From: Strigamia acuminata | Taxonomy: Eukaryota | Length of the DNA: 64,000 bases | Reading direction: 5' to 3' | NCBI GenBank assembly: GCA_949358305.1 | Contig: OX442314.1 | Location: 5,518,001 to 5,582,000 of the forward strand | Part shown: positions 1 to 64,000 of the stretch, in pieces | Position numbering within the stretch: the stretch's first letter is position 1 | How the letters are laid out: every line of letters starts with the position of its first letter | Translations under genes and position numbers: made by a program | The notes under the pieces: generated by a model | What the model was told of the DNA's origin: nothing | Seen by the model: only the letters and a program-made list of their open reading frames with translations | Databases searched by the model: none

Positions 1-1691
1 TAGGGGAATGACGTGTTCAGGCAGAGGAATGCGAAGGGATTAAAAGGGATTAACAAGTTAAGATTCCAATAAAAGAACAGGTCAACACATCTCAATGGAA
101 ATACAAAACACATTATAATATAAAAATGTAACATCGAAATCAAATGCACAAATCAAATAAAATCATAAATTCAATATTAAAATTCACAAGTAAAAAATAG
201 AAATATAAATCAACAATACTAATTTAAACAATATAAATGAAACTCAAATAATAATTCACGCGTAAAATCATCCGATTTTCACAACTACAATTCTTTTAAT
301 TTTCATCTGACTATGAGTTATTTTCTTTGTGCATTTGTCGTAAACTCGGCAAATCTTATTACCCGGTTTTTTTCCCCGAATGTTTGCTAGATACCAAGCG
401 ATTTCAGGCAACGAGGTTAACGATAGACCGAGAAATAGGCCCAGATTGCCTCCTAAATCTGATAGTAAATCAATAACATCATATGTGAACCGTTCTTCAT
501 ACACGTTGATTTTATCGTTAGTTATTGCTAACGATATAGATACAGTGTTTTTATCATCTGCTGGGTTTGCATCAGTGGATGGTGTAAACATTAAATATTC
601 ACATGGACGTCGACATTGACAATCAGCAATTGGGTCGGTAGTTTCAATTAAACGATTTGCAACACCATATAGTTCGTGGGTGGTATTTGAACATTTGCAA
701 AGTGGTAATTCTATCTTTGTAAAGGGAAATCTTGCAAAAAGATGTTTGATTAATACAGTATTTTGATTGTAGTTACTGTATGCATATATCATGCATTCTT
801 ACCTGCATGTCAGATGTTTTTTCAATTTATTCATTAAGCATCCACGGTAGCATTCTTTGTATTCGTTTTTGCTGGAGCATGAACTCGTGGATGAATTGAG
901 AAATATGAACTAAAATTTAAAAGTTTATCTCTGTGTGTGATAATTTTCATTTAAGACTAAAAAATTTACTTTCTTAAAACTCAAATTTAATTTTAATATT
1001 TCACCAAGCTTTGGTATTGTTACATCAATGTTCCTGCCGAAATCGGAGAATGACATGTAAAGCTAAGTCAAAATAGAAAAAAAAATAAATAACAAAATTT
1101 TTATTTTCTGATTCATTAGTAATAATTTAGTAAGCTTACTATGTACGGAGCGATAAGGCATACGTAATCATATTTATTTTCAATATTTACAGTCAATAAA
1201 TTCCGAACAAATGATTTACTAGAAGCTGTAGCTGTAACAATAAATGATACTTGTTATCAAGTAGGTTAGAAGACATGTTTTTTGTCTATAGTTACAAAAT
1301 TGAAATGTTGAGCAGATTCCATACGAAGTGTCAGTTTCCGTGAGAACAACTGTTTTGTTGGAAAATCCCTAAATAAATTAGGTTTAAATCAGTTTTTAAA
1401 AAAGAAAAAAAAAATTATTTTTACTTTTTTTACCTTTATTTTAATGCTGACTATCTCTTTGGTTAAATTCGTCGCTTTCCAAAGTTCATCCATATTATAA
1501 GTTGGTATTTTCATCAGACTTTTCACCATATTTGCACATTCATAGTTGGGTGAAAACGGATCAGCCACAATATTCGGATAAGTTTTATTCCAAAGCCTGA
1601 CCATTTCTTTTGTGTTGCCACTGCAGATCATCAAGCGTGGTAACACAATCTCTTCCGATTTGGTCGTTACGTCAACAGTTGTAGGATAACT

Positions 1692-2322
1692 TGTGGTGAT
1701 TCAGCATCACCTGAAGAAGTAATTAGCGGTGATTATTGTGTTACTAATACTCGCCACTAGAGCGCGCTAGAAATACCGACTAGACTGACTAGTCGCGTGT
1801 TTCTGCGAACCTGCATAATCAGAAGGATTTGCATATGACGTCATTTCCGGTTAATATATATAGCCAATGCTTGACCGGAAACGACACTACAGTTACCACA
1901 TTTCAGCAAGAGCACCATTTACCTCACCTTTCAGGCCGTTTCACGGATTGATCGAGGACCGGTGCCCGCTGACCATTTCAACTGTACAACAGCCACATTT
2001 ATTTAGCGTAGCCAATCTACGCTAGAATAAATATTCGAACGATATTCGTTTAATTCGCACGAGAAAGCGAATTCTCGCGTGTTCATAATAACACGTGGAA
2101 ATACCCTAGACAACAAACATAGACCACGCGTAGGACTAAACAATTGGATCCGCCATTGTTTAGCGGCAACTCGTATTCGCAGCCGAATCCGAGGACCAAC
2201 ACAGGAAACATCTTGACTTATATTTGTATTAGTAAGCGTGTTTTAATAAAGCAGTATTTGAAATATATTGTATTCCCGAGTGTATTATTTATTATCTTTA
2301 ACCACAAAGTCGAATCACGACA
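1692..2322 (+). repeat. E1 5' LTR
   Basis: Direct repeat of 12823-13453. Contains octamer ATTTGCAT (1827), CRE TGACGTCA (1836), a TATA-like box (~1856) and AATAAA (~2245). Confidence 0.97.
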
Positions 2323-2324
2323 CG

Positions 2325-2342
2325 TGGGGGCCTGTCCGGGAT
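2325..2342 (+). promoter_or_regulatory. E1 primer-binding site, tRNA-Pro-like
   Basis: TGGGGGCCTGTCCGGGAT, 2 nt after the LTR; 16/18 match to the canonical tRNA-Pro PBS TGGGGGCTCGTCCGGGAT. Confidence 0.85.
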
Positions 2343-2414
2343 AGATTTGCTAACCTTAAGACAATACTTTAAATAATAACCGGGATCTTTCGATCGATCA
2401 TTATATCGTAAGAA

Positions 2415-5261
2415 ATGACAAAAACTACCGCAGAAGATAGAAAAAGGCGTAACGACGAAAAGGATAGAAAAGAAGCCGAAGAAATCGAACGCCAAAAAGC
2501 GGAAGAAGCGAACCACGTGGAACCAGAAGTCGAGACTAACTCGACTAAAGTTTCAACGGAATCATCAAGTGAAAGCCTTCCCCTTGCAAGACAACTTCCG
2601 TTTACGGGAGGCGAATTCGAAGGATCAGGAAGCTCTCACGAAGAAAACGGACTAAATAAATCGTTCGAAAACCCTCGATTCGGATTGAAAAGCCCAAGAC
2701 CAGTCGAAAAGGATCCCAGTGAAATGGATCTAATGACTCTTCTAAATAAAGCGGCAAACACAAGTGCCGCAATTATCAACGAGGCTGCCCGCGCAGACCA
2801 AGCAAGAACAGTCGCGTTAGAGAAGAAGAAAAACGAATTGATGGAAGATTTAGCCAGAGAGCATCGCGAGAAATTAGCTGCCATGGAACAGAGCTTGGCA
2901 CAAGAACACCAAGCTAAACAAATGGCACTGGAGCGCGAGCTGGCTCGAGAATTGCTCGCGAAGCAGAAAATAATCGAACGAGAAATGGCAAAGGACTGCC
3001 AGATCCGGCCGCCAAGCAACGGGTTAAGCCAGCATTCGGAGCCAAACTCCGTACAGAGCTCCCCAGAACGGTCTCACACAGCTAAGGAGCTGGTAGCCAA
3101 AGCAATAGAAGTAACTCGGGTAGCTTGCGCACACGGCATCGAGATCGACCAGGACAAGGATCCCTACGCAGAGCTAAGCCGAGTAATCGACCTAGTAAAT
3201 CAGAGGACTGAAAAACGATCGGCAGATAACACGGCCAGACGCGGAGAGAAACGACGTCGGGTCGGAGCAGATCGACAACAGTCCGAGACAGGCGGCGAAG
3301 CAACGTCAGACAGCGAAAGTATCGACTCTCAAGCATCTCACGGCAGTATCCGAGTCAACGGACTAGATAGCATCTTGAACGAATCGGACGAAGTCAAAGG
3401 AGAACTGTACGAGGCGTTTATACAGGATAGGAGGAATAATCAGGGCGCACAATCATGGGCAGTAAAAAACTCATTCGCAATGAAAACTGGCCAAACCAGT
3501 AATAACAACCCAGGCGACCCTAACGCAGAGCTAATCAGATGTATAAATCAGAAGAATCAAATACGCAACGAAGTAGGTCAAAATAAACTGGCCATGCCGA
3601 CGCTCGAGGAGATTAACGCAGTTAAAAATCACCTCGAAAAGAAACACGCCGCCGAAGCGTATGCTGGGAGAGATTCCTACGTTTTTATCAAAAAAACGAA
3701 CGAAGGCCTCACGGGGACCCGACTGGACGATCTGATACCGCCCGGAACAAAGTTGAGCCAAACCTCCGCTCCAGAGAAAGCGAACCCAGATAACTCAACC
3801 ATAGCGCAAGACCTCACGAATAACCCGAACACCGCGGGATCATCAGGGAAAACGTCGTTCCAACACAATCAGTTCGGACTGACGGGCAACGGTACGCATT
3901 ACCCAAGCCTCCCTTCCGACAATCCACGATCATCACCGCTGCTTAGTGAGACTGACTCGCTAAGCAACCAACTACGGACGATGAAAGACGAACTCCTTCA
4001 GGCCATGGACCAAAAACTTCAACAAAGCCGTGGCCAAGAGACCGAGGAGGACGATCGAAGCGAAGGATTGTTGAAACGTTACTCCGCAGACCGATGGCTG
4101 TATTCTCGCAAGGATAACAACATCAAGTGGACGACCCTGAGACTAATTAAGTTCGACGGATCCTGGAACGCCGGCAACTTGTTTTTGGACGAAGTCGCCC
4201 TGACGATTAATCGCTTAGGAGCGGAACCCGACGAAATGGTTGCACGCGGAATACCAGAAATGCTGATCAACCGGGCCCGAAACTGGTACGCTGATGTCCA
4301 ACCCCGAAACTGGGAAGATTTCGTCATAAAGTTCCACAATCAATATGGCGAGACGAGCCAAGAAATCCAGAAAAGAGTAAGCTCTATGAAGCAAGCTCCC
4401 GGGGAAACTCTGAGGGAATACGTACAACGAGCCGACAGCCTGTTCCGTGAAATGGACAAACCATTTGACCAACACGCTCAGAAAGCTCTCTTCGAACAAG
4501 GACTAAACGAAACCGCAACCAAAGTCCTACGAGAAATGAACGCTCCTAAAGGGGATAATTTCAAAGCCATCCTAGCTTTCGTCGAGAAGAAACACACCGA
4601 AGTAAATGCTCGGTATAACGAAAATCTGACAAAAGAAGAGCGAGCTCTAGGAGTGGCCCGACAGCAACGAATACAGGAGCGCAGCATAGACTCCACTAAG
4701 CTGCTCCAATCGCGAAATTATCTAAACGGAAGTATAGAGCCACTCCCCTCAAAGAAAAACCAACAAGCTTCTAACCCTTTACCACCTCCGAATAAGGCCT
4801 ATCGCACGCAAACTAACGCCGCCGAGGAAAAGTCGGAAGACGAAGTAAGCGAAGACTCTGAGCAATTCTCGGAAAGCGATGAGGCTGACGAAGGTATCAA
4901 CGATGTGGTACACGCAAACATGGGGAAGGAACTGGCGCCCAGCTACCGACCTCAGATGAAGTCCAGAAAATCGGAACACCACAACCCGAAAACAGAGGCG
5001 ACTTCCGAGAAGAAGGACTACCCCAAAAAACCTTTTGAGCGGGAGGGAAAGAAGAAAAGCCCTTGTAATTTCTGTAACGAAGACGGCCACTGGCGTCAGG
5101 CCTGCCCAAAACTGGCAAAGAAAAAAGCCGACGACAAGGCCGCAGAGCGTGAGGAGCTAGTGAAATTGCTCGCGAAGGAACAAGAAAAAATCTTGAAGGA
5201 ACTCACCGCCAAATTCGACAGTATGACAAAAAACTGGAACTCGCGGGCGGAACAAAAGTGA
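2415..5261 (+). CDS. gag: E1 Gag (948 aa)
   Basis: Coiled-coil N-terminus, retrotransposon capsid-like region (MKQAPGETLREYVQR), CCHC knuckle CNFCNEDGHWRQAC. Confidence 0.92.
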   Translation: MTKTTAEDRKRRNDEKDRKEAEEIERQKAEEANHVEPEVETNSTKVSTESSSESLPLARQLPFTGGEFEGSGSSHEENGLNKSFENPRFGLKSPRPVEKDPSEMDLMTLLNKAANTSAAIINEAARADQARTVALEKKKNELMEDLAREHREKLAAMEQSLAQEHQAKQMALERELARELLAKQKIIEREMAKDCQIRPPSNGLSQHSEPNSVQSSPERSHTAKELVAKAIEVTRVACAHGIEIDQDKDPYAELSRVIDLVNQRTEKRSADNTARRGEKRRRVGADRQQSETGGEATSDSESIDSQASHGSIRVNGLDSILNESDEVKGELYEAFIQDRRNNQGAQSWAVKNSFAMKTGQTSNNNPGDPNAELIRCINQKNQIRNEVGQNKLAMPTLEEINAVKNHLEKKHAAEAYAGRDSYVFIKKTNEGLTGTRLDDLIPPGTKLSQTSAPEKANPDNSTIAQDLTNNPNTAGSSGKTSFQHNQFGLTGNGTHYPSLPSDNPRSSPLLSETDSLSNQLRTMKDELLQAMDQKLQQSRGQETEEDDRSEGLLKRYSADRWLYSRKDNNIKWTTLRLIKFDGSWNAGNLFLDEVALTINRLGAEPDEMVARGIPEMLINRARNWYADVQPRNWEDFVIKFHNQYGETSQEIQKRVSSMKQAPGETLREYVQRADSLFREMDKPFDQHAQKALFEQGLNETATKVLREMNAPKGDNFKAILAFVEKKHTEVNARYNENLTKEERALGVARQQRIQERSIDSTKLLQSRNYLNGSIEPLPSKKNQQASNPLPPPNKAYRTQTNAAEEKSEDEVSEDSEQFSESDEADEGINDVVHANMGKELAPSYRPQMKSRKSEHHNPKTEATSEKKDYPKKPFEREGKKKSPCNFCNEDGHWRQACPKLAKKKADDKAAEREELVKLLAKEQEKILKELTAKFDSMTKNWNSRAEQK

Positions 5262-8200
5262 TTCCACATCCGCTCGCGATAACTTCGAAAACGATGGACC
5301 TTACACTGGTGGAAAAACAAATTAAAGAAATGAAAAAATTGTTGGAATTCTTCGAGGAAGCTGCCAACGAGGAAGTCACAACTCCAACCAAAAAACGGAA
5401 ATTCGAAATTAGAGACGAAGACGGTATAGCCAACGCTTTCATGACTTTGCCGCTTGACCAAGGGGCCAATCCTCTTAAAAAGCGAATACTTCGTTGCAAC
5501 CTATCAACAGAAGCGAAGAGCGTACTGGCTAAAATACCAGTCTCTTTCGGCAAAAAGGTGTTAATGGGACTACTCGACTCGGGAGCGGATCAGTCGTTTA
5601 TCTCCACCGACTTATTCGAATCACTCGAAGAAAAAATACAGAAAAAATTACGGGGAATGAACGAGAATATTCGAGTTCTTACAGCAGCGGGAGAAGTTAG
5701 AGCAGTGGGGACGTTATCAACCGATTTTGTATGGGAAGGAGGCACGATTAAGCATTTCTTCATCGTGTTACCAACCCGAGACACAATCCTGCTGATAGGA
5801 ATGGATTTGATGGAACGGATGAACATCCAGCCCAACCCAGTCACACGTTCGTGGAATTACATCGACAACCACGAGGACCCACGACTACCCATAATACCTC
5901 CGGAACTCCTAGACAAAGCTAAGGACGACGAGGAATGGGGAGGAGGCGAAATTAAGAAGTTCATCCAAGACTATAATTTTAAGTCGTTTAATACTATCCT
6001 CCAAGAGGAGAATTTAATACATAATCTGGCCATGGACGCCAATCTTGGAGAAGAACAAACGAAACTCCTCGAGGAAATGCTCAAGAAGCACTCGAAGAAC
6101 TTAAATAAAGATCCAGGAAAGACTAGTTACGTAATGCACGAGATCGAATTGGTTACGGGAAAACCGGTGCGAGTACCTTTTAAAACTATGAATCCCCAAA
6201 AGAGACATATCGTAAGAACGATGTGCAACGAGTTGCTCGAAAAAGGGATCGTGTCGCACGCCATCGGAGAATATGGAATGAGGATTGTCCTCGTCATGCG
6301 ACCAGGCTCCGAACCGCGCCTCTGCATCGATTATAGACCTTTAAACGCCATAACCGTCATCGACCCCATCCAAATGCCGTCAATAGAAGCGATTCTACGG
6401 GAGCTCGCCCCATTTAACTGGGTCACGACCATGGACTTGTCCAAGGGTTACTGGCAGGTTGAATTGCGGGAAGAGGATAAAGAGAAAACAGCTTTTTGGG
6501 CACCACAGGGTCGACTGATGTTTAATGTAATGCCCTTCGGGTTAGTAAACGCACCCGCCACCTTTCAAAAACTAATAGAAAAAGTTCTCGGCGATGCCTT
6601 ACACAAATACGCATGGGCTTACCTCGATGATATAGTCATAGTCTCCCAAACTTTTGAAGATCACCTGATACACGTGAATGACGTCATGGAGCGACTCACA
6701 AAAGCCGGTCTAAACATTCATCCAGGGAAAAGTAAATTTTGCCGCAAAGAATTGGCATTCCTGGGTTACACAGTCGGAACAGGTGGCCTATCCATCGACC
6801 CGAAAAAGACCCAGGCGATTAGCCAGTTCCCCGCCCCGGAAGATGTAAAAGGAGTCCAACGTTTCATGGGCATGGTGAATTTCTTCAATCGATTGCTCCC
6901 AAATTTGGCAGACGTCGCGGCGCCCATCACAGATCTGTTACGCAACGATAAAGATTTCGAGTGGACTGACCACTGCGAAACATCGTTTAACAAAATAAAA
7001 CAAATGCTGATCGATGTAAAACGAATTCCCCTACCAGATCTTAATCGAGAATTCACTCTTCACACCGACGCCAGTCGAATTGGCCTAGGTGCTGCGTTGC
7101 TTCAAAAGCATGACATCGACGGAGTAGTGTTAGAGGTCCCGACGATGTTCATCAGCCGGAAATTACAAGCAGCCGAAAAGAATTATAATGCGACAGAGTT
7201 AGAATGTCTAGCCGTCGTCTGGGCAATCCGAAAATTCAGACCATACCTGGAATTTACCAAGTTCAACGTACAAACTGACCACGAAGCACTAAAGTGGTTA
7301 ATGGCGTTGAAGGAACCGTCCGGAAGAATGGCTCGCTGGCAGCTAGAATTAATGGCTTGTGACTTAATCATTGAATACCGACCCGGAAAATTCAACGTCG
7401 TGGCAGACGCCCTCTCACGAGCCCCAGCTTCAGACCCCGAAGACGAGACCGACTGCGGAGAGGACGACTCACGCCTCTTCTACTGTCCGAACCCCGTCCG
7501 AAAATGGGAATTTAAAAAGCTAAACGAATTACCCAAGGAGAAACTCGAGTCAGGAGACCAGAATTATTACAGTTATTGGCTCCGAGCGTACCAGTCGGTC
7601 AAGGACGCTCACCCAAATTATGAGCTAACAATAGAACCTCGAATCTCCGACAAGTACGTTCGAGCATTCGTCGCCCACGTAAGCAAGGGGACGAATAGCA
7701 AACCGCCCACCAGGGACGAATTAATAGCCGCCCAGATGGCAGACGACTTCTGTAAAACTTATCGAGACTTCATCACAGATAAAATATTTCCCGACGAGAA
7801 TTTCGACGAAATCCAACGTGAAGAATTCGAAAGAGAAGCCTCCACGTACTTAATCGAGGATGGACTTCTACTAAAACACCACCCGAATTTCCGCGATGAT
7901 CTGACGGAGACAGGAACTTCGATGAAAGTCGTTATACCCAGGAGTCTGCTGACAAGGTTTCTGTGGATGGTCCACGGACACCCGCTCGCCGGACATTCTG
8001 GAGTGGCCAGAACGATCTACCGAGCAAATCAACTTTATTTCTGGCCAAAAATGACCCGAGATATTGTTCGTTTTATTCATCACTGCCCCAGATGCCAAGC
8101 GTGCAAGCCGAGGACGCCCAAGAACTACGAGAGAATCTCACTTGGCCCTTTCGCACCCTTCGATTGCTGGAGCGTGGATTTAATGGGCCCAAAACCCACG

Positions 8201-9340
8201 TCATCCAATAAAAACAAATATATATTAGTAATCATGGATGTCGCGACTGGATGGCCCGAACTCTTTCCAATGGAGAGACCAACTAAGCAAAAAATCATTC
8301 GATGTTTGTACGAAGTGGCGCTTCATTTTGGATTCCCTCGAAAATTAATCTCCGATAATGGACCACAATTCGCGTCAAATTTGTATAAAGACTTCTGTAA
8401 AAAATTCGACATCGAGACATCATATACATCAACCTATAATCCACGGGCCAATCCCGTCGAAAGGTTAAATCGCGATATAAAATATGCACTAGCAATTTTC
8501 ACCGATGTTCACTCCAGCTGGGACGAATATCTTCGTGAAATTGCCTTCAGCATCCGCACAACGATCTCAAGGAACCGCAAATTTTCTCCCGCGTTTCTAA
8601 ACTTCGCTCGGGAACTCAGAGTACCCTGGGACCCACGAATACCGGAGGAAATACTGGAAATTGATCCTGAGAAGCCTCATATTTATGTCGACAGACTGGA
8701 GCAAATAATTTCGGCCACTTATCAGCACATGATGTCACACATATTCGACATGAGAGATCGTATTAGCATTGCTGGAAAGGATCGGCCCTTCTGCAATTTT
8801 AAAGTCAATGACCTCGTCTGGAAAGACACACATATTCAGTCCAGCGCCGATAAGGGGATCCACGCAGGCTTAGCAGACAAACGCGACGGCCCGTACGTCA
8901 TACTCGAAGCCCACGGCGGAAACGCTTTCAAGCTAAAAAGATTGGCAGATAACGTTAATTTTAGATCGATCCACGCCCGAGAATTAACTCCATACTTACC
9001 TGAGTTTCCTCAAGAGGCTTGGACGGAATATCAGACGAAACCAGCGAAAAATCCAATTATTCGCGACATGTTTTTAGATGAACAAACTGGCCCAACCAAT
9101 TTAGTTCAAGATGAGTTACTCGAAGTGGCCGACGCCCCGGATGAGATTTCGGGGAGGGAGGAAATAGTCGCAGAATCTCCTAAAAAAGGAAAGCAATCAA
9201 ACAAAAAGAAGACTACAGGAATCCCCAAACCTGATAAAATATACGGTATGCGCCGACACAAGCCAAACCCGTTCATAAAAGACGGGAAACTCGTCGGAAA
9301 ACAAAAAGCGACTCCGGCCATTGTCTCAAACAATCGATAA
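5228..9340 (+). CDS. pol: E1 Pol (PR-RT-RNaseH-IN), likely via -1 frameshift
   Basis: LLDSGA protease, YLDD RT, TDAS/ELECLAVVWA RNase H, HHCC + DDE integrase, GPY motif. Frame is -1 to gag and open from the A AAA AAC site at 5228-5234. Confidence 0.95.
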   Translation, partial: KKLELAGGTKVIPHPLAITSKTMDLTLVEKQIKEMKKLLEFFEEAANEEVTTPTKKRKFEIRDEDGIANAFMTLPLDQGANPLKKRILRCNLSTEAKSVLAKIPVSFGKKVLMGLLDSGADQSFISTDLFESLEEKIQKKLRGMNENIRVLTAAGEVRAVGTLSTDFVWEGGTIKHFFIVLPTRDTILLIGMDLMERMNIQPNPVTRSWNYIDNHEDPRLPIIPPELLDKAKDDEEWGGGEIKKFIQDYNFKSFNTILQEENLIHNLAMDANLGEEQTKLLEEMLKKHSKNLNKDPGKTSYVMHEIELVTGKPVRVPFKTMNPQKRHIVRTMCNELLEKGIVSHAIGEYGMRIVLVMRPGSEPRLCIDYRPLNAITVIDPIQMPSIEAILRELAPFNWVTTMDLSKGYWQVELREEDKEKTAFWAPQGRLMFNVMPFGLVNAPATFQKLIEKVLGDALHKYAWAYLDDIVIVSQTFEDHLIHVNDVMERLTKAGLNIHPGKSKFCRKELAFLGYTVGTGGLSIDPKKTQAISQFPAPEDVKGVQRFMGMVNFFNRLLPNLADVAAPITDLLRNDKDFEWTDHCETSFNKIKQMLIDVKRIPLPDLNREFTLHTDASRIGLGAALLQKHDIDGVVLEVPTMFISRKLQAAEKNYNATELECLAVVWAIRKFRPYLEFTKFNVQTDHEALKWLMALKEPSGRMARWQLELMACDLIIEYRPGKFNVVADALSRAPASDPEDETDCGEDDSRLFYCPNPVRKWEFKKLNELPKEKLESGDQNYYSYWLRAYQSVKDAHPNYELTIEPRISDKYVRAFVAHVSKGTNSKPPTRDELIAAQMADDFCKTYRDFITDKIFPDENFDEIQREEFEREASTYLIEDGLLLKHHPNFRDDLTETGTSMKVVIPRSLLTRFLWMVHGHPLAGHSGVARTIYRANQLYFWPKMTRDIVRFIHHCPRCQACKPRTPKNYERISLGPFAPFDCWSVDLMGPKPTSSNKNKYILVIMDVATGWPELFPMERPTKQKIIRCLYEVALHFGFPRKLISDNGPQFASNLYKDFCKKFDIETSYTSTYNPRANPVERLNRDIKYALAIFTDVHSSWDEYLREIAFSIRTTISRNRKFSPAFLNFARELRVPWDPRIPEEILEIDPEKPHIYVDRLEQIISATYQHMMSHIFDMRDRISIAGKDRPFCNFKVNDLVWKDTHIQSSADKGIHAGLADKRDGPYVILEAHGGNAFKLKRLADNVNFRSIHARELTPYLPEFPQEAWTEYQTKPAKNPIIRDMFLDEQTGPTNLVQDELLEVADAPDEISGREEIVAESPKKGKQSNKKKTTGIPKPDKIYGMRRHKPNPFIKDGKLVGKQKATPAIVSNNR

Positions 9341-9518
9341 AAACAACCACAGGGGGGACACCTGTTACGTCCCACAATGCGTCTTAATTGGCCAAACCAA
9401 TCAAAGATGACATGAGACTAATAGTTAACCTCTAACCCGACCCACACTTATCACTGTCATCTCCGACTAAGCAACGATCACCTCGAGACAGCCGTGAAAT
9501 CAAATTAGTTTCCGAAAA

Positions 9519-12500
9519 ATGAGAAATGATTGGAAGAAAGAAATTGAACGGGCCGTAAACAACGCTTCCGAGGATGACGATGAAGATCAAGTGGATTTGT
9601 TACAAATCATTGTAAACAACGAAGAGGGAAATTGGGACGAACCCAATGAACCCGATGTCCAACCCGACGTAAGTAAAAAATAGAAAAAATTCAATTATCG
9701 ATAATCAAAAATACGAAATAAGTTCGTGGACTGACCACAAACGAAGAAATAATTTAACTTTAAGTGACAAATTATCAAAATTAATCAAATACCGAAAGAA
9801 AAATTAACTTCAAGACACGTGGTCGAAAAGCACATGGCCGACCATGACGCCATCTTGTGTTAGACGAAAGAATCTCTACAAAAATATGACAAATTAATCA
9901 ACGATCCTAATATATTTATTAATATTCTAATATTTAGGACGGATATCGCACTACGTGGGGGCAAATCGACCCGAAAAGAGTTTCCGCAGGCAGCTTATGG
10001 CGCGAAGTAATCCCCATACTGTTCCGACAAGCGCTCGAAGAAGCGGTCGACTTTGAACCATGGAAAATTCGCCTTTTATTGTCCCGTGCGATCAGCCGCT
10101 ACTGGTCCAGCCAGCAAACGTTGATCCACTACATGCCGCGCCAATATCAAGCAGCTTTACGGGCAGTTATCTCGAGAAATATGGACCCGCCAGCGCCAAT
10201 CCCGAATCCACTAATCCGAGCCGCCTTTCCTGACGACCAGCGAGGATGGGACGTTTACGAACAATGGCGCGACGCCGAAACAGATGAAGAAAAACACCAG
10301 ATTCATATGGCATATTACGAAGAAGTAAGGCGGACCGCACATGACGAGGTTTTCAATTATCTACAGCCGGACGGTTACTCGACCGAGGAAATCAGGTTTT
10401 GGCTCCTTCAGATCCGCGAAGACCGGCCCGACCGCCCAGATTGGAGACCGAGACACGGTTTCATCACCTCGCAACGAGCAATGCATCAATTGCATTTTTT
10501 GGGCTTCTTTGGTCGCAAACGCCAGAAGGCCGAGAAACGTCTCTCCAACGAGCACGACGAAGCAGGCTGCTCAGCGAAGAAACCATGCCTGGACAAGCCA
10601 AGCACTTCCAGCAGCGCGCAGAATAAGAAACCCGCGACAGAGAAACGCCTGGCCAAACCAAGCGCTCTCTCTCGCCTGGGAAAGACGGAGATCCCACAAA
10701 CATCGCGATTTCAATCCAGGGATGCCCCGTCAACCAGCCGAAGAAGAGAAAATGTACGCGAACGCCCCGACCGCCGAGAAGATCAACGCCGACGCGATAG
10801 GAACCAAGAAAATTGGGACGATTATCGTAGAAATTACTTCCGACGGCGGGAAGAAAACAAGGAATCCTGGAATAGACACCGAGAGGAGTTCCTGCGCGAA
10901 CGTGATGAAAGAGCCCGACGTGAACGAGAGAACCTCCGTCTACAAGACGAACGAAGAAGGAGAGGATCGGAGAGTCGCGCACGTTCATGGAAAGCGTATC
11001 GTGAAGAAGAAATTCGACAGCGAGATAGGAGGCGCTGCGAAGATACACGATCAATTCGGGACAGTCCCGAACCAATGAAGATCGACGATGAGGTAATTAT
11101 CGACGAGGTCCCCGAGCAAAAGAAGATGTATACTCAGGCGGACCTCCTCGCGGTAGTTATGCAATACCAACAAATGCAGCCGAAACCAGTCTACCGCCCG
11201 ACTCCCTCGACCGCCTCGAGTCTAGAGACGGCGCCAAGTGCTTTCATCAAGCCGGAACTCTCGCAGACGAGAAGCGTAACATCCAGCGTCAGCCTCCCAA
11301 GCGCCTTTCGCAAGAAAGTGATAATCGGCGCACCGACACTGAGTTCTGAAGAACAACTCAGACATCGAGAAGCTCGCTTTGGACCGGCCAAAGTCGAACC
11401 TCTCCCAACTATCCCCGAAGCCTCAACTTCAACGAGAACTCCAATCGTTTGGGACAAGCCCGAACCGGAAAAATCAAGACGTCTGGTCAGATCTGTGCCT
11501 CAGCCAACGACATCCACGGGACCCAATCCGATGTTGCCAGCCCCAGCAGTCATCCAAGCCTCGACTCCAATCAACCCTTCGGAGGTAACGTTGCAACAGT
11601 TTCTGGAGGTAACGACCGTGGAGCAAGCTAGAGCGCTGTTGTGCGAGATGGACTCCTACCAACAAAACGTGATCCAAAACGTCATCACGAACCTTCAGCG
11701 GATCTCGATTGAATATACGCAGAACAAAAATCGGGATCATCCAAATTGGAATACGAGGATCGTGGTTGCCATTACCGACTTGATGTCGATTTTGCTGGCC
11801 GCCGCCACCTTCCGAAACGCACGTGTTGCTGTGGCAGCCTGGATCGTGGTGGCCCACGAGGGTTTCCAAGTCCCGCCGGCTCTCGTAGACAGCTGGACCC
11901 GCCTAGTGCCCTCTGCGGCAGTAATTCGAGCCCAAATGGTGGCCCAGGACCCGGATCCAGAGACCTCCTATCAGAACGTTCGAGCGATCATCCAACACCC
12001 ACGCCCGTCGTCTTCAGTGACCACACCCGTCGTGGAAACTCCGGCTCCCAGGGATCCGACGCCTCCTCCTCCGCCTCCGCCGAAGGAAAATAGACCTTCC
12101 GAACCACTGGCCGAACCAGTCTCGCTCAAAAAGAAGGAAACAAAAGGAAAATTGCTCCGCCCAAAATCGAGCATGAAAGCTTCAAAGACGGCCGAACCTC
12201 AGATCGCCGCCAGACTCCGGATGTACTTCCCGGGGTTGTCCTTGACGAAGGATACTGAAACAAAATTACTCCAAACCCCAGACCGTGGCTATTCTCTTTA
12301 TGTCTGGATGAAGAACGCTATCGAAGCTGGAGCCGGAGGCGATCGCTTCATCCAGCATCAACGACTACTCCGAGCCCATCGCGCGCCAACCAGCATTGCC
12401 GAGGCCCAAAGAATCCATCACACCAATCAGGGAATGTCGCCCTTTTTGCCGCCAATTTGGGCCCACGAACGAACGGGGAATCCGCTGGAAGCACCAGGTC

Positions 12501-12628
12501 ACTTACGTTTCTACTTGAACGAGAGCGAAGACCCCTCGGACTACTCTTCAAAATTGACCACATCTCCCAACCTGGACGAACCAAGTTCGGAAGATAAGCC
12601 AAGTTACGCCGATAACTTGAAGAAATAA
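9519..12628 (+). CDS. E1 spliced third ORF, unknown function (~946 aa; exons 9519-9668 and 9938-12628)
   Basis: ATG at 9519 opens 50 codons ending at a GTAAGT donor. A 269-nt AT-rich intron ends TTTAG at 9937 and joins the long ORF in frame. Homologous to E2 ORF3. Confidence 0.75.
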
Positions 12629-12822
12629 TTAATTACATATTCATAACGAGAAGACTGTCTTCTCTAAAAAACCCTGAAATTATTTATGTATCAATTTCAA
12701 GAATGTAAAATATTTTGTTCATCATTCATCATTATTTAATAAAAAGATTATTTATGATTAAAGATACTGCTCCACCTTTATTTAAAGGGGGGGCCCCGAT
12801 GATTTATTCTCGGGGAGGGACG

Positions 12823-13453
12823 TGTGGTGATTCAGCATCACCTGAAGAAGTAATTAGCGGTGATTATTGTGTTACTAATACTCGCCACTAGAGCGCGCTA
12901 GAAATACCGACTAGACTGACTAGTCGCGTGTTTCTGCGAACCTGCATAATCAGAAGGATTTGCATATGACGTCATTTCCGGTTAATATATATAGCCAATG
13001 CTTGACCGGAAACGACACTACAGTTACCACATTTCAGCAAGAGCACCATTTACCTCACCTTTCAGGCCGTTTCACGGATTGATCGAGGACCGGTGCCCGC
13101 TGACCATTTCAACTGTACAACAGCCACATTTATTTAGCGTAGCCAATCTACGCTAGAATAAATATTCGAACGATATTCGTTTAATTCGCACGAGAAAGCG
13201 AATTCTCGCGTGTTCATAATAACACGTGGAAATACCCTAGACAACAAACATAGACCACGCGTAGGACTAAACAATTGGATCCGCCATTGTTTAGCGGCAA
13301 CTCGTATTCGCAGCCGAATCCGAGGACCAACACAGGAAACATCTTGACTTATATTTGTATTAGTAAGCGTGTTTTAATAAAGCAGTATTTGAAATATATT
13401 GTATTCCCGAGTGTATTATTTATTATCTTTAACCACAAAGTCGAATCACGACA
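12823..13453 (+). repeat. E1 3' LTR
   Basis: Follows the PPT; copy of 1692-2322. Confidence 0.97.
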
Positions 13454-13839
13454 AACTTAAGTAATACATTACTCTATCGTGTGTCTGATAAGTGAGCATG
13501 CATGTGCAAAATAGGAGCAAAATTAGCCAAAATATGTGACGTCTGCTCCAATGTTTTCTACTGTTTACGAAATCATCCAGACCCATTAAACCGCAGTTCG
13601 GTTTGTTGGCGTAATCTTTTATCACGAGTTGAATTTCTGTACGTAGTTTTCTTAATCTTCGCATATTTCTTCCGATCAAGTAATTTCTTTGCATTTTACA
13701 GCTGTATTTTCTGTATGGTTGGCTAGACCACAGCTGAGTTCAGACTTGTCTCTTGTCTTCTGTTTACTATAATGTCTTATTTCTTATGGTAACTACTTCC
13801 ATGACGATTATTGATTCAATTATTTCTTGCCAACCTGAC

Positions 13840-14018
13840 TGTATAATTTAGACGTTGGGAGATAATTACATTGTTTAATTATTTATGGCAATGTTGTTCG
13901 TTTTACCGTCAATTTTTACCAGAGAATGTATAATTTAGACGTTGGGAGATAATTACATTGTTTAATTATTTATGGCAATGTTGTTCGTTTTACCGTCAAT
14001 TTTTACCAGAGAATGTAT
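13840..14018. repeat. 87-bp tandem duplication
   Basis: TGTATAATTTAGACG...CCAGAGAA repeated at 13840 and 13927. Confidence 0.9.
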
Positions 14019-14059
14019 ATCGGTCACGGTCCACACCCAATGACCTATAAAGTACAATC

Positions 14060-14812
14060 TCATCATTTTAGCGACAAAAAATTCGTTAAAATTGTGTGGT
14101 CGCTAAAATGGGATTTTGCTAAAATGAGTTCGGCCACATTAGCCTTGTTTGTCGTGGGGAGAGCGGTTGCATCGAGAGGCGGGGACCTGTCGGTGTCGGA
14201 GAGAGACAGTTTTTCGGAGGCCTGGGGGGTTGCTGACGAGGTCATGGGAGACGGTGGCTGTCGCGAGTGCCCCTCGTGCACAGAAGATGTGCCGCTGCCC
14301 TGTTTGGCCATCTTAGAGGAGACCGCAGAGAAGAAACGTGGTGTAGAGGCAGACGGGGATCCGTTGGTCCCAGGTCCCAGCGATGCGGTGGTAGTGGCCG
14401 TTGTATCATGACGATGAGTGGATGGAAAGAGTGGCGGGGGGCGAGGAGCAACCGGGACTCGGCCGGAGACAAAAGGACGACGACGACTGCCTCGAGGGAA
14501 AAGGTTGGAGAGTGGTGTTGTCGTGGCCAATACAGGACCTGTGTTGAGGGACGTGCCATTGTTGCCCTGGCCGTGCCAGATGTACAACTGGGTCAGGATG
14601 ATGAGAATGCCCGCTACGGCACCTGCTCAGAGCAAGCGCTCTGCGAACTACAGAATGATGTGGCTAAATTCGCTAAAATGGTGTGGTCGCTAAAATGGGG
14701 TTTTGCTAAAACGTGTCCTCTGCTGCGGAAATGTGATCTCATTTACGCTAAAATGAGATCGCTCAGATGGGCCTTAAAAATTAAAATTCGCTAAAACGGG
14801 CGTCGCTAATAA
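14060..14812. mobile_element. Putative non-autonomous DNA element with CGCTAAAATG repeats flanking a GC-rich insert
   Basis: Clusters of CGCTAAAATG at ~14095-14130 and ~14660-14810; same motif family at ~20700 and ~30825. No TSD resolved. Confidence 0.4.
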
Positions 14813-14829
14813 GGAGGGATCCGAATATA

Positions 14830-15610
14830 TGACAGAAACGGCTGAGGCTGCTTACCGCAAAAGCCAAATCTGGGCGAGTTGAGTTGGACAAGTAAATTAG
14901 TGCGCCAATTAATTTGCGGTATGGCACATTCTTCATTCTGTCCTTTTCCTTGTTGGTTTTGGGCGACATTTCTTTCGTCAATTTCAATGCTGCATTGATT
15001 GGCGTGCTAACGGCGTTACAGTTGGTCATGCTGAAACGTTCCAGGATTTCGTGTATATATTTAATTTGGATGATTCTCACGGTGTGGTTTATATCATCTT
15101 GATCTATTTCAAACAGTATTTTAGTTGTCCAATGTCCAATTTGTTGCTCAAGTTGGATTTGATTTTGTCCATTGTTGTAGAGTTTTCGGCTATTATAATC
15201 AGATCGTCTACGTAAACTGCTATTATGACTGATTTTCCATTTTCTAATCTGTAGAAGACGCACGGATCTTTGTTGCTGCGATTTAATTTCATCTTCTTGC
15301 AAAGGTGGCGGCTTAACTTCTTGTGCCAGTTTCTTTCGGCCTGTTTAAGTCCGTAGAGTGACTTTTTCAGCAAGCAAACCTTCTCCTCCAGTCCCTCTTC
15401 GATGAAACCATCTGGCTGTCGCATGAAAATTTCTTCATCAAGTTCGCCTTGAATGTAGGCAGCAACAACGTCCATTTGGTCGAATAACCATCCCTTCTCA
15501 ACTGCATACGCGATGAGAGTGCGAATGGAGTTGTAACGGACCACAGGGACGTAGGTTTCGTTGAAATCAACTCCCTTCTTCTGCATGAAACCTTTGGCAA
15601 CAAATTGTCC
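14830..15610 (-). pseudogene. Ty1/Copia reverse transcriptase fragment
   Basis: FVAKGFMQKKGVDFNETY, QMDVVAAY, LKKSLYGLKQ, VYVDDLII, YRKLIGALIYL...TRPDL; frameshift near 15120. Confidence 0.9.
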
Positions 15611-15619
15611 TTTTGTATC

Positions 15620-15950
15620 CCAAGGTTTGGGGATCGTTCGGGGATTGTTCCAGGGTTGTTCGGAGATCGTGTTTTCGGGGGTAGTTCGGGGGTCGATCAA
15701 ACGATCGACCCCCGACCGCCGAGGTGTTTATCGTTTGGGGCTTGTTTGGGGGTTGTTGGGGGTCTTTTGGGGGTCGCTTAAGGATTGTCAGAGATCGTTT
15801 GAAAGTCGTTCGGGGGTGGTTCAAGGGTCATTCGGGGATCGTTCAGGAATCGTTTGTCGTTTGGGATTGTTTAGAGATTGTTCCGGGATCGTACATTTGG
15901 GGGTTGTTTAGGGGTTGTTCCGGGATCGTACATTTGGGGGTCGTTTGTGT
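15620..15950. repeat. Degenerate GGGATCGTT/GGGGTTGTT minisatellite-like tract
   Basis: Short imperfect G-rich repeats; an exact ~33-bp duplication near 15876-15940. Confidence 0.6.
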
Positions 15951-16544
15951 TGAGATTAGGTGAATAAAAAGTTGTATTGTATCATTGTACTTCTATTTGA
16001 TACGTATATTGCGATTTGTAATTATGTAAAACTTCTAATTTCTCTCATTTGTACATATTTATTTGTTTTTCTAAATCCTAAAGACCACACTTGTATTTAC
16101 TGAGAATTGTAAACTTAGAATATTGGTTGTTTATATGATTTATCCTATATTTTGTGTGTTTTTCCAGGTCATGGATAAATATTGCAAGCAAATTGTAATA
16201 TTTATCTATTATTTTTCAGTTTGAAGTTTAAATATGTTGTCAATAGATGGCACCACTGCTGTGTGGAAGTTGCTATCTTGGTCACCAGATTGCCCTCATG
16301 TGTCAACATGTGACCAGATTGTCCCACTTGGCTAACAGGTTAGCTAATAGAGTGAGGAGCTCTAAAATCTCACTTCTGTTGCAAACCCCACAGAAACAAC
16401 AGGTGTATTGTATGGATCTTTGCTTTTCCCATCCTTGCCTTTCATGCCACTTTAATTATACTGTATGTATAAGCCAACAAGGTGGTAAGCAAGCAATAAA
16501 TCCACAAGATGCTAGCACAAACAAGAGTAGTGGAGCCAAATCAA

Positions 16545-17060
16545 ACTCCAAAGCCCTGATTTGCTACAACTAGAGATTTACCAGGTCATTTTGCGAGCAA
16601 TTGTACGGCACCCAAAGCACCAACAGACGACTAACAGTCTAAAGGTCGAGGTAAAGGGCGTGGCCAAGGTAAACGAAGAGGACGTACACAGCAAGTGCCA
16701 CCGAGTATGGTGACATGGTTTGCCAACGTCATCGGTTCACCTAGAGTGCGTAAATCATCTTTCGTGTGCAGTGCAACAGTGGAAGATCAATCAAGTGAGT
16801 GGTATTTGGATTCTTGTGCATCGCATCATGTATGTGGCGATCGTGATTTATTTTACAAATTCGCCAAACTTGTTCAATGCGTCTGGAACTTGGCAAAGGT
16901 TCATCTAACATTACTGGATGTGGTACTATAGAACTTTCAGTGAAAGTGAATGGTGTAGTGAATGTTATTGAACTGAAAAATGTGTAATACACAAACGTAA
17001 TTCAATTTCTATTGATAAGATTTAATTTTCTAAATTTCACATTCATATATTCACTAATGT
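16545..17060 (+). pseudogene. Degenerate Copia gag-knuckle/protease fragment
   Basis: Broken knuckle (ICYN...PGHFASNC) followed by EWYLDSCASHHVCGD; contains stops and frameshifts. Confidence 0.7.
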
Positions 17061-18749
17061 TGTGACTGGATATGGGCTTTCCCACTGCAGTCTGGGGATT
17101 GACTTCCATGGGAGGGACGCATTCTCACGTAATGATTGAGACAGAGACTCCGGATTGTTGGGTTTTGGCCTTTAATAGTTATCTAGGGGTCGGAGTCTCC
17201 CATATACCTATGCGTAGCAGTGCTGTTAGGCACAACATCAGCAACCGTCCCGTCACACACAGAGCACGAGCCCCATGGGTGATGTCGTCGATTACCAAAG
17301 GACATTCTATTGTACCCACCTTGTAAGATCCATGTAGCTGCTCACGGAGGCTGCAACAGGCACAATGCCATGTCACTGAGCGTCACGGTGATAAATGGTG
17401 AGCACAAGTAAAAGGTCAGCATAAGATACAGTTGCTTTTGCTGGCGTCGGGACCTTTGCCGCACATGTCTTCGCCTTCTACCGCACATCCTTCCTCTCAG
17501 CTCTCTGAACTCCGTCTCTCTCTCACCACATCACTCGGCTCCTCCTTTTCTAGCTGGGCCAGTCCACCCTGCAAAGGGGGACAGCCTTAGGGCCACTGCG
17601 CGGTGTGTGGAGTGACGCAGGTTACCGTGGGTGGCCAAGCGGTCACACAACAATAGACACTGAATTGGTTACATGATATTGTAGGTGGCAAATTAGACCT
17701 TGACGTAGACTTTTGATGGTTCAAGATACAAACTTACTCTGGTGAAAAAATAGAAGACAGTTGTGGCCTTAAAAAAGAGAAAAATGATATCTGGTGTCTA
17801 AATTGCTTCTACGCTGACATAAAAAAGAATGTTTTTCTCATTTTTGAAATAGCACTGTCTCAAGGTAGAAAAGTTTTCCCTAATTATACAGATGTGTTTT
17901 TTATTAATGATAAAGAAAGGATGCAGTTACGATGACGAACATAATGTGAAAATCAATACTGGTTTAGTAATAACAGTACTTAAAATTACAATTATACATC
18001 ATGTGGTCTAAATATCATACTGCATTGGTTCACTAATTCCTACTTTTCAATAATTTTGATGCCTGCTGTAGATGGTTACGAGATGTGATGTAAGTTTAAA
18101 AGGTAATTTCACTAATCACAAAACGATTTTTTGCACTACCATAATGAGTTGTGTAACGTAAAAAACAAGCTAAAGTGTAAACACCAAATAGAACACTCAA
18201 CATACAAGTATGGTGCTAACTAACTTGTGATAAAACACCCAAAACAATTGATCCTGCATCCAAAAACTTGATGGCCACTTTAGGTGGCTTTAATACAAAA
18301 TTTACCATTTAATAAACTGAGTGCTTATCTCTTCACTTCACGTAGAACAAGATTACTATTACAAATGATTCTCAACGAAATACCATATTTGTCCCGTTTG
18401 GATCAGAAAAATTGAAATTTTTTCCAGCGTGGCTTTAATATTCACATCGATTGTCCAAGCAGACTTTGAAGCAATTAAAGCTAGGCGCATTCAATAACGT
18501 TGTTTAAATTTTCGTCTAAAACGAATTTTTAGACGAAAAGTTTGGTTTCTGAATGCAATCGTTTAATTGGTAAATAACGAATGTTTCACTGCAAAACTTG
18601 ATCTGGGATTCCAGATCAAGTTCCAGGTCATATTCCCGCTGCAAGTCGCATACGGGTATTTTTTTTTTTGAAATTTTCGTTTCCTCACTTTTTTCAATTG
18701 TTTCCAGTCCTAATAATTACTGGAGTGATTAATATTGTTGTTTAAAAGT

Positions 18750-21700
18750 TCATGCAAACGGGTTTAAACGACCATTTATGTGTTTTTGAATGCGCCTACT
18801 GTTTACAATGAAAATGTAGAAAGATAGTAATGACATTCCCAAACCTAATCCTACAATGCTGCCGATATCGCTTAACAATTGAGAGATTGGATATTTCTGT
18901 TTCTCTTCTATGTTCTCGGTGAAACTATCAGCGAATCGAATATTTGCAAACGTGAAGAAATTAACTGGTAATTTAGCCCCGTACAAAATGGGATGGTAAA
19001 ATATATGTTCGCAAGGTTGTTTACATTTGCACTGTTTTAGATTCGAGTCGTAGTTCTTGAAGTATGTAGTATGAGCGATAGAAATATCTTTTGCAGTGTT
19101 ACAATCGGGCAAAGTAGAAGTTAGCATATACGGTAGCCTGAAAAATAAAAACAAGATCTACCGGTAATTAATGAATAAACGACAACGAAATGTGAAAATA
19201 AATAAAAATAAATGTGAAAAAAGCAAATACAGGGTGTCCCAAAAGTCTGAACCACCCCAAGTAATTTCCAAAATACTTGAGATATCAGAAAACTGAAGTA
19301 AAACTCATAGGGGGGGGGGAATCTTTCATTGCGAATCTGATGGGATCCACAAATTTGACCTCAAAGGTCATTTTCAAGGTCATTCACTTGCTAACTTCTA
19401 AACCAATCAGGTTAGAGCAAAATTTCCAATTACAAATTTGTAGAGAACCATCTAATTAGTCTAGAACTGTTCTTAAAAAAATTATTTCTTACGGAAAAGT
19501 TTTGAGAAAAAAAGGTTTGAAATGTTAGTCTACTCAGCTTTGTAACTCAGCTTTGTAACTTAAAACTATTGAGGCAACCAAGCTAATCCTCAATTAGGAC
19601 ACTTTATTGGGTCATACTTGTAAGTGGAAGAGAGGAAACACAAAAGAAAGGAAATAATTTATTTTGAAAATACATTCCACATGATAGTTTTAAGTTACAA
19701 AGCTGAGTAGACTAACATTTCAAACCTTTTTTTCTCAAAACTTTTCCGTGAGAAATAATTTTTTTAAGAACAGTTCTAGACTAATTAGATGGTTCTCTAC
19801 AACTTTGTAATTGGAAATTTTGCTCTAACCTGATTGGTTTAGAAGTTAGCAAGTGAATGACCTTGAAAATGACCTTTGAGGTCAAATTTGAGGATCCCAT
19901 CAGATTCGCAATAAAAGATTCCCCCCCCTATGAGTTTTTCTTCAGTTTTCGGATATCTCAAGTATTTTGGAAATTACTTGGGGTGGTTCAGACTTTTGGG
20001 ACACCCTGTATAGATGCGTGAAGTTGTAAACAAGCATGTTAATACATAGCAATCTGCACTGAGGCGTGAATAAAATGAAAAAGTGTCAAGCAGTTACCCT
20101 ACCTGCAGTTAATGCTTCGAAATAAATTGTTTTGCATGCAAGCGTTTTTACACATCAAATAAGCAGTTTTGTTTTCTTCACATGGATTGCGCTTTGTATT
20201 TCGTCGTGCACTCTATTTGATAAAATCAAGGTTGGTATTAACTTGATGTACTGTAGTCAACATATTGTTTAATTAAATACCTTATATATTCGAAGTATTA
20301 CATCATTCCACCAACCATATATTAAATCCAATGGTTCCAGAAAGTTAACTTCCTCATCCTGGTTATTTAGGAATAACTGTATGAATAATATAGTTCAAAA
20401 TTAAGTGGCTTTGTGTCTTAGTTTTCTTTAGTTAAAATTGATTTATTCAACTGAATGAGAGAATTTGCTTCATCGAAATGATAAGTTATTCACAAACCTT
20501 TTTAACAGCCCAAAATGCATCACATTGCTGGTTGACAGATATCCAGAACCAGCTGACTACATTGCTTGTCGTTCAACTCAATTCCTGTCAACTGGATTCT
20601 AGCCTGACGAATCTGGTACACCTTAGCGACCAAACCTTAGCATTTAGCACCCTGATGACAAGGCCAAACAATTGGCAGCCATTTGCTTAAATTATGTTTT
20701 GGTCGCTAAGATGGGCGTCGCTAAAACGTACCATCTTAGCTCAAAGATTGACGACGTATAGTCACTTAATCCGAGCCTGACAAGATTCAGGTGTTTTACT
20801 GTCCATTGATTTTTACCATACCTTCATATGCTGGTAACACACTTCTGAAGGAAATAAATGTTCAAATACAAATTCGAGGTGAACCATTTGGTTATTTGTT
20901 TTTTCTGAAAAACAGTGAAAAGATCTGCATCAATTTTCAAACGAATCAGCAATTTTAATTACAGTTAAATACGAATTTGAAAAGGGCATTCAACTGCTTT
21001 ATACACAATCGCCTTAAAATGAAGGAATGAACTTTACACAATTTTTGTCTTAAAAACTGATTGTCCAAGAGCATGATTGGGCTGCAGAGATAATTTGGGG
21101 AAATCATTTTCGATTAGACTGAAAAACCTTTAAAAAATTGCCAATTAATCTCATGCTGAAATGGTGGCAAAACAAAGCAATGTCATCAATGGGCTGGGCA
21201 GTTAACTCAATTCACTTTATCAAAACAAATTTGACACCTTGTCCCAAAAATCCCCAAAATTCCCAAATCACCTAACTTTGCGGTATGTGTGTCTGTGAAA
21301 TTACCTGCTGCATTTACATGCTTGTGCGTTGTGGTGATCTCGAATTGTTTCACCACTTAGGAAGTAAAATATTAATTATTTCCTAATTAATTTGGCTTGG
21401 CACACGCCAAGTCAGATCATGTGACCGAGGGGAGAAAACTTCCTTAGGCACATATCACCTCAGGTTGGCTGGGGTTGAAAACGGCGATTAGCCATTATGG
21501 AGCAATATGATGTAATAATCCTTTGTTGCACCAGTTTTAGCTAATTGCGCAGATTATCTGTGCAATATTGAAGCGTGCCGGGCTCGCGCCCTAGCTTCAA
21601 TCGGGACTCTAAAATAAACATCACAACCCACAACATCACTGCTCTTTCCTCTGAATTAGTATTGACAGTGGACCGTGAGTAATTTTAGTTTCACCAAGCT

Positions 21701-24416
21701 TACTTCGTGCAACACCGTGCGAAGCCAGCTTATCCGCGTAGATCAACCGTCGTTGATTCCGCCATCGTAAAGAGAAGTTCTCGCTCAACGTGAACCATCG
21801 CCTCGACGAGCGCGCGAACACCCGCCGACGCCATCGTACGCTGACCGGACGCCTGCCCGAACGTGAACCACCGCCACCGCGCCGTCGTACGCCGAGCAGA
21901 AGAGCTCATGAGAACCATCGTCCGAGGACCATCGTTCGTGAGTTTCCCGAAGACTGCCGTCTTCAAACAACACCAGTTGTTAAGCGCCATTTTAGCGCTT
22001 TTAGCTTGCAACAGTCGTTGCAAGCCTTTCCATTGTTCATTTCCATTATTTCGCGACTTGTCGCTTTTTATCATATTTATTCTCAAATATTACTAGTCAT
22101 TTTTATTGTATTTTAACCGAATAAAACATTGTGTGATTTGAATTGATAAAACTTGTATTTTATTTCCTAAATTAACCCTAGATAATTTCGGCCGCTGATT
22201 GTAAGTCTCTAGTAGCATTCACCTGCGGTTTCTGCTTAAATTTTATTAGAATTTAAGCAGATAAAACCCGGATCGCAGCAACGTACACGTACCTGTATTG
22301 ATTTGTGTACAATGTCCAAAAGGAAGAGGAATAAGAGTTTTTGAAATGTTTAATATAGCTTTATATCCACGAAGATACTATAAATGTCAAATAATTTAAT
22401 ATAATTTTCTAGTCCCGATTATATTTGAGAATGTACCTTATCAGATATCTCATCATCAAAATTAAGTGTTTCGTGGACGTTGAGTGTGTTCCATATTAAT
22501 TGCAATGACAATTCGTTGTTGAACAATTGCCATGGTGATATGTTATTGCAGGTTTTGTTAGTTTGATTCATTAAGTTCCATCTGGCTTTATCAATGTCAT
22601 TATTTTGTATTTCACCACAGACCGTGACAGACGGATATTTGGTAAAGCGTCGTGGAACTATTCTCACAATTTTTGTTGCCGGTTCTTCAAAGTAGTAGTT
22701 TACACGAATTTGCAAGCAATACAACGTGATTCCCGAGCAAATTATAACCAGAATTGTCTTAAGAGCAAGTGAAATTACATTTCTTTTAATTGGTTTCTGA
22801 CTCGCAATTATATTCTTTGAGCATTTGTTGTAAACACGGCGAATCTTATTAACTGTTTTTTTTTTCCAAATGTTTGATAGATACCAAGCGATTTCAGGCA
22901 AGGCGGTTAAAGATAGACCGAGAAATAAGCCCAGATTTCCTCCTAAATCTGATAGTAAAGCAATAACATCATATGTGTACCGTTCTTCATACACGTTGAT
23001 TTTATCGTTAGTTATTGCTAACGATATGGATACAGTGTTTTTATCATCTGCTATGTCTGCATCAGTGGATGGTGTAAACATTAAATATTCACATGGACGT
23101 CGACATTGACAATCAGCAATTGGGTCGGTAGTTTCAATTAAACGATTTGCAACACCATATAGTTCGTGGGTGGTATTTGAACATTTGCAAAGTGGTAAAA
23201 TTATCTTTGTAAAGGGAAATCTTGCAAAGAAGATTATTGATTAATATTTTGATTGTAGTTACTGTATACAATATATCATGCATTCTTACCTGCAAGTCAG
23301 ATGTTTTTTAAATTTTTTCATTAAGCATCCACGATAGCATTCTTTGTATTCGTTTTTGCTGGAGCATAAACTCGTGGATGAATTGAGAAATATGAACTAA
23401 AATTTAAAAGTTTATCTATATTGTGTGATAATTTTCATTTAAAACTAAAAAATTTACTTTCTTAAAACTCAAATTTAGTTTTAATATTTCACCAAGCTTT
23501 GGTATTGTTACTTCAATGTTCCTGCCGAAATCGTAGAATGACATGTAAAGCTAAATCAATATAGAAAAAAAAAATGTATAACAGATTTTCTTTTGATTCA
23601 TTGGTAATAATTTAGTAAGCTTACTAGGTAGGGAGCGATAAGGCATACGTAATCATATTTATTTTCAATATTTACAGTCAATAAATTGCGAACAAATGAT
23701 TTGCTGGAAGCTTTAGCTGTACCAATAAATGATATAGGTTAGCAAGCAGGTGAGAAGACATATGTTTTTTGTTTATATAGTTACAAAATTGAAATGTTGA
23801 GCAGATTCCATACGAAGTGTCAGTTTCCGTGAGAACAACTGTTTTGTTGGAAAATCCCTGAATTAATTAGGTTTAAATGAGTATTTAAAAAAGAAAAAAA
23901 ATTATTTTTACTTTTTTTTACCTTCATTTTAATGCTGACTATCTCTTTAGTTAAATTGGTGGCTTTCCAAAGTTCATCCATATTATAAGTTGGTTTTTTC
24001 ATCAGACTTTTCACCATATTTGCACATTCATAGTTGGGTGAAAGCGGATCAGCCACAACATTCGGATAAGTTTTATTCCAAATTCTGACCATTTCTTTCG
24101 TGTTGCCACTGCAGATCATCAAGCGTGGTAACACAATCTCTTCCGATTTGGTCGTTACGTCAACAGTTGTAGGATTACTTAAGTAATACATTACTCTGTT
24201 GTATGTTTGGTAAGTGACCATGCATGTGCAAAACAGGAGCAAAAATAGCCAAAATGCATGACGCCTGCTCAAATGTTTTCTACTGTTTACGAAATCATCC
24301 AGACCAATTAAACTGCATTTTGGTTTATTGGCATCATCTTTAACCATGCGTTGAATTACAGGACGTAGTTTTGCTAATCTCCGCACATTTCTTCTCATTA
24401 AGTAATTTGCCTGCAT
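18750..24416 (-). CDS. DEG/ENaC-family channel, paralog 2; apparently intact, two tandem subunit domains (~801 aa)
   Basis: Hand-built GT-AG exon chain, 2406 nt with no stops: 24416-23922, 23857-23785, 23716-23625, 23550-23458, 23396-23290, 23220-22437, 22377-22293, 20904-20822, 20376-20281, 20212-20103, 19137-18750. Domain A: TM1, LPRLMIC, GICSTF, Cys-rich thumb, TM2 LLSDLGGNLGLFLGLS. Domain B: TM1, YPSVTVC, GHCTQIN, thumb, TM2 LLSDIGSIVGLGLGMS. Start codon uncertain. Confidence 0.85.
19230..20008. mobile_element. Palindromic Tc1/mariner-type MITE in intron 10 of paralog 2
   Basis: Ends CAGGGTGTCC...GGACACCCTG, TA TSD, ~330-bp inverted arms. Absent from the equivalent intron of paralog 3 (~29625). 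Confidence 0.9.
21330..22280 (+). mobile_element. Solo LTR of an E2-related Gypsy family in intron 7 of paralog 2
   Basis: TGTGGTGATCTC...CCCGGATCGCAGCA, colinear with the E2 LTR (35169-36132). Imperfect 4-bp TSD GCGT/ACGT; empty site at ~31455. Confidence 0.92.
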
Positions 24417-24744
24417 TATATTTCAGTAAATGGGGCCAGAGCAGACTTCAATGTTTGTGTCATCAGTGGTACTTGCCACTTTAGGCTTGGACAAATTATT
24501 TTTCAAACTAACTGGTCTTTACAACTTGAGAGCTTGTTTGTTTGGTGTTGTATCCTTGAGAAAACAAGGCAACTACGCTCTTTATTTGTCGTTAAATTCA
24601 GAATTGATCTGTGTTTTTATTCCCTAGAAACACCGCATGTAAAACCCATAAAATTATACAAGCAGCAAGAATATTGACACAATATTTCATTGATTTCGAA
24701 AGTAGAAGTTAAGTGTGTGATGGTTGTAAAAACGTACAGTACGC

Positions 24745-25189
24745 TAAAACTATTGAGGCAACCAAGCTAATCCTCAATTAGAACACTTTATTGGGTCATA
24801 CTTGTAAGTAGAAGAGAGGAAACACAAAAGAAAGAAAATAATTTATTTTGGAAATAGATTCCATGTGATAGTTTTAGGTTACAAAGCTGAGTAGACTAAC
24901 ATTTCAAACCTTTTTTTCTCAAAACTTTTCAGTAAGAAATAATTTTTTTAAGAACAGTTGTAGACTAATTTGATGATGCTCTACAACTTTGTAATTGAAA
25001 ATTTTTCTCTAACCTGATTGGTTTAGTAGTTAGCAAGTGAATGACCTTGAAAATAGCCTTCAAGGTCAAATTTGATGACATCATTGGATTGCTCTCACCC
25101 AACTTCCTATACGATCGCTTCATCAAAGTTGGCCTAGATGCAATTGCTCACAAAATATTTAGGGTGGTTCAGACTTTTGGGACACCCTG
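24745..25189. mobile_element. Truncated copy of the same MITE family
   Basis: Matches 19561-20008 (spacer plus right arm), ending GGGACACCCTG-TA. Confidence 0.85.
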
Positions 25190-26295
25190 TATAAATAAAT
25201 ATGTTTATTTATGTAAGAATGCCGAATCACTGTATGACATTGGGTCAGTAACAGCTCACAACTGCTCACTGTTCTGCCCTTTTATTGCTTTCCTGCTTAA
25301 TGATATACAGGTTCCATAATTCAAGTTTCATGTTTTATTCTTGCGTCAATGCATAGATCTTGCTTTCATCAAATAACTATTGTCTTATCCAATTTGAAAT
25401 CTATTTATATTTTTAACCCAATTCTGTTTTAAATGTTATTTTTTTTCTCAAATCTCACATTTATTAAACTAATAGTGCATTAATTAATAAAAGTATTGAC
25501 TCTATCGAATCAATGTATGTTATTAATACTTACCCATTACAAAGTACCAATTGGGCTCTTTTGTTCTAGTCTTCTGCAAGGTCCAGACTCGCTAATCTCT
25601 AAGGAGACCTGCGAATCCAGAAATTCTATGTCCAATTGGCTGTCATTAATCCTACTGTTCTCTGGAACAATATAAAGTCTGGATTTTGGATTTTGTTTGT
25701 TTTCTCTGGTTCTTTCACTAAACCAGACAGCTGATATCTATCGCTATCAATACACCAGCTTATACACATCATTCCTCTCAGCTCTTTCGACTCCGTCTTT
25801 CTCTCACCACACCACTCGGCTCCCTCCTTCCCTAGCTGGGCCAGTCCACCCTGCAAAGGGGGACAACCTTAGGGCCACTGGGCGGTGTGTGGAGTGACAC
25901 AGGTCACCGTAGGTGGCCAAGCGGTCACATAACAATAGACACTGAATTGGTTACATGACATTGTAGGTGGCAAATTAGACTTTGACATGGACTTTTGATG
26001 GTTGAAGATACAAACTTGCTCTGGTGAAAAAATAGAAGACAGTTGTGGCCTTAAAAAAGAGAAAAATGATATCTGGTGTCTAAATTGCTTCTACGCTGAC
26101 ATAAAAAAGAATGTTTTTCTCATTGTCGTAATAGCACTGTCCCAAAGTACAAAAGTCTTCCCTAATTATACAGATGTGTTTTTTATGAATGATAAAGAAA
26201 GGATGCTGTCACGATGACGAACATAATGTGAAAATCAATGCTGGTTTATTAATAACAGTACTTAAAATTACAATTATACATCATGCGGTCTAAAT

Positions 26296-27128
26296 GAAGT
26301 CCATTCATTTCGTCGCCATTCATTTCGTCGCCCCCGTACTTTTTTTTAATAAAGGCTGTGTTGAAAATTTTTTTTTCATTTCGTCGCCCTTATTTCATCA
26401 ACAAATCATTTCGTCGCCCTTTCATTTCGTCGCCCTATCATTTCGTCGCCATATCATTTCGTCGCCATGTCATTGTTGTGGCATTTCGCTAACTTGTGGC
26501 CAAATTCTGGCAAACTTGAGGCCAAATTCTGGCAAACTTGTGGCCAAATTCTGGCAAACTTGTGGACAAAATGTGGCCAAATTCTGGCCAACTTGTGGAC
26601 AAAATGTGGCCAAATTCTGGCCAATTTGTGGCCAAATTCTGGCAAACTTGTGGCAACATTGAGGCCAAATTGTGGCAAAATTGTAGCCAAATTGTGGACA
26701 AGATGTGGCCAAATTCTGGCAAACTTGTGGCCAAATTCTGGCAAACTTGTGGCCAAATTCTGGCAAACTTGTGGCCAAATTCTGGCCAAATTCTGACCAA
26801 ATTGTGGCAACATTGAGGCCAAATTGTGACAAAATTGTAGCCAAATTGTGGCAAAATTGTAGCCAAATTGTGGCAATATTGAGGCCAAATTGTGACAAAA
26901 TTGTAGCCAAATTGTGGCAAATGTTTCGGTTACTTAGGCGTATCATTTCGTCGCCGTGTCATTTCGTCGCCCTTCTGTTCGGTTTGGGTTGTTTTGGTTG
27001 TTCAACCGTATCATTTCGTCGCCCTTCATTTCGTCGCTCTTTTTACGTTTTGGGTGTCATTTCGTCGCCAAAAACGGCGACGAAATGACACGGCGACGAA
27101 ATGAAGGGCGACGAAATGAAGAAACCCC
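26296..27128. mobile_element. Foldback/MULE-like non-autonomous element with internal 11/22-bp minisatellite
   Basis: 8-bp TSD GTCTAAAT at 26288-26295 and 27129-27136; empty site at ~18005. Subterminal TCATTTCGTCGCC repeats, inverted at the right end. Core GCCAAATTCTGGCAAACTTGTG array at 26490-26922. Confidence 0.85.
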
Positions 27129-27930
27129 GTCTAAATATCATACTGCACTGGTTCACTAATTCCTTACTTGTCAATAATTTGGATGCCTGCTTTAGATGGT
27201 TATGAGATGTGATGTAAGTTTAAAAGGTAATTTCACTAATCACAAAAAGATTTTTTGCACCAACATAGATTAAAACATACCATAATGAGTTGTGTGACGT
27301 GAAAAACACGCTAAAGCATAAATACCCAACAGAACACTCAACGTATGGTGCTAACTAACTTGTGATAAAACACCCAAAACAATTGATCCTGCATCCAAAA
27401 ACTTGATGGTCACTTTAGGTGGCTTTAATACGAAGTTTACCATTTAATAAACTGACAAGTGAGTGCTTATCTCTTCACTTCACGTAGAACAAGATTACTG
27501 TTACAAATGATTCTTGACGAAATACCAAATTTGTTCTGTTTGGACCAGAAATCGATTATGCAAATCGATTATTCAAGCAGACTTTGAAGCAATTAAAACT
27601 AGGCGCATTCAATAAGTTTGTTTAAATTTTTGTCTCAAACGAATTTTTAGACGAAAAGTGCGGTTTCTGAATGCAATTGTTTAATTGGTAAATAAACGAA
27701 TATTTCACTGCAAAACTTGATCTGGGATTCCAGATCAAGTTCCAAGTCATATTCCCGCTGCAAGTCGCATACGGGTATCTCTTTCGAGATTTTCGTTTCC
27801 TCGCCTTTTTTTTTGTTTCCAGTCCTAATAATTACTGAAGTGATTAATATTGTTTTTTAAAAGTTCATGCAAAGGTGTTTAAACAACCGTTTATGTGTTT
27901 TTGAATGCGCCTACTGTTTACAATGAAAAT

Positions 27931-29233
27931 GGGCAACATATTATTTCACCCCCATTTTGACTAGTTTTTACCCCCAAAAGAGGGTTTATTTTTCCCCCCA
28001 TCCAAACTCCCCCAAGTAAACTAAAGGGCCCCCCTAACTGTAATATCCCCTACTATTGTATTTTTCCCCCAACCAATTAACCCTCATTTATTTGTAAACG
28101 AACCCCCAAGAATTATTTATACAACCCCCTACGTTTCAAACACGTTCCCCATTGTTACGTCTTGGCTACGGTTAGATTTTGTAGTATATAAGTCGGTCTG
28201 GAAGAATCACATAACCATAAAACACTGTTGCACAGTTGTAGTAACAATGGCACCTACTCGACTTGTAATTAACGATTCCGATACCGATTCCGATAGTGGT
28301 GAGTACGAGCCGCCAACCAAACGGAAGACTTTTGAGTGGACGAAAATTCGAACCTTTTCTACGGGTGAGGAAGCCAAAGAATACATCCGGAATGAGAAAA
28401 TGTGAACTTGTTTTTGGACTACTTTGAAGCCGTATACTTGGAGCAATTCGTTGGCTGGCACACGGGACACTTCAAAGGCGCGCCATGCACCAACAACGGC
28501 TTGTAGTCGACCAACAACAGCATTAAAACACACGAGACATTTCGGGAGAGACTGGCAATGGACATCTTCATTCATAAGTTGAAAGGGATGGTGAAATGTT
28601 GGTCTTTAAAAAGGCACATGGAATCCGACGGTTACAACTGGAAACGAACAAAACCTAGCGTGATTGTCCGTGTACAAGGTAATGTTAAGTCTTACTATGT
28701 CACCCCTGGTGGACAACCAAACTTAACAGACACCAGTGTAAATGCCTACCTGCGGCAAGAGGAGCGGAAAAGTTGGCGCCGATTCGACACATACCTGCAC
28801 TCAAGAAGTAGTGTGTGGCTGGTTAGTATTACGAATGATGCATGGAGCACGGGAACGTGCACATGCCCCGTGTTTGCAAAAATTTATATTTGTAAACACA
28901 TTGTTGGGATAGCTGTTATTGAGAACTTGCTTGTTGTGCCACCGGAGGCCAAAACCATTCCCCTTGGCCAAAAAAGAAAGCGTGGGCACCCAGCTAAAGC
29001 GAAGAGGGCCTTGTGTACGCAGTGAGAAGACAGCGTTATGATATTGGGATTACGTGGGGGGTACTTTAGAAATTATTGGGGGTAAAATTGGTTGGGGGGG
29101 CAAACACATTACTAGGGGGAAGTAAAGTTTGGGGCGGTTATTTAGTTTACACGGGGGGGTTTGGTTGGGGGAAAATTTTATTCCACTTAGGGGCCAAAAT
29201 TTAGTCAAAATGGGGGTGGTTTAAATCGGACCC
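27931..29233 (+). mobile_element. Internally deleted Mutator-like element (MULE)
   Basis: GGG...CCC ends, long imperfect TIRs, TSD ATGAAAAT at 27923-27930 and 29234-29241. ORF 28558-29025 has a SWIM zinc finger (CTCPVFAKIYICKH) and a basic tail. Confidence 0.88.
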
Positions 29234-29900
29234 ATGAAAATGTAAAAAGATAGTAACGACATTCCCAAACCTAATCCTACAATGCTGCCGATGTCGCTTA
29301 ACAATTGAGACATTGGATATTTCTGTTTCTCTTCTAAGTTCTCGGTGAAACTATCAGCGAATCAAATATTTACATACGTGAAGAAATTAACTGCTAAGTT
29401 AGACCCGTACAAAATGGGATGGTAAAATATATGTTCACAAGGTTGTTTACATTTGCACTGTTTTAGATTCGAGGCGTAATTCTTGAAGTATGTTGTATGA
29501 GCTATAGAAATATCTTTTGCGTTGTTACAGTCAGGCAAATTAGAAGTTAACATATACGGTAGTCTGAAAAATAAAAATAACATCTAATTAATGAATAAAT
29601 GAACACGAAATGTGAAAAAAGCAAATATAGTTGTGTGTTTTTGTAAACAAGCATGTTAATACATAGCAATCTGCACGGAGGCGTGAATAAAATGAAAAAG
29701 TGTCAAGCAGTTACCATACCTGCAGTTAATGCTTTGAAATAAATTGTTTTGCATGCAAGCCTTTTTACACATCAAATAAGCAGTTTTGTTTTCTTCACAT
29801 GGATTGCGCTTTGTATTTCTTCGTGCACTCTATTTGATAAAATCAATAAGGTTGGTATAAACTTGATGTACTGTAGTCAACAAAGGATTGTTATCATAAT

Positions 29901-30392
29901 AGAGAGTTTGCGGGATACATTTTTCCCTTACAGTTAAAGACTATACGGTGTAAAAATAGTGTAAGGAAAAAATAATAAATTAAGTTTTTGCGGGCTGCAG
30001 TTTCTCCTTATCAGTACACTATTTTAGCCAACTACTGACAGTTAGTAATTTTGGGCCTAAAAATTCAATTTGGGCGTAAATGTACAAATTTCTGCATAAA
30101 ATTACAATATTATGCCTATAAAGTATGGTTTTGGGCCTAAAATTCAATTTTGGACCTCACTTATTATTCAATCTACATACCTATGACTGTGATGTGTTTG
30201 ATCGGGACAACAAAATAATCGCCATTTGCAATGGGCGGAGCTAACAATATAATGTTCTCAATTCTGATTGGCTGCGCTATATTTTAATTTAGTGTTGAAA
30301 ACGATACACTACAGATTTTTCTCTTACGATATGGCACAAAAATAGTGTATCGTGGAGCAAAATAAGGGAAAAATGCATCCCGCAAACTCTCT
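29901..30392. mobile_element. MITE in intron 9 of paralog 3
   Basis: TIR AGAGAGTTTGCGGGAT(A/G)CATTTTTCCCTTA at both ends, flanked by AT; absent in paralog 2. Superfamily not determined. Confidence 0.85.
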
Positions 30393-32772
30393 ATCGTTTA
30401 ATTAAATACCTTATATATTCGAAGTATTACATCATTCGACCAACCATATATTAAATCCAATGGTTCCAGAAAGTTAACTTCCTCTTCCTGGTTATTTAGG
30501 AATAACTGTATGAATAATATAGTTCAAAATTAAGTGGCTTTGTGTTTCAGTTTTTTTTAGTTAAAATTGATTTATTCAACTGAATGAGAGAATTTGCTTC
30601 GTCGAAATCATAAGTTATTCACAAACCTTTTTAACAGCCCAAAATGCATCACATTGCTGGTTGACAGATATCCAGCTGACTACATTGCTTGTCGTTCAAC
30701 TCAATTCCTGTCAACTGGATTCTAGCCTGATGAATCTGGTACACCTTAGCGATCAAACCTTAACATTTATCACCCTGATGACAAGGCCAAACAATTGGTA
30801 GCCATGTGCTTAAATTATTTTTTGGTCGCTAAGATGGGCGTCGCTAAAACGTACCATCTTAGCTCAAAGTTGCTAAGATTGGCGACTTATAGTCACTTAA
30901 TCCGAGCCTGACAAGATTCAGGTGTTTTACTGTCCATTGATTTTTACCATACCTTCATATGCTGGTAACACACTTCTGCAGGAAATAATTCTTGAAATAC
31001 AAATTCGAGGTGAACCATTTGGTTATTTGTTTTTTCTGAAAAACAGTGGAAAGATCTGCATCAATTTTCAAACGCATCAGCAATTTTAATTACAGTTAAA
31101 TACGAATTTGAAAAGGGCATTCAACTGCTTTATACACAATGGCCTTAAAATGAAGGAATGAACTTTACACAATTTTTGTCTAAAAAACTGATCGTCCAAG
31201 AGCATGATTGGGCTGCAGAGATAATTTGGGGAAATCATTTTCAATTAGTCTGAAAAACCTTTAAAAAATTGCCAATTAATCTCATGCTGAAATGGTGGCA
31301 AAACCAAGCAATATCATCAATGGGCTGGGCAGTTAACTCAATTCACTTTATCAAAACAAATTTGACACCTTGTCCCAAAAATACCAAAAATTCCCAAATC
31401 ACCTAACTTTACGGTATGTGTGTCTGTGAAATTACGTGCTGCATTTACATGCTTGTACGTACCTGTATTGATTTGTGTACAATGTCCATAAGGAAGGGGA
31501 ATAAGAGTTTTTGAGATGTTCAATATTTTTTTAAATCCACGAAAATACTATAAACATAAAATAATTTAATATAATTTTCTAGTCCCGAATATATTTGAGA
31601 ATGTACCTTATCAGATATCTCATCATCAAAATTAAGTGTTTCGTGGACGTTGAATGTGGTCCATATTTTTTGCAATGACAATTCGTTGTTGAACAATTGC
31701 CATGGTGATATATTATTGCAGATTTTGTTAGTTTGTTTCAATAAATTCGATCTGGCTTCATCAATGTCTTTATCTTGATTTTCACCACAGACTGTGACAG
31801 ACGGATATTTGGTAAAGCGTCGTGGAACTATGCTCACTGTTTTTGTTATCGGTTCTTCAATGTAGTAGTTTATACGAATTTGCAAGCCATACAAAGTGAA
31901 TCCCGAGCAAATTATAATCAGAATTGTCTTAAGATGAAGTGAAATTACATTTCTTTTAATTGGTTCCTGACTCGAAATTATATTCTTTGTGCATTTGTCA
32001 TAAACTCGGCGAATCTTATTAACCGGTTTTTTTTCCCGAATGTTTGCTAGATACCAAGCGATTTCAAGCAACGACGTTAAAGACAGACCAAGAAATAGGC
32101 CCAGATTGCCTCCTAAATCTGACAGTAAAGCAATAATATCATATGTGTACCGCTCTTCATACACGTTGATTTTATCGTTAGTTATTGCTAACGATATGGA
32201 TACAGTGTTTTTATCTTCTGCTGGGTCTGCATCAGTGGATGGTGTAAACATTAAATATTCACATGGACGTCGACATTGACAATCAGCAATAGGGTCGGTA
32301 GTTTCAATTAGACGATTTGCAACACCATATAGTTCATGGGTGGTATTTGAACATTTGCAAAGTGGTAGATTTATCTTTGTAAAGGGAAATCTAGCAACGA
32401 AGAAATTTGATTAATATTTTGATTGTAGTTACTGCACATATATATTGCATTCTTACCTGCATGTCAGATGTTTTTTAAATTTTTTCATTAAGCATCCACG
32501 ATAGCATTCTCTGTATTCGTTTTTGCTGGAGCATGAACTCGTGGATGAATTGTGAAATATGAACTAAAATTTAAAGGTTTATCGATATTGTGTGATAATT
32601 TTAATTTAAGACTAAAAAATTTACTTTCTTAAAACTCAAATTTAGTTTTAATATTTTACCAAGCTTTGGTATTGTTACATCAATGTTCCTGCCGAAATCG
32701 GAGAATGACATGAAAAGCTAAGTAAAAATAAAATAAAAATTAATAACAAAATTTTTATTTCGTGATTCATTA

Positions 32773-33118
32773 TACTCTGGTTCGACTCAAGAGTATGCCC
32801 TTCTAAGAGCCGCATCACTGGTGTAGTGATCCATAAATGTAGACCCAAACACCAGAAATGGATTCCAACGTGCAGCCATTTTTAATCGATAGACTGTAGG
32901 TTACTTGATTACAAGTTGTAGACTGGTGCAAGTTGGTCAGAGAAAAGAAAAAGGTAATTACATTGATCGAAATTCACATCCGATTCGTCTAAAACATAAT
33001 CTAAAATCCCACGATTGCTTAATTCCAGGGCACTACTTTTTCTAGTGGTAGTAATACAGACTGGGGTTAGGAGTGATGCGGCTCTTAGAAGGGCATACTC
33101 TTGAGTCGAACCAGAGTA
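32773..33118. mobile_element. MITE with TA TSD in intron 3 of paralog 3
   Basis: ~47-bp perfect TIR TACTCTGGTTCGACTCAAGAGTATGCCCTTCTAAGAGCCGCATCACT; empty site ATTCAT-TA-GTAATAA in paralog 1 (~1111). Confidence 0.9.
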
Positions 33119-35168
33119 TAGTAATAATTTAGTATGCTTACTAGGTACGGAGCTAGTGGGCACACGTCAGCATACGTGTTTTCAATATTTACGGTCAATA
33201 ATTTCCGAACAAATGATTTGCTAGAAGCTTTAGCTATACCAATAAATGATATAGGTTATCAAGCAAGTTAGAAGACATATGTTTTTTGTTTATAGTTACA
33301 AAATTGGAATGTTGAGCAGGTCCCATACGAGGTGTCAGTTTCCGTGAGAACAACTGATTTGTTTGAAAATCCCTAAACAAATCAGGTCTTTTAATTTTTA
33401 AAAAAAACTTTCATTTTTTTTACCTTTATTTTGATGCCAACTATCTCTTCAGTCAAATTGGTCGCTTTCCAAAGTTCATCCATATTACAAGTTGGTATTT
33501 TTATCAGACTTTTCACCATATTTACACATTCATAGTTGGGTGAAAACAGATTATCCACAAGATTCGGATAAGTTTTATTCCAAAGCCTGGACATTTCTTT
33601 TGTGTTGCCACTGCAGATCATCAAGCGTGGTAACACAATCTCTTCCGATTTGGTCGTTACATCAACAGTTGTAGGATAACTTAAGTAATACATTACTCTG
33701 TTGTATGTTTGGTAAGTGAGCATGCATGTGCAAAACACGAGCAAAAATAGCCAAAATGCATGACGCCTGCTGAAATGTTTTCTACTGTTTACGAAATCGT
33801 CCAGACCAATTAAACTGCATTTTGGTTTATTGGCATCATCTTTTACCATGCGTTGAATTGCAGGACGTAGTTTTGCTAATCTCCGCACATTTCTTCTCAT
33901 TAAGTAATTTGCCTGCATTATATTTCAGTAAATGGGACCAGAGCAGACTTCAATGTTTCTGTCATCAGTGGTACTTGCCACTTTAGGCTTGGACAAATTA
34001 TTTTTTAAACCTAACTGGTCTTTACAACTTGAGAGCTTGTTTGTTTGGTGTTGTATCCTTGAAAAAACAAGGCAACTACGCTCTTTATTTGTCGTTAAAT
34101 TCAGAATTGATCCGTGTTTTTATTACCTAGAAACACCGCATGTAAAACCCATAAAATTATACAAGCAGCAAAAATATTGACACAATTTTCATTGATTTAG
34201 AAATTAGAAGTTAAGTGTTTGACCGTTGTAAAAACGTACAGTACGCAATTCACCATCAGATGGCTCTGTTTGATTAGACGCGGCTAAGTTTAAACGAGTT
34301 AAAGGAATTATAAATTAATTCTAAGTATATATAAATAAATATGTTTATTTTTGTAAGAATGCCGAATCACTATATGACATTGGGTCAGTAACAGCTCACA
34401 ACTGCTCTCTGTTCTGCCCTTTTATTGCTTTGCTGCTTAATGATATACAGGTCGTCCTTGGGCTGAATAATCAATCGAGATTATTCTAGCCACGAATCAT
34501 ATCCACCGATAGGATCCGAAACCACCGATTATTAAAGGAGTTGTGACATAAAAATTTTTTTTTGTAATAATTGTAAAAAATGATTAAGTATTGTTAAACA
34601 AAATGTTTCTCAATTTTTTATAATTTTAAGTGTTATTTTTTTACTATAAACTAGAATTAAAAATGCTAAGCCCCGCCCCCTCTGAAAAACTCCAAGAAAC
34701 CGGAAATGACGTCATAGGCAGAACAGATTTCAATAGCTGCATACAGAAAAAACCAAAAAATTCAATATTGCGTCTAAAAAATAAAAAAGAATCGTATAAT
34801 TTTTTGTGTGATTGATGAAGCTTCTGTAATCTTCAGAAAGTTTTATACTCTATAATAGATTGATTTTTAATTTTTTAAATAGATTTTTTAAAAAAAAATT
34901 TGACATTTTTTTTCAATTTGTTGGTTTTATTTACTCCGTATTTAATTTTCTTCAAATCAATCACAAAATGTACTTCCAAGTTTTAGCATTAGGTTTTGTG
35001 TGCATTTTTTCAACAATTGTGTGTTTTTATTTCTGTGTGACGTCTTACAGATGTCATTCCAAACACTGTCATTGGTGGACACACCTTAAATGACGTCATC
35101 GGCAGAATTTTATTGTTTCCCTGATTTTGAAGCAAGGCAGTAAAGCGCAAAGGGCAATCCCTTAAATT

Positions 35169-36132
35169 TGTGGTGATCTCAATGTATTTCACCAACTTAG
35201 AAGATAAAATTAATTGTCTTCTAATTAATTTGACTGTGGCACACGCCAAGTCAGATCATGTGACCGAGGGGAGAAATCCTCTCTAGGCACATATCACCCC
35301 AGGTTGTCCGGGGTGAAGACGGTTATTAGCCGTTATGGTGCAATATGGTGTAATAACCACTAGTTGCACCCATTTGAGCTAAGTGCGCAGGTTTTCTGCG
35401 CAATATTGAAGCGTGCTGGGCTCGCGCCTTGGCTCAAATCGGGACTCTTGACAAAAATACACACACCACAACATCACTGCTTGTTCGCTCCTGAAAAGTA
35501 TTGATAGTGGACCATGTATTCCAAGTTTCACCAGCTTGCTTTGTAAAACATACAAAGCCAGCTATCCTGCTTGAATTAGCCGCAGCTAATTCCAGCAATC
35601 GTAACGAGAAGTAGAAGTTTCCCGACGATCGTGAACCATCGCCGTCGCTGTCGCGCGAACGTCAGCCACCGCCATCGAACGAGAGCCGGACGCCTGCCCC
35701 GTGAACCACCGCCGCCGAGCCGTCGTACGAGGACAGAAGAAACCCACGAGAACCATCGTCTCCGACCATCGTTCGTGAGTTTGCAAAACGAAGACATTTG
35801 CCTTCGCTCAACAACATTGTGTTGTTTAAGCGCCATTTCTGACGCTTTGTAGCTTGCAACAGTCGTTGCAAGCCCTTCCATTGTTCCCGCTCATTTTACT
35901 TCGCGACTTGTCGCATTCTGTGATATTTCCATCATTATTAATATATATTGTATTTAAAATCGAATAAATATATTGTGTCATTTTTATACTATAAACTGTC
36001 TTTTTATTCCTTTTCCTTAAACTTAACCCCTAGATAATTTAAGGCCGCCGATTGTAAGTCTTGAAAAGCATTCACCTGCGGTTTCAGGCTTATTAATTAG
36101 TAATAAGTCTGATATTAACCCGGATCGCAGCA
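35169..36132 (+). repeat. E2 5' LTR (964 bp)
   Basis: TG...CA ends; matches 57659-58197 with 4 substitutions, and the solo LTR. Confidence 0.95.
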
Positions 36133-39100
36133 CGTGGGGGCCCGTCCGGGATAGACATTGTATAAATTTTGACAGTTAAAATTTACCCGCCATTTTTATC
36201 TTGCTTATCTTTCTTCTCTATCCTTTCTTTGTCTTCATTGAAAAATGGCGACTCCAGGCGAAAAGAGACCGAGAGGAAGGCCGGCGAAGAGACGAGTGGC
36301 GATCGATCTACCAGCCGTGGATCAAGAAGTGACTGAGTCACAAGAACTGTTTGAAGCCATGGATCAAACAGCTAACTGTAACTCGGCACAGTTAATCGTG
36401 AATGAATTCACGCAAGCGTTGGAGCGACAACAGCCATCCCCGCCCAGCGGCCAGTTGGACTTAAATAATCCAACTGGAAGTGGCCGTTCCAAGTCGCAAA
36501 ACGATGATTTGAATTTACGAATTCAATCATCAAGTGCAGAGCACTCGCTGAATTCGTCACCAGTTCAAGGTGCAGCACATCAAGATTCTGAGAATTCCAA
36601 CATGGAAGTTTCTCATTCTCCCGTGCGTGTCACCATGATGGACGCACTCCGTGAGCAAGCTAGGCTCGAGAGAGTAAAAGTCACTAGCGAAATGACTGTG
36701 GAACAAATCCACAAAGCTATGGTTCGCAAACAAAGTCGAAAAGACGTTGAAATCGTCAGAACAAGCTTGCAAGCAGAGTTCGAGCGAATGCATGCAGAAA
36801 TGCATCAGCAAAATGCCGAACTAAAACAACAAAGTGCGAATGATCATGTTAAGTTGTTAAATTTAGAGCAGGAAAAAGCTTCCTGGCTAATTACTAACGA
36901 AGAGCAGCAACAAAGGCTCGAGCAACTAAATCAAGCCCAAAAAGATTTAGAAATTGCTAATGATAATTTGAGATTGGCCAACGCAAATTTGCGAGAAGCC
37001 ACCACAAATTTAATGACTGCCGAACTAACCGCCCCAGTTCGAGCGAGGGAAGCAATCCCCTCTTCTTCTCGAAATTACGAGAATTATGCTGCAGAACAAG
37101 CAGCAAGAGCTAAGCGATTAGCACAACGAGAAAATGAAGTATTTCTCGCTCGACAGCAGTCTGTAATTGATGCTGGTCAAGCCGTGTGACGGTGACGACC
37201 ACAACTCCCATTTAACAATGGTACCGGGAAGAGATCGCAATAAATAAACAGTGAATACAATACGAGATAAATACAAGACAGTTTATTGTTGGTAAACAAT
37301 AATATCAAGGCTAAATTATACATAGGACTAATGCCGACATTTGGCAAGTTAAATCAGCTATTAAACTATACAAAGAATTGGCCAACTGGCCCTAGAATAA
37401 TATCACTACGGGTCTGGAATATGGGAGCGGTTTCCCCATCGCTCGACCTGATTATAGATGTCATCTTAAGCCGGATGGCTGTGTCCTGGAGTCCGATACG
37501 GCTTCGCTGGTTTCCTTGGTTCGCTGTGTAAACTATCGCACGTCGATAAATCGAATGATCTGAGCATTGCGGTTGACTTTGTCTGCACCGCCACAACTTT
37601 GGGAGGATATTGGTGTAAGTAAATGTATTCATTTACTTATCAATATTCCACTTATGAATTATATTTAATTCATATCGTTGTGAATTCTTATTTAGATATT
37701 TCGGGAATAAGTTGTCGTCAACTTATCGGTTATATTGAGTTCAATATGAGATTAAGTCTTCTGACTTGATTTTGGTCCAACTGGTTGTCGAGTTTAAGTT
37801 TTGCTGTTATAAATAAAATGAAGATTAAGCTTCCCGTCGCAACACACAATTGCCATCGATTAGAATATACGCCTTGCCATGCAGAACGGTATCAAGCGTC
37901 CCCGGCGTCGCAGCACGGTCGTCCATCGAGTGGTTGACGGTACCACGTACACAGGGGTCGATAGCTCGCGGCTCCGCACAGCAGTTTTATCTCTCGCGGT
38001 ACTAATAATAGACCGACTGCTTTGGCATCGAATACCATGAGAATCAGCTTGCCAAACACTTGGTGCTACTCGTGGTTACTGTAAAACAGACTGCTTTGGC
38101 ACCATCAGGTGAAGGAACCGATTCTCAACAATACCGATGCTACTCGTGGTAACGGAATACGTTCATACCGAAAAAGACAACTTGGTCCTGTCCGGAGGAT
38201 ACTGAATTGCACAACGGCGGGTTCTCCTTCGGCGTCGCAACCGTAAACTGTAACATTTATGCAACATAATGATCCCAGCACTTCGACTTCAATTGCCGGC
38301 GGTGGCATGATTCTGTAGAATCATGCAACGGTTCTTTGCGAATAAATCAACAAAGAACCAAAAGGTTTTTTTACGTGAACAACGAATCATATTTCTTAAG
38401 TAACAATACCAAACAGAAAATAATCAAACAGAGCTGCGGAATGGCCGATTGTTTGGGTTTATATAACCTGACTGGATTTAAGGATTAATCCAGTCATCCA
38501 ATTGGAACATGGGTTCCACGAATCCCTCCAATCCCGTATCACCGGAAGTGGATACGGAGGAGCATTTATGCAAATTATGCTAATCCTTGTTACAACCGGA
38601 ACTGGATACCCAGGACCGGAAATGGGTTCCACCAATCAGATTGATCGGTTGACCGATTGATCGCTAAACATTCTGTCCCGCAGAAATGGAAGTTACATTG
38701 TATTTAACAATGTCAGATATTTAATATATATTTATATTAATATTTAACACAATTTATTCACTTGATTAAATATACGTTTATATTTAATCATGAGGTTTTC
38801 AAGTTCGTATTCGAATTTATCGCTAATTGCGATCGCGCCATCTAGTGGCAATATGGAGCATTGACAAATGCGGGTTTTAGCAGACGAATCTTCGTAATTA
38901 TGCCGTGATACTTTAGTATCATGTGGAAATTAGTGTTTATTCTTAATAAACGAACATCTTTGTATTTGAAACATCATAAATGACTTTATTCTAGACATTT
39001 ATCAGTTTTACACAGAATATTGTAAAAATACCATCATATTGGCGCAACAGCGCTTTCTTGATAGAAAATAGGCATTTATAGCCATTGTAAACCGTCATAC

Positions 39101-39694
39101 ATCCCCCTTAATAACACAACTATATAATATTTTATAGAGTTTTCGTTATTCTCCTAATTAGCATAAATGCTATTTTCGGACTTGATGTATCTTGGAGATA
39201 CCGTGACTTCCAATTTCGAATTTGAGTTTACATAAACTAACTTGAATTATCTAAGTTCTGGATTTCTGCCGAAATAATCTTTTCTAATAGCCTAAATTCA
39301 AGTCCAGAATTTATTTCCAAGTCTTCTTTTTGAAGAAACTTTCGTCATACATAAAATCATCATTTGTGTTATCACAAAATATTTATTTCATATGCCTAGT
39401 CAGATGTATCGCTATAAATATACAATAAATAGCTTTTAGATGATAAGAGTTGACAATTTAAGAATCAAAATGTCCCCCTTAATTGTCATGACCGGAGTCA
39501 CTTGGTATTCTTTGTACAATTGACTAATTTTAATTTAAACTAGTTGTCTTTTAATACTGTAATATTACTTTTCGAGAATTGTTAATTTTAACTTTATATT
39601 TTGTCCCCTTTTTCTTTAGAAGAGAGGTCATGATTTTTAGAAGAGGATTTTCTGTTTACACTATAATCGGGGAATCTTTGTGTATCATATCATG

Positions 39695-41176
39695 TTAATC
39701 AACATGATTCTTTGCTAAATATTGAGCTCGCATATTTGCGAATTTCCGAGATCTCTCAGCCTGCTGTACTGATTTCTTTCGACGTTTTTCCTTTGGGCAG
39801 TTACATACAGTGTACTGACTTGGCAGTGTAAATGACCGTGACGACCCAACTTTTTGTTTTAGGTCATCTCTGGAAAACCATACATGAATGGGACCCTCAT
39901 TGGAAAACCATACGTGGAAAGGACCCATATTTGGAATTGTGAAATCCCGCAACAAACGAGGGGATCTATATTTGACTCTAAGTCGTGGAACTGATGATTG
40001 GAAACCTGGGTTTTCAGTCAGTTTTTGAACATGTTGGTTTGTACTTGAAGTTTCTTCATCACCAGCTGGACTTGGTGACCGAAAACGCTTTTTTGAAGTT
40101 CTTAATTCCTCTCGTTGAGATGAATTATTCTGGATATTGCAGGGTTGCTTTCCAGACGCAAATTGTTGTATCTCCGTCAGATTGACGACTGGGACGGGTT
40201 TTAGTCGTTGGTTACGGTATTGATTTCGAAATACGAATTGTTGCGCTTCGTTTATATTTTTAAATTCAGCTGAATTTAACTGGTATTGTTTACAATACTG
40301 TTCGAATTGATACCGGATCTCCCGTGGGTTAGTCAAAAAACTTTCTTTTTTAGGTTTAAAATCATTCTCATTATCGTGTTGGTAATACTTTTTCAAGGGA
40401 AAAGTTTGCTTGACCTTTTTTCGATTTGAAATGGGCGTTAGGTAGAATTGTCTTGGCTGGGGACTCTTCTTGGTAGACAAATCATACGTCCGCAAACATG
40501 AGTTTGTGATCGGCGATCGGGCACGTTGTTGTACGTTATTTGACTGCAAATGTTTGTTTGGAGTCCGAATATCTTTCCTTTGCATTGATATTGGTGGCCC
40601 AAAACTTTTGTTTACGGTTCCCAATTCTTTTGATAGCGGTAGGTTAATCGACAGATTAAGGCTAGCCACATATCGTTGTGCTTCAGCTGGATTAGCATAT
40701 CGAACTGAAATTAGCTGATCTCGATTGTAAACGAGTTTTAATTTGTTCTGAACAACCGACTGGTTAGTTAACGAACTCTCTGGACGAGAATTATTAGGTT
40801 TATAATTCTCTTCCCCCTTATCTACCGAATTAGGTGGTTTAAACTTTTCTAACTTAGATCCCCTACTGGATGTTTGAAACATAGTATGAGAATCTTGATT
40901 CACTAAGTTTCGGCTGTATGTTTGTGGATTCCGTACTGGATCTTGATGTGAAGATTGAGATTGGGTACGATCTCGCCAGTTCCTAGCTTTTACATAGTCT
41001 GAAGCTTCGATTATATTTTTAAACTTGGTTTTATCCAGTCCATGACGATTACAATACAGAGTAAAATGATCGGGAATCTTTTCTGTTTGATCGCCAAGTG
41101 GTACAGAACTTAAATTTAAGTTTGTCTGCTTATTATTTCCTTTTGGATCGATCATATTCAATGGTTTTTGAGCCAT
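39695..41176 (-). CDS. E3 orphan ORF (~493 aa from ATG), basic and N/Q-rich
   Basis: Uninterrupted 1.5-kb frame in very AT-rich DNA, with a twice-repeated motif F..YC....L....FKNI.EA..(Y/F)V and an upstream core promoter. Confidence 0.7.
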   Translation of the reverse strand: MAQKPLNMIDPKGNNKQTNLNLSSVPLGDQTEKIPDHFTLYCNRHGLDKTKFKNIIEASDYVKARNWRDRTQSQSSHQDPVRNPQTYSRNLVNQDSHTMFQTSSRGSKLEKFKPPNSVDKGEENYKPNNSRPESSLTNQSVVQNKLKLVYNRDQLISVRYANPAEAQRYVASLNLSINLPLSKELGTVNKSFGPPISMQRKDIRTPNKHLQSNNVQQRARSPITNSCLRTYDLSTKKSPQPRQFYLTPISNRKKVKQTFPLKKYYQHDNENDFKPKKESFLTNPREIRYQFEQYCKQYQLNSAEFKNINEAQQFVFRNQYRNQRLKPVPVVNLTEIQQFASGKQPCNIQNNSSQREELRTSKKRFRSPSPAGDEETSSTNQHVQKLTENPGFQSSVPRLRVKYRSPRLLRDFTIPNMGPFHVWFSNEGPIHVWFSRDDLKQKVGSSRSFTLPSQYTVCNCPKEKRRKKSVQQAERSRKFANMRAQYLAKNHVD

Positions 41177-41418
41177 AAAAAAATTCAAAATCTGACGATT
41201 TTAATTCTTTAATTTATAAAGAAGACGAATATAATACACTTTTCAACAAGAAACACTTCTAAACTTTACTTTTGACAAAATAAAATTAAACTTCGCGTTT
41301 GTTTGACACGTGTTAGCTTTTGCAGGTTACACGGCACACAAAATTCGAATCGTGACTGAAATCGGGACGGCGTGGTCAAGATGACTCTGGAACACGTCTT
41401 CTGGTCTGGTCTGGATGC

Positions 41419-41495
41419 GAATGATCAGTATCTGATCTGGTCCTCCTTTAATAGCAGGGGGCTGGGGATCCCTAGATCTCCCAACTTCTGATTGG
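41419..41495 (-). promoter_or_regulatory. Putative internal Pol II promoter for the E3 ORF
   Basis: Minus strand: CCAAT 41495-41491, TATTAAA 41453-41447, and Inr-like TCATTC whose A (41422) is 31 nt downstream of the TATA start. Confidence 0.55.
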
Positions 41496-44400
41496 CGGAT
41501 GTTAGTGTCGGCCAATGGTATAAAGGACGTTACATCTATTTAGTAGTTCTCTACTAAGTCCGTTCCCTTCGAGATTCAATTTTACCGATAAAATAAAATT
41601 CCTTCGGGAAGACATTCGTAAAATATTGTATTTTTCAAATGAAAATAAAATAAACTTACTTCAATCTTCTTGAACTTTGGGATTTTTACCAATCCAAATA
41701 ATTAAATAACTTTTCTTCAAAAAATATTTTTCTTTTAATTATTCCGTTAGTGTGTGATATCGTTACAACCACAACTTTTAATAAAGTTTTCTCAAACTCT
41801 CAATTTTTCTTATTCTTATTCAATTATCGTTCAAATAATCATTCCTTTGTAATTGAAATCTATTTTCGATTCCCAACATTGTGTATTCATTTCCAATAGG
41901 AAGAATAATTTGACCAAGTCTTTACTTTTTCGGGTTTAAATTCCATTTTTCGAGTGTGAAAAAATAAATTTTCACCATCCATCTCCCCCTTTTTTAACAA
42001 ATTTTTTTAACAAATAAAAATTCGTTAAAATTCTTTAAATTTGTTTTGCGAGAAAAATTATCTAATTCTCTAATCTTCCAAAAGAAAATATTCGAAATTT
42101 TACTTTAAACGATAAAGTTATTGGTACAAATGTGTACTTGTTTTTCGGGAGAAAACTATTCGACAATCCTTTAGACTTTTGGGTAAAAATTATTCATCAA
42201 ATCTTTCTTTTTTGATGACAATTGCTTTGATTTTTCGAAAGAAAATATCTAGCTAAATTCCACTTTTCCTGAGCGGACAATTGTTTTCACAATTAGTTAT
42301 TCCTTTGCGATATTTACGAAGGACGTGTCTTTGATTATTCGTTTTAATAATTTTCGTCCCCCTTATCTCTAATAACGAGATGTTTTTGCAGAGATCTTTT
42401 ATCTTTTGAATGAAAGAATATTTAAATCTCAATTGTCGTAAATACCTTCATCTGCTGCAGCATTTCCTCAATTTGAACTTTTCAAATGAAAAGACAAATC
42501 TGGAGAACTTTCACTGTCAAACTTCTATTCCTATCGCGCCAAAATTCGTAATTCACTGGTTTGGAATTCCGTATAACACGTGACACAATAACAGTATCGA
42601 TGTCACAATTAAGCAGTTTACTACTCGGTCCGCGCGAGGACATGTAAATTACTTTTTTCCGATAAAAATAATTTTTCTTTGAAAAATATTTGAAATTGAT
42701 TTTTCACAACTACTTTTGAATGAAATAAAATGAAGTTATTCCAACTTTTCGTTAATTGCTCACACATAACATTCCCTTTACTGTGGGATTTGCATCGAAA
42801 TTCCATTTTTAAAGAACCTTTCTTTTACTTATCGCAAATAAAACATATTCAATCGTTTTTCTGATTAAACTTTAACACGTAAATTACGAACGAAATATAT
42901 GATGACATTCCATTAACCTTTAGGAAAATTGACTAAATTCTTAATTTTTAGAGAAAAATAATGTATCTAGAATCTTTCCTTTTCCGAATAAAATCTATGT
43001 TCAAAATAGAAGATAAATCTTGTGCAATTCTTAGTTTTTTCGAATGGAAAAATACAACTTTTCATCAGCGGTGATTTATTTGATTTTTCCGAAAGAAAAA
43101 TAATTACTTTGAAACTTATTTTCTTCGTTTAAATCAGCTATCTGATTTTAAAGCTTCAATCCAATTAAAAAATATTCGCTCCGTAAATATTTCATGTGGC
43201 AAAGTTCATAGCCACAAATGGATTTGTTATTCCGGTTTTAAGAAATCATGTGGGAAAATGTCCGATTAGATTACTAAAAATATTCGTTGTTTTTCAAACA
43301 GCTAAATTTCATTTAGAAATTCTCAAAATTTGGGAGACCCAAATATCGTTGGAAACTTAAAACACTGTTAAATTTCCGAAAGGAAAGATTGAATGAAATC
43401 CTTTTACTTTTCCGAGGGAAAGCGTTTATCGTGATTCGTAACTTTCAATGTAAAAAATACTATTCTACGTGGTCGGCAACTTCATTCGCCGCCATTTTAT
43501 ATTTTCTTAATTTCCATTGTCCCGAAGGAAAAAATGTACTTTTTGTGAAAATAGTTAATTCCTTCAAATAAAGGTAATATTCATTTCGATTTGCAAATCT
43601 TTTCTGCGAAATGGAGTGTGTTGTTTTTCTCCAACAACTAAATTATCTTTGGTACCGATGGCAGTGGAAAAATTAGTTCGCGACACTTAAATAAATCTCT
43701 ACGAACCTTCTGTAACATTTCTCTGCTGTCTTTTATCTGTTGTCCGCCATAATTTCCAAGCATTCGTTCGCACCTTGCGTTGAAGGTTTGAGTAGCTTCC
43801 CTGCTGCGTTTGATACGGAGATCGACGCGTATTGCTATGGCGCGTGGTCGCTGGCTATCGGTGTCGACGTACAGTTACAAGAAACTTAATTTCTTGTAAA
43901 TATTTCCAAATAGTTGCGGTGTTTTCTTCGTTTTAACTTTTCAGGTGGAAAGATAAATTCGTAAGAAGTCCGCCTTCTAAACTTGTATGTTTTTAGCTTT
44001 TCGAAATAAAACAAACTTCGAAAAAAATATCTGTATTCTTATTTCACTCGAAACTTTTTTGATTTCTTATTTAAAATACTTCGTATTCCTTAAATTGTCG
44101 AACGAAAATAGTAAAGAGAGTTCACTAAACGTTTCCATTTCGTCAGTTTAACTTTTCACATGAAAATATAAACTGAAAATCTATTTGTCTGTTTTAACTA
44201 AAATTTTTTAGTTAATATCGGATTCAAGATTCGCTTTTGCAATTCGATCGAATTAATTTGCAACCTATTTCAGTGATCGTGTGATAGGTCTATAACTTCC
44301 GAAATTCCTAGTTAAAGGACTGTTTTGGTGTTTCTCAAGAAAATAAACATGGTTTGAAACTTGTCTGTTTTTTAACTAAATCTTTTAGTTAAATATTTAT

Positions 44401-44680
44401 CTCAAAATTCACTTTTACAATTCTATCGAATTTAATTGCAACCTAATCTCGGTGGGACCTCCACGTGTGAGATTAGGTGGTAGTCTTTGAAATCCCTAAA
44501 ATCTTCAAACGAAAATAATGAAGGAAAATCTACTACGTATTTCTATTTCATCAGTTTAACTTCTTCACATGGAAATATAAACTGAAAATTTAATCTGTCT
44601 ATTTTTAACTTAAATCTTTTTGTTAAATATTTATCTCCAATATTCACTGTTGCAATTCAATCGAATTTAATTGCAACCTA

Positions 44681-44698
44681 ATCTCGGTGGGACCTCCA
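44681..44698 (-). promoter_or_regulatory. E3 primer-binding site, tRNA-Gln
   Basis: TGGAGGTCCCACCGAGAT on the minus strand, 2 nt after the LTR; matches the 18-nt tRNA-Gln PBS. Exact second copy at 44446-44463. Confidence 0.9.
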
Positions 44699-47600
44699 CG
44701 TGTGACGGTGACGACCACAACTCCCATTTAACAATGGTACCGGGAAGAGATCGCAATAAATAAACAGTGAATACAATACGAGATAAATACAAGACAGTTT
44801 ATTGTTGGTAAACAATAATATCAAGGCTAAATTATACATAGGACTAATGCCGACATTTGGCAAGTTAAATCAGCTATTAAACTATACAAAGAATTGGCCA
44901 ACTGGCCCTAGAATAATATCACTACGGGTCTGGAATATGGGAGCGGTTTCCCCATCGCTCGACCTGATTATAGATGTCATCTTAAGCCGGATGGCTGTGT
45001 CCTGGAGTCCGATACGGCTTCGCTGGTTTCCTTGGTTCGCTGTGTAAACTATCGCACGTCGATAAATCGAATGATCTGAGCATTGCGGTTGACTTTGTCT
45101 GCACCGCCACAACTTTGGGAGGATATTGGTGTAAGTAAATGTATTCATTTACTTATCAATATTCCACTTATGAATTATATTTAATTCATATCGTTGTGAA
45201 TTCTTATTTAGATATTTCGGGAATAAGTTGTCGTCAACTTATCGGTTATATTGAGTTCAATATGAGATTAAGTCTTCTGACTTGATTTTGGTCCAACTGG
45301 TTGTCGAGTTTAAGTTTTGCTGTTATAAATAAAATGAAGATTAAGCTTCCCGTCGCAACACACAATTGCCATCGATTAGAATATACGCCTTGCCATGCAG
45401 AACGGTATCAAGCGTCCCCGGCGTCGCAGCACGGTCGTCCATCGAGTGGTTGACGGTACCACGTACACAGGGGTCGATAGCTCGCGGCTCCGCACAGCAG
45501 TTTTATCTCTCGCGGTACTAATAATAGACCGACTGCTTTGGCATCGAATACCATGAGAATCAGCTTGCCAAACACTTGGTGCTACTCGTGGTTACTGTAA
45601 AACAGACTGCTTTGGCACCATCAGGTGAAGGAACCGATTCTCAACAATACCGATGCTACTCGTGGTAACGGAATACGTTCATACCGAAAAAGACAACTTG
45701 GTCCTGTCCGGAGGATACTGAATTGCACAACGGCGGGTTCTCCTTCGGCGTCGCAACCGTAAACTGTAACATTTATGCAACATAATGATCCCAGCACTTC
45801 GACTTCAATTGCCGGCGGTGGCATGATTCTGTAGAATCATGCAACGGTTCTTTGCGAATAAATCAACAAAGAACCAAAAGGTTTTTTTACGTGAACAACG
45901 AATCATATTTCTTAAGTAACAATACCAAACAGAAAATAATCAAACAGAGCTGCGGAATGGCCGATTGTTTGGGTTTATATAACCTGACTGGATTTAAGGA
46001 TTAATCCAGTCATCCAATTGGAACATGGGTTCCACGAATCCCTCCAATCCCGTATCACCGGAAGTGGATACGGAGGAGCATTTATGCAAATTATGCTAAT
46101 CCTTGTTACAACCGGAACTGGATACCCAGGACCGGAAATGGGTTCCACCAATCAGATTGATCGGTTGACCGATTGATCGCTAAACATTCTGTCCCGCAGA
46201 AATGGAAGTTACATTGTATTTAACAATGTCAGATATTTAATATATATTTATATTAATATTTAACACAATTTATTCACTTGATTAAATATACGTTTATATT
46301 TAATCATGAGGTTTTCAAGTTCGTATTCGAATTTATCGCTAATTGCGATCGCGCCATCTAGTGGCAATATGGAGCATTGACAAATGCGGGTTTTAGCAGA
46401 CGAATCTTCGTAATTATGCCGTGATACTTTAGTATCATGTGGAAATTAGTGTTTATTCTTAATAAACGAACATCTTTGTATTTGAAACATCATAAATGAC
46501 TTTATTCTAGACATTTATCAGTTTTACACAGAATATTGTAAAAATACCATCATATTGGCGCAACAGCGCTTTCTTGATAGAAAATAGGCATTTATAGCCA
46601 TTGTAAACCGTCATAGCCGCCAAAAGTCAAAGCACTGCAGAGCAGTTATTACGTGCTGACTTAGCTGCGCAAGCTCGTGAAAATGAGATTCTTCGCGCAG
46701 ATCTATTGACGGTGCAAGAAAACTTTGCAGTAGTCGTACAAAAAGTACAGGACGTGTGTGGCGAAGATAATTTTGCAAAGCCAGCCCCAGTTTTGCAAAA
46801 AGGTGCTTCCAAATCACCTGAGCTGATTGATTTAACATCAGCTAAACCAAAAGTCAGCCGACAATCAAGTTGGACTGACAGTGATGACTCACGCAGTAGT
46901 CGTGGAAGCCGAAACAGTCATCACAGTCGCAAAAAGCGAAAGCGACAGCCGGACCCGACCGAATATCATTCCCCAAAAGTTCCGCAAAATTCGGATCGAT
47001 TCTTTAGCAATAGCGACCAATTAATTGGATTGCTGGCGAAAAAGAATAAAGAACGTGAGAAACCACACGATCGTGGACGCACGCACAATAATCCGCGAGA
47101 AGGCTCACCGAAACGTGATTGTCATAACGACATCCGTGAGGGGCCGAGATACCGTGGAAATCCACCAGGTGGCGACCCACCAGGTGGAGATAGTTCAGAT
47201 GGACATGGAGGTGGCCACTCACGTGACCACAATTCGAATGGCAATCGAGGTGGAAGGGGACCACCAAATGGAGACCGTCGTCCGCCAGATGGCGACGATC
47301 CTCCGGACCCTGATCCGCCGCCAAATCCGAATCATGAATCTGCGTCAGATACAGATTCCTCACACCCCAGTGTGAGAGGGCGATCTCGTCATAGAACGCG
47401 TGGGAGAACTCAAAGACCCGATTTCTACACGAAAGATGAGATTGACCAGTTGTTGAGGCAAAATGCTCAACAACAGCGAAAAAACAGAAGGGATAAAATT
47501 ATTTTGCAAAAAATAAATGAATTTACTTCTGATAAATGGACTCATCAAACAACAGATGAAAAGTTCATTAGATGGGATCGAGTTATCCCACATGCCTATA

Positions 47601-48690
47601 ATGGAAGTTGGCAAGCAGGGTCAAACCTCTTGCTGGAAATATTCGAACTAGGCAAAGTTCACAGTTTTAGCTGTGAAGGTGCATTGGCCCATCTAGTACC
47701 GAGAATACTGGTTGGCGATGTCAAGGAGTGGTTTCGCAGGAAAGACTTTACGAAGTGGGATGACTTCGTTAAACAATTTATGTTTAAATTTGGTGAATCG
47801 AGCGAAGACATCAAGACGCTCTGGAGATGTCTTAAGCAACGAAAAGGCGAAAGCTTGCATTCGTACATGCTAAGAGCAGAGAATCTGCTTGGCAGAATGC
47901 CACACGCTGTTACTGATGCAACAGCAGATGATCAGTTTAGAGCTGGTCTCACAGAATATAGTAAGAATATTCTGATGATGTCGGACGCTCCCGACCCGGG
48001 GAAATTCTCCGAGTTAAACGAGTTCATGGAGGTCAATCAATTGCGCATTGACGAAAAGTACAAAGCTTACCTTACAGATGCCGAAAGGTCAGCGTACTTA
48101 AAGCGAGAGAAAAGACTCGCTGAGCAAAACAATGAAACCTTTAATGGTTTGAAATTGTTGCAGCCACCTAGTTACGAAGACTTTCTAGACGAAGTGGAAG
48201 GAAAGAGTTCGAAAAAAGAATCTTCCAAAAAGGACGTCAAAAATCCTCATTCAGTCCCTAAGTTACATGCAAATATAACTGGAGCTGAAACTCCGCCGTC
48301 TGAAGCTGAAGAAGCTGAAGAGGAGGAGGAAGCAGGAGACGAGACGTTGGCTTTATTGGCCAAAGCAGCGGCGTTGTTAGCAAAAAATAACCCCGTTGCA
48401 GGCAAATGGAAGCCAAGAATGAAACCAAAAAATGTTTCATTTGACGCATCAAAGGTGAATACCGAAAGGAATTCAAAGTCACCTGCAGTGTCGCCTGAGC
48501 GCCGGTCTGACGCTCGTTCTCGTTCTGCCTCACCAGCAGCAACGAAAAAGAAATCGCCTGCCACTGATCCATGCAATTTATGCAAAAAATTAGGGCATTG
48601 GCAAAAAGACTGCCCATCCTCTAAAAAGGACAAACCAGTGTCAACAGCTGAGTTTGAAAAAGCAGTCAAGATCATAACTGACATGTTTCG

Positions 48691-51600
48691 AAAAAACTTG
48701 TAGACGCAGATCCATCAGGTCTAGTGGACGCTGCGTCACCTCCGAAATCGGAATCAGAGAATGAAAATCTGAAAATATTGGATGAAATCGAAACTACAAT
48801 CAATGAACTAATTCAGCAAATTGAATTAGAAGAATCTCTAGAATTAAAAAAGGAGATTGTCGGCGAAACTCCGACTAACAATGATTCCAATATTCAAGAT
48901 AAAGTCGAAATTAAAGAAGATAGACCAAGCTCAGTTCCAGAGACACCTGGAATTGAGGAATGCATTAAGTTATTTGCAACTACAACTCTTGATACCAATG
49001 AGTTATTGGACGAACTGCCTTTGGAGCCTCCAATTACAGTTCCTCATAAATTGCGCAAGTTTGAGTGCAAAGTGGCTGGAATTCCCAACAGCCAAGACCT
49101 TCCAACGCTCAAATTAGAAACGTTAAAAGGTGTAATAACTGGTATGTTGGACTCAGGAGCAAATAAGAGCTTCCTAGCCACTTCAGTTATTAATCAATTA
49201 GGTCTAGAAGAATATCTACGACCTATCGGACCTGGTGTCAGAGTCACGACGGCAAGTGAAGAAGTCACTCCAGATGGAACTATCCATCTTTCATTTCGAT
49301 GGACACATGGCACGTTACGCCATCCGTTCATCGTAATACCAAATAAGTATCCAATGGTACTATTGGGTTGCGATTTTATGAATAAATTGAAAATCCAACC
49401 TAATCCACAGACGATGTCTTGGAATTTCACGAAACCTGTGGATGCAGATTTACCCTACATTCCACAAGCGTTGCTGGATCGTTATTTGGAGAAAATAGAG
49501 GAACCCGATTCCTCATTTGTGACCTTTGCAAAAGCTTACGCTGCGAGTGTAACTCAAGGCAAAATTGATGAAGAGAATTTCATCCAAAAGTTAGTCGAAG
49601 AAGCTAACTTAAATTTGGAGCAATCCAAATTATTAGAAAAAATGTTATCCAAACATAAAAGGATTATTTCTAAAGATCCAGGTAAAACACACCTGGTTAA
49701 GCACAAAATTGAGCTTGACACGGATAAACCCATACGTGTCCCCTTTAAGAGCATAAACCCTCAAAAAAGGGAAATAATCAGACAACTTTGTCAAGACATG
49801 ATTGACAAAGGCGTGGTCGTCAAAGCTGATGGCGATTACGGATGCGGCCAGTCCTAGTCATGCGACCAGGAAACGACCCACGTCTGTGTATTGATTTTCG
49901 CCCCATCAATACACATACTAAGTACAACCCACCTCAAATGCCAACAATTGAGGAAATTCTGCGAGAAATCGGAGAATTCGAATGGGTCAGTACTATAGAT
50001 CTGACCAAGGGATATTGGCAGATAGAATTGCGACCTGAAGACAGAGAAAAAACTGCCTTCTGGAGCCCAATGGGAAGACTAATGTTTTTAGTAATGCCTT
50101 TCGGATTAGTAAACGCACCAACTACTTTCCAAGAACTGATGGAAAAAGTTTTGGGTGACGTTTACAGAAAATTTGCATGGGCATATTTGGATGACATAAT
50201 TGTTGTATCCAAATCGTTCGATGAACACATTAAACATTTAGATATAGTGTTTAAAAAATTGGCAGAAGCTAATTTACATGCGCATCCTGGCAAGACGCAT
50301 CTCTGTAGAAAGGAATTAATTTTTCTAGGCTACAAAGTAGGAGTCGAAGGACTTGCAGTTGACCCTAAAAAAGTCGCTGCAATTACGCAATTTCCGGCTC
50401 CTACCAATCTTAAGGAATTGCAAAGATTTCTAGGCATGGTGAATTTCTTTCACCGCCTAATCAAGAATTTGGCCACGGTTGCAGAACCACTAAGGCCTCT
50501 CTTGAAGAAAGATGCGGAGTTCGATTGGGAACTGCATCATCAGGCAGCATTCGACGCCATAAAAGACTTACTTACGAATGCTGAAACAATGAAGATGCCC
50601 GACTTGTACATGCCATTCATTGTTCATACTGACGCCAGTAGACAAGGGTTGGGTGCAGCCCTTACACAAAAGAAGATTGTGGATGGCCAAGAAGTCGAAA
50701 TGCCATGCGTGTATGCAAGCAGAAGCTTGCAGCTCGCAGAGAAAAATTATACTGTGACAGAATTGGAATGTCTCGCAGTAGTATGGGGATTACGCAAATT
50801 TCGCCCATACTTAGAGTACACTACATTCACTGTACAAACGGATCACCAAGCCTTAAAATGGTTGATGTCGTTATCTGACCCGTCGGGCAGATTAGCTCGT
50901 TGGCAAATGGAGCTGATGGCGTATTCGTTCGAAATACAATACGTCAAAGGTCCGCTAAATGTAATAGCAGACGCATTGTCACGTGCACCTGTCAGCGCAC
51001 CTGACGAACCAGAAGACGATGGCGATAATGATGATTTATTATCATATTGTCCATCTCCTTGCCGAAGTTGGCAAATGGGAAAATTGAACGAATTGCCCAA
51101 GTCGATAATAGTCAATGAAGATGATCAAGCATTAATTAATTTCTGTATTAATATGCATGATCCGTCAGGAACCCCTGACGTCGAATTAAGAGCTATGATG
51201 GCTAAAAAATTCGAGCTGCCAACAACAAATGTTTTAATTAAAGCATTTGCAGCTAAAATTGCTAAGCAATTAGAATGTGATCCTCCGACGAGAGATGACA
51301 TTATTGCAGCGCAAAAAGCAGACAAATTTTGCCAACATATTCGCAATTACTTGTTAAACAAGCAATATCCAAGTTACATAGTAACTCGTCTTCAAAGAAG
51401 AAATTTTGAAAGACACGCGAGTACTTATCTCATTGAAGAAGATATGTTGCTCCATTATCATCCTACCTCTACCGATGAATTAGGAGAGGATGGTAGGGCA
51501 CTTAAAGTTGTTGTGCCAAGAAAATTGATTTATAAAATCATTTGGTTGATGCACGGACATCCACTGTCCGGCCATCCAGGCATTGCGAGGACAATGTACA

Positions 51601-52940
51601 GAACTCGAAGAGTTTATACCTGGAAAGGTATGAAATGTGATATTACACGTTTTATTCAACATTGTCAAGGATGTCAGGCCTGTAAGCCCAGATCAAAGAC
51701 AGAAATAGAAGGCGCTCAATTAGGACCATTTGGACCATTTGACTGCCTCAGTGTGGATTTGTCTGGTCCCAAACCGAGAACCAGGAGAAACAATACCCAC
51801 ATTTGCGTCATCGTAGATGTCGCTACACATTGGCCCGAATTATTTCCAATGTGTAATCCCACGGCAATAAAAGTTGCCAACACAATTTATCACTTATCAA
51901 TGACTTTTGGATTTCCGAGACAAATTATAAGTGATAATGGACCACAATTTCGATCACAGGTCTATAAAGAATTTTGCAAAAAATTCAGTATGTCGCGAAC
52001 ACCGACATCGATTTATCATCCACAAAGCAATCCTGTGGAGAGAACCAATCGAGATATTAAATATTTAGTTTCGATTTATTTAGATATTCACGACCAATGG
52101 GATGAGTATCTACGCGAATTCGCATTCAGTTTAAAAACAACTGTAACAAGAGGCAGAGATTATTCTCCAGCTTTCTTAAATTTCTTTAAAGAATTAAGGA
52201 TTTCTTGGGATCCAAGAATTCCAGAAGGAATTTTGGTTATTGACCCAAAAAATCCGCATTTATATGTTCAAAAATTAGAAGCAATAATTGCAGAGACGTA
52301 TCAACATATGATGTCTCACGTCTTAGATTTGAGACGCCGTATCGAAGCTGAAAAATCAGACAAAAAATTCGATAATTTCAGACAGAATGATTTAGTCTGG
52401 CGAGAGTCTCATATTCTCTCAAATGCCGCTAAAGGAATAGCAGCAGGCATTTCACCGAAAAGGAATGGGCCTTATGTAATTGTCAAAAGGTTACAAGGAG
52501 GCGCCTTTCAACTTCGACGGCTGAGCGATAATAAAAATTATCCAGCCGTTCACGGCACCGAATTAACGCCGTACTTTCCCGTTTTCAACCAAGAAATTTG
52601 GCTGGAAGGGGAGGAAGTGGGTCAAAAAACAAAAAATATTGTTAATACCTTGGATGATGCTGAATTATCCAAAATTCCTGTCGAAAACACGGAATCGAGT
52701 GAAAAATCGAAACTCAAAAATAACGAAGTCGATGAAATAAACAAGCGACTTGAAAATGTTTCTCTTGATGAAAATCTAGAAAAGGAAATGTTTTTAGAAA
52801 AAGAAAAAATTTCAAACAATTCAGGAAATAACTCATCTGACATTGGAGACGATGCAGATGACAATCTAAACAAGTTGGATTGTACTTCGCGAAAGTCAAA
52901 GTACAACTTGAGATCTCGCGTTCCGCGAGCCAAGACATAG
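48691..52940 (+). pseudogene. pol: E2 pol with a 1-bp deletion at ~49842
   Basis: MLDSGA, YLDD, RNase H and integrase motifs. GGA-TGCGG lacks one A relative to the GGA ATG (G-M-R) of E1, splitting ORFs 48724-49857 and 49842-52940. Confidence 0.9.
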
Positions 52941-55337
52941 CGTTGACTTTCACCTTTTGGGTTTACCCAAAAAAGATCCGAGAGAGCAATCTCGTGACGT
53001 CATTCGTAGTCCACACTCGAATGACAACGTTCACAATGCGTTATAATTTGTGACGTCATTCGGTGTCACCGAAACAAGTTCGTTTCTCCAATCAACGAAC
53101 TTAGCCACTTTTCCGATAAGTTTTGAAGTGGATGCATCGACTCCGATACAGCACGACAGTTTTTCTTGATTCAACAAACTGTAAGTAGTTTTTCTGAAAG
53201 AAAAATTTGATAAATATATTTAATATAATTTATTAATTCTTTCTAGCCGAAAGAATTTCTTTTTCGACGCGAAAAAGAAGGAGAATGGCAGACGACCAAG
53301 TCAACCTCCATGCGGACGAAGAAATGCCGCTGGAAGGGGCCAACAACGAGGCCCAGCTAACGTTGCAAGAGAGGGTAAATTATTAAAATAAATTTTACCA
53401 AGTGTTTAAGTCAGAAAAATTGAATAATTTCACTTTTCCTGACTTCAAACACAAGCCGCTAAAAAATAAAAATGGCGGCTATAAAAGTCACGTGCTTCAA
53501 GCATGTGCGAAGGGAGTTGCCATGACAACCAACATCCCTTAGTGGCTCACGGCCACAAGCGCTAAGCTTAAAAAATATTTCAAATAAGAAATTATTTGTT
53601 TATTTTTAAAATAAACTAATTTATTTATTTTTTCTTCGAATATAGATCGAGAGAATTTTGCAAAAAATTCAGTATGTCGCGAACACCGACATCGATTTAT
53701 CATCCACAAAGCAATCCTGTGGAGAGAACCAATCGAGATATTAAATATTTAGTTTCGATTTATTTAGATATTCACGACCAATGGGATGAGTATCTACGCG
53801 AATTCGCATTCAGTTTAAAAACAACTGTAACAAGAGGCAGAGATTATTCTCCAGCTTTCTTAAATTTCTTTAAAGAATTAAGGATTTCTTGGGATCCAAG
53901 AATTCCAGAAGGAATTTTGGTTATTGACCCAAAAAATCCGCATTTATATGTTCAAAAATTAGAAGCAATAATTGCAGAGACGTATCAACATATGATGTCT
54001 CACGTCTTAGATTTGAGACGCCGTATCGAAGCTGAAAAATCAGACAAAAAATTCGATAATTTCAGACAGAATGATTTAGTCTGGCGAGAGTCTCATATTC
54101 TCTCAAATGCCGCTAAAGGAATAGCAGCAGGCATTTCACCGAAAAGGAATGGGCCTTATGTAATTGTCAAAAGGTTACAAGGAGGCGCCTTTCAACTTCG
54201 ACGGCTGAGCGATAATAAAAATTATCCAGCCGTTCACGGCACCGAATTAACGCCGTACTTTCCCGTTTTCAACCAAGAAATTTGGCTGGAAGGGGAGGAA
54301 GTGGGTCAAAAAACAAAAAATATTGTTAATACCTTGGATGATGCTGAATTATCCAAAATTCCTGTCGAAAACACGGAATCGAGTGAAAAATCGAAACTCA
54401 AAAATAACGAAGTCGATGAAATAAACAAGCGACTTGAAAATGTTTCTCTTGATGAAAATCTAGAAAAGGAAATGTTTTTAGAAAAAGAAAAAATTTCAAA
54501 CAATTCAGGAAATAACTCATCTGACATTGGAGACGATGCAGATGACAATCTAAACAAGTTGGATTGTACTTCGCGAAAGTCAAAGTACAACTTGAGATCT
54601 CGCGTTCCGCGAGCCAAGACATAGCGTTGACTTTCACCTTTTGGGTTTACCCAAAAAAGATCCGAGAGAGCAATCTCGTGACGTCATTCGTAGTCCACAC
54701 TCGAATGACAACGTTCACAATGCGTTATAATTTGTGACGTCATTCGGTGTCACCGAAACAAGTTCGTTTCTCCAATCAACGAACTTAGCCACTTTTCCGA
54801 TAAGTTTTGAAGTGGATGCATCGACTCCGATACAGCACGACAGTTTTTCTTGATTCAACAAACTGTAAGTAGTTTTTCTGAAAGAAAAATTTGATAAATA
54901 TATTTAATATAATTTATTAATTCTTTCTAGCCGAAAGAATTTCTTTTTCGACGCGAAAAAGAAGGAGAATGGCAGACGACCAAGTCAACCTCCATGCGGA
55001 CGAAGAAATGCCGCTGGAAGGGGCCAACAACGAGGCCCAGCTAACGTTGCAAGAGAGGGTAAATTATTAAAATAAATTTTACCAAGTGTTTAAGTCAGAA
55101 AAATTGAATAATTTCACTTTTCCTGACTTCAAACACAAGCCGCTAAAAAATAAAAATGGCGGCTATAAAAGTCACGTGCTTCAAGCATGTGCGAAGGGAG
55201 TTGCCATGACAACCAACATCCCTTAGTGGCTCACGGCCACAAGCGCTAAGCTTAAAAAATATTTCAAATAAGAAATTATTTGTTTATTTTTAAAATAAAC
55301 TAATTTATTTATTTTTTCTTCGAATATAGATCGAGAG
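51970..55337 (+). repeat. 1684-bp tandem duplication inside E2
   Basis: 51970-53653 matches 53654-55337 (integrase 3' half, ORF3 promoter region, first exons and introns); 2-bp AG microhomology at the junction. Confidence 0.92.
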
Positions 55338-57606
55338 GGATCGAGAAACGCCGTTTGCGCTCCCCGATCATGTGCCGACCCAGCACCCGCTGATTTTTCG
55401 AGCGGCGTTGCCCGAAAAAATTAGACGCCTGAAGACGGCAAACAACACGTGGTGGAAGTTGCGCCACGACTTCTCGAAGTCCGTCCTGCAAGGTCTTGGA
55501 GCAAAAAGCCGGTTCATCGAGCGCCTTCACGTCGACGAAATCGAGTGGACGCTCGACGAGAGCCCCCCAGGACCACTAGCTGCCGAGCTGCTGCACAACC
55601 AGTGGCCAGTGACGCCCCGAGAGCGTCACGAGCGCAGAAGAGTGCTCAGGAGTACTGGAATTAATTACGGTGCTCTCAACCAAGTGAGGAAAAACCTCAA
55701 GACGACTCAGCGAGAGGTCGTACAACGGTACCGCAAGTCCGTTCGTGACGGGAACCCGCAATTTCCCGCCACACAAACCGAGCTCCACCAGTTGGCGCTC
55801 GCCGGGTGTTTTAATGACTTTCCGGGATTTTTCCCGTCAAAGGCACTCAAAGCTGCCGCTGTGCAGCTTCTAGTCGATGAAAATCGACAGCTCGTGCGAG
55901 AGAGAGAACTCGACGAGCAAGCACGATGTGCTTTGCCATTCTTCCGAGAAGATGCGCTACCGGCCCCAGCGGCCAACAATCCTCCGCCGCAAGACGAGGA
56001 TTTGAGGGTGGGGCAACTCCCTCCGCCGATTCCAGTCCGACCGATGTTCCGCGAATCGAGCCGCGATCGAGAAGAGCGAAAGAGGCGATCGCGCCCATAT
56101 TCGACTGACGCACCACCACCACGCCCGCAGTCGCGACGAGGACGGACTCCAGAGTCATTCGGCTCGTCGTCTTCGTTAAGCTTCGAATCGGACTCCACCT
56201 TCAAGTCCGCACGAAGTAGCCGAACCGCCTCCACGTTCAAAGTGGACAACCCAGCTACTCCATACGCCATGAGACGTGTCGTCGGTGATATCTCTCCCGA
56301 CTGTAGCGTGCCTGTACCTGGACACGCTAGCCGCTTGCCCGAGCATGGATATGCTCCCCGCTTGCCGGCTGGAGTTAGCAACCTGCAACTCCGGCCATTT
56401 TTCAGTGAGTCATTCGGACCACAATGGACCTGCTACGAGCAGCAGCCCATTAGAGCGCAGCAAGAAGTGCTTCAAAAGCTGGACGCGTACCAAAGCGCCC
56501 AGATCGCCGAGTCGCAGAAGGACTGGCAGAGACTGGCTGAAAGGCTAGAACTCTCCGACATCAAGACCATTGATGATCCCCGTCTGATGGACTTTCAGCG
56601 TCAGCTAATTCCGGGGATGACTAGGGTGTTGTACCCTGGTGTTCTTCCTTCGCCAGGACAGGCGTTAGCGGCCATTACTTACCTTTGGACCGCCCCGATG
56701 GGCCTGTCGGAGAAGAAAGTCGAGCTGTGGTACTACATCCGGCTCGACCCGCCTACGATCTTAGCCGAGCTAATTAAGCAAGTCGTAGCTAACGGCGAGA
56801 CCGAAGAAGAGGCCGCCGTTCGGTTGCGAACCGAGTGGTCCTTTGCGAAGGCCACGGCGCAAGCGACCGGGAAAACACCGCTCCCGGTTACGAGCGCCAC
56901 AGCAGCCTCGTCACTAGCTGCTTTTCAGTCGGCCCAAGAAGGCGCTGGATGCTCGTTTTGGCAGGAGAACCCGAGAAGTTCTCAAACTCCAGCCGGAGTT
57001 CAACGGGTAGTCGAACCCCGTAAGCTCCCCGGAGTTGGTCGAGCGCAGGGACGAGGCGTCACAACCTCGTCAACCTCCGCACCCGCGTTGGTTTTCATGG
57101 GCTCGCCGAGCCATTTCGACGATGCCACGACGGAAGATTCGCGACCGCCGCCACCGCATCCACCAGCCAAGCCGGAGAAGACGGTTAAGCCGCTGAAGAA
57201 AGAGTCGGCTTTCAAGACTCTGATGCGCCTGTATCCACACTTCTATTTGACGCCGGATACGCGAACACTGCTTAGCAACAATCACAAGTTGTCGAGGCAG
57301 GTGTTTATGTGGCTCGAAGACCACATTCGGGTGTTAAGCCCACCATCAGTGCTCCACGACCGACTCCTGAGAGCACGATTGGCGCCAGAAGATCCGATAG
57401 AGTTTGCGGCGCTAGGATTTTTCAACCGAGCGAACTCGGCAAGAATCATTCAGGTTTGGCTTCATGTCAACCCTGGAATGGTCTCCGGACCAAACGCAGG
57501 TCGCGACCTGTGTATTGTTAACGAGCGGTCCAATCCGAGGGACGACGCCACGGATATGATGCGCCCGTTGACGCCTGAGCGAACTCAGAGCATGGACGAA
57601 TCATAA
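54969..57606 (+). CDS. E2 spliced third ORF, unknown function (~788 aa; exons 54969-55058 and 55330-57606)
   Basis: 30-codon exon ends AGG|GTAAAT; a 271-nt intron ends ATAG at 55329; in-frame join. A further 66-nt GT-AG intron (54865-54930) lies in the leader. Homologous to E1 ORF3. Confidence 0.75.
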
Positions 57607-57658
57607 ATTGGTTCGTTCATTTTCTCTCCATGTAAGATTCGTCTTAAATGGGGGGATG

Positions 57659-58197
57659 TGTGGTGATCTCAATGTATTTCACCAACTTAGAAGATAAAAT
57701 TAATTGTCTTCTAATTAATTTGACTGTGGCACACGCCAAGTCTGATCATGTGACCGAGGGGAGAAATCCTCTCTAGGCACATATCACCCCAGGTTGTCCG
57801 GGGTGAAGACGGTTATTAGCCGTTATGGTGCAATATGGTGTAATAACCACTAGTTGCACCCATTTGAGCTAAGTGCGCAGGTTTTCTGCACAATATTGAA
57901 GCGTGCTGGGCTCGCGCCTTGGCTCAAATCGGGACTCTTGACAAAAATACACACACCACAACATCACTGCTTGTTCGCTCCTGAAAAGTATTGATAGTGG
58001 ACCGTGTATTCCAAGTTTCACCAGCTTGCTTTGTAAAACATACAAAGCCAGCTATCCTGCTTGAATTAGCCGCAGCTAATTCCAGCAATCGTAACGAGAA
58101 GTAGAAGTTTCCCGATGATCGTGAACCATCGCCGTCGCTGTCGCGCGAACGTCAGCCACCGCCATCGAACGAGAGCCGGACGCCTGCCCCGTGAACC
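57659..58197 (+). repeat. E2 3' LTR, 5' part
   Basis: Copy of 35169-35707, interrupted by the Copia LTR at 58198. Confidence 0.95.
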
Positions 58198-61100
58198 TGT
58201 AGCAGAGGAGGAGGAAATTAGCTCGGAATTACGAGCGGAAAATCGAAAACGGAGTCGGAAAACGACTCGCAGAGTGCTCGCAAATACTCGCTCGCAGAAT
58301 ACTCGCGCCGAAAACGTTTCGAGCAAGATACGGCCGTGCACAAGCACTTATATGCCGTGGAATGATGCAAATAGCATATACAAATAATAAAATGATTTAA
58401 TATAAACGAAATATCTTACATAGTGGTCCAAAGCATGTTGGGAAAGAGGATGGGCAAGCAACAACATGTGCAGCGCCATCTTGGATTCAAGAGAGTGTGA
58501 GAAGCGACACTTTGTGTCGCAATACAACATTACAAATTAGGAAAATAGTCAAAGTAACTTCCAAAACTAACAAATGCATGGTGCCTCATGCTAAAATACA
58601 TAAACAATGACTAAATGACCAAAATATGATAAACAACTTAAAAGATCGGTAAATAAGCGATAATTGAGAAATACACTGGGAAAATGATAATTCAAGCCGA
58701 ATCTATCTTACATTGACCACAAACACGGTCCGTAGACCAACAAATCCCCCCTTCGATGTAAATAGGTTCGGGGAAATACAGAACGGGTACTGGAATTACA
58801 GTGTGTTACGAGAAAATATAAACAATAAAGTTCGAATCATCGAGCCGGGTACTGTCATTGAAAAAACTCTACGGAAGCCCGAATATTCCCACTGGAACTC
58901 GATGATCCTCGATGTCGGGTAAATAAATTAGGAATGTCGATAATTTTAGAGTCGGAAGATTCGCGAGATGAGTGATCGAAGTCGTTCCGAACCGAGCCAC
59001 TTGGTGAATATGTCGGCGACGTTGAGGTCGCCGGGCACTTTCTTGAGTTCGAACTGTCCCGCCGTATACCACTCCCGAAGCCAATGGAATTTGACGCGAA
59101 TGTGTTTCGTCTTGCTGTTCTCGATATCGTTCGCGGTGAATTGGATAGCAGCAAGCGCGTCGGAGTAGATAACGGGACAAGAAATCGGACCTAGCATCGG
59201 GCATTCAGAGTAAACATGTCGGAGCCAATAAAATTCTTTAACTGCATCGACAAGAGCGAGAAATTCAGCTTCCATTGTCGAGCAAGCCACTGTGGTCTGT
59301 TTTCGGCAGGTCCATCCAATTGGCGTTTGTCCGATGTAACAAATAAAGCCTCCGAAGCTAAGCGATGTAGCGCTGTCCGATGCCCACGATGCGTCTGTGT
59401 ATCCCCACAGTCGTCCAGTAGAACATCCCGATAATTCAATGCAATAGTCGATGGTGTTCGAGACGTACTGCAACACTTGAAGCAAAGCTTTGATGTGGGC
59501 TTGCGTATAACATGTGTTGAATTGCGAAAGGGATATCACTGAGTACAGGATGTCGGGACGAGTTCGAGACGCTAAAAACAGCAGCGACCCGATAAGGGAC
59601 CGGTACGGGAAGTCGATCAGGTTCTCTGTCGGTCCTCTTGTGAGCATTGTTCCCGGAGTAACTGGAACTTTGACGAGATTATTGGTAACAGTGCCGAACT
59701 TCTTGATAATCTTTGCGATGTACATTCGCTGGCTGATGAACGTTTTGCCAGCGTCACGAATGAATTCAACGCCGAGCAATTTCGCGATGGGACCCAAGTT
59801 GACGATTTGAAACTTGGTGCTGATCAAAGCGATGAGTCGATCGAGGACGGAGTCGGTAGCGTAGAAAAGAACGATGTCGTCCACGTAGACCAGCATTAAA
59901 GCAGAAGTCCCAAAAATGTACACGCAATTGCATCCGGGAAGTTTGCGAAATCCGAGAGATCGAAGCGTCTCGTCGAGCTTTTCAAACCACTGCCTTCCCA
60001 ACTGGTGCAAACCGTAGAGCGATTTTATAAGGAGCCAGACGTTGTTCGGGTGTGTACAGGTTGCCCCAGCCGGGATGCGCATGTACACCTTATGCTCGAG
60101 CTCACCATAAAGGTAAGCGCACTTCACATCAAGATGTGCGTCTTTCCAACCTCGGAGAACGACGAGCAAACAAAAGAACATCCGGATGAGTACAAAGTTC
60201 ACTACGGGGCTGAAAACCTCATCGTAGTCGACGCCGAGAGTTTGTCGGAAGCCTTGAGCAACAAGGCGGGCACGGTAACGAGTAATCTTGCCGGCGGCGT
60301 CGGATTTCAATTTGAAGATCCACTTGCACCCGAGGATCGTTGTGTCGGGCGGCTTCGGTACTTCGACATAAACCTCTCGTTCCTCAAAAGTCCCGAGTTC
60401 CTCTGCGATCGCTTCTCTCCACTTCGGAGCATCGTGAAATTTTGGAATTTCGGCGAAAGATGCGGGTTCCGTCCGACACAGATGAGCCGCATGTCTGGCA
60501 GGGATCGTAGGCGTAGTATATTCAATACTGCCAAAGAAAAAGAGTTCCGGATTATATTCGAGATGATTAAATTGACAATATTTCTCGATGTCCCCGCGTG
60601 AACGTAGTCGCACATCCGGTTCCGGGAAATAATATACATCGGTGTCAATTTTCCCGGGTCTCTGATCCTTTCTGAGGTGCTCTTCACGTTTCCAACCAGC
60701 ACATGGCGAATCTCCTCCGATATATCTCCACATAAAAGCTGTCTGTCTGGCAGTCGTTGGTAATACCTCGGTACCATGAAGTGGAGCTGGAGACATGGGT
60801 CCTGCACCGAAAACTGGAATTGTGTGTTGAAGAACAGAAGTACCCATTGTTCTTCGCGTAGTCACAAATCTGCTTGGGGAGCCCGGTTGGGATAACGGGG
60901 GCGAGGTTTGCGGTGAAGTTTGAGGTGACACATGAGGAGAAGTATAGTTAGACATAGGCACAAGGGAAACTTCGTCTATATCATCAACGTCACGATCCGT
61001 GTCATCACCCAGATTACTATCGGAGCTTGGCAATCTCAAAGCACACGCCTCTAGAAGTTGTCGTTCGGGTGTCAGGAATTGAGCAGATGCAGCTGAGCTC

Positions 61101-64000
61101 GAACTTTCTTCCAACGGAGGCATCTCAGACTCATCATCTGACGACGAGTGTTCATTCTCCGAGTCCGATCCTTTTGGCCAGTCGAGATACTGGATGTTTT
61201 GATCAAACGATACAGTCGATTGTGGAAAGTTTTGAACGTTTTCAACCGGGAATTCAAACGTAGATTGTTGATTTCCGTTGCCATTTCGAATAGACCGGCG
61301 ATACGATATTCTTTCGTCGATCCGGACATGACATGATTCGGTAATTTTATCGTCCAATGGGTTCCAAATTCGATATCCTCTCGTTCCGACGGCGTATCCG
61401 ACAATATAGCCTTCCCAGGCACGCATTTGGAGCTTCTTGCGTCCCGGTGCGGTGAAATGCACCCAACACTTCGATCCGATTCGTCGTAGATGCCGCAATG
61501 AAAGGGCTCGCTGTCGCCACAGGATATAAGGAACCTGATTGTTCAATCGAGAATGCGGAGAGCGGTTTTTAATGTAGGCGAATGTCACGGCCAATTCCGC
61601 CCATAACGAATTTGGAAGTTTGGTTTCGTTTAAAACAGCTCTCACATTTTCGGCCATCGTCCGGTTTATCCGCTCAGCCGTTCCATTCATAGCGGGTGAG
61701 GTAGGGTTGGTACGCTGACCTTCGATGCCCTTCTCTCGTAGATAATCGAGGAATTCATTCGACATGAATTCTCCACCACGATCAGAACGGATAGCCTTTA
61801 CTCGAGTACTTGCGACGCATTCGATACGAGTGACGAAATCCTTGAATATACCGAAGACCTGAGATTTTTGTGCCATCGGTGTTATCCAGCAATATCGTGT
61901 AGCGTCGTCGATTATCGTGAATACGAAACGAGCTCCGCCAATGGACGTGGTTTCTGATGGCCCCCAGACATCCATGTGGAGAAGGTCTAGTGCCTTGGTG
62001 GAAATTGGGTTTAAGTCCGGCTTATGTGTCGTGCGAATTGACTTCGCAAGTCGACAGTCATTGCATGCCAACTCCTTGGACACTTCAGCCGGTTCCATCC
62101 CGTAGACTTGATCATTTGCTGCCAAAAGACGCATCGAGTTGGTGTGAAGGTGGCCAAGACGACTATGCCACAGTCCAGTAGCGTCCTTCTTTGATGTGGT
62201 GGCAGCAACCGTCTCCTTTTTAGGTAGAGAAGTCGTTTTAGGAATGGATGACGTCGGGATTGTCTGAATAACGTCGGAATAGGATGGGACAGGAGGAGAA
62301 AGTTGGGTTGGTTTAGGACTGAGATTTGATAACGGATTGGTAGGAGTTGGGGTCGGAATTGGGTTCACGACGTCCGGAGATGGCAACTCAATACGAAAAT
62401 CCGTTATTTGCTCCATTTTAGATTTCGGTTTCTTTTTCGGTTTCGGAATGGGCTCAAAATCAACCTCAGAAGTAACCAAGGTCTTGACAGGAGCTGTCGG
62501 TGGAGGTTGAGAAGCTGTCGAAACTGCTGTTGGAAAAGTCGGAGTCACGCAAAGTCCATCGACATAGTATAGTCCGCCTTTCTCTTTTGCTCGAAGAACT
62601 GATGAACGAATGTCGGATTGATAGACATTGATTTCTCCGTCGAATATGTGAATGTGAAACTTGTTTTTGTCGATTTTACTTACGGAGACTAGATTCGCCT
62701 CAAAGTTCAGAGCAAATAAGACGTTGTGTAAAGTCACGAAACAATCACAGTTATCAATCGAGGTCTGAAGCCGCACGTTTCCACGTCCCGTAACTTTGGA
62801 CTTGCCCTGTCCGAGCTCGATGTCGAATGGCGTAATCTGTTCAAAGTTCGAAAACCACGATTGAATGTGGGAAACGTGGTCGGTGGCCCCGCAGTCGACG
62901 ATCCATTCATTTGACTGCATAAAATGTGCAATGGGACGCTCGATGATTTGGGGACAATTCACGAAAAAATTCGCATCTCGACGTGGCCTAGAACTGCCTC
63001 GTGGTTTGGGATCTTCCTGCTTCGACGCGTTCTTATTACGACGGCGACTCTTGCTGCGAGAGGAGCGTTGGACTTGCGCAACAGGTGCCTGGCGGTTCTG
63101 ACCATCGCTTTTCTGATGAGGGCACTTGTTGGCGTAATGTCCAAGTTCTTGGCAATTGAAACATCGAACTGTCGAAATATCACGCGGAGGTCGGGATTGA
63201 TTCCGTCGAGACTGACCAGTATTGGAAGTATGCGCCGATGCTGACTGAGAATTGTTCACATGTATCGATTTGAGGCGCATATACTCGGAGAGAAGCTGTT
63301 CGGCCACTAGAGCGGGCTTGAACTTGTCATCCGGCCAATGATATATGGCAAACGAAACTTGAGAATATTCTGGAGGAAGACGATGGAGGTATTGGTACGC
63401 ATGGTGGATATCTGATACCTCCTCTTGGACGGATTTAAGTTGGCTGACATGGTAGTCGACGCGGGCGATGAAATCCGCCATTTCCTCGTTCGGTTGGAGA
63501 CGGAGCGCAAGGAAATCCCAGCGCATCGCGGCTTGACGCGCGCGAGAGCTGGGAGCGTAGATCTGGGCCAACTTATCCCAAGATTGTTTGGGAGTGTCAC
63601 AATTATTGAGGGCTGACTTTTTCGCCTCCGAAACAAAACAGTAAATCAGGCCAAGCGCCTTGTCCTTTTTGCGCTGATATTTCGTTTTGTCCTTTTCCGA
63701 TGCGGTTTTCAGGTATTCGACTTCCTCGGTTTCCGTCACGTGGTGCCACAATCCTTCTGCTTTGAGGAGCATTCGCATGCTCCTCTGCCACGAGTCGTAA
63801 TTCCCTACAGCGAGTACGGGAACTCTGCCGCTGGTCGGATCGCTGACTTTTTGCATGATAGCAGCCAAGACGAGACAAAACGCGAAAAATCACAGAAGCG
63901 ACGAGAGTGGTATTGGTGCACTGGATTCGGAGCACTGGCGAACACGATGCACTTCACAACACACACACACCTCCCTCGTGGTTCAAAGCGGAAACCGTAA
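58198..64000 (-). mobile_element. Ty1/Copia element with MBD; 5' LTR beyond the window
   Basis: 3' LTR ~58198-58742 (TGTTGG...CTACA on minus), PPT AAGGGGGGATT at 58753-58743, single polyprotein ORF. Confidence 0.93.
58946..63868 (-). CDS. Copia Gag-Pol polyprotein (1640 aa): Gag, CCHC, PR, IN, MBD, RT, RNase H
   Basis: CFNCQELGHYANKC; WIVDCGATDH; LWHSRLGH; IRSDRGGEF; MBD-like GWKREE...DVYY...RS; RARLVAQGF; YVDD; YTDASW; no stops. Confidence 0.95.
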   Translation of the reverse strand: MAAIMQKVSDPTSGRVPVLAVGNYDSWQRSMRMLLKAEGLWHHVTETEEVEYLKTASEKDKTKYQRKKDKALGLIYCFVSEAKKSALNNCDTPKQSWDKLAQIYAPSSRARQAAMRWDFLALRLQPNEEMADFIARVDYHVSQLKSVQEEVSDIHHAYQYLHRLPPEYSQVSFAIYHWPDDKFKPALVAEQLLSEYMRLKSIHVNNSQSASAHTSNTGQSRRNQSRPPRDISTVRCFNCQELGHYANKCPHQKSDGQNRQAPVAQVQRSSRSKSRRRNKNASKQEDPKPRGSSRPRRDANFFVNCPQIIERPIAHFMQSNEWIVDCGATDHVSHIQSWFSNFEQITPFDIELGQGKSKVTGRGNVRLQTSIDNCDCFVTLHNVLFALNFEANLVSVSKIDKNKFHIHIFDGEINVYQSDIRSSVLRAKEKGGLYYVDGLCVTPTFPTAVSTASQPPPTAPVKTLVTSEVDFEPIPKPKKKPKSKMEQITDFRIELPSPDVVNPIPTPTPTNPLSNLSPKPTQLSPPVPSYSDVIQTIPTSSIPKTTSLPKKETVAATTSKKDATGLWHSRLGHLHTNSMRLLAANDQVYGMEPAEVSKELACNDCRLAKSIRTTHKPDLNPISTKALDLLHMDVWGPSETTSIGGARFVFTIIDDATRYCWITPMAQKSQVFGIFKDFVTRIECVASTRVKAIRSDRGGEFMSNEFLDYLREKGIEGQRTNPTSPAMNGTAERINRTMAENVRAVLNETKLPNSLWAELAVTFAYIKNRSPHSRLNNQVPYILWRQRALSLRHLRRIGSKCWVHFTAPGRKKLQMRAWEGYIVGYAVGTRGYRIWNPLDDKITESCHVRIDERISYRRSIRNGNGNQQSTFEFPVENVQNFPQSTVSFDQNIQYLDWPKGSDSENEHSSSDDESEMPPLEESSSSAASAQFLTPERQLLEACALRLPSSDSNLGDDTDRDVDDIDEVSLVPMSNYTSPHVSPQTSPQTSPPLSQPGSPSRFVTTRRTMGTSVLQHTIPVFGAGPMSPAPLHGTEVLPTTARQTAFMWRYIGGDSPCAGWKREEHLRKDQRPGKIDTDVYYFPEPDVRLRSRGDIEKYCQFNHLEYNPELFFFGSIEYTTPTIPARHAAHLCRTEPASFAEIPKFHDAPKWREAIAEELGTFEEREVYVEVPKPPDTTILGCKWIFKLKSDAAGKITRYRARLVAQGFRQTLGVDYDEVFSPVVNFVLIRMFFCLLVVLRGWKDAHLDVKCAYLYGELEHKVYMRIPAGATCTHPNNVWLLIKSLYGLHQLGRQWFEKLDETLRSLGFRKLPGCNCVYIFGTSALMLVYVDDIVLFYATDSVLDRLIALISTKFQIVNLGPIAKLLGVEFIRDAGKTFISQRMYIAKIIKKFGTVTNNLVKVPVTPGTMLTRGPTENLIDFPYRSLIGSLLFLASRTRPDILYSVISLSQFNTCYTQAHIKALLQVLQYVSNTIDYCIELSGCSTGRLWGYTDASWASDSATSLSFGGFICYIGQTPIGWTCRKQTTVACSTMEAEFLALVDAVKEFYWLRHVYSECPMLGPISCPVIYSDALAAIQFTANDIENSKTKHIRVKFHWLREWYTAGQFELKKVPGDLNVADIFTKWLGSERLRSLISRIFRL

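Follow-up and report, generated by a model that had tools for sequence, protein, structure and literature searches.

Two related Ty3/gypsy elements

The window analysed here, 64,000 nucleotides of Strigamia acuminata DNA (contig OX442314.1, positions 5,518,001 to 5,582,000), holds two related LTR retrotransposons, E1 and E2. E1 (1692-13453), intact and young, is of the Ty3/gypsy type; its two LTRs, of 631 nt each, are 100% identical, and AACT stands on either side of it as a 4-bp target duplication. Its relative E2 (35166-58197) is broken, with a gag interrupted by a nested element, a 1684-nt tandem duplication within pol, and LTRs that are ~99% identical over 542 nt (35166-35707 vs 57656-58197). 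The LTRs, priming sites and main genes are as follows.

1692..2322, + strand: E1 5' LTR, starting TGTGGTGAT, an exact repeat of 12823-13453
2323..2345, + strand: E1 primer-binding site region, CGTGGGGGCCTGTCCGGGATAGA, directly 3' of the LTR
2415..5261, + strand: E1 gag, with its ATG at 2415 in a frame open over 2412-5261
5153..9340, + strand: E1 pol, with Pfam matches to protease, reverse transcriptase, RNase H, then integrase in Ty3/gypsy order
12808..12822, + strand: E1 polypurine tract, purine-rich, adjoining the 3' LTR
12823..13453, + strand: E1 3' LTR, an exact repeat of 1692..2322
35166..36131, + strand: E2 5' LTR, its end placed by the primer-binding site at 36132-36155
49830..52940, + strand: E2 pol, with reverse transcriptase, RNase H as well as integrase
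57656..58197, + strand: E2 3' LTR, whose likeness to the 5' LTR ends at 58197

Direct LTRs with a target-site duplication, a gag bearing both a capsid-like domain and a zinc knuckle, and the protease-RT-RNase H-integrase series detected by Pfam across E1 and E2 identify these elements as Ty3/gypsy. The capsid-like domain of E1 gag (Pfam Retrotrans_gag, 5.4e-10, residues 615-700 of 949) and the zinc knuckle sit in the C-terminal third of the protein; a zf-CCHC_2 match falls below the Pfam cutoff. The E1 primer-binding site, which we take to resemble a tRNA-Pro primer site, recurs with one change at 36132-36155 in E2, and it is common to both LTR regions, as is the terminus TGTGGTGAT. The LTRs themselves do not align between E1 and E2, the observed score being reached by 122/200 shuffles, in agreement with a preliminary sequence-only reading that had called them dissimilar.

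The two pols share 56% identity over 924 aa, and the closest database pols, in a collection of 5.8 billion proteins, reach at most 47% identity with about half of the query covered; metagenome contigs probed with the pol alignment gave 591 pattern matches and no confirmed one. Between the gag proteins, identity is 28% over 255 aa. Copies of the E1 family are very numerous in the host, with 5216 contig pieces of run X1 mapping to 10.5 kb; the runs used for copy variation (X1-X3) behave like genomic DNA, and a fourth run, X4, yielded no mapped piece.

A predicted two-exon gene downstream of pol

Downstream of pol, both E1 and E2 carry an ATG mini-exon followed by a predicted canonical GT...AG intron and a long second exon. 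This third gene, ORF3, is laid out in both elements as the preliminary reading had described it, with an acidic mini-exon, a predicted phase-0 intron of 269 or 271 nt and a long exon:

9519..9668, + strand: predicted exon 1 of E1 ORF3, ATG at 9519, 50 codons including the ATG, acidic, with EDQVDL
9669..9937, + strand: predicted intron of E1 ORF3, 269 nt, GTAAGT...TTTAG, phase 0
9938..12628, + strand: exon 2 of E1 ORF3, 896 codons
54969..55058, + strand: predicted exon 1 of E2 ORF3, ATG at 54969, 30 codons including the ATG, acidic, with DDQVNL
55059..55329, + strand: predicted intron of E2 ORF3, 271 nt, GTAAAT...ATATAG, phase 0
55330..57606, + strand: exon 2 of E2 ORF3, 758 codons, open

The ATG of the predicted exon 1 lies 178 nt (E1) or 344 nt (E2) past the pol stop, and an additional exon farther 5' is conceivable. 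The stop-to-stop frame of exon 2 begins exactly at the acceptor in both elements, the acceptor TAG being itself an in-frame stop, and exon 2 has no in-frame Met before residue 66 in E1 or residue 239 in E2, positions that in both cases follow a shared N-terminal block. Since only the two-exon reading gives this conserved N-terminus a start codon, we infer that the intron is spliced; if retained, the E1 intron would bring in a stop 4 codons on, as well as a frameshift. On these sequence grounds the ORF3 intron is probably real and removed by splicing.

It is quite improbable, in our judgement, that the long frame is real and the exon-intron model wrong, with a translation start internal to exon 2 or at some non-AUG codon, the mini-ORF being coincidental or a regulatory uORF. 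Such a model would be consistent with exons 1 whose likeness comes down to a 5-residue motif, and with intron sequences that do not align between E1 and E2 (119/500 shuffles reach the local alignment score). However, both elements have the same phase, near-equal intron lengths, consensus donors and an acceptor at the frame opening, and this layout recurs although the non-coding DNA of E1 and E2 is unalignable. In both proteins, moreover, the shared N-terminal block precedes the first Met, and both listed variants upstream of Met66 (10003 and 10009) are synonymous.

In DNA copies the E1 intron is covered to a depth like that of its flanks, and 9668^9938 is absent among the 13 joints listed in the DNA runs, so that no intron-less copy was seen among them; the acceptor is preserved (...TTTTAG, followed by GAC) in a divergent copy from run X3. 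A sense intron in a retroelement persists only if intron-retaining RNA gets copied. As the intron is retained in the contig-covered genomic copies, and the listed joints include none without it, unspliced RNA is presumably what is reverse-transcribed.

The E1 intron is rich in AT, apart from a GC-rich core around 9805-9865. A GC-rich chain of 6-mers shared by the two introns (CACGTG...CCATGA) is reached by 69/1000 shuffles, and the score of the segments from the ORF3 stop to the LTR by 54/500. The predicted fold of the E2 intron is very stable (-76.9 kcal/mol, z -8.3, with 0/200 shuffles equally stable), and that of the E1 intron has z -1.1. The best local match between the two pol-ORF3 spacers, whose score is reached by 12/500 dinucleotide shuffles, is a short block:

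9373..9389, + strand: E1 pol-ORF3 spacer block CACAATGCGTnnTAATT, common to E2 54716-54732

In both spacers CCAATCAA comes after CACAATGCGTnnTAATT, and we infer that this block might act as an internal promoter. Two routes to an ORF3 mRNA can accordingly be envisaged: a leader donor, with candidates at 2408 in E1 and 36052 in E2, could be joined to an acceptor just 5' of the ATG (candidates near 9508 and 54931), or transcription could start from an internal promoter within the pol-ORF3 spacer.

Conserved and variable parts of the ORF3 protein

Protein searches, alignments and models were made with the exon 2 sequence only. Four blocks had been proposed in the sequence-only reading as shared between the two proteins, and they fared unequally. 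The C-terminal domains are clearly homologous, with 27% identity across a 116-aa BLASTP alignment (E 2e-6) and a Smith-Waterman z of 13.6 (0/500 shuffles); the N-terminal block (PILFRQALEE... to ...GFF) is marginal (z 3.9, 2/500 shuffles), and the MDSYQ/LDAYQ middle block is no better than chance (65/500 shuffles). ORF3 diverges about as fast as gag, given the 27% identity of its C-terminal domain and the 28% of gag.

Exon 2 of E1 can be divided into an N-terminal helical part (1-200), an Arg/Glu-rich helix with a Ser/Thr/Pro-rich linker (201-540), a middle helical part (541-700), a Pro-rich/basic linker and the conserved C-terminal domain (about 760-875). By composition and AlphaFold2, ORF3 is predicted to be mostly helical or disordered in both elements. 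Residues 251-400 of E1 contain 41 Arg and 38 Asp/Glu, and residues 201-300 of E2 contain 16 Arg; the Arg-rich tract is, as had been noted before, longer in E1; basic clusters occur in both proteins. Arg-rich mixed-charge domains direct nuclear-speckle targeting, according to the available part of a preprint (bioRxiv 10.1101/771592). The tract is the main basis for a nuclear reading of ORF3, yet it is weakly constrained in E1 and much shorter in E2.

AlphaFold2 models from a 2-row alignment had a mean pLDDT of 39.4 for the full E1 exon 2 and 46.5 for the C-terminal domain; the sole long stretch with pLDDT 79-93 is the Arg/Glu-rich tract, modelled as a single long helix (277-372). As the structure models are of low confidence, no fold supports any ORF3 function, and neither a nuclear export signal nor an RNA-binding domain was recognised in the protein.

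Searches for relatives were negative throughout. A word-indexed search found none for E1 residues 540-896 or E2 residues 1-758, nor did the ESM Atlas for E1 540-896 and for E2, and phmmer gave no match for E1 exon 2 against 1.84 billion representatives. Neither the 327 pattern matches of the ORF3 alignment in metagenome contigs nor 69 pattern matches in viral contigs yielded a confirmed relative. Pfam returned no family at E 0.01 or even at E 10, and a PDB profile search produced a single match at E 2.6, so the match to a known Env or annotated family that would have spoken against the earlier reading was not found. Foldseek with the C-terminal model, which is too poor to be informative, gave no match at E 0.001 or better, and tblastn detected no third ORF3 copy within the 64-kb window. 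Because no homologue was found outside the window, the conservation of ORF3 rests on the two elements and on within-family variation.

Purifying selection on E1 ORF3

Synonymous changes account for 27 of the 40 variants with the best support in E1 exon 2, where 30% would be expected (binomial p 1.2e-6, for variants that are not independent, several coming from the same diverged contigs, e.g. 11992-12028). Twenty-nine of the 40 fall at codon position 3, and the other two frames would make only 3/40 and 7/40 synonymous. Constraint is unevenly distributed, the predicted folded parts having 19 synonymous to 2 non-synonymous variants and the linker 201-540 having 8 to 11 (Fisher p 0.002); the least constrained part is the Arg-rich tract at residues 267-375 (0 to 4). 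Listed variants are synonymous in 12/13 cases in E1 gag (12:1) and in 15/20 in E1 pol (15:5).

Insertions and deletions follow the reading frame as well. For the 2691 nt of E1 exon 2, no indel is listed vs 262 substitution sites, and all nine indels listed over 2300-12800 are non-coding or in frame. The sole listed indel in the predicted exon 1 of E1 is an in-frame AAA after 9521, and copies show 1-nt deletions in the predicted intron, at 9879 and 9880. The variation shows that E1 ORF3 is under purifying selection, which contradicts neutral evolution and bears out the proposal of a conserved, selected third gene in one pol clade. We hold ORF3 to be a real gene with high confidence.

ORF3 is not Env-like

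The predicted exon 1 is acidic and hydrophilic in E1 and E2 alike, and ORF3 therefore has no signal peptide; nor is there a hydrophobic N-terminus of exon 2 in E1 or E2. The Kyte-Doolittle 19-mer maximum is 1.84 at residues 608-626 of E1, above the classical 1.6 threshold, and 1.04 in E2, and no membrane segment is conserved between the two proteins. They contain 4 and 6 Cys and one N-x-S/T sequon each, and no sequence likeness to F-type, gB-type or class I fusion proteins was seen in Pfam (to E 10) or in the PDB profile search. ORF3 is not Env-like, as had been concluded from the letters of the sequence.

A degenerate or unconventional envelope, or a cell-to-cell transmission protein, is conceivable insofar as ORF3 occupies the env slot, with pol before it and the polypurine tract after it, E1 has its one hydrophobic segment, and Env-bearing Ty3/gypsy elements are described as common across animals in the available part of one source (PMC13524379). 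We nevertheless consider it very unlikely in view of the acidic N-termini without signal peptide in both elements, a hydrophobic segment that E2 does not share, the few Cys and single sequon in a protein predicted to be all-helical or disordered, and the lack of any Pfam or PDB sequence match.

Possible roles of ORF3

The reading we prefer, though tentatively, is that a distinct Ty3/gypsy clade of animals has in ORF3 an accessory gene under selection, expressed from an mRNA from which a private intron is removed and encoding a nuclear, RNA-associated protein that regulates the element's transcripts, not an envelope. The nuclear RNA-handling role taken by itself, which draws on analogy, is put forward with a little more reserve. 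Removal of the ~270-nt private intron from the mRNA would yield the ORF3 protein, and the unspliced element RNA would be the copy that gets reverse-transcribed. The Arg/Glu-rich tract and the basic clusters would bring the protein into the nucleus, where it could act on the element RNA (compare CERV for Cer1 and Rev for HIV).

An unlikely alternative to this reading is a particle-associated protein or Gag partner, serving in assembly, as a nucleic-acid chaperone or as an integration tether, in the cytoplasm or on chromatin and not in RNA export. Divergence at the pace of gag (27% vs 28% identity), basic and disordered tracts as in nucleocapsid-type proteins, and strong constraint on the folded parts would suit such a partner, as would the unusually long N-terminal extension of E1 gag, ahead of its capsid-like domain, which points to an elaborate particle biology. 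ORF3, however, has no zinc knuckle, capsid-like or chromodomain match.

We also give little credence to ORF3 being a counter-defence factor against host silencing, small-RNA or chromatin pathways. An orphan, fast-evolving and lineage-restricted protein with long disordered regions fits an arms race, and the abundance of the E1 family (the 5216 run X1 pieces) speaks in the same direction. Against it, most variation in E1 exon 2 is synonymous, the 40 sites give no hint of positive selection, and the protein bears no likeness to any known suppressor.

An extension of the preferred nuclear reading, which we regard as doubtful, is that the clade built the logic of complex retroviruses independently, ORF3 protein arising only once the 270-nt intron has been removed, then binding the intron-retaining full-length RNA and escorting it from the nucleus, and the intron acting as both sensor and switch between production of regulator and of genomes. 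The GC-rich, motif-dense core of the two introns, highly structured in E2, might then be the response element.

Comparison with known systems

Third genes other than env are proving frequent among LTR retrotransposons, and to our knowledge CERV of Cer1 is the only one of them with a demonstrated job. Among retroviral regulators, Rev and Rex are arginine-rich, are encoded by a small first coding exon and a larger second one, and are made only from spliced RNA. ORF3 likewise has arginine-rich tracts and a small predicted exon 1 with a large exon 2; unlike Rev and Rex, it is 8-9 times larger, has folded domains of no recognised type and has a predicted intron that carries no env gene, and neither a clear export motif nor a response element was recognised for it in E1 or E2. 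A protein made from spliced RNA only, in an element that requires unspliced RNA, is a further likeness, predicted in the case of ORF3 (PMC10309623, available part).

The available part of the bdelloid rotifer study (PMC5408684) describes the ORF3s of Juno, Vesta and TelKA as transcription units of their own, with spliced messages, encoding a GDSL esterase, a DEDDy exonuclease, coiled-coil or membrane proteins, or a paramyxovirus-type Env; in its main text the word 'intron' does not occur. Both systems place a family-specific third gene behind pol in animal LTR elements, but the rotifer proteins have recognisable domains (PMC5408684, same part) and the ORF3 of E1 and E2 matches no family. For the third gene of the Oikopleura Tor elements, transcription from the 5' LTR or an internal promoter is described in the accessible text (PMC4402516), and these two routes are the two candidates for ORF3. 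The env genes of Tor and errantiviruses occupy the same slot as ORF3, yet they encode membrane glycoproteins according to the accessible parts of the sources (PMC13524379, PMC4402516), whereas ORF3 has no signal peptide, conserved anchor, or richness in Cys or sequons.

By analogy, the nearest counterpart of ORF3 is CERV, from the Caenorhabditis elegans Ty3/gypsy element Cer1 and described in PMC10309623. There it is a non-Env gene in the env slot, expressed from a spliced mRNA; the protein is nuclear and required for export of the unspliced genomic RNA, which is the genome, and it has 517 aa and a 5-exon mRNA whose first exons are common with gag and whose introns span gag-pol. ORF3 and CERV are both non-Env proteins of the env slot with a narrow lineage, and each diverges as fast as gag. 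They differ, on the same description (PMC10309623), in that the predicted exon 1 of ORF3 lies downstream of pol and is not shared with gag, that its predicted intron is a private one of ~270 nt with no coding role, not one spanning gag-pol, and that the Cys-rich loop of CERV has no counterpart in ORF3. CERV is built of domains H, M (the Cys loop) and G (GTPase-like), with which ORF3 models of low confidence can be set side by side; the ORF3 sequence shows no Cys-rich loop.

Cer1 provides the precedent, so the idea of a 'complex retrotransposon' is not new in kind (PMC10309623, available part). The present clade adds a second case, unrelated to CERV, in which a large orphan protein is kept by purifying selection in an abundant and apparently young family, and a dedicated sense intron within the accessory gene is its predicted added feature. 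Should ORF3 handle unspliced RNA, it would show that regulation of the Rev kind evolved more than once outside retroviruses; should its job be another, it represents a new retroelement protein family.

E1 and E2 belong to one clade

The window is AT-rich (33-40% GC) with inserts of higher GC, and carries minus-strand copies of a DEG/ENaC-type channel gene, a family known from animals, in repeat units ~9.5-22.5 kb apart (Pfam ASC, E 1.9e-18 to 2.6e-11 in four of 10 ORFs scanned); on this ground the host is regarded as an animal. The Ty3/gypsy element E1 is inserted inside one of these units, and its broken relative E2 lies further along.

Elements and repeats of the window
268-798, 22419-24422, 31520-33924, minus strand: DEG/ENaC (Pfam ASC) channel gene copies
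1692-2322 and 12823-13453: E1 LTRs, 631 nt each, 100% identical, AACT on either flank
26429-26960: array of an 11-nt tandem repeat
28507-29025 and 14781-15727: transposon debris, with a SWIM zinc-finger ORF (E 2.2e-4) and copia-type reverse transcriptase fragments (RVT_2 1.2e-48)
35166 to at least 58197: E2
37183-46600: element nested in E2 gag, with 100% identical LTRs 7516 nt apart (starts 37183 and 44699)
51968-52267 and 53652-53951: exact tandem duplication in E2 pol, 1684-nt period
58946-63889, minus strand: open Ty1/copia gag-pol, 1647 aa (RVT_2 2.4e-55, Retrotran_gag_2, rve)

With identical LTRs, AACT flanks and open frames for gag, pol and ORF3 (the third gene, between pol and the polypurine tract), E1 has the look of a young, intact element. 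E2 shows three kinds of damage: the nested element, the pol duplication, which produced a second integrase-tail ORF (53620-54624), and, at 58197, an end to LTR-to-LTR similarity beside the opposite-strand copia element. The sole long ORF of the nested element (39695-41200, minus strand, 501 aa) had no Pfam match.

Both pol genes show the Ty3/gypsy order of protease, reverse transcriptase and RNase H followed by integrase in Pfam and share 56% identity over 924 residues; judged by sequence, E1 and E2 are one clade. When residues 380-1100 of E1 pol were compared with a 5.8-billion-protein collection, identity did not exceed 47% among the 120 matches listed, and the matches at 47% spanned about half of the query. 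The gag proteins share 28% identity over 255 residues around a capsid-like domain, to which the Pfam match in E1 is confined (residues 615-700 of 949). A charged N-terminal extension of ~600 residues precedes this domain in E1 (2412-4250) and gave no alignment with E2. The LTRs could not be aligned (observed score reached by 122 of 200 shuffles); they share the start TGTGGTGAT, and the primer-binding string 3' of the LTR is the same bar one change.

ORF3 has a predicted intron of its own

Predicted structure of ORF3
ATG: E1 9519; E2 54969
Exon 1: E1 50 codons; E2 30 codons
Donor: E1 GAC^GTAAGT at 9669; E2 AGG^GTAAAT at 55059
Intron: E1 269 nt; E2 271 nt
Acceptor: E1 TTTAG^G at 9937/9938; E2 ATATAG^A at 55329/55330
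Exon 2: E1 896 codons, stop at 12628; E2 758 codons, to 57606

On rereading the sequence, the features described in the sequence-only reading were all found in place. The predicted junctions are phase 0 in both elements, and in both the stop-to-stop frame of exon 2 opens at the first base past the acceptor. Were the intron retained, translation would meet a stop within five codons and the frame would shift, in either element. Exon 2 reaches its first in-frame Met only at residue 66 in E1 and at residue 239 in E2 (counted from the start of exon 2), and the N-terminal block PILFRQALEE (E1) / PLIFRAALPE (E2) lies upstream of it, so that this block is translatable only with a start codon from an upstream exon. 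A wrong exon model is a rival reading; on its side, exon 1 similarity amounts to a five-residue motif and the two introns do not align (score reached by 119 of 500 shuffles).

Copies of the E1 family were followed in three public runs behaving like genomic DNA, with contigs up to 29-47 kb long and 5216, 1832 and 446 contig pieces over the 10.5 kb of this very abundant family. Spacer and intron are evenly covered, the intron and its flanks at similar depth, and the 13 joints listed from these DNA contigs do not include 9668^9938. No intron-less copy was thus seen among them, which suggests that the reverse-transcribed RNA keeps the intron.

The E2 intron (55059-55329) has a very stable predicted fold (-76.9 kcal/mol, z -8.3, 0 of 200 shuffles) made of several near-perfect hairpins. 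Candidates for what it represents are a cis-acting structured element, a source of small RNAs and a tiny inverted-repeat insertion; the E1 intron is not exceptionally stable (z -1.1). Both AT-rich introns hold GC-rich cores (9805-9865 in E1, 55150-55240 in E2) with CACGTG, GCAYRTG, CCATGAC and a GCCAT-type motif in common, and TATAAAAG additionally in E2. This motif chain is not significant (reached by 69 of 1000 shuffles), and its order and orientation differ between the elements.

ORF3 is under purifying selection

Selection was assessed from variation among the E1-family copies, scoring the best-supported 40 of 262 sites in exon 2. Among these, 29 of 40 variants fall at codon position 3 and 27 of 40 are synonymous, against an expectation of 30% that allows for the transition share (binomial p 1.2e-6, for variants that are not independent, since several sit together on the same diverged contigs); the alternative two frames give only 3/40 and 7/40. 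Most of the 13 replacements are conservative, among them four Arg to Lys, two Gln to Lys and swaps between Val and Ile.

Synonymous to replacement variants (S:N) along ORF3, best 40 of 262 sites
Residues 1-200: 5:0
Residues 201-540: 8:11
Residues 541-700: 12:1
Residues 701-896: 2:1

On the same best 40 of 262, the predicted folded parts score 19:2 versus 8:11 for the linker (Fisher p 0.002); listed variants gave 12:1 for gag and 15:5 for pol. None of the listed indels falls in the 2691 nt of exon 2: all nine over 2300-12800 are either in frame (AAA after 9521) or placed outside the coding parts, namely ahead of gag, in the spacer, in the intron (9879, 9880) and past the stop. In run X3, one divergent copy ceases to align shortly before exon 2 and keeps the boundary ...TTTTAG^GAC. 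Within the limits of these linked variants, ORF3 is protein-coding and subject to purifying selection, its folded parts comparable to gag and pol.

An orphan protein without Env features

Of the four similarity blocks quoted in the sequence-only reading, the C-terminal one stood clearly (BLASTP E 2e-6, 27% identity over 116 residues; Smith-Waterman z 13.6, 0 of 500 shuffles as good), and these domains are clearly homologous by sequence. Over the N-terminal 200 residues the alignment is collinear but marginal (z 3.9, 2 of 500 shuffles), and one block, MDSYQ/LDAYQ, is not above chance (65 of 500). No family was found in Pfam up to E 10, no hit by phmmer against 1.84 billion representatives, and no relative in word-indexed protein searches or in ESM Atlas, metagenome and viral scans; a PDB profile search gave a single match at E 2.6. 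As these libraries are perhaps thin for the host's group, orphan here means having no relative in the libraries searched.

The protein is not Env-like: the first exons are acidic, the hydrophobic 19-mer maximum is 1.04 in E2 and a single, non-conserved 1.84 in E1, cysteines number 4 and 6, and each protein has a single sequon. The earlier claim that ORF3 is not Env holds for every feature examined.

AlphaFold2 models from two-row alignments were poor (mean pLDDT 39.4 and 46.5) and all or mostly helical, and a Foldseek search with the C-terminal model, which found nothing at E 0.001 or better, is uninformative owing to that low confidence. Only one long stretch is confidently modelled, the helix at 277-372, which falls on the Arg/Glu-rich tract; in residues 251-400 of E1 there are 41 Arg and 38 Asp/Glu. 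The stretch in E2 is shorter and rich in Arg and Ser, and in both proteins a proline run and then a basic cluster directly precede the conserved C-terminal domain. Arg-rich mixed-charge domains are reported as drivers of nuclear-speckle localisation in the portion of bioRxiv 10.1101/771592 drawn on here.

ORF3 is most likely an accessory protein of the element, which would be translated from an mRNA with the private intron removed; it is probably nuclear and may act on the element's own RNA. Function is the weakest link: it leans on the Arg-rich tract, and no part of ORF3 in E1 is less constrained (S:N 0:4 at residues 267-375, best 40 of 262). Rival roles are those of a partner of the particle or of Gag, of a factor that counters silencing, and of an unconventional transmission protein. 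The earlier interpretation holds in part: a real gene, with E1-E2 homology and purifying selection, is supported, its expression through splicing is predicted, and a Rev-like role would be one possibility.

Two candidate routes to the ORF3 mRNA

Retrovirus-style splicing and an internal promoter are both candidate routes to this mRNA.

Candidate splice sites
2408: leader donor in E1, GTAAGA, 7 bases ahead of the gag ATG
36052: leader donor in E2, GTAAGT
Near 9508 (E1) and near 54931 (E2): acceptors just upstream of the ORF3 ATGs
54866-54931: possible 66-nt intron in the 5' untranslated part of E2 ORF3, GTAAGT...TCTAG

The acceptor of this last intron may alternatively be the target of a long-range splice from the leader. 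Counted for an internal promoter are a 17-nt block common to the pol-ORF3 spacers, CACAATGCGTnnTAATT (also given as CACAATGCGTTATAATT; E1 9373-9389; 12 of 500 shuffles), a CCAAT-type motif present in each element, and palindromes in E2. The block is followed by CCAATCAA in both elements. In the E2 spacer (54679-54742), two perfect TGACGTCA palindromes within a 13-nt direct repeat flank the CACAATGCGTTATAATT block, an arrangement that might act as an internal promoter or enhancer. For the third genes carried by Tor elements, each of the two routes has been documented in the part of PMC4402516 used.

Comparison with known systems

The closest working model for ORF3 would be CERV, the non-Env product of Cer1 in C. 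elegans. In the passages of PMC10309623 relied on, Cer1 carries a large non-Env ORF in the env slot, without homologues outside Caenorhabditis, and CERV is a nuclear protein that the export of unspliced genomic RNA requires. As far as that description of CERV goes, ORF3 resembles it in where the gene lies, in being an orphan, in how fast it diverges and in its predicted dependence on splicing. However, CERV shares its first exons with gag, whereas the first exon of ORF3 is predicted downstream of pol; the predicted ORF3 intron is small and private, unlike CERV's, and the Cys-rich loop of CERV is absent. Varied non-env ORF3s "expressed from spliced messages" are present in LTR elements of rotifers (PMC5408684, in part), but with recognisable domains; ORF3 here matched no family. 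Env-carrying Ty3/gypsy elements are widespread in animals (PMC13524379, in part), and ORF3 is unlike their Env in each feature tested. In the literature covered, on extra ORFs and introns in Gypsy elements and on metazoan accessory ORFs, we found no accessory gene in sense orientation that lies downstream of pol and has a short intron to itself, which does not prove absence. From its sequence, we class ORF3 as a non-env accessory gene of a Ty3/gypsy element, predicted to be spliced. Non-env, spliced accessory genes were known already in Ty3/gypsy elements; what would be new here is the protein family and its predicted private intron.

What the first reader, a model, noticed from the sequence alone, without database searches (positions are those of the whole stretch)
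18750..24416. Natural two-subunits-in-one DEG/ENaC channel gene
Seen: after TM2 of a complete DEG/ENaC subunit, the same exon (23220-22437) continues without stop or intron through a ~35-aa basic linker into a second TM1 and YPSVTVC. A second ectodomain and TM2 follow in five more exons. Both halves have five introns at equivalent positions with phases 0,1,0,0,2, yet are highly diverged in sequence. Paralog 3 has the same open junction, so this is not a gene-merging artefact. Known: DEG/ENaC/ASIC channels are trimers of 2-TM subunits, and I know of linked subunits only as engineered concatemers. Inference: an old tandem duplication fused into a 4-TM covalent heterodimer. It would need a third, separate subunit (2+1), leave domains out, or form a higher-order assembly such as three chains making two pores.
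Basis: partly seen in the sequence, partly recalled or inferred. Interest (0 to 1): 0.9.

Follow-up and report, generated by a model that had tools for sequence, protein, structure and literature searches.

The report
Two channel subunits in one gene
An intact gene, likely from a soil centipede, encodes two complete ENaC/ASIC-type ion-channel subunits joined head to tail in one reading frame; these channels are normally built from three separate subunits, so the predicted fused pair would likely need a third partner, a design that recurs in many predicted centipede genes and that I found in no paper I could search.

Summary
Confirmed on the DNA. The 11-exon minus-strand gene (24416-18750) is one open 793-codon frame with all GT-AG introns. 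Exon 6 carries TM2 of subunit A, a 35-residue basic linker and TM1 of subunit B without stop or intron. The halves are 23% identical, repeat the intron phases 0,1,0,0,2 and each keep 12 ectodomain cysteines. The junction is not a one-off: 15 Strigamia maritima database models carry one (25-63% identical to exon 6); first and second halves sort into two clades, favouring one old fusion (alternative not rejected, p-AU 0.07). A folded relative gives two full DEG/ENaC subunits closest to the centipede sensors BRTNaC1 and PDPNaC1. Other arthropods hold separate three-in-one chains, some on transcript-sized contigs. Corrections: paralog 3 has the open junction but is broken in its last exon; paralog 1 stops after the linker (A only) and carries a fresh LTR insertion. 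No RNA evidence was available, and assembly is untested. Most likely mechanism: A and B fill two adjacent slots of a trimer and a separate subunit fills the third (about 0.5). Ten literature searches and four look-ups in this scan's earlier notes found no description.

The parts
18750..24416 (-). Intact two-subunit DEG/ENaC gene (paralog 2), 11 exons, 793 aa
   Evidence: splice sites, phases, one terminal stop; two ASC units
23922..24416 (-). Exon 1: N-terminus, TM1 of unit A (aa 54-72, 24257-24201), start of ectodomain A
23290..23857 (-). Exons 2-5 of unit A (23857-23785, 23716-23649, 23550-23458, 23396-23290)
22437..23220 (-). Junction exon 6: thumb and TM2 of unit A (22970-22881), linker, TM1 of unit B (22775-22707), start of ectodomain B
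   Evidence: 61% identical over 98% to S. maritima T1JEH2
22776..22880 (-). 35-residue basic cytoplasmic linker; no in-frame Met between aa 370 and 480
20103..22377 (-). Exons 7-10 of unit B (22377-22293, 20904-20822, 20376-20281, 20212-20103); intron 7 holds a repeat insertion
18750..19137 (-). Exon 11: thumb and TM2 of unit B (18890-18798), stop
27865..33918 (-). Paralog 3: same 11 exon lengths and open junction (exon 6, 32390-31607); nonsense codon 732 (29364-29362) and a 1.3-kb Mutator-like insertion (29233-27932, 9-bp target duplication) in exon 11
268..13694 (-). Paralog 1: unit A plus linker only (432 aa, stop ends at 268); exon 1 split by an 11.8-kb LTR retrotransposon (13453 to about 1692, 4-bp target duplication, LTRs 99.8% alike)

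Best explanation
The gene encodes two complete, divergent DEG/ENaC subunits (A then B) in one open 793-codon frame; the predicted four-helix membrane protein likely arose by one old tandem fusion and likely fills two neighbouring slots of an ordinary three-subunit channel, with a separately encoded subunit inferred to fill the third. Shown: the frame, the two units, the matching intron phases, the recurrence of the junction in Strigamia models. Inferred: transcription and translation as one chain; A and B side by side in one trimer, the end of TM2 of A running through the short linker into TM1 of B; a single-unit partner (A-only genes such as paralog 1, or single-unit relatives such as S. maritima T1IGW0); a fixed, asymmetric pore in which B supplies a differently lined face; a sensory role (heat, acid or chemical), by likeness to BRTNaC1 and PDPNaC1.
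For: Frame and introns. Both halves keep 12 ectodomain Cys, N-glycosylation sequons in both ectodomains and a Gly-x-Ser in TM2. 35 of the 150 listed hits have a TM2-to-TM1 junction; 15 of these are named S. maritima models. Spacing from the TM2 Asp to the Pro after TM1b is 88-116 residues and basic in 23 of 24 aligned rows (window 89; one row 43). Tree: 11 A units on one branch (SH-aLRT 95), 13 B units on another (88), the single-unit T1IGW0 beside them (87). P2 vs P3 dN/dS 0.45 (95% 0.32-0.65) overall, 0.36 in A, 0.53 (0.32-0.93) in B, 0.22 in exon 11. AlphaFold2 model of relative T1JD34 (P0011): pLDDT 73, pTM 0.69; TM2a broken at the GxS belt, a short linker helix, then TM1b; unit A matches PDPNaC1 (Z 19.4, rmsd 3.2, 318 aligned) and unit B matches BRTNaC1 (Z 21.3, rmsd 4.6, 321 aligned). 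A pTM of 0.69 for two equal units suggests a defined relative placement (inference; coordinates not seen). No in-frame Met lies between TM2a and aa 480, so B cannot start there with its TM1, and no stop precedes the one weak poly(A)-like hexamer in exon 6. An A-only gene sits in the same tandem array. PDB lists human ENaC beta-gamma dimers (9BTU) and 2:1 trimers (9BTG) (titles only); engineered ASIC1a concatemers conduct (PMC6497441, passage).
Against: No transcript or peptide was seen. Only 1 of 3 copies in the window is intact. The AU test did not reject a duplication inside the window's own subfamily (p-AU 0.07), and the tree has long branches. dN/dS is 0.99 (0.52-2.48) over aa 428-664 of B and 0.73 (0.21-2.75) in the linker, in a comparison with a broken paralog. 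TM2 of B departs from the A consensus: the second Gly of D-x-G-G is Ser or Asn in 7 of 8 B units but Gly in 23 of 23 A units (P0014's B unit read), and the model shows TM2 of B as one unbroken helix. The A-only paralog is itself disrupted in this haplotype and may be a mere truncation. The S. maritima entries are automatic gene models whose DNA I could not see, and the folded model is of a relative only 25-27% identical per half and may rest on likeness to solved trimers.
Confidence: 0.5

Rival explanations
1. Fused chains assemble only with each other: the third slot is filled by one half of another A-B chain, whose other half joins a neighbouring trimer (three chains, two pores, or a chain-linked lattice of channels).
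For: Two does not divide three, and two-unit genes are numerous: 12 named S. maritima A-B models below 50% identity to each other against one named single-unit sister. Needs no unknown partner.
Against: The sampling is biased, because the query was the junction exon. A 35-residue partly helical linker leaves little slack between two ectodomain-capped trimers (inference). Single-unit relatives exist in the window and in S. maritima.
Confidence: 0.2
2. Unit A forms the pore as A3 from three chains; unit B hangs outside as a tethered accessory or ligand-sensing module, or is only partly functional.
For: TM2 of A is far more conserved across the family than TM2 of B; dN/dS near 1 in most of B's ectodomain; paralog 1 has lost B and paralog 3 is broken only in B's last exon.
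Against: B keeps 12 Cys, the Asp and Gly-x-Ser/Cys/Thr of TM2 and a complete fold over divergence to 25-28% identity; exon 11 is under purifying selection (0.22). An unpaired subunit exposes large interfaces (general knowledge).
Confidence: 0.15
3. The fusion is a co-expression device: the chain is cut in the cytoplasmic linker, or alternative transcripts give separate A and B, which then form ordinary A2B or AB2 trimers.
For: The linker is basic, poorly conserved in sequence and of low model confidence; an ATTAAA lies in it.
Against: No conserved linker motif in the alignment; no R-x-K/R-R site anywhere; no Met to start B and no stop to end A inside exon 6; linker length is held in a narrow range.
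Confidence: 0.1
4. Two chains form a pseudo-tetramer (A-B)2, departing from the trimer rule, as two-pore channels do from four-subunit ancestors (recalled analogy).
For: It is the only closed assembly from fused chains alone with every unit used once in one pore.
Against: The closest solved relative is a homotrimer (PMC12714832, passages); three-unit chains in other arthropods fit a trimer.
Confidence: 0.04
5. Assembly or annotation artefact, or a recent non-functional read-through between two neighbouring genes.
For: No transcript; two of three local copies are broken.
Against: The junction lies inside one exon; gapless contigs about 10% diverged bridge the linker in three DNA runs of two studies (pieces 7, 13, 21; possibly paralog 3, and one run may be the assembly's source); the same junction is in another genome at 25-63% identity.
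Confidence: 0.01

Closest known systems
BRTNaC1 (Scolopendra subspinipes mutilans heat-activated channel; PDB 8YMR; PMC9974506)
   Same: Best sequence hit of the family profile (E 4.8e-42) and best fold match; compact ectodomain; centipede.
   Different: One 431-aa, two-helix subunit from seven exons; about 20% identical; no fusion.
PDPNaC1 (centipede antennal proton-gated channel; PDB 9JF7; PMC12714832)
   Same: E 1.5e-36; Z 19.4 to unit A; lacks a canonical HG motif, as both units here do; both units keep Gly four residues before the GxS Gly, the place of its Gly378 constriction.
   Different: Homotrimer of single subunits.
Engineered ASIC/ENaC concatemers (e.g. ASIC1a, PMC6497441)
   Same: Head-to-tail subunits joined on the cytoplasmic side.
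   Different: Artificial, made of near-identical full-length subunits; here natural, 23% identical halves, B lacking its whole N-terminal segment, and two units rather than three.
Unannotated Strigamia maritima UniRef models (T1JEH2, T1JD34, T1ITL7, T1IPM9 and others)
   Same: Same A-linker-B layout; T1JEH2 52% identical over 692 columns.
   Different: Listed only as uncharacterised proteins; many models are partial; no description found.
Channels built by internal duplication (two-pore channels, K2P, Nav/Cav) (recalled, no call)
   Same: Gene-level fusion of subunits that fixes an asymmetric pore.
   Different: There the repeat number divides the fourfold symmetry; two does not divide three.

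Membership tests
DEG/ENaC superfamily (Pfam ASC PF00858) | ASC domain above the curated cut-off | tested here: met
   44.6, 54.3 and 49.8 bits on exons 1, 6 and 11 against a cut-off of 23.6; two full units with my own profile
DEG/ENaC superfamily (Pfam ASC PF00858) | Two membrane helices around a cysteine-rich ectodomain, per subunit | tested here: met
   Four hydrophobic peaks; 12 Cys per ectodomain; both halves of a relative's model match solved subunits
DEG/ENaC superfamily (Pfam ASC PF00858) | Gly-x-Ser belt in TM2 | tested here: met
   GLS in A, GMS in B; Ser is replaced by Cys or Thr in 3 of the 8 B units seen
DEG/ENaC superfamily (Pfam ASC PF00858) | Pre-TM1 His-Gly motif | tested here: not met
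   A has Ile-Gly at the like place, B has no such segment; PDPNaC1, an accepted member, also lacks it, so this does not exclude membership
DEG/ENaC superfamily (Pfam ASC PF00858) | One subunit per polypeptide | tested here: not met
   Two units in one frame: this is the variant
DEG/ENaC superfamily (Pfam ASC PF00858) | Trimeric assembly and cation conduction | not testable with these tools
   Needs expression, recording and structure
BRTNaC1/PDPNaC1-type centipede sensory channels | Closest relationship among characterised channels | tested here: met
   Top ranks; neither protein could be placed in my tree
BRTNaC1/PDPNaC1-type centipede sensory channels | Heat or proton gating, antennal expression | not testable with these tools
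   No RNA run listed; gating residues not compared

The most novel reading that the evidence does not exclude
Arthropods have repeatedly hard-wired DEG/ENaC stoichiometry by gene fusion: an old two-in-one family expanded in geophilomorph centipedes, in which a fixed A-B pair takes an exchangeable third subunit or links neighbouring trimers into paired channels, and, independently, three-in-one chains in decapods and a midge that encode a whole channel in one polypeptide.
Probability: 0.6. Interest if true: 0.85.

Novelty: new variant of a known kind. Interest (0 to 1): 0.76.

Why it matters
Linked DEG/ENaC subunits appeared in my searches only as laboratory constructs. A natural two-unit chain breaks the rule that repeat number divides channel symmetry and so forces an unusual assembly: a variable third subunit, paired pores, or an idle domain. 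Each is directly testable. Natural short linkers and fixed subunit order would give evolved templates for asymmetric ENaC/ASIC-type pores and a test of how trimers assemble through a dimer. It also points to a large, overlooked candidate sensory family in blind soil centipedes, whose closest studied relatives sense heat and acid.

Tried and rejected
No whole genome is held, so family size and partner genes could not be counted. No RNA holder listed; not evidence either way. Summed contig depth was not used as copy number. Run X6 gave no depth over the junction; not evidence. The allele state of paralog 1's 3' end and of its LTR insertion in other runs stays unknown; its 282 bases after the stop repeat nowhere else in the window. 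Profile search of the 90% collection returned only the seed (1 of 7988 candidates); the near-length search returned two S. maritima models (2 of 440); no transcript-derived protein covering this junction was found. Complex prediction of A-B (aa 52-762 of P0011) with a third A ectodomain: no verdict (score 0.03, mark 0.34; alignment not used). Structure prediction of the shrimp three-unit protein P0078 was poor (pLDDT 53.6, pTM 0.35) and is not used. The protein atlas did not answer. The AU test did not reject the alternative tree. One search's pattern mis-picked TM2 of P0014's B unit; I read it. Tree rows: units with under 200 profile positions or over 520 residues, near-identical cluster members and paralog 3 were left out (116 units; 48 of them). 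Rejected: gene-merging artefact (junction inside one exon); separate start of B in exon 6 (no Met).
Full report
OBSERVATION. I rebuilt the gene from the window. Eleven minus-strand exons from 24416 to 18750 join through 10 of 10 GT-AG introns into 2382 nt, 793 aa, with the only stop at the end. Intron phases run 0,1,0,0,2 and again 0,1,0,0,2. Exon 6 (23220-22437) holds the end of one subunit, a 35-residue basic linker and the start of a second. Pfam ASC is hit by exons 1, 6 (two stretches) and 11; a profile of my own finds two full units, aa 27-395 and 424-779. The four strongest hydrophobic windows are the four expected helices. The halves share 81 of 348 columns, 12 ectodomain cysteines each, and 3 of 5 intron pairs in the same column, the other two 4 and 7 residues apart in loops. 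No in-frame Met lies between aa 370 and 480 and no stop precedes the one ATTAAA in exon 6.

NEIGHBOURS. Three paralogs lie in tandem. Paralog 3 (33918-27865) has identical exon lengths and an open junction, is about 89% identical, but has a stop at codon 732 and a Mutator-like insertion in TM2 of unit B. Paralog 1 (13694-268) encodes unit A and the linker, then stops (432 aa); its first exon is split by an LTR retrotransposon with 99.8% identical LTRs. No further unit was found in the six frames of the window. So 1 of 3 copies is intact, as in a birth-and-death family. dN/dS between paralogs 2 and 3 is 0.45 overall, 0.36 in A, 0.53 in B, 0.22 in exon 11, but 0.99 over aa 428-664 and 0.73 in the linker, both with wide intervals. 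In three DNA runs of two studies, gapless contigs with 21-26 other letters bridge the linker; they may be paralog 3, and one run may be the assembly's source. No RNA run was listed.

RELATIVES. The junction exon finds S. maritima T1JEH2 at 61% identity over 98% of its length (52% over 692 columns of the whole protein), so the window likely comes from a related geophilomorph centipede (inference). A full scan of 1.84 billion representatives gave 211 hits, 150 listed; 35 of the 150 carry a TM2-to-TM1 junction. I looked up 30 of the 150: 20 are S. maritima; with T1JEH2, 15 named S. maritima models have a junction, 12 of the A-B type and 3 of a second group whose units are 53-58% alike, probably a separate, younger concatenation. 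Complete A-B proteins are only 25-31% identical half to half, yet the TM2-to-TM1 spacing stays at 88-116 residues in 23 of 24 rows. In a 48-row tree all 11 A units and all 13 B units form one branch each (SH-aLRT 95 and 88), with a single-unit S. maritima protein beside them. This favours one old fusion; the alternative of a duplication within the window's subfamily was 26 log units worse but not rejected (p-AU 0.07), and branches are long. The S. maritima entries are automatic models, many partial, and I could not see their DNA.

INDEPENDENT FUSIONS. The same scan returned three-unit chains that fall elsewhere in a 116-unit FastTree: Polypedilum vanderplanki KAG5672929.1 (1460 aa, units 44-45% alike); two unnamed Logan proteins of 1268 and 1272 aa whose units are 24-27% alike within a chain and 43-52% alike position by position between chains, on contigs of 4.4-4.7 kb; and 1000-1050-aa proteins with a shrunken middle unit, clustering with Penaeus vannamei and Petrolisthes entries, on Logan contigs of 3.4-4.5 kb. 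Contigs barely longer than the coding sequence suggest transcripts (inference). Insect and spider two- and three-unit entries could be merged gene models.

STRUCTURE. The spliced window protein could not be folded, so I folded the relative T1JD34 with a 24-row alignment: pLDDT 73, pTM 0.69. Unit A matches PDPNaC1 (Z 19.4, rmsd 3.2, 318 aligned), unit B BRTNaC1 (Z 21.3, rmsd 4.6, 321 aligned); these also top the sequence search of the PDB. TM2 of A is broken at the GxS belt and leads through a short helix into TM1 of B; TM2 of B is one helix. In ASIC1 the lower TM2 packs against the neighbour's TM1 (recalled; PDB titles name a domain-swapped form), which would put the two ends close and explain short linkers (inference). 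TM2 of B differs systematically: the second Gly of D-x-G-G is Ser or Asn in 7 of 8 B units and Gly in 23 of 23 A units.

MECHANISM. Most likely (0.5): one chain, A and B adjacent in a trimer, a single-unit protein in the third slot, giving a fixed asymmetric pore and probably a sensory channel. Rivals: chains bridging two trimers (0.2); A3 pore with B as a tethered accessory (0.15); cleavage or split transcripts (0.1); pseudo-tetramer (0.04); artefact (0.01). That the frame is real and conserved I put above 0.95; that it is made as one intact chain near 0.85.

LITERATURE. Ten full-text searches listed no paper on natural multi-subunit DEG/ENaC chains; the library lacks most subscription papers and matches words only. 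Seen: PMC9974506, parts 1-2 of 5; PMC12714832, passages and section 10; PMC4244043, passages (no ENaC term; 'sodium transport' among lineage expansions), supplement files 1, 7-12 and 57 searched without hits, the other supplements unread; PMC5203786, PMC8438182, PMC7067487, PMC7510291, PMC6497441, PMC8341984, passages only. PMC8438182 cites Vizueta et al. 2020 for candidate PPK genes in S. maritima; I did not see that paper, and it or unread supplements may mention such models. Four look-ups in this scan's notes found nothing alike.

VERDICT. A real, conserved and apparently undescribed architecture in a well-studied family: new variant of a known kind, interest 0.76. The gaps are transcript evidence and assembly.

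Noticed in passing
P0147, P0107 (unnamed Logan proteins); P0078 cluster with Penaeus vannamei XP_069977668.1; P0102 Petrolisthes; P0032, P0067, P0118, P0129: Three DEG/ENaC units in one chain, either three full units (about 1270 aa) or with a shrunken middle ectodomain (about 1000-1050 aa), several on transcript-sized contigs: a whole trimeric channel in one polypeptide. Deserves its own study.
   Followed up: partly
P0029 (Polypedilum vanderplanki KAG5672929.1), P0052 (Oedothorax gibbosus), P0038 (Callosobruchus chinensis): Further multi-unit entries with more similar units (42-45%); real younger fusions or merged gene models.
   Followed up: partly
P0006, P0008, P0010, P0022 (S. maritima group): Second Strigamia group with two or at least three head-to-tail units 53-58% alike and near-identical junctions between models; outside the A-B clade.
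   Followed up: partly
window 1692-13453 (+): Very young Ty3/gypsy-type LTR element in exon 1 of paralog 1: pol frame 5153-9337, followed by an 896-codon frame (9938-12625) with no Pfam match.
   Followed up: partly
window 44699-57603 (+): Second gypsy-type element (gag 46607-48700) with a 758-codon frame (55330-57603) without Pfam match; a 1917-bp stretch at 44699-46615 is 100% identical to 37183-39099.
   Followed up: partly
window 51968-55337: Perfect 1686-bp head-to-tail duplication; recent event or assembly artefact.
   Followed up: no
window 27932-29233: Mutator-like element with terminal inverted repeats, 9-bp target duplication and a SWIM-domain frame (28507-29022), inside TM2 of paralog 3.
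   Followed up: yes
window 19227-20011, 24745-25196, 21329-22280, 35168-36132, 57656-58197, 26476-26922: Palindromic MITE-like element in intron 10 with a relative upstream of the gene; a repeat in intron 7 with copies elsewhere; a short-period tandem array.
   Followed up: no
window 13454-13694 vs 1434-1687: In paralog 1 the first 80 codons are much more diverged from paralog 2 (dS 0.33) than the rest (dS 0.09), suggesting gene conversion or recombination between paralogs.
   Followed up: partly

What the first reader, a model, noticed from the sequence alone, without database searches (positions are those of the whole stretch)
37185..46615. 9.4-kb LTR element with no gag/pol but its own orphan gene
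E3 has apparently identical 1.9-kb LTRs and a clean 4-bp TSD, so it moved recently, yet it encodes no recognisable Gag, RT or IN. It shares cis grammar with E1/E2 (CA-CG-TGG junction, GGGGGATG PPT as in E2, 4-bp TSD) but uses a different primer (tRNA-Gln). Its only gene sits before the PPT with an apparent internal promoter, the same slot as ORF3. The LTRs are rich in hairpins (e.g. 38305-38326, 38469-38496). Inference: a satellite or parasite of this Gypsy lineage that contributes or exploits a trans-acting protein.
Basis: partly seen in the sequence, partly recalled or inferred. Interest (0 to 1): 0.7.

Follow-up and report, generated by a model that had tools for sequence, protein, structure and literature searches.

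The report
Gag/pol-free retrotransposon keeping own orphan gene
A recently inserted, many-copy jumping element in an animal genome shows no trace of the usual capsid and copying genes but keeps one intact gene of no known family behind a promoter-like sequence of its own, so it likely borrows another element's machinery while likely supplying its own regulator.

Summary
Confirmed. E3 (37185-46615, minus strand) has identical 1,915-bp LTRs, a GCCG target duplication, an 18-nt tRNA-Gln primer site (present twice), a polypurine tract and one 493-codon ORF behind a CCAAT/TATA/initiator-like motif. BLAST, Pfam and seven purpose-built Gypsy profiles find no gag or pol trace; the leader and part of the spacer are the element's own duplications. 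Three public runs hold the same interior, ORF included, at depths suggesting tens of near-identical copies in two, a few in the third; one also holds diverged relatives with frame-keeping changes. So it is a family, not a one-off deletion. The protein is basic, largely disordered, has two 35-residue two-helix repeats and no homologue in any search; purifying selection is not shown (8 synonymous, 16 non-synonymous). E1/E2 share the junction grammar and a promoter-led accessory-gene slot, but differ in primer, termini and most of the LTR, so the helper is unidentified. Best reading: a LARD-like non-autonomous Gypsy derivative that kept its accessory gene, probably a family-specific nuclear regulator. 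This scan noted pol-less LTR elements with orphan ORFs in other genomes. New variant of a known kind.

The parts
44701..46615 (-). 5' LTR, 1,915 bp, termini TA...CA; TATA-like TATATAA at 45981 (U3 about 660 nt, inferred)
37185..39099 (-). 3' LTR, identical to the 5' LTR; AATAAA plus T/G-rich tract at 37287 (inferred R about 1.15 kb, U5 about 80 nt); 9 perfect hairpins
46616..46619 (.). target-site duplication GCCG (copy beside the 5' LTR)
37181..37184 (.). target-site duplication GCCG (copy beside the 3' LTR); the site lies in the gag ORF of element E2
44681..44698 (-). primer-binding site 1, 18 nt complementary to the tRNA-Gln 3' end, after a 2-nt CG spacer
44446..44463 (-). primer-binding site 2, perfect copy preceded by an LTR-end mimic (TCACA-CG)
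44085..44705 (-). triplicated leader (units about 235 and 180 nt apart; 91% and 78-80% identical; third PBS decayed)
41561..44100 (-). AT-rich (30% GC) spacer without long ORFs or gag/pol remnants; holds old self-duplications (43990-43890 ~ 42530-42430 is the best supported) and PPT-like tracts at 42364 and 41991
41420..41516 (-). predicted internal Pol II promoter: two CCAAT boxes (41516, 41495), TATTAAA (41453), initiator-like TCATT with +1 at 41422, 31 nt after the TATA
   Evidence: only match of the pattern in the window; pattern written after seeing the site; activity untested
39695..41176 (-). orphan ORF, 493 aa, pI 10.1, S/N/K/Q/R-rich, no hydrophobic segment, basic clusters near residues 365 and 467
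40961..41095 (-). two-helix repeat 1 (residues 28-72)
40202..40336 (-). two-helix repeat 2 (residues 281-325); model pLDDT 84
39100..39109 (-). polypurine tract abutting the 3' LTR; further PPT-like copies at 39480, 39610 and 40819

Best explanation
E3 is a recently inserted, multicopy LTR retroelement with no detectable gag or pol that likely moves with capsid, reverse transcriptase and integrase borrowed from an unidentified Ty3/Gypsy helper, and likely keeps its one gene because the product is a regulator specific to its own family. Steps. Shown: intact LTRs, PBS, PPT, TSD, no gag/pol trace, same interior in many copies. Inferred: a transcript of about 8.7 kb runs from the TATA in the 5' LTR to the AATAAA in the 3' LTR, is packed by a helper's Gag, primed by tRNA-Gln at PBS 1 (this copy's LTR ends at the first junction, not the second) and by the PPT, and is integrated with a 4-bp duplication after a 2-nt trim, as the CA-CG-TGG and PPT-TG spacers suggest. 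Inferred: it descends from an element built like E1/E2 (gag, pol, then a promoter-led accessory gene before the PPT) whose gag-pol was lost long ago and replaced by self-duplicated spacer. Speculative: the basic, disordered two-repeat protein is made from the internal promoter, goes to the nucleus and binds E3's own LTR DNA or RNA to raise its transcription, stability or loading; a helper with another LTR could not supply that, which is why this gene rather than gag-pol was kept. Odds: non-autonomous multicopy family 0.9; Gypsy-type helper 0.8; ORF functional 0.65; family-specific nuclear regulator 0.4.
For: Structure. No gag/pol: tblastn with 9 proteins of E1, E2 and the Copia element gave best E 0.17; seven profiles (CA, PR, RT, RH, three IN parts; 8-82 sequences each) over six frames with stops as X gave best i-E 0.5, no better than the reversed control at 0.31. 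Multicopy: in X1 four interior contigs of 293-560 nt with 0-1 differences have depth 8,982-9,972, over ORF and spacer alike, against 46-330 for the lowest-depth listed contigs; X2 42,480; X3 207-247 against 18-32. LTR indels that are polymorphic among contigs (38417/45933, 38477/45993, 38872/46388) have the same state in both LTRs of this copy, so the identity reflects a recent copy event. Relatives in X3: a contig 88% identical over 204 nt of the ORF with no gap, whose start codon joins the ORF in frame after a shortened N-terminus; two more joints inside the ORF skip 66 and 39 nt; the 12 indels listed (of 68) all lie outside the ORF; no stop among 24 listed substitutions. E1 and E2 accessory genes start soon after the pol stop and have a phase-0 intron in frame with the long ORF. 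Protein features. Precedent for a family-specific accessory regulator: VANC of VANDAL transposons (PMC6719617, passages).
Against: No helper found: no genome is held, the window's E1/E2 use another primer and other termini, and collection scans for the junction found 0. Purifying selection is not shown: 8 synonymous and 16 non-synonymous among the 24 ORF changes in the 40 rows displayed of 244, against an expected synonymous share of 22-34% (P 0.13-0.62). One X3 ORF-spanning contig has a gap whose position was not displayed. Letters between the 66- and 39-nt joints are not known. The promoter regions of E3 and E1/E2 do not align above chance (P 0.59 and 0.83). No homologue or fold supports a regulatory function. 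Contig depth is not a copy number by the tool's own warning, and the library type of X1/X2 is not on record.
Confidence: 0.6

Rival explanations
1. Same non-autonomous family, but the ORF is a passenger: a captured host or viral gene (or an old accessory gene) that rode along in a very recent burst and does nothing for the element.
For: Synonymous excess is not significant; copies are so young that an intact frame is expected anyway; in X3 the promoter/5' UTR piece is far deeper (2,457 at 41325-41415) than the 3' half of the ORF (215), so many relatives lack or have a much diverged ORF. Transduction by LTR elements is known (maize Bs1, PMC7264820).
Against: An 88%-identical relative keeps the frame and an in-frame start; listed indels avoid the ORF; no host homologue among 1.84 billion representatives; the slot and promoter layout parallel E1/E2's accessory genes.
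Confidence: 0.25
2. The ORF is a highly diverged Gag, making E3 a Gag-only element like zebrafish Bik or chicken ENS-1, whose orphan ORFs were recognised as capsids mainly through structure.
For: Precedent in PMC12067270; my full-length model is single-sequence and poor (pLDDT 41), so it cannot exclude a fold.
Against: No Pfam Gag or zinc-knuckle hit, capsid profile best i-E 11 and hhalign probability 0.5%; the ORF lies 3.5 kb downstream of the PBS behind its own promoter-like motif; composition is disorder-like with only two short helical hairpins predicted.
Confidence: 0.08
3. E2 (or E1) itself is the helper, and E3 is a true satellite with unrelated LTR and primer, as VL30 is to murine leukaemia virus.
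For: Shared CA-CG-TGG junction, PPT and 4-bp TSD; weak R/U5 similarity with E2; VL30 uses Gly, Pro and Gln primers and is packed by MoMLV (PMC4859993); E2 is abundant in all three runs.
Against: Termini differ (E3 TATGACGG...CCGTCACA; E1/E2 begin TGTGGTGA); E3 depth relative to E2 differs more than tenfold between X1 and X3; nesting in E2 shows only a shared neighbourhood. This rival concerns the helper only and is compatible with the rest of the best explanation.
Confidence: 0.25
4. A single-copy deletion product or an assembly artefact.
For: The window also holds an exact 1,684-bp tandem duplication in E2; no listed contig spans the whole element.
Against: High, even depth over the whole interior in three runs of two studies; no gag/pol remnants; clean TSD and PBS/PPT.
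Confidence: 0.03

Closest known systems
LARDs (large retrotransposon derivatives), as defined in PMC4350172 Introduction; the non-coding non-autonomous families of Culex in PMC3286476 (passages)
   Same: Over 4 kb, long LTRs, PBS and PPT kept, no gag/pol, repeats in the interior, no master copy identified.
   Different: LARDs and the 38 Culex families are described as lacking coding sequence; E3 keeps a 493-codon ORF with a promoter-like motif.
Gag-only non-autonomous elements: plant TR-GAG (PMC4350172, abstract and Introduction), zebrafish Bik-1/2 and chicken ENS-1/ERNI (PMC12067270, passages and section 9)
   Same: Young, multicopy, pol-less LTR elements with a single ORF, moved in trans.
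   Different: Their ORF is Gag; E3's shows no Gag signal and sits in the 3' accessory slot; TR-GAGs are under 4 kb.
Non-env ORF3/aORF accessory genes: bdelloid Vesta/Juno/TelKA (PMC5408684, passages), plant Retand/Grande/RIRE2 (PMC11963269 passages; PMC7264820 part 1 of 3)
   Same: Family-specific extra gene between pol and the 3' LTR; regulatory role proposed for TRP28; some Retand clusters and TelKA2n are non-autonomous yet keep the extra ORF.
   Different: Those non-autonomous forms keep part of gag/pol; Retand aORFs are mostly antisense; E3's gene is sense, unrelated in sequence, and the only gene left.
Mouse VL30 (PMC4859993, passages)
   Same: Non-autonomous, 4-bp TSD, tRNA-Gln among its primers, packed by a helper.
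   Different: Retroviral lineage, decayed gag/pol remnants, no intact typical retroviral ORF.
VANC of VANDAL DNA transposons (PMC6719617, passages); foamy-virus Tas made from an internal promoter (recalled, no call)
   Same: Model for the proposed role: an accessory protein acting only on its own family.
   Different: No sequence or fold link; no binding motif array of the VANDAL kind found in the spacer; analogy only.

Membership tests
LTR retrotransposon, non-autonomous | Paired LTRs, TSD, PBS, PPT | tested here: met
LTR retrotransposon, non-autonomous | No RT/RNase H/integrase coding capacity | tested here: met
LTR retrotransposon, non-autonomous | Amplified as a family with the same interior | tested here: met
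   contig depth and near-identity in X1, X2, X3; rough, not a copy count
LTR retrotransposon, non-autonomous | Identified autonomous partner | not testable with these tools
   no genome held; 0 hits
LARD | Longer than 4 kb with PBS and PPT, no gag/pol | tested here: met
   9,431 bp
LARD | Internal region has lost coding capacity | tested here: not met
   493-codon ORF, beyond chance
TR-GAG / Gag-only elements | Shorter than 4 kb (TR-GAG) | tested here: not met
   9,431 bp
TR-GAG / Gag-only elements | The single ORF encodes a capsid (Gag) | tested here: inconclusive
   no sequence-profile signal; full-length model too poor to judge; repeat-domain fold search best Z 4.2
Ty3/Gypsy (Metaviridae) | RT phylogeny and PR-RT-RH-IN order | not testable with these tools
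   E3 has no pol; E1/E2 meet the order
Ty3/Gypsy lineage of E1/E2 | Shared cis signals (junction, PPT, TSD length, LTR ends, primer) | tested here: inconclusive
   junction, PPT, 4-bp TSD and a weak R/U5 match shared; primer and termini differ
Env-like ORF3 | Signal peptide and transmembrane segment | tested here: not met
   highest 19-residue Kyte-Doolittle mean 0.75
Accessory ORF3/aORF | Extra ORF just upstream of the PPT, present in most copies | tested here: met
   (depth over ORF equals depth over spacer in X1)
Accessory ORF3/aORF | Expressed as its own transcription unit | not testable with these tools
   promoter-like motif only

The most novel reading that the evidence does not exclude
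E3 represents an undescribed class of animal satellite retroelements: the accessory-gene cassette of a Gypsy lineage, with its own promoter, has become an independent mobile unit that outsources all of gag-pol and encodes a new two-helix-repeat nucleic-acid-binding protein that selectively activates, protects or loads its own RNA; relatives share the promoter but carry fast-diverging or swapped cargo, and the family has burst recently in some host lineages.
Probability: 0.3. Interest if true: 0.78.

Novelty: new variant of a known kind. Interest (0 to 1): 0.55.

Why it matters
Pol-less LTR elements described in the papers I read either code for nothing (LARD, TRIM, VL30) or keep Gag. An element that drops Gag as well but keeps a non-Gag accessory gene isolates what such accessory ORFs are for, an open question for plant aORFs and animal ORF3s: whatever the protein does must benefit a genome that cannot pack or copy itself. 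With many near-identical young copies, a clean predicted promoter and lineages of high and low abundance, it is a directly testable case of a transposon-encoded self-regulator in an animal.

Tried and rejected
Whole genome: none held. Homologues of the ORF: 0 in the word-indexed search, 0 among 1.84 billion representatives, 0 with the repeat profile on longer proteins (only 19 candidates, weak), no usable ESM Atlas hit for whole protein or repeat, 0 in metagenome contigs, 1 chance PDB hit at E 0.51, no earlier finding by sequence or place. Fold searches of the repeat: best Z 4.2 (bHLH-like arrangement), Foldseek E above 2; my recalled guesses (SAP/LEM/Rho-N helix-extended-helix, RNase H1 hybrid-binding domain, capsid helix) were neither found nor excluded. 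Small ORFs in LTR and spacer: no Pfam hit below E 0.05 in 7 tested. Rfam and tRNA scans: 0. No RNA holder listed. Short-motif array or periodicity in the spacer: none clear. Homology of the internal promoter to E1/E2 promoters or LTRs: not above chance. Spacer as decayed copy of the ORF: only a 50-nt DNA match around a PPT-like tract; protein scores within null. Two of the three proposed spacer duplications passed empirical controls (0 of 26, 0 of 16) but were not recovered by nhmmer, and all were picked after the fact. The crude splice scan (weights recalled) found no strong donor in E3. Junction pattern scans: 0 in metagenome and viral contigs. No complex prediction was sent, as no partner is claimed. 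Literature: 10 searches listed no animal element with exactly this layout; subscription papers and Repbase are not covered, and no supplement was read, so prior description is not excluded.
Full report
Setting. The window is from an animal (tandem ASC/ENaC-family genes) and holds nested LTR elements: E1 (1692-13453, Gypsy order PR-RT-RH-IN), E2 (from 35169; its 3' LTR is cut at 58197 by a Copia element) and E3 inside E2's gag. The RT-RNase H region of E1 is at most 46% identical to the 120 proteins listed, so this is a divergent lineage. No genome is held.

Observation. E3's LTRs are 1,915 bp with 0 mismatches; E1's have 0 of 631 and E2's 4 of 539. The TSD is GCCG. The element reads on the minus strand: LTR (TA...CA), CG, an 18-nt tRNA-Gln PBS (PMC1592299 and PMC12217144, one passage each; PMC3564811 calls the same 18-mer Thr), interior, GGGGGATG, LTR. 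TA...CA termini are known from tomato TARE1 (10.1101/137141, passages). In the LTR a TATATAA at position 635 and an AATAAA at 1813 suggest an unusually long R of about 1.15 kb and a genomic RNA of about 8.7 kb (inference). Hairpins are enriched (9 against 0.55) but also in E1 and E2.

Interior. The first 600 nt are three copies of the leader, two with a perfect PBS, the second preceded by TCACA-CG. As this copy's LTR ends at the first junction, it was primed at PBS 1 (inference). The next 2.5 kb are 30% GC with no long ORF. tblastn with nine neighbouring element proteins (best E 0.17) and seven profiles built from E1, E2 and fetched relatives (best i-E 0.5; reversed control 0.31) find no gag or pol. 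Some of the spacer is self-duplication: 43990-43890 matches 42530-42430 (0 of 88 controls; nhmmer E 0.007); two longer matches passed small control sets but not nhmmer. AAGGGG occurs 6 times on the sense strand and 0 on the other (simulated mean 0.82, max 4 of 300). At 41516-41420 lie two CCAAT boxes, TATTAAA and an initiator-like TCATT 31 nt later, the only match of that pattern in 64 kb (pattern made after seeing the site). The ORF starts 246 nt further on and stops 595 nt before the LTR.

Protein. 493 aa, pI 10.1, rich in S, N, K, Q, R, no hydrophobic segment, with basic clusters. Residues 28-72 and 281-325 share 13 of 45 positions (score 73, max 70 in 1,000 shuffles) and fold as helix-loop-helix (pLDDT 84); the rest is predicted low-confidence and mostly coil. 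No search found a relative or a telling fold.

Family. Three of six listed runs hold the element; four were laid. In X1, interior contigs of 293-560 nt with 0-1 differences have depth 8,982-9,972 over ORF and spacer alike, while the lowest-depth listed contigs have 46-330; X2 shows 42,480; X3 207-247 against 18-32. E2 single contigs have 5,403-7,015 in X1 and 2,593-3,122 in X3, so E3 relative to E2 is over ten times higher in X1. The tool warns that depth is no copy number, X1/X2 library types are not on record, and I assume that the low-depth contigs are single loci; the reading is tens of copies in one study, a few in the other. X6 covered only 8 of 30 bins. X2 and X3 show uninterrupted E2 at the insertion site. 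In X3 an 88%-identical relative covers 204 nt of the ORF with no gap and joins its own start codon in frame; two other joints skip 66 and 39 nt; the 12 indels listed of 68 are all outside the ORF; one ORF-spanning contig has an undisplayed gap. The 24 ORF substitutions among the 40 rows shown (of 244) are 8 synonymous, 16 non-synonymous, none a stop: not different from neutral. The promoter/5' UTR piece is about ten times deeper than the 3' half of the ORF, so more elements share the promoter than share this ORF version.

Relation to E1/E2. Both have an accessory gene starting shortly after the pol stop, with a short first coding exon and a phase-0 intron in frame with the long ORF, and a weak shared C-terminal region (E 4e-4) that E3's protein lacks. 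E3 shares the junction, PPT and 4-bp TSD, and its poly(A) region matches E2's better than any of 348 controls, which may partly be signal composition. Primer, termini and promoter sequence differ. I read this as common descent, not proof that E1 or E2 is the helper.

Mechanism. Most likely a Gypsy helper packs, copies and integrates the RNA; the retained gene likely supplies a function that a helper with another LTR cannot, such as activating or shielding E3's own promoter or RNA. This last step is inference from layout, composition and the VANC precedent (PMC6719617, passages); the foamy-virus parallel is recalled. Rivals are a passenger ORF (0.25), a cryptic Gag as in Bik and ERNI (0.08; PMC12067270, passages and section 9) and an artefact (0.03).

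Comparison. It works like a LARD but fails the non-coding criterion; it is not a TR-GAG (PMC4350172, abstract and Introduction). Non-autonomous elements that keep an extra ORF exist (TelKA2n, some Retand clusters) but keep part of gag/pol. PMC12477816 (passages) added only Gag-only Copia families. Ten searches listed no animal element with this exact layout; coverage is limited and no supplement was read. Earlier notes of this scan describe pol-less LTR elements with orphan ORFs in fungi and Euglena (unchecked). Verdict: real, new variant of a known kind, interest 0.55.

Noticed in passing
window 58946-63856 (-), residues 1053-1108 of the Copia polyprotein: Between integrase and RT lies a methyl-CpG-binding-domain-like segment (PF01429, E 0.0076, 16.3 bits, below the curated cut-off of 21): a possible chromatin-targeting module in a Copia element.
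   Followed up: partly
window 9519-12628 and 54969-57606 (+): The accessory genes of E1 and E2 look like spliced genes with own promoter-like sequence after the pol stop (CCAAT; TGACGTCA twice in E2), an acidic first exon and a phase-0 intron, longer than the plain ORFs; they share a weak C-terminal region without Pfam match.
   Followed up: partly
window 51968-55337: Exact 1,684-bp tandem duplication in E2 covering the integrase end, the accessory promoter and its first exon; real or an assembly artefact.
   Followed up: no
window 21329-22280: Older solo LTR, 77% identical to E2's LTR, with a 4-bp flank pair differing at one base.
   Followed up: no
window 9350-9410: A PPT-like G tract directly after E1's pol stop and before the accessory promoter, as if the promoter descended from an old 3' LTR.
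   Followed up: no
window 41325-41600: In run X3 the promoter and 5' UTR of E3's gene are shared by many more contigs (3,061 summed depth at 41384, 14 contigs) than the ORF; loose ends at 41387 and 41423 point to other elements using this piece.
   Followed up: partly
window 268-34000: Tandem array of ASC/ENaC (pickpocket-like) genes serving as the landing site of these elements, with an 11-bp-period repeat at 26429-26960 and an inverted-repeat element at 19227-20011.
   Followed up: no
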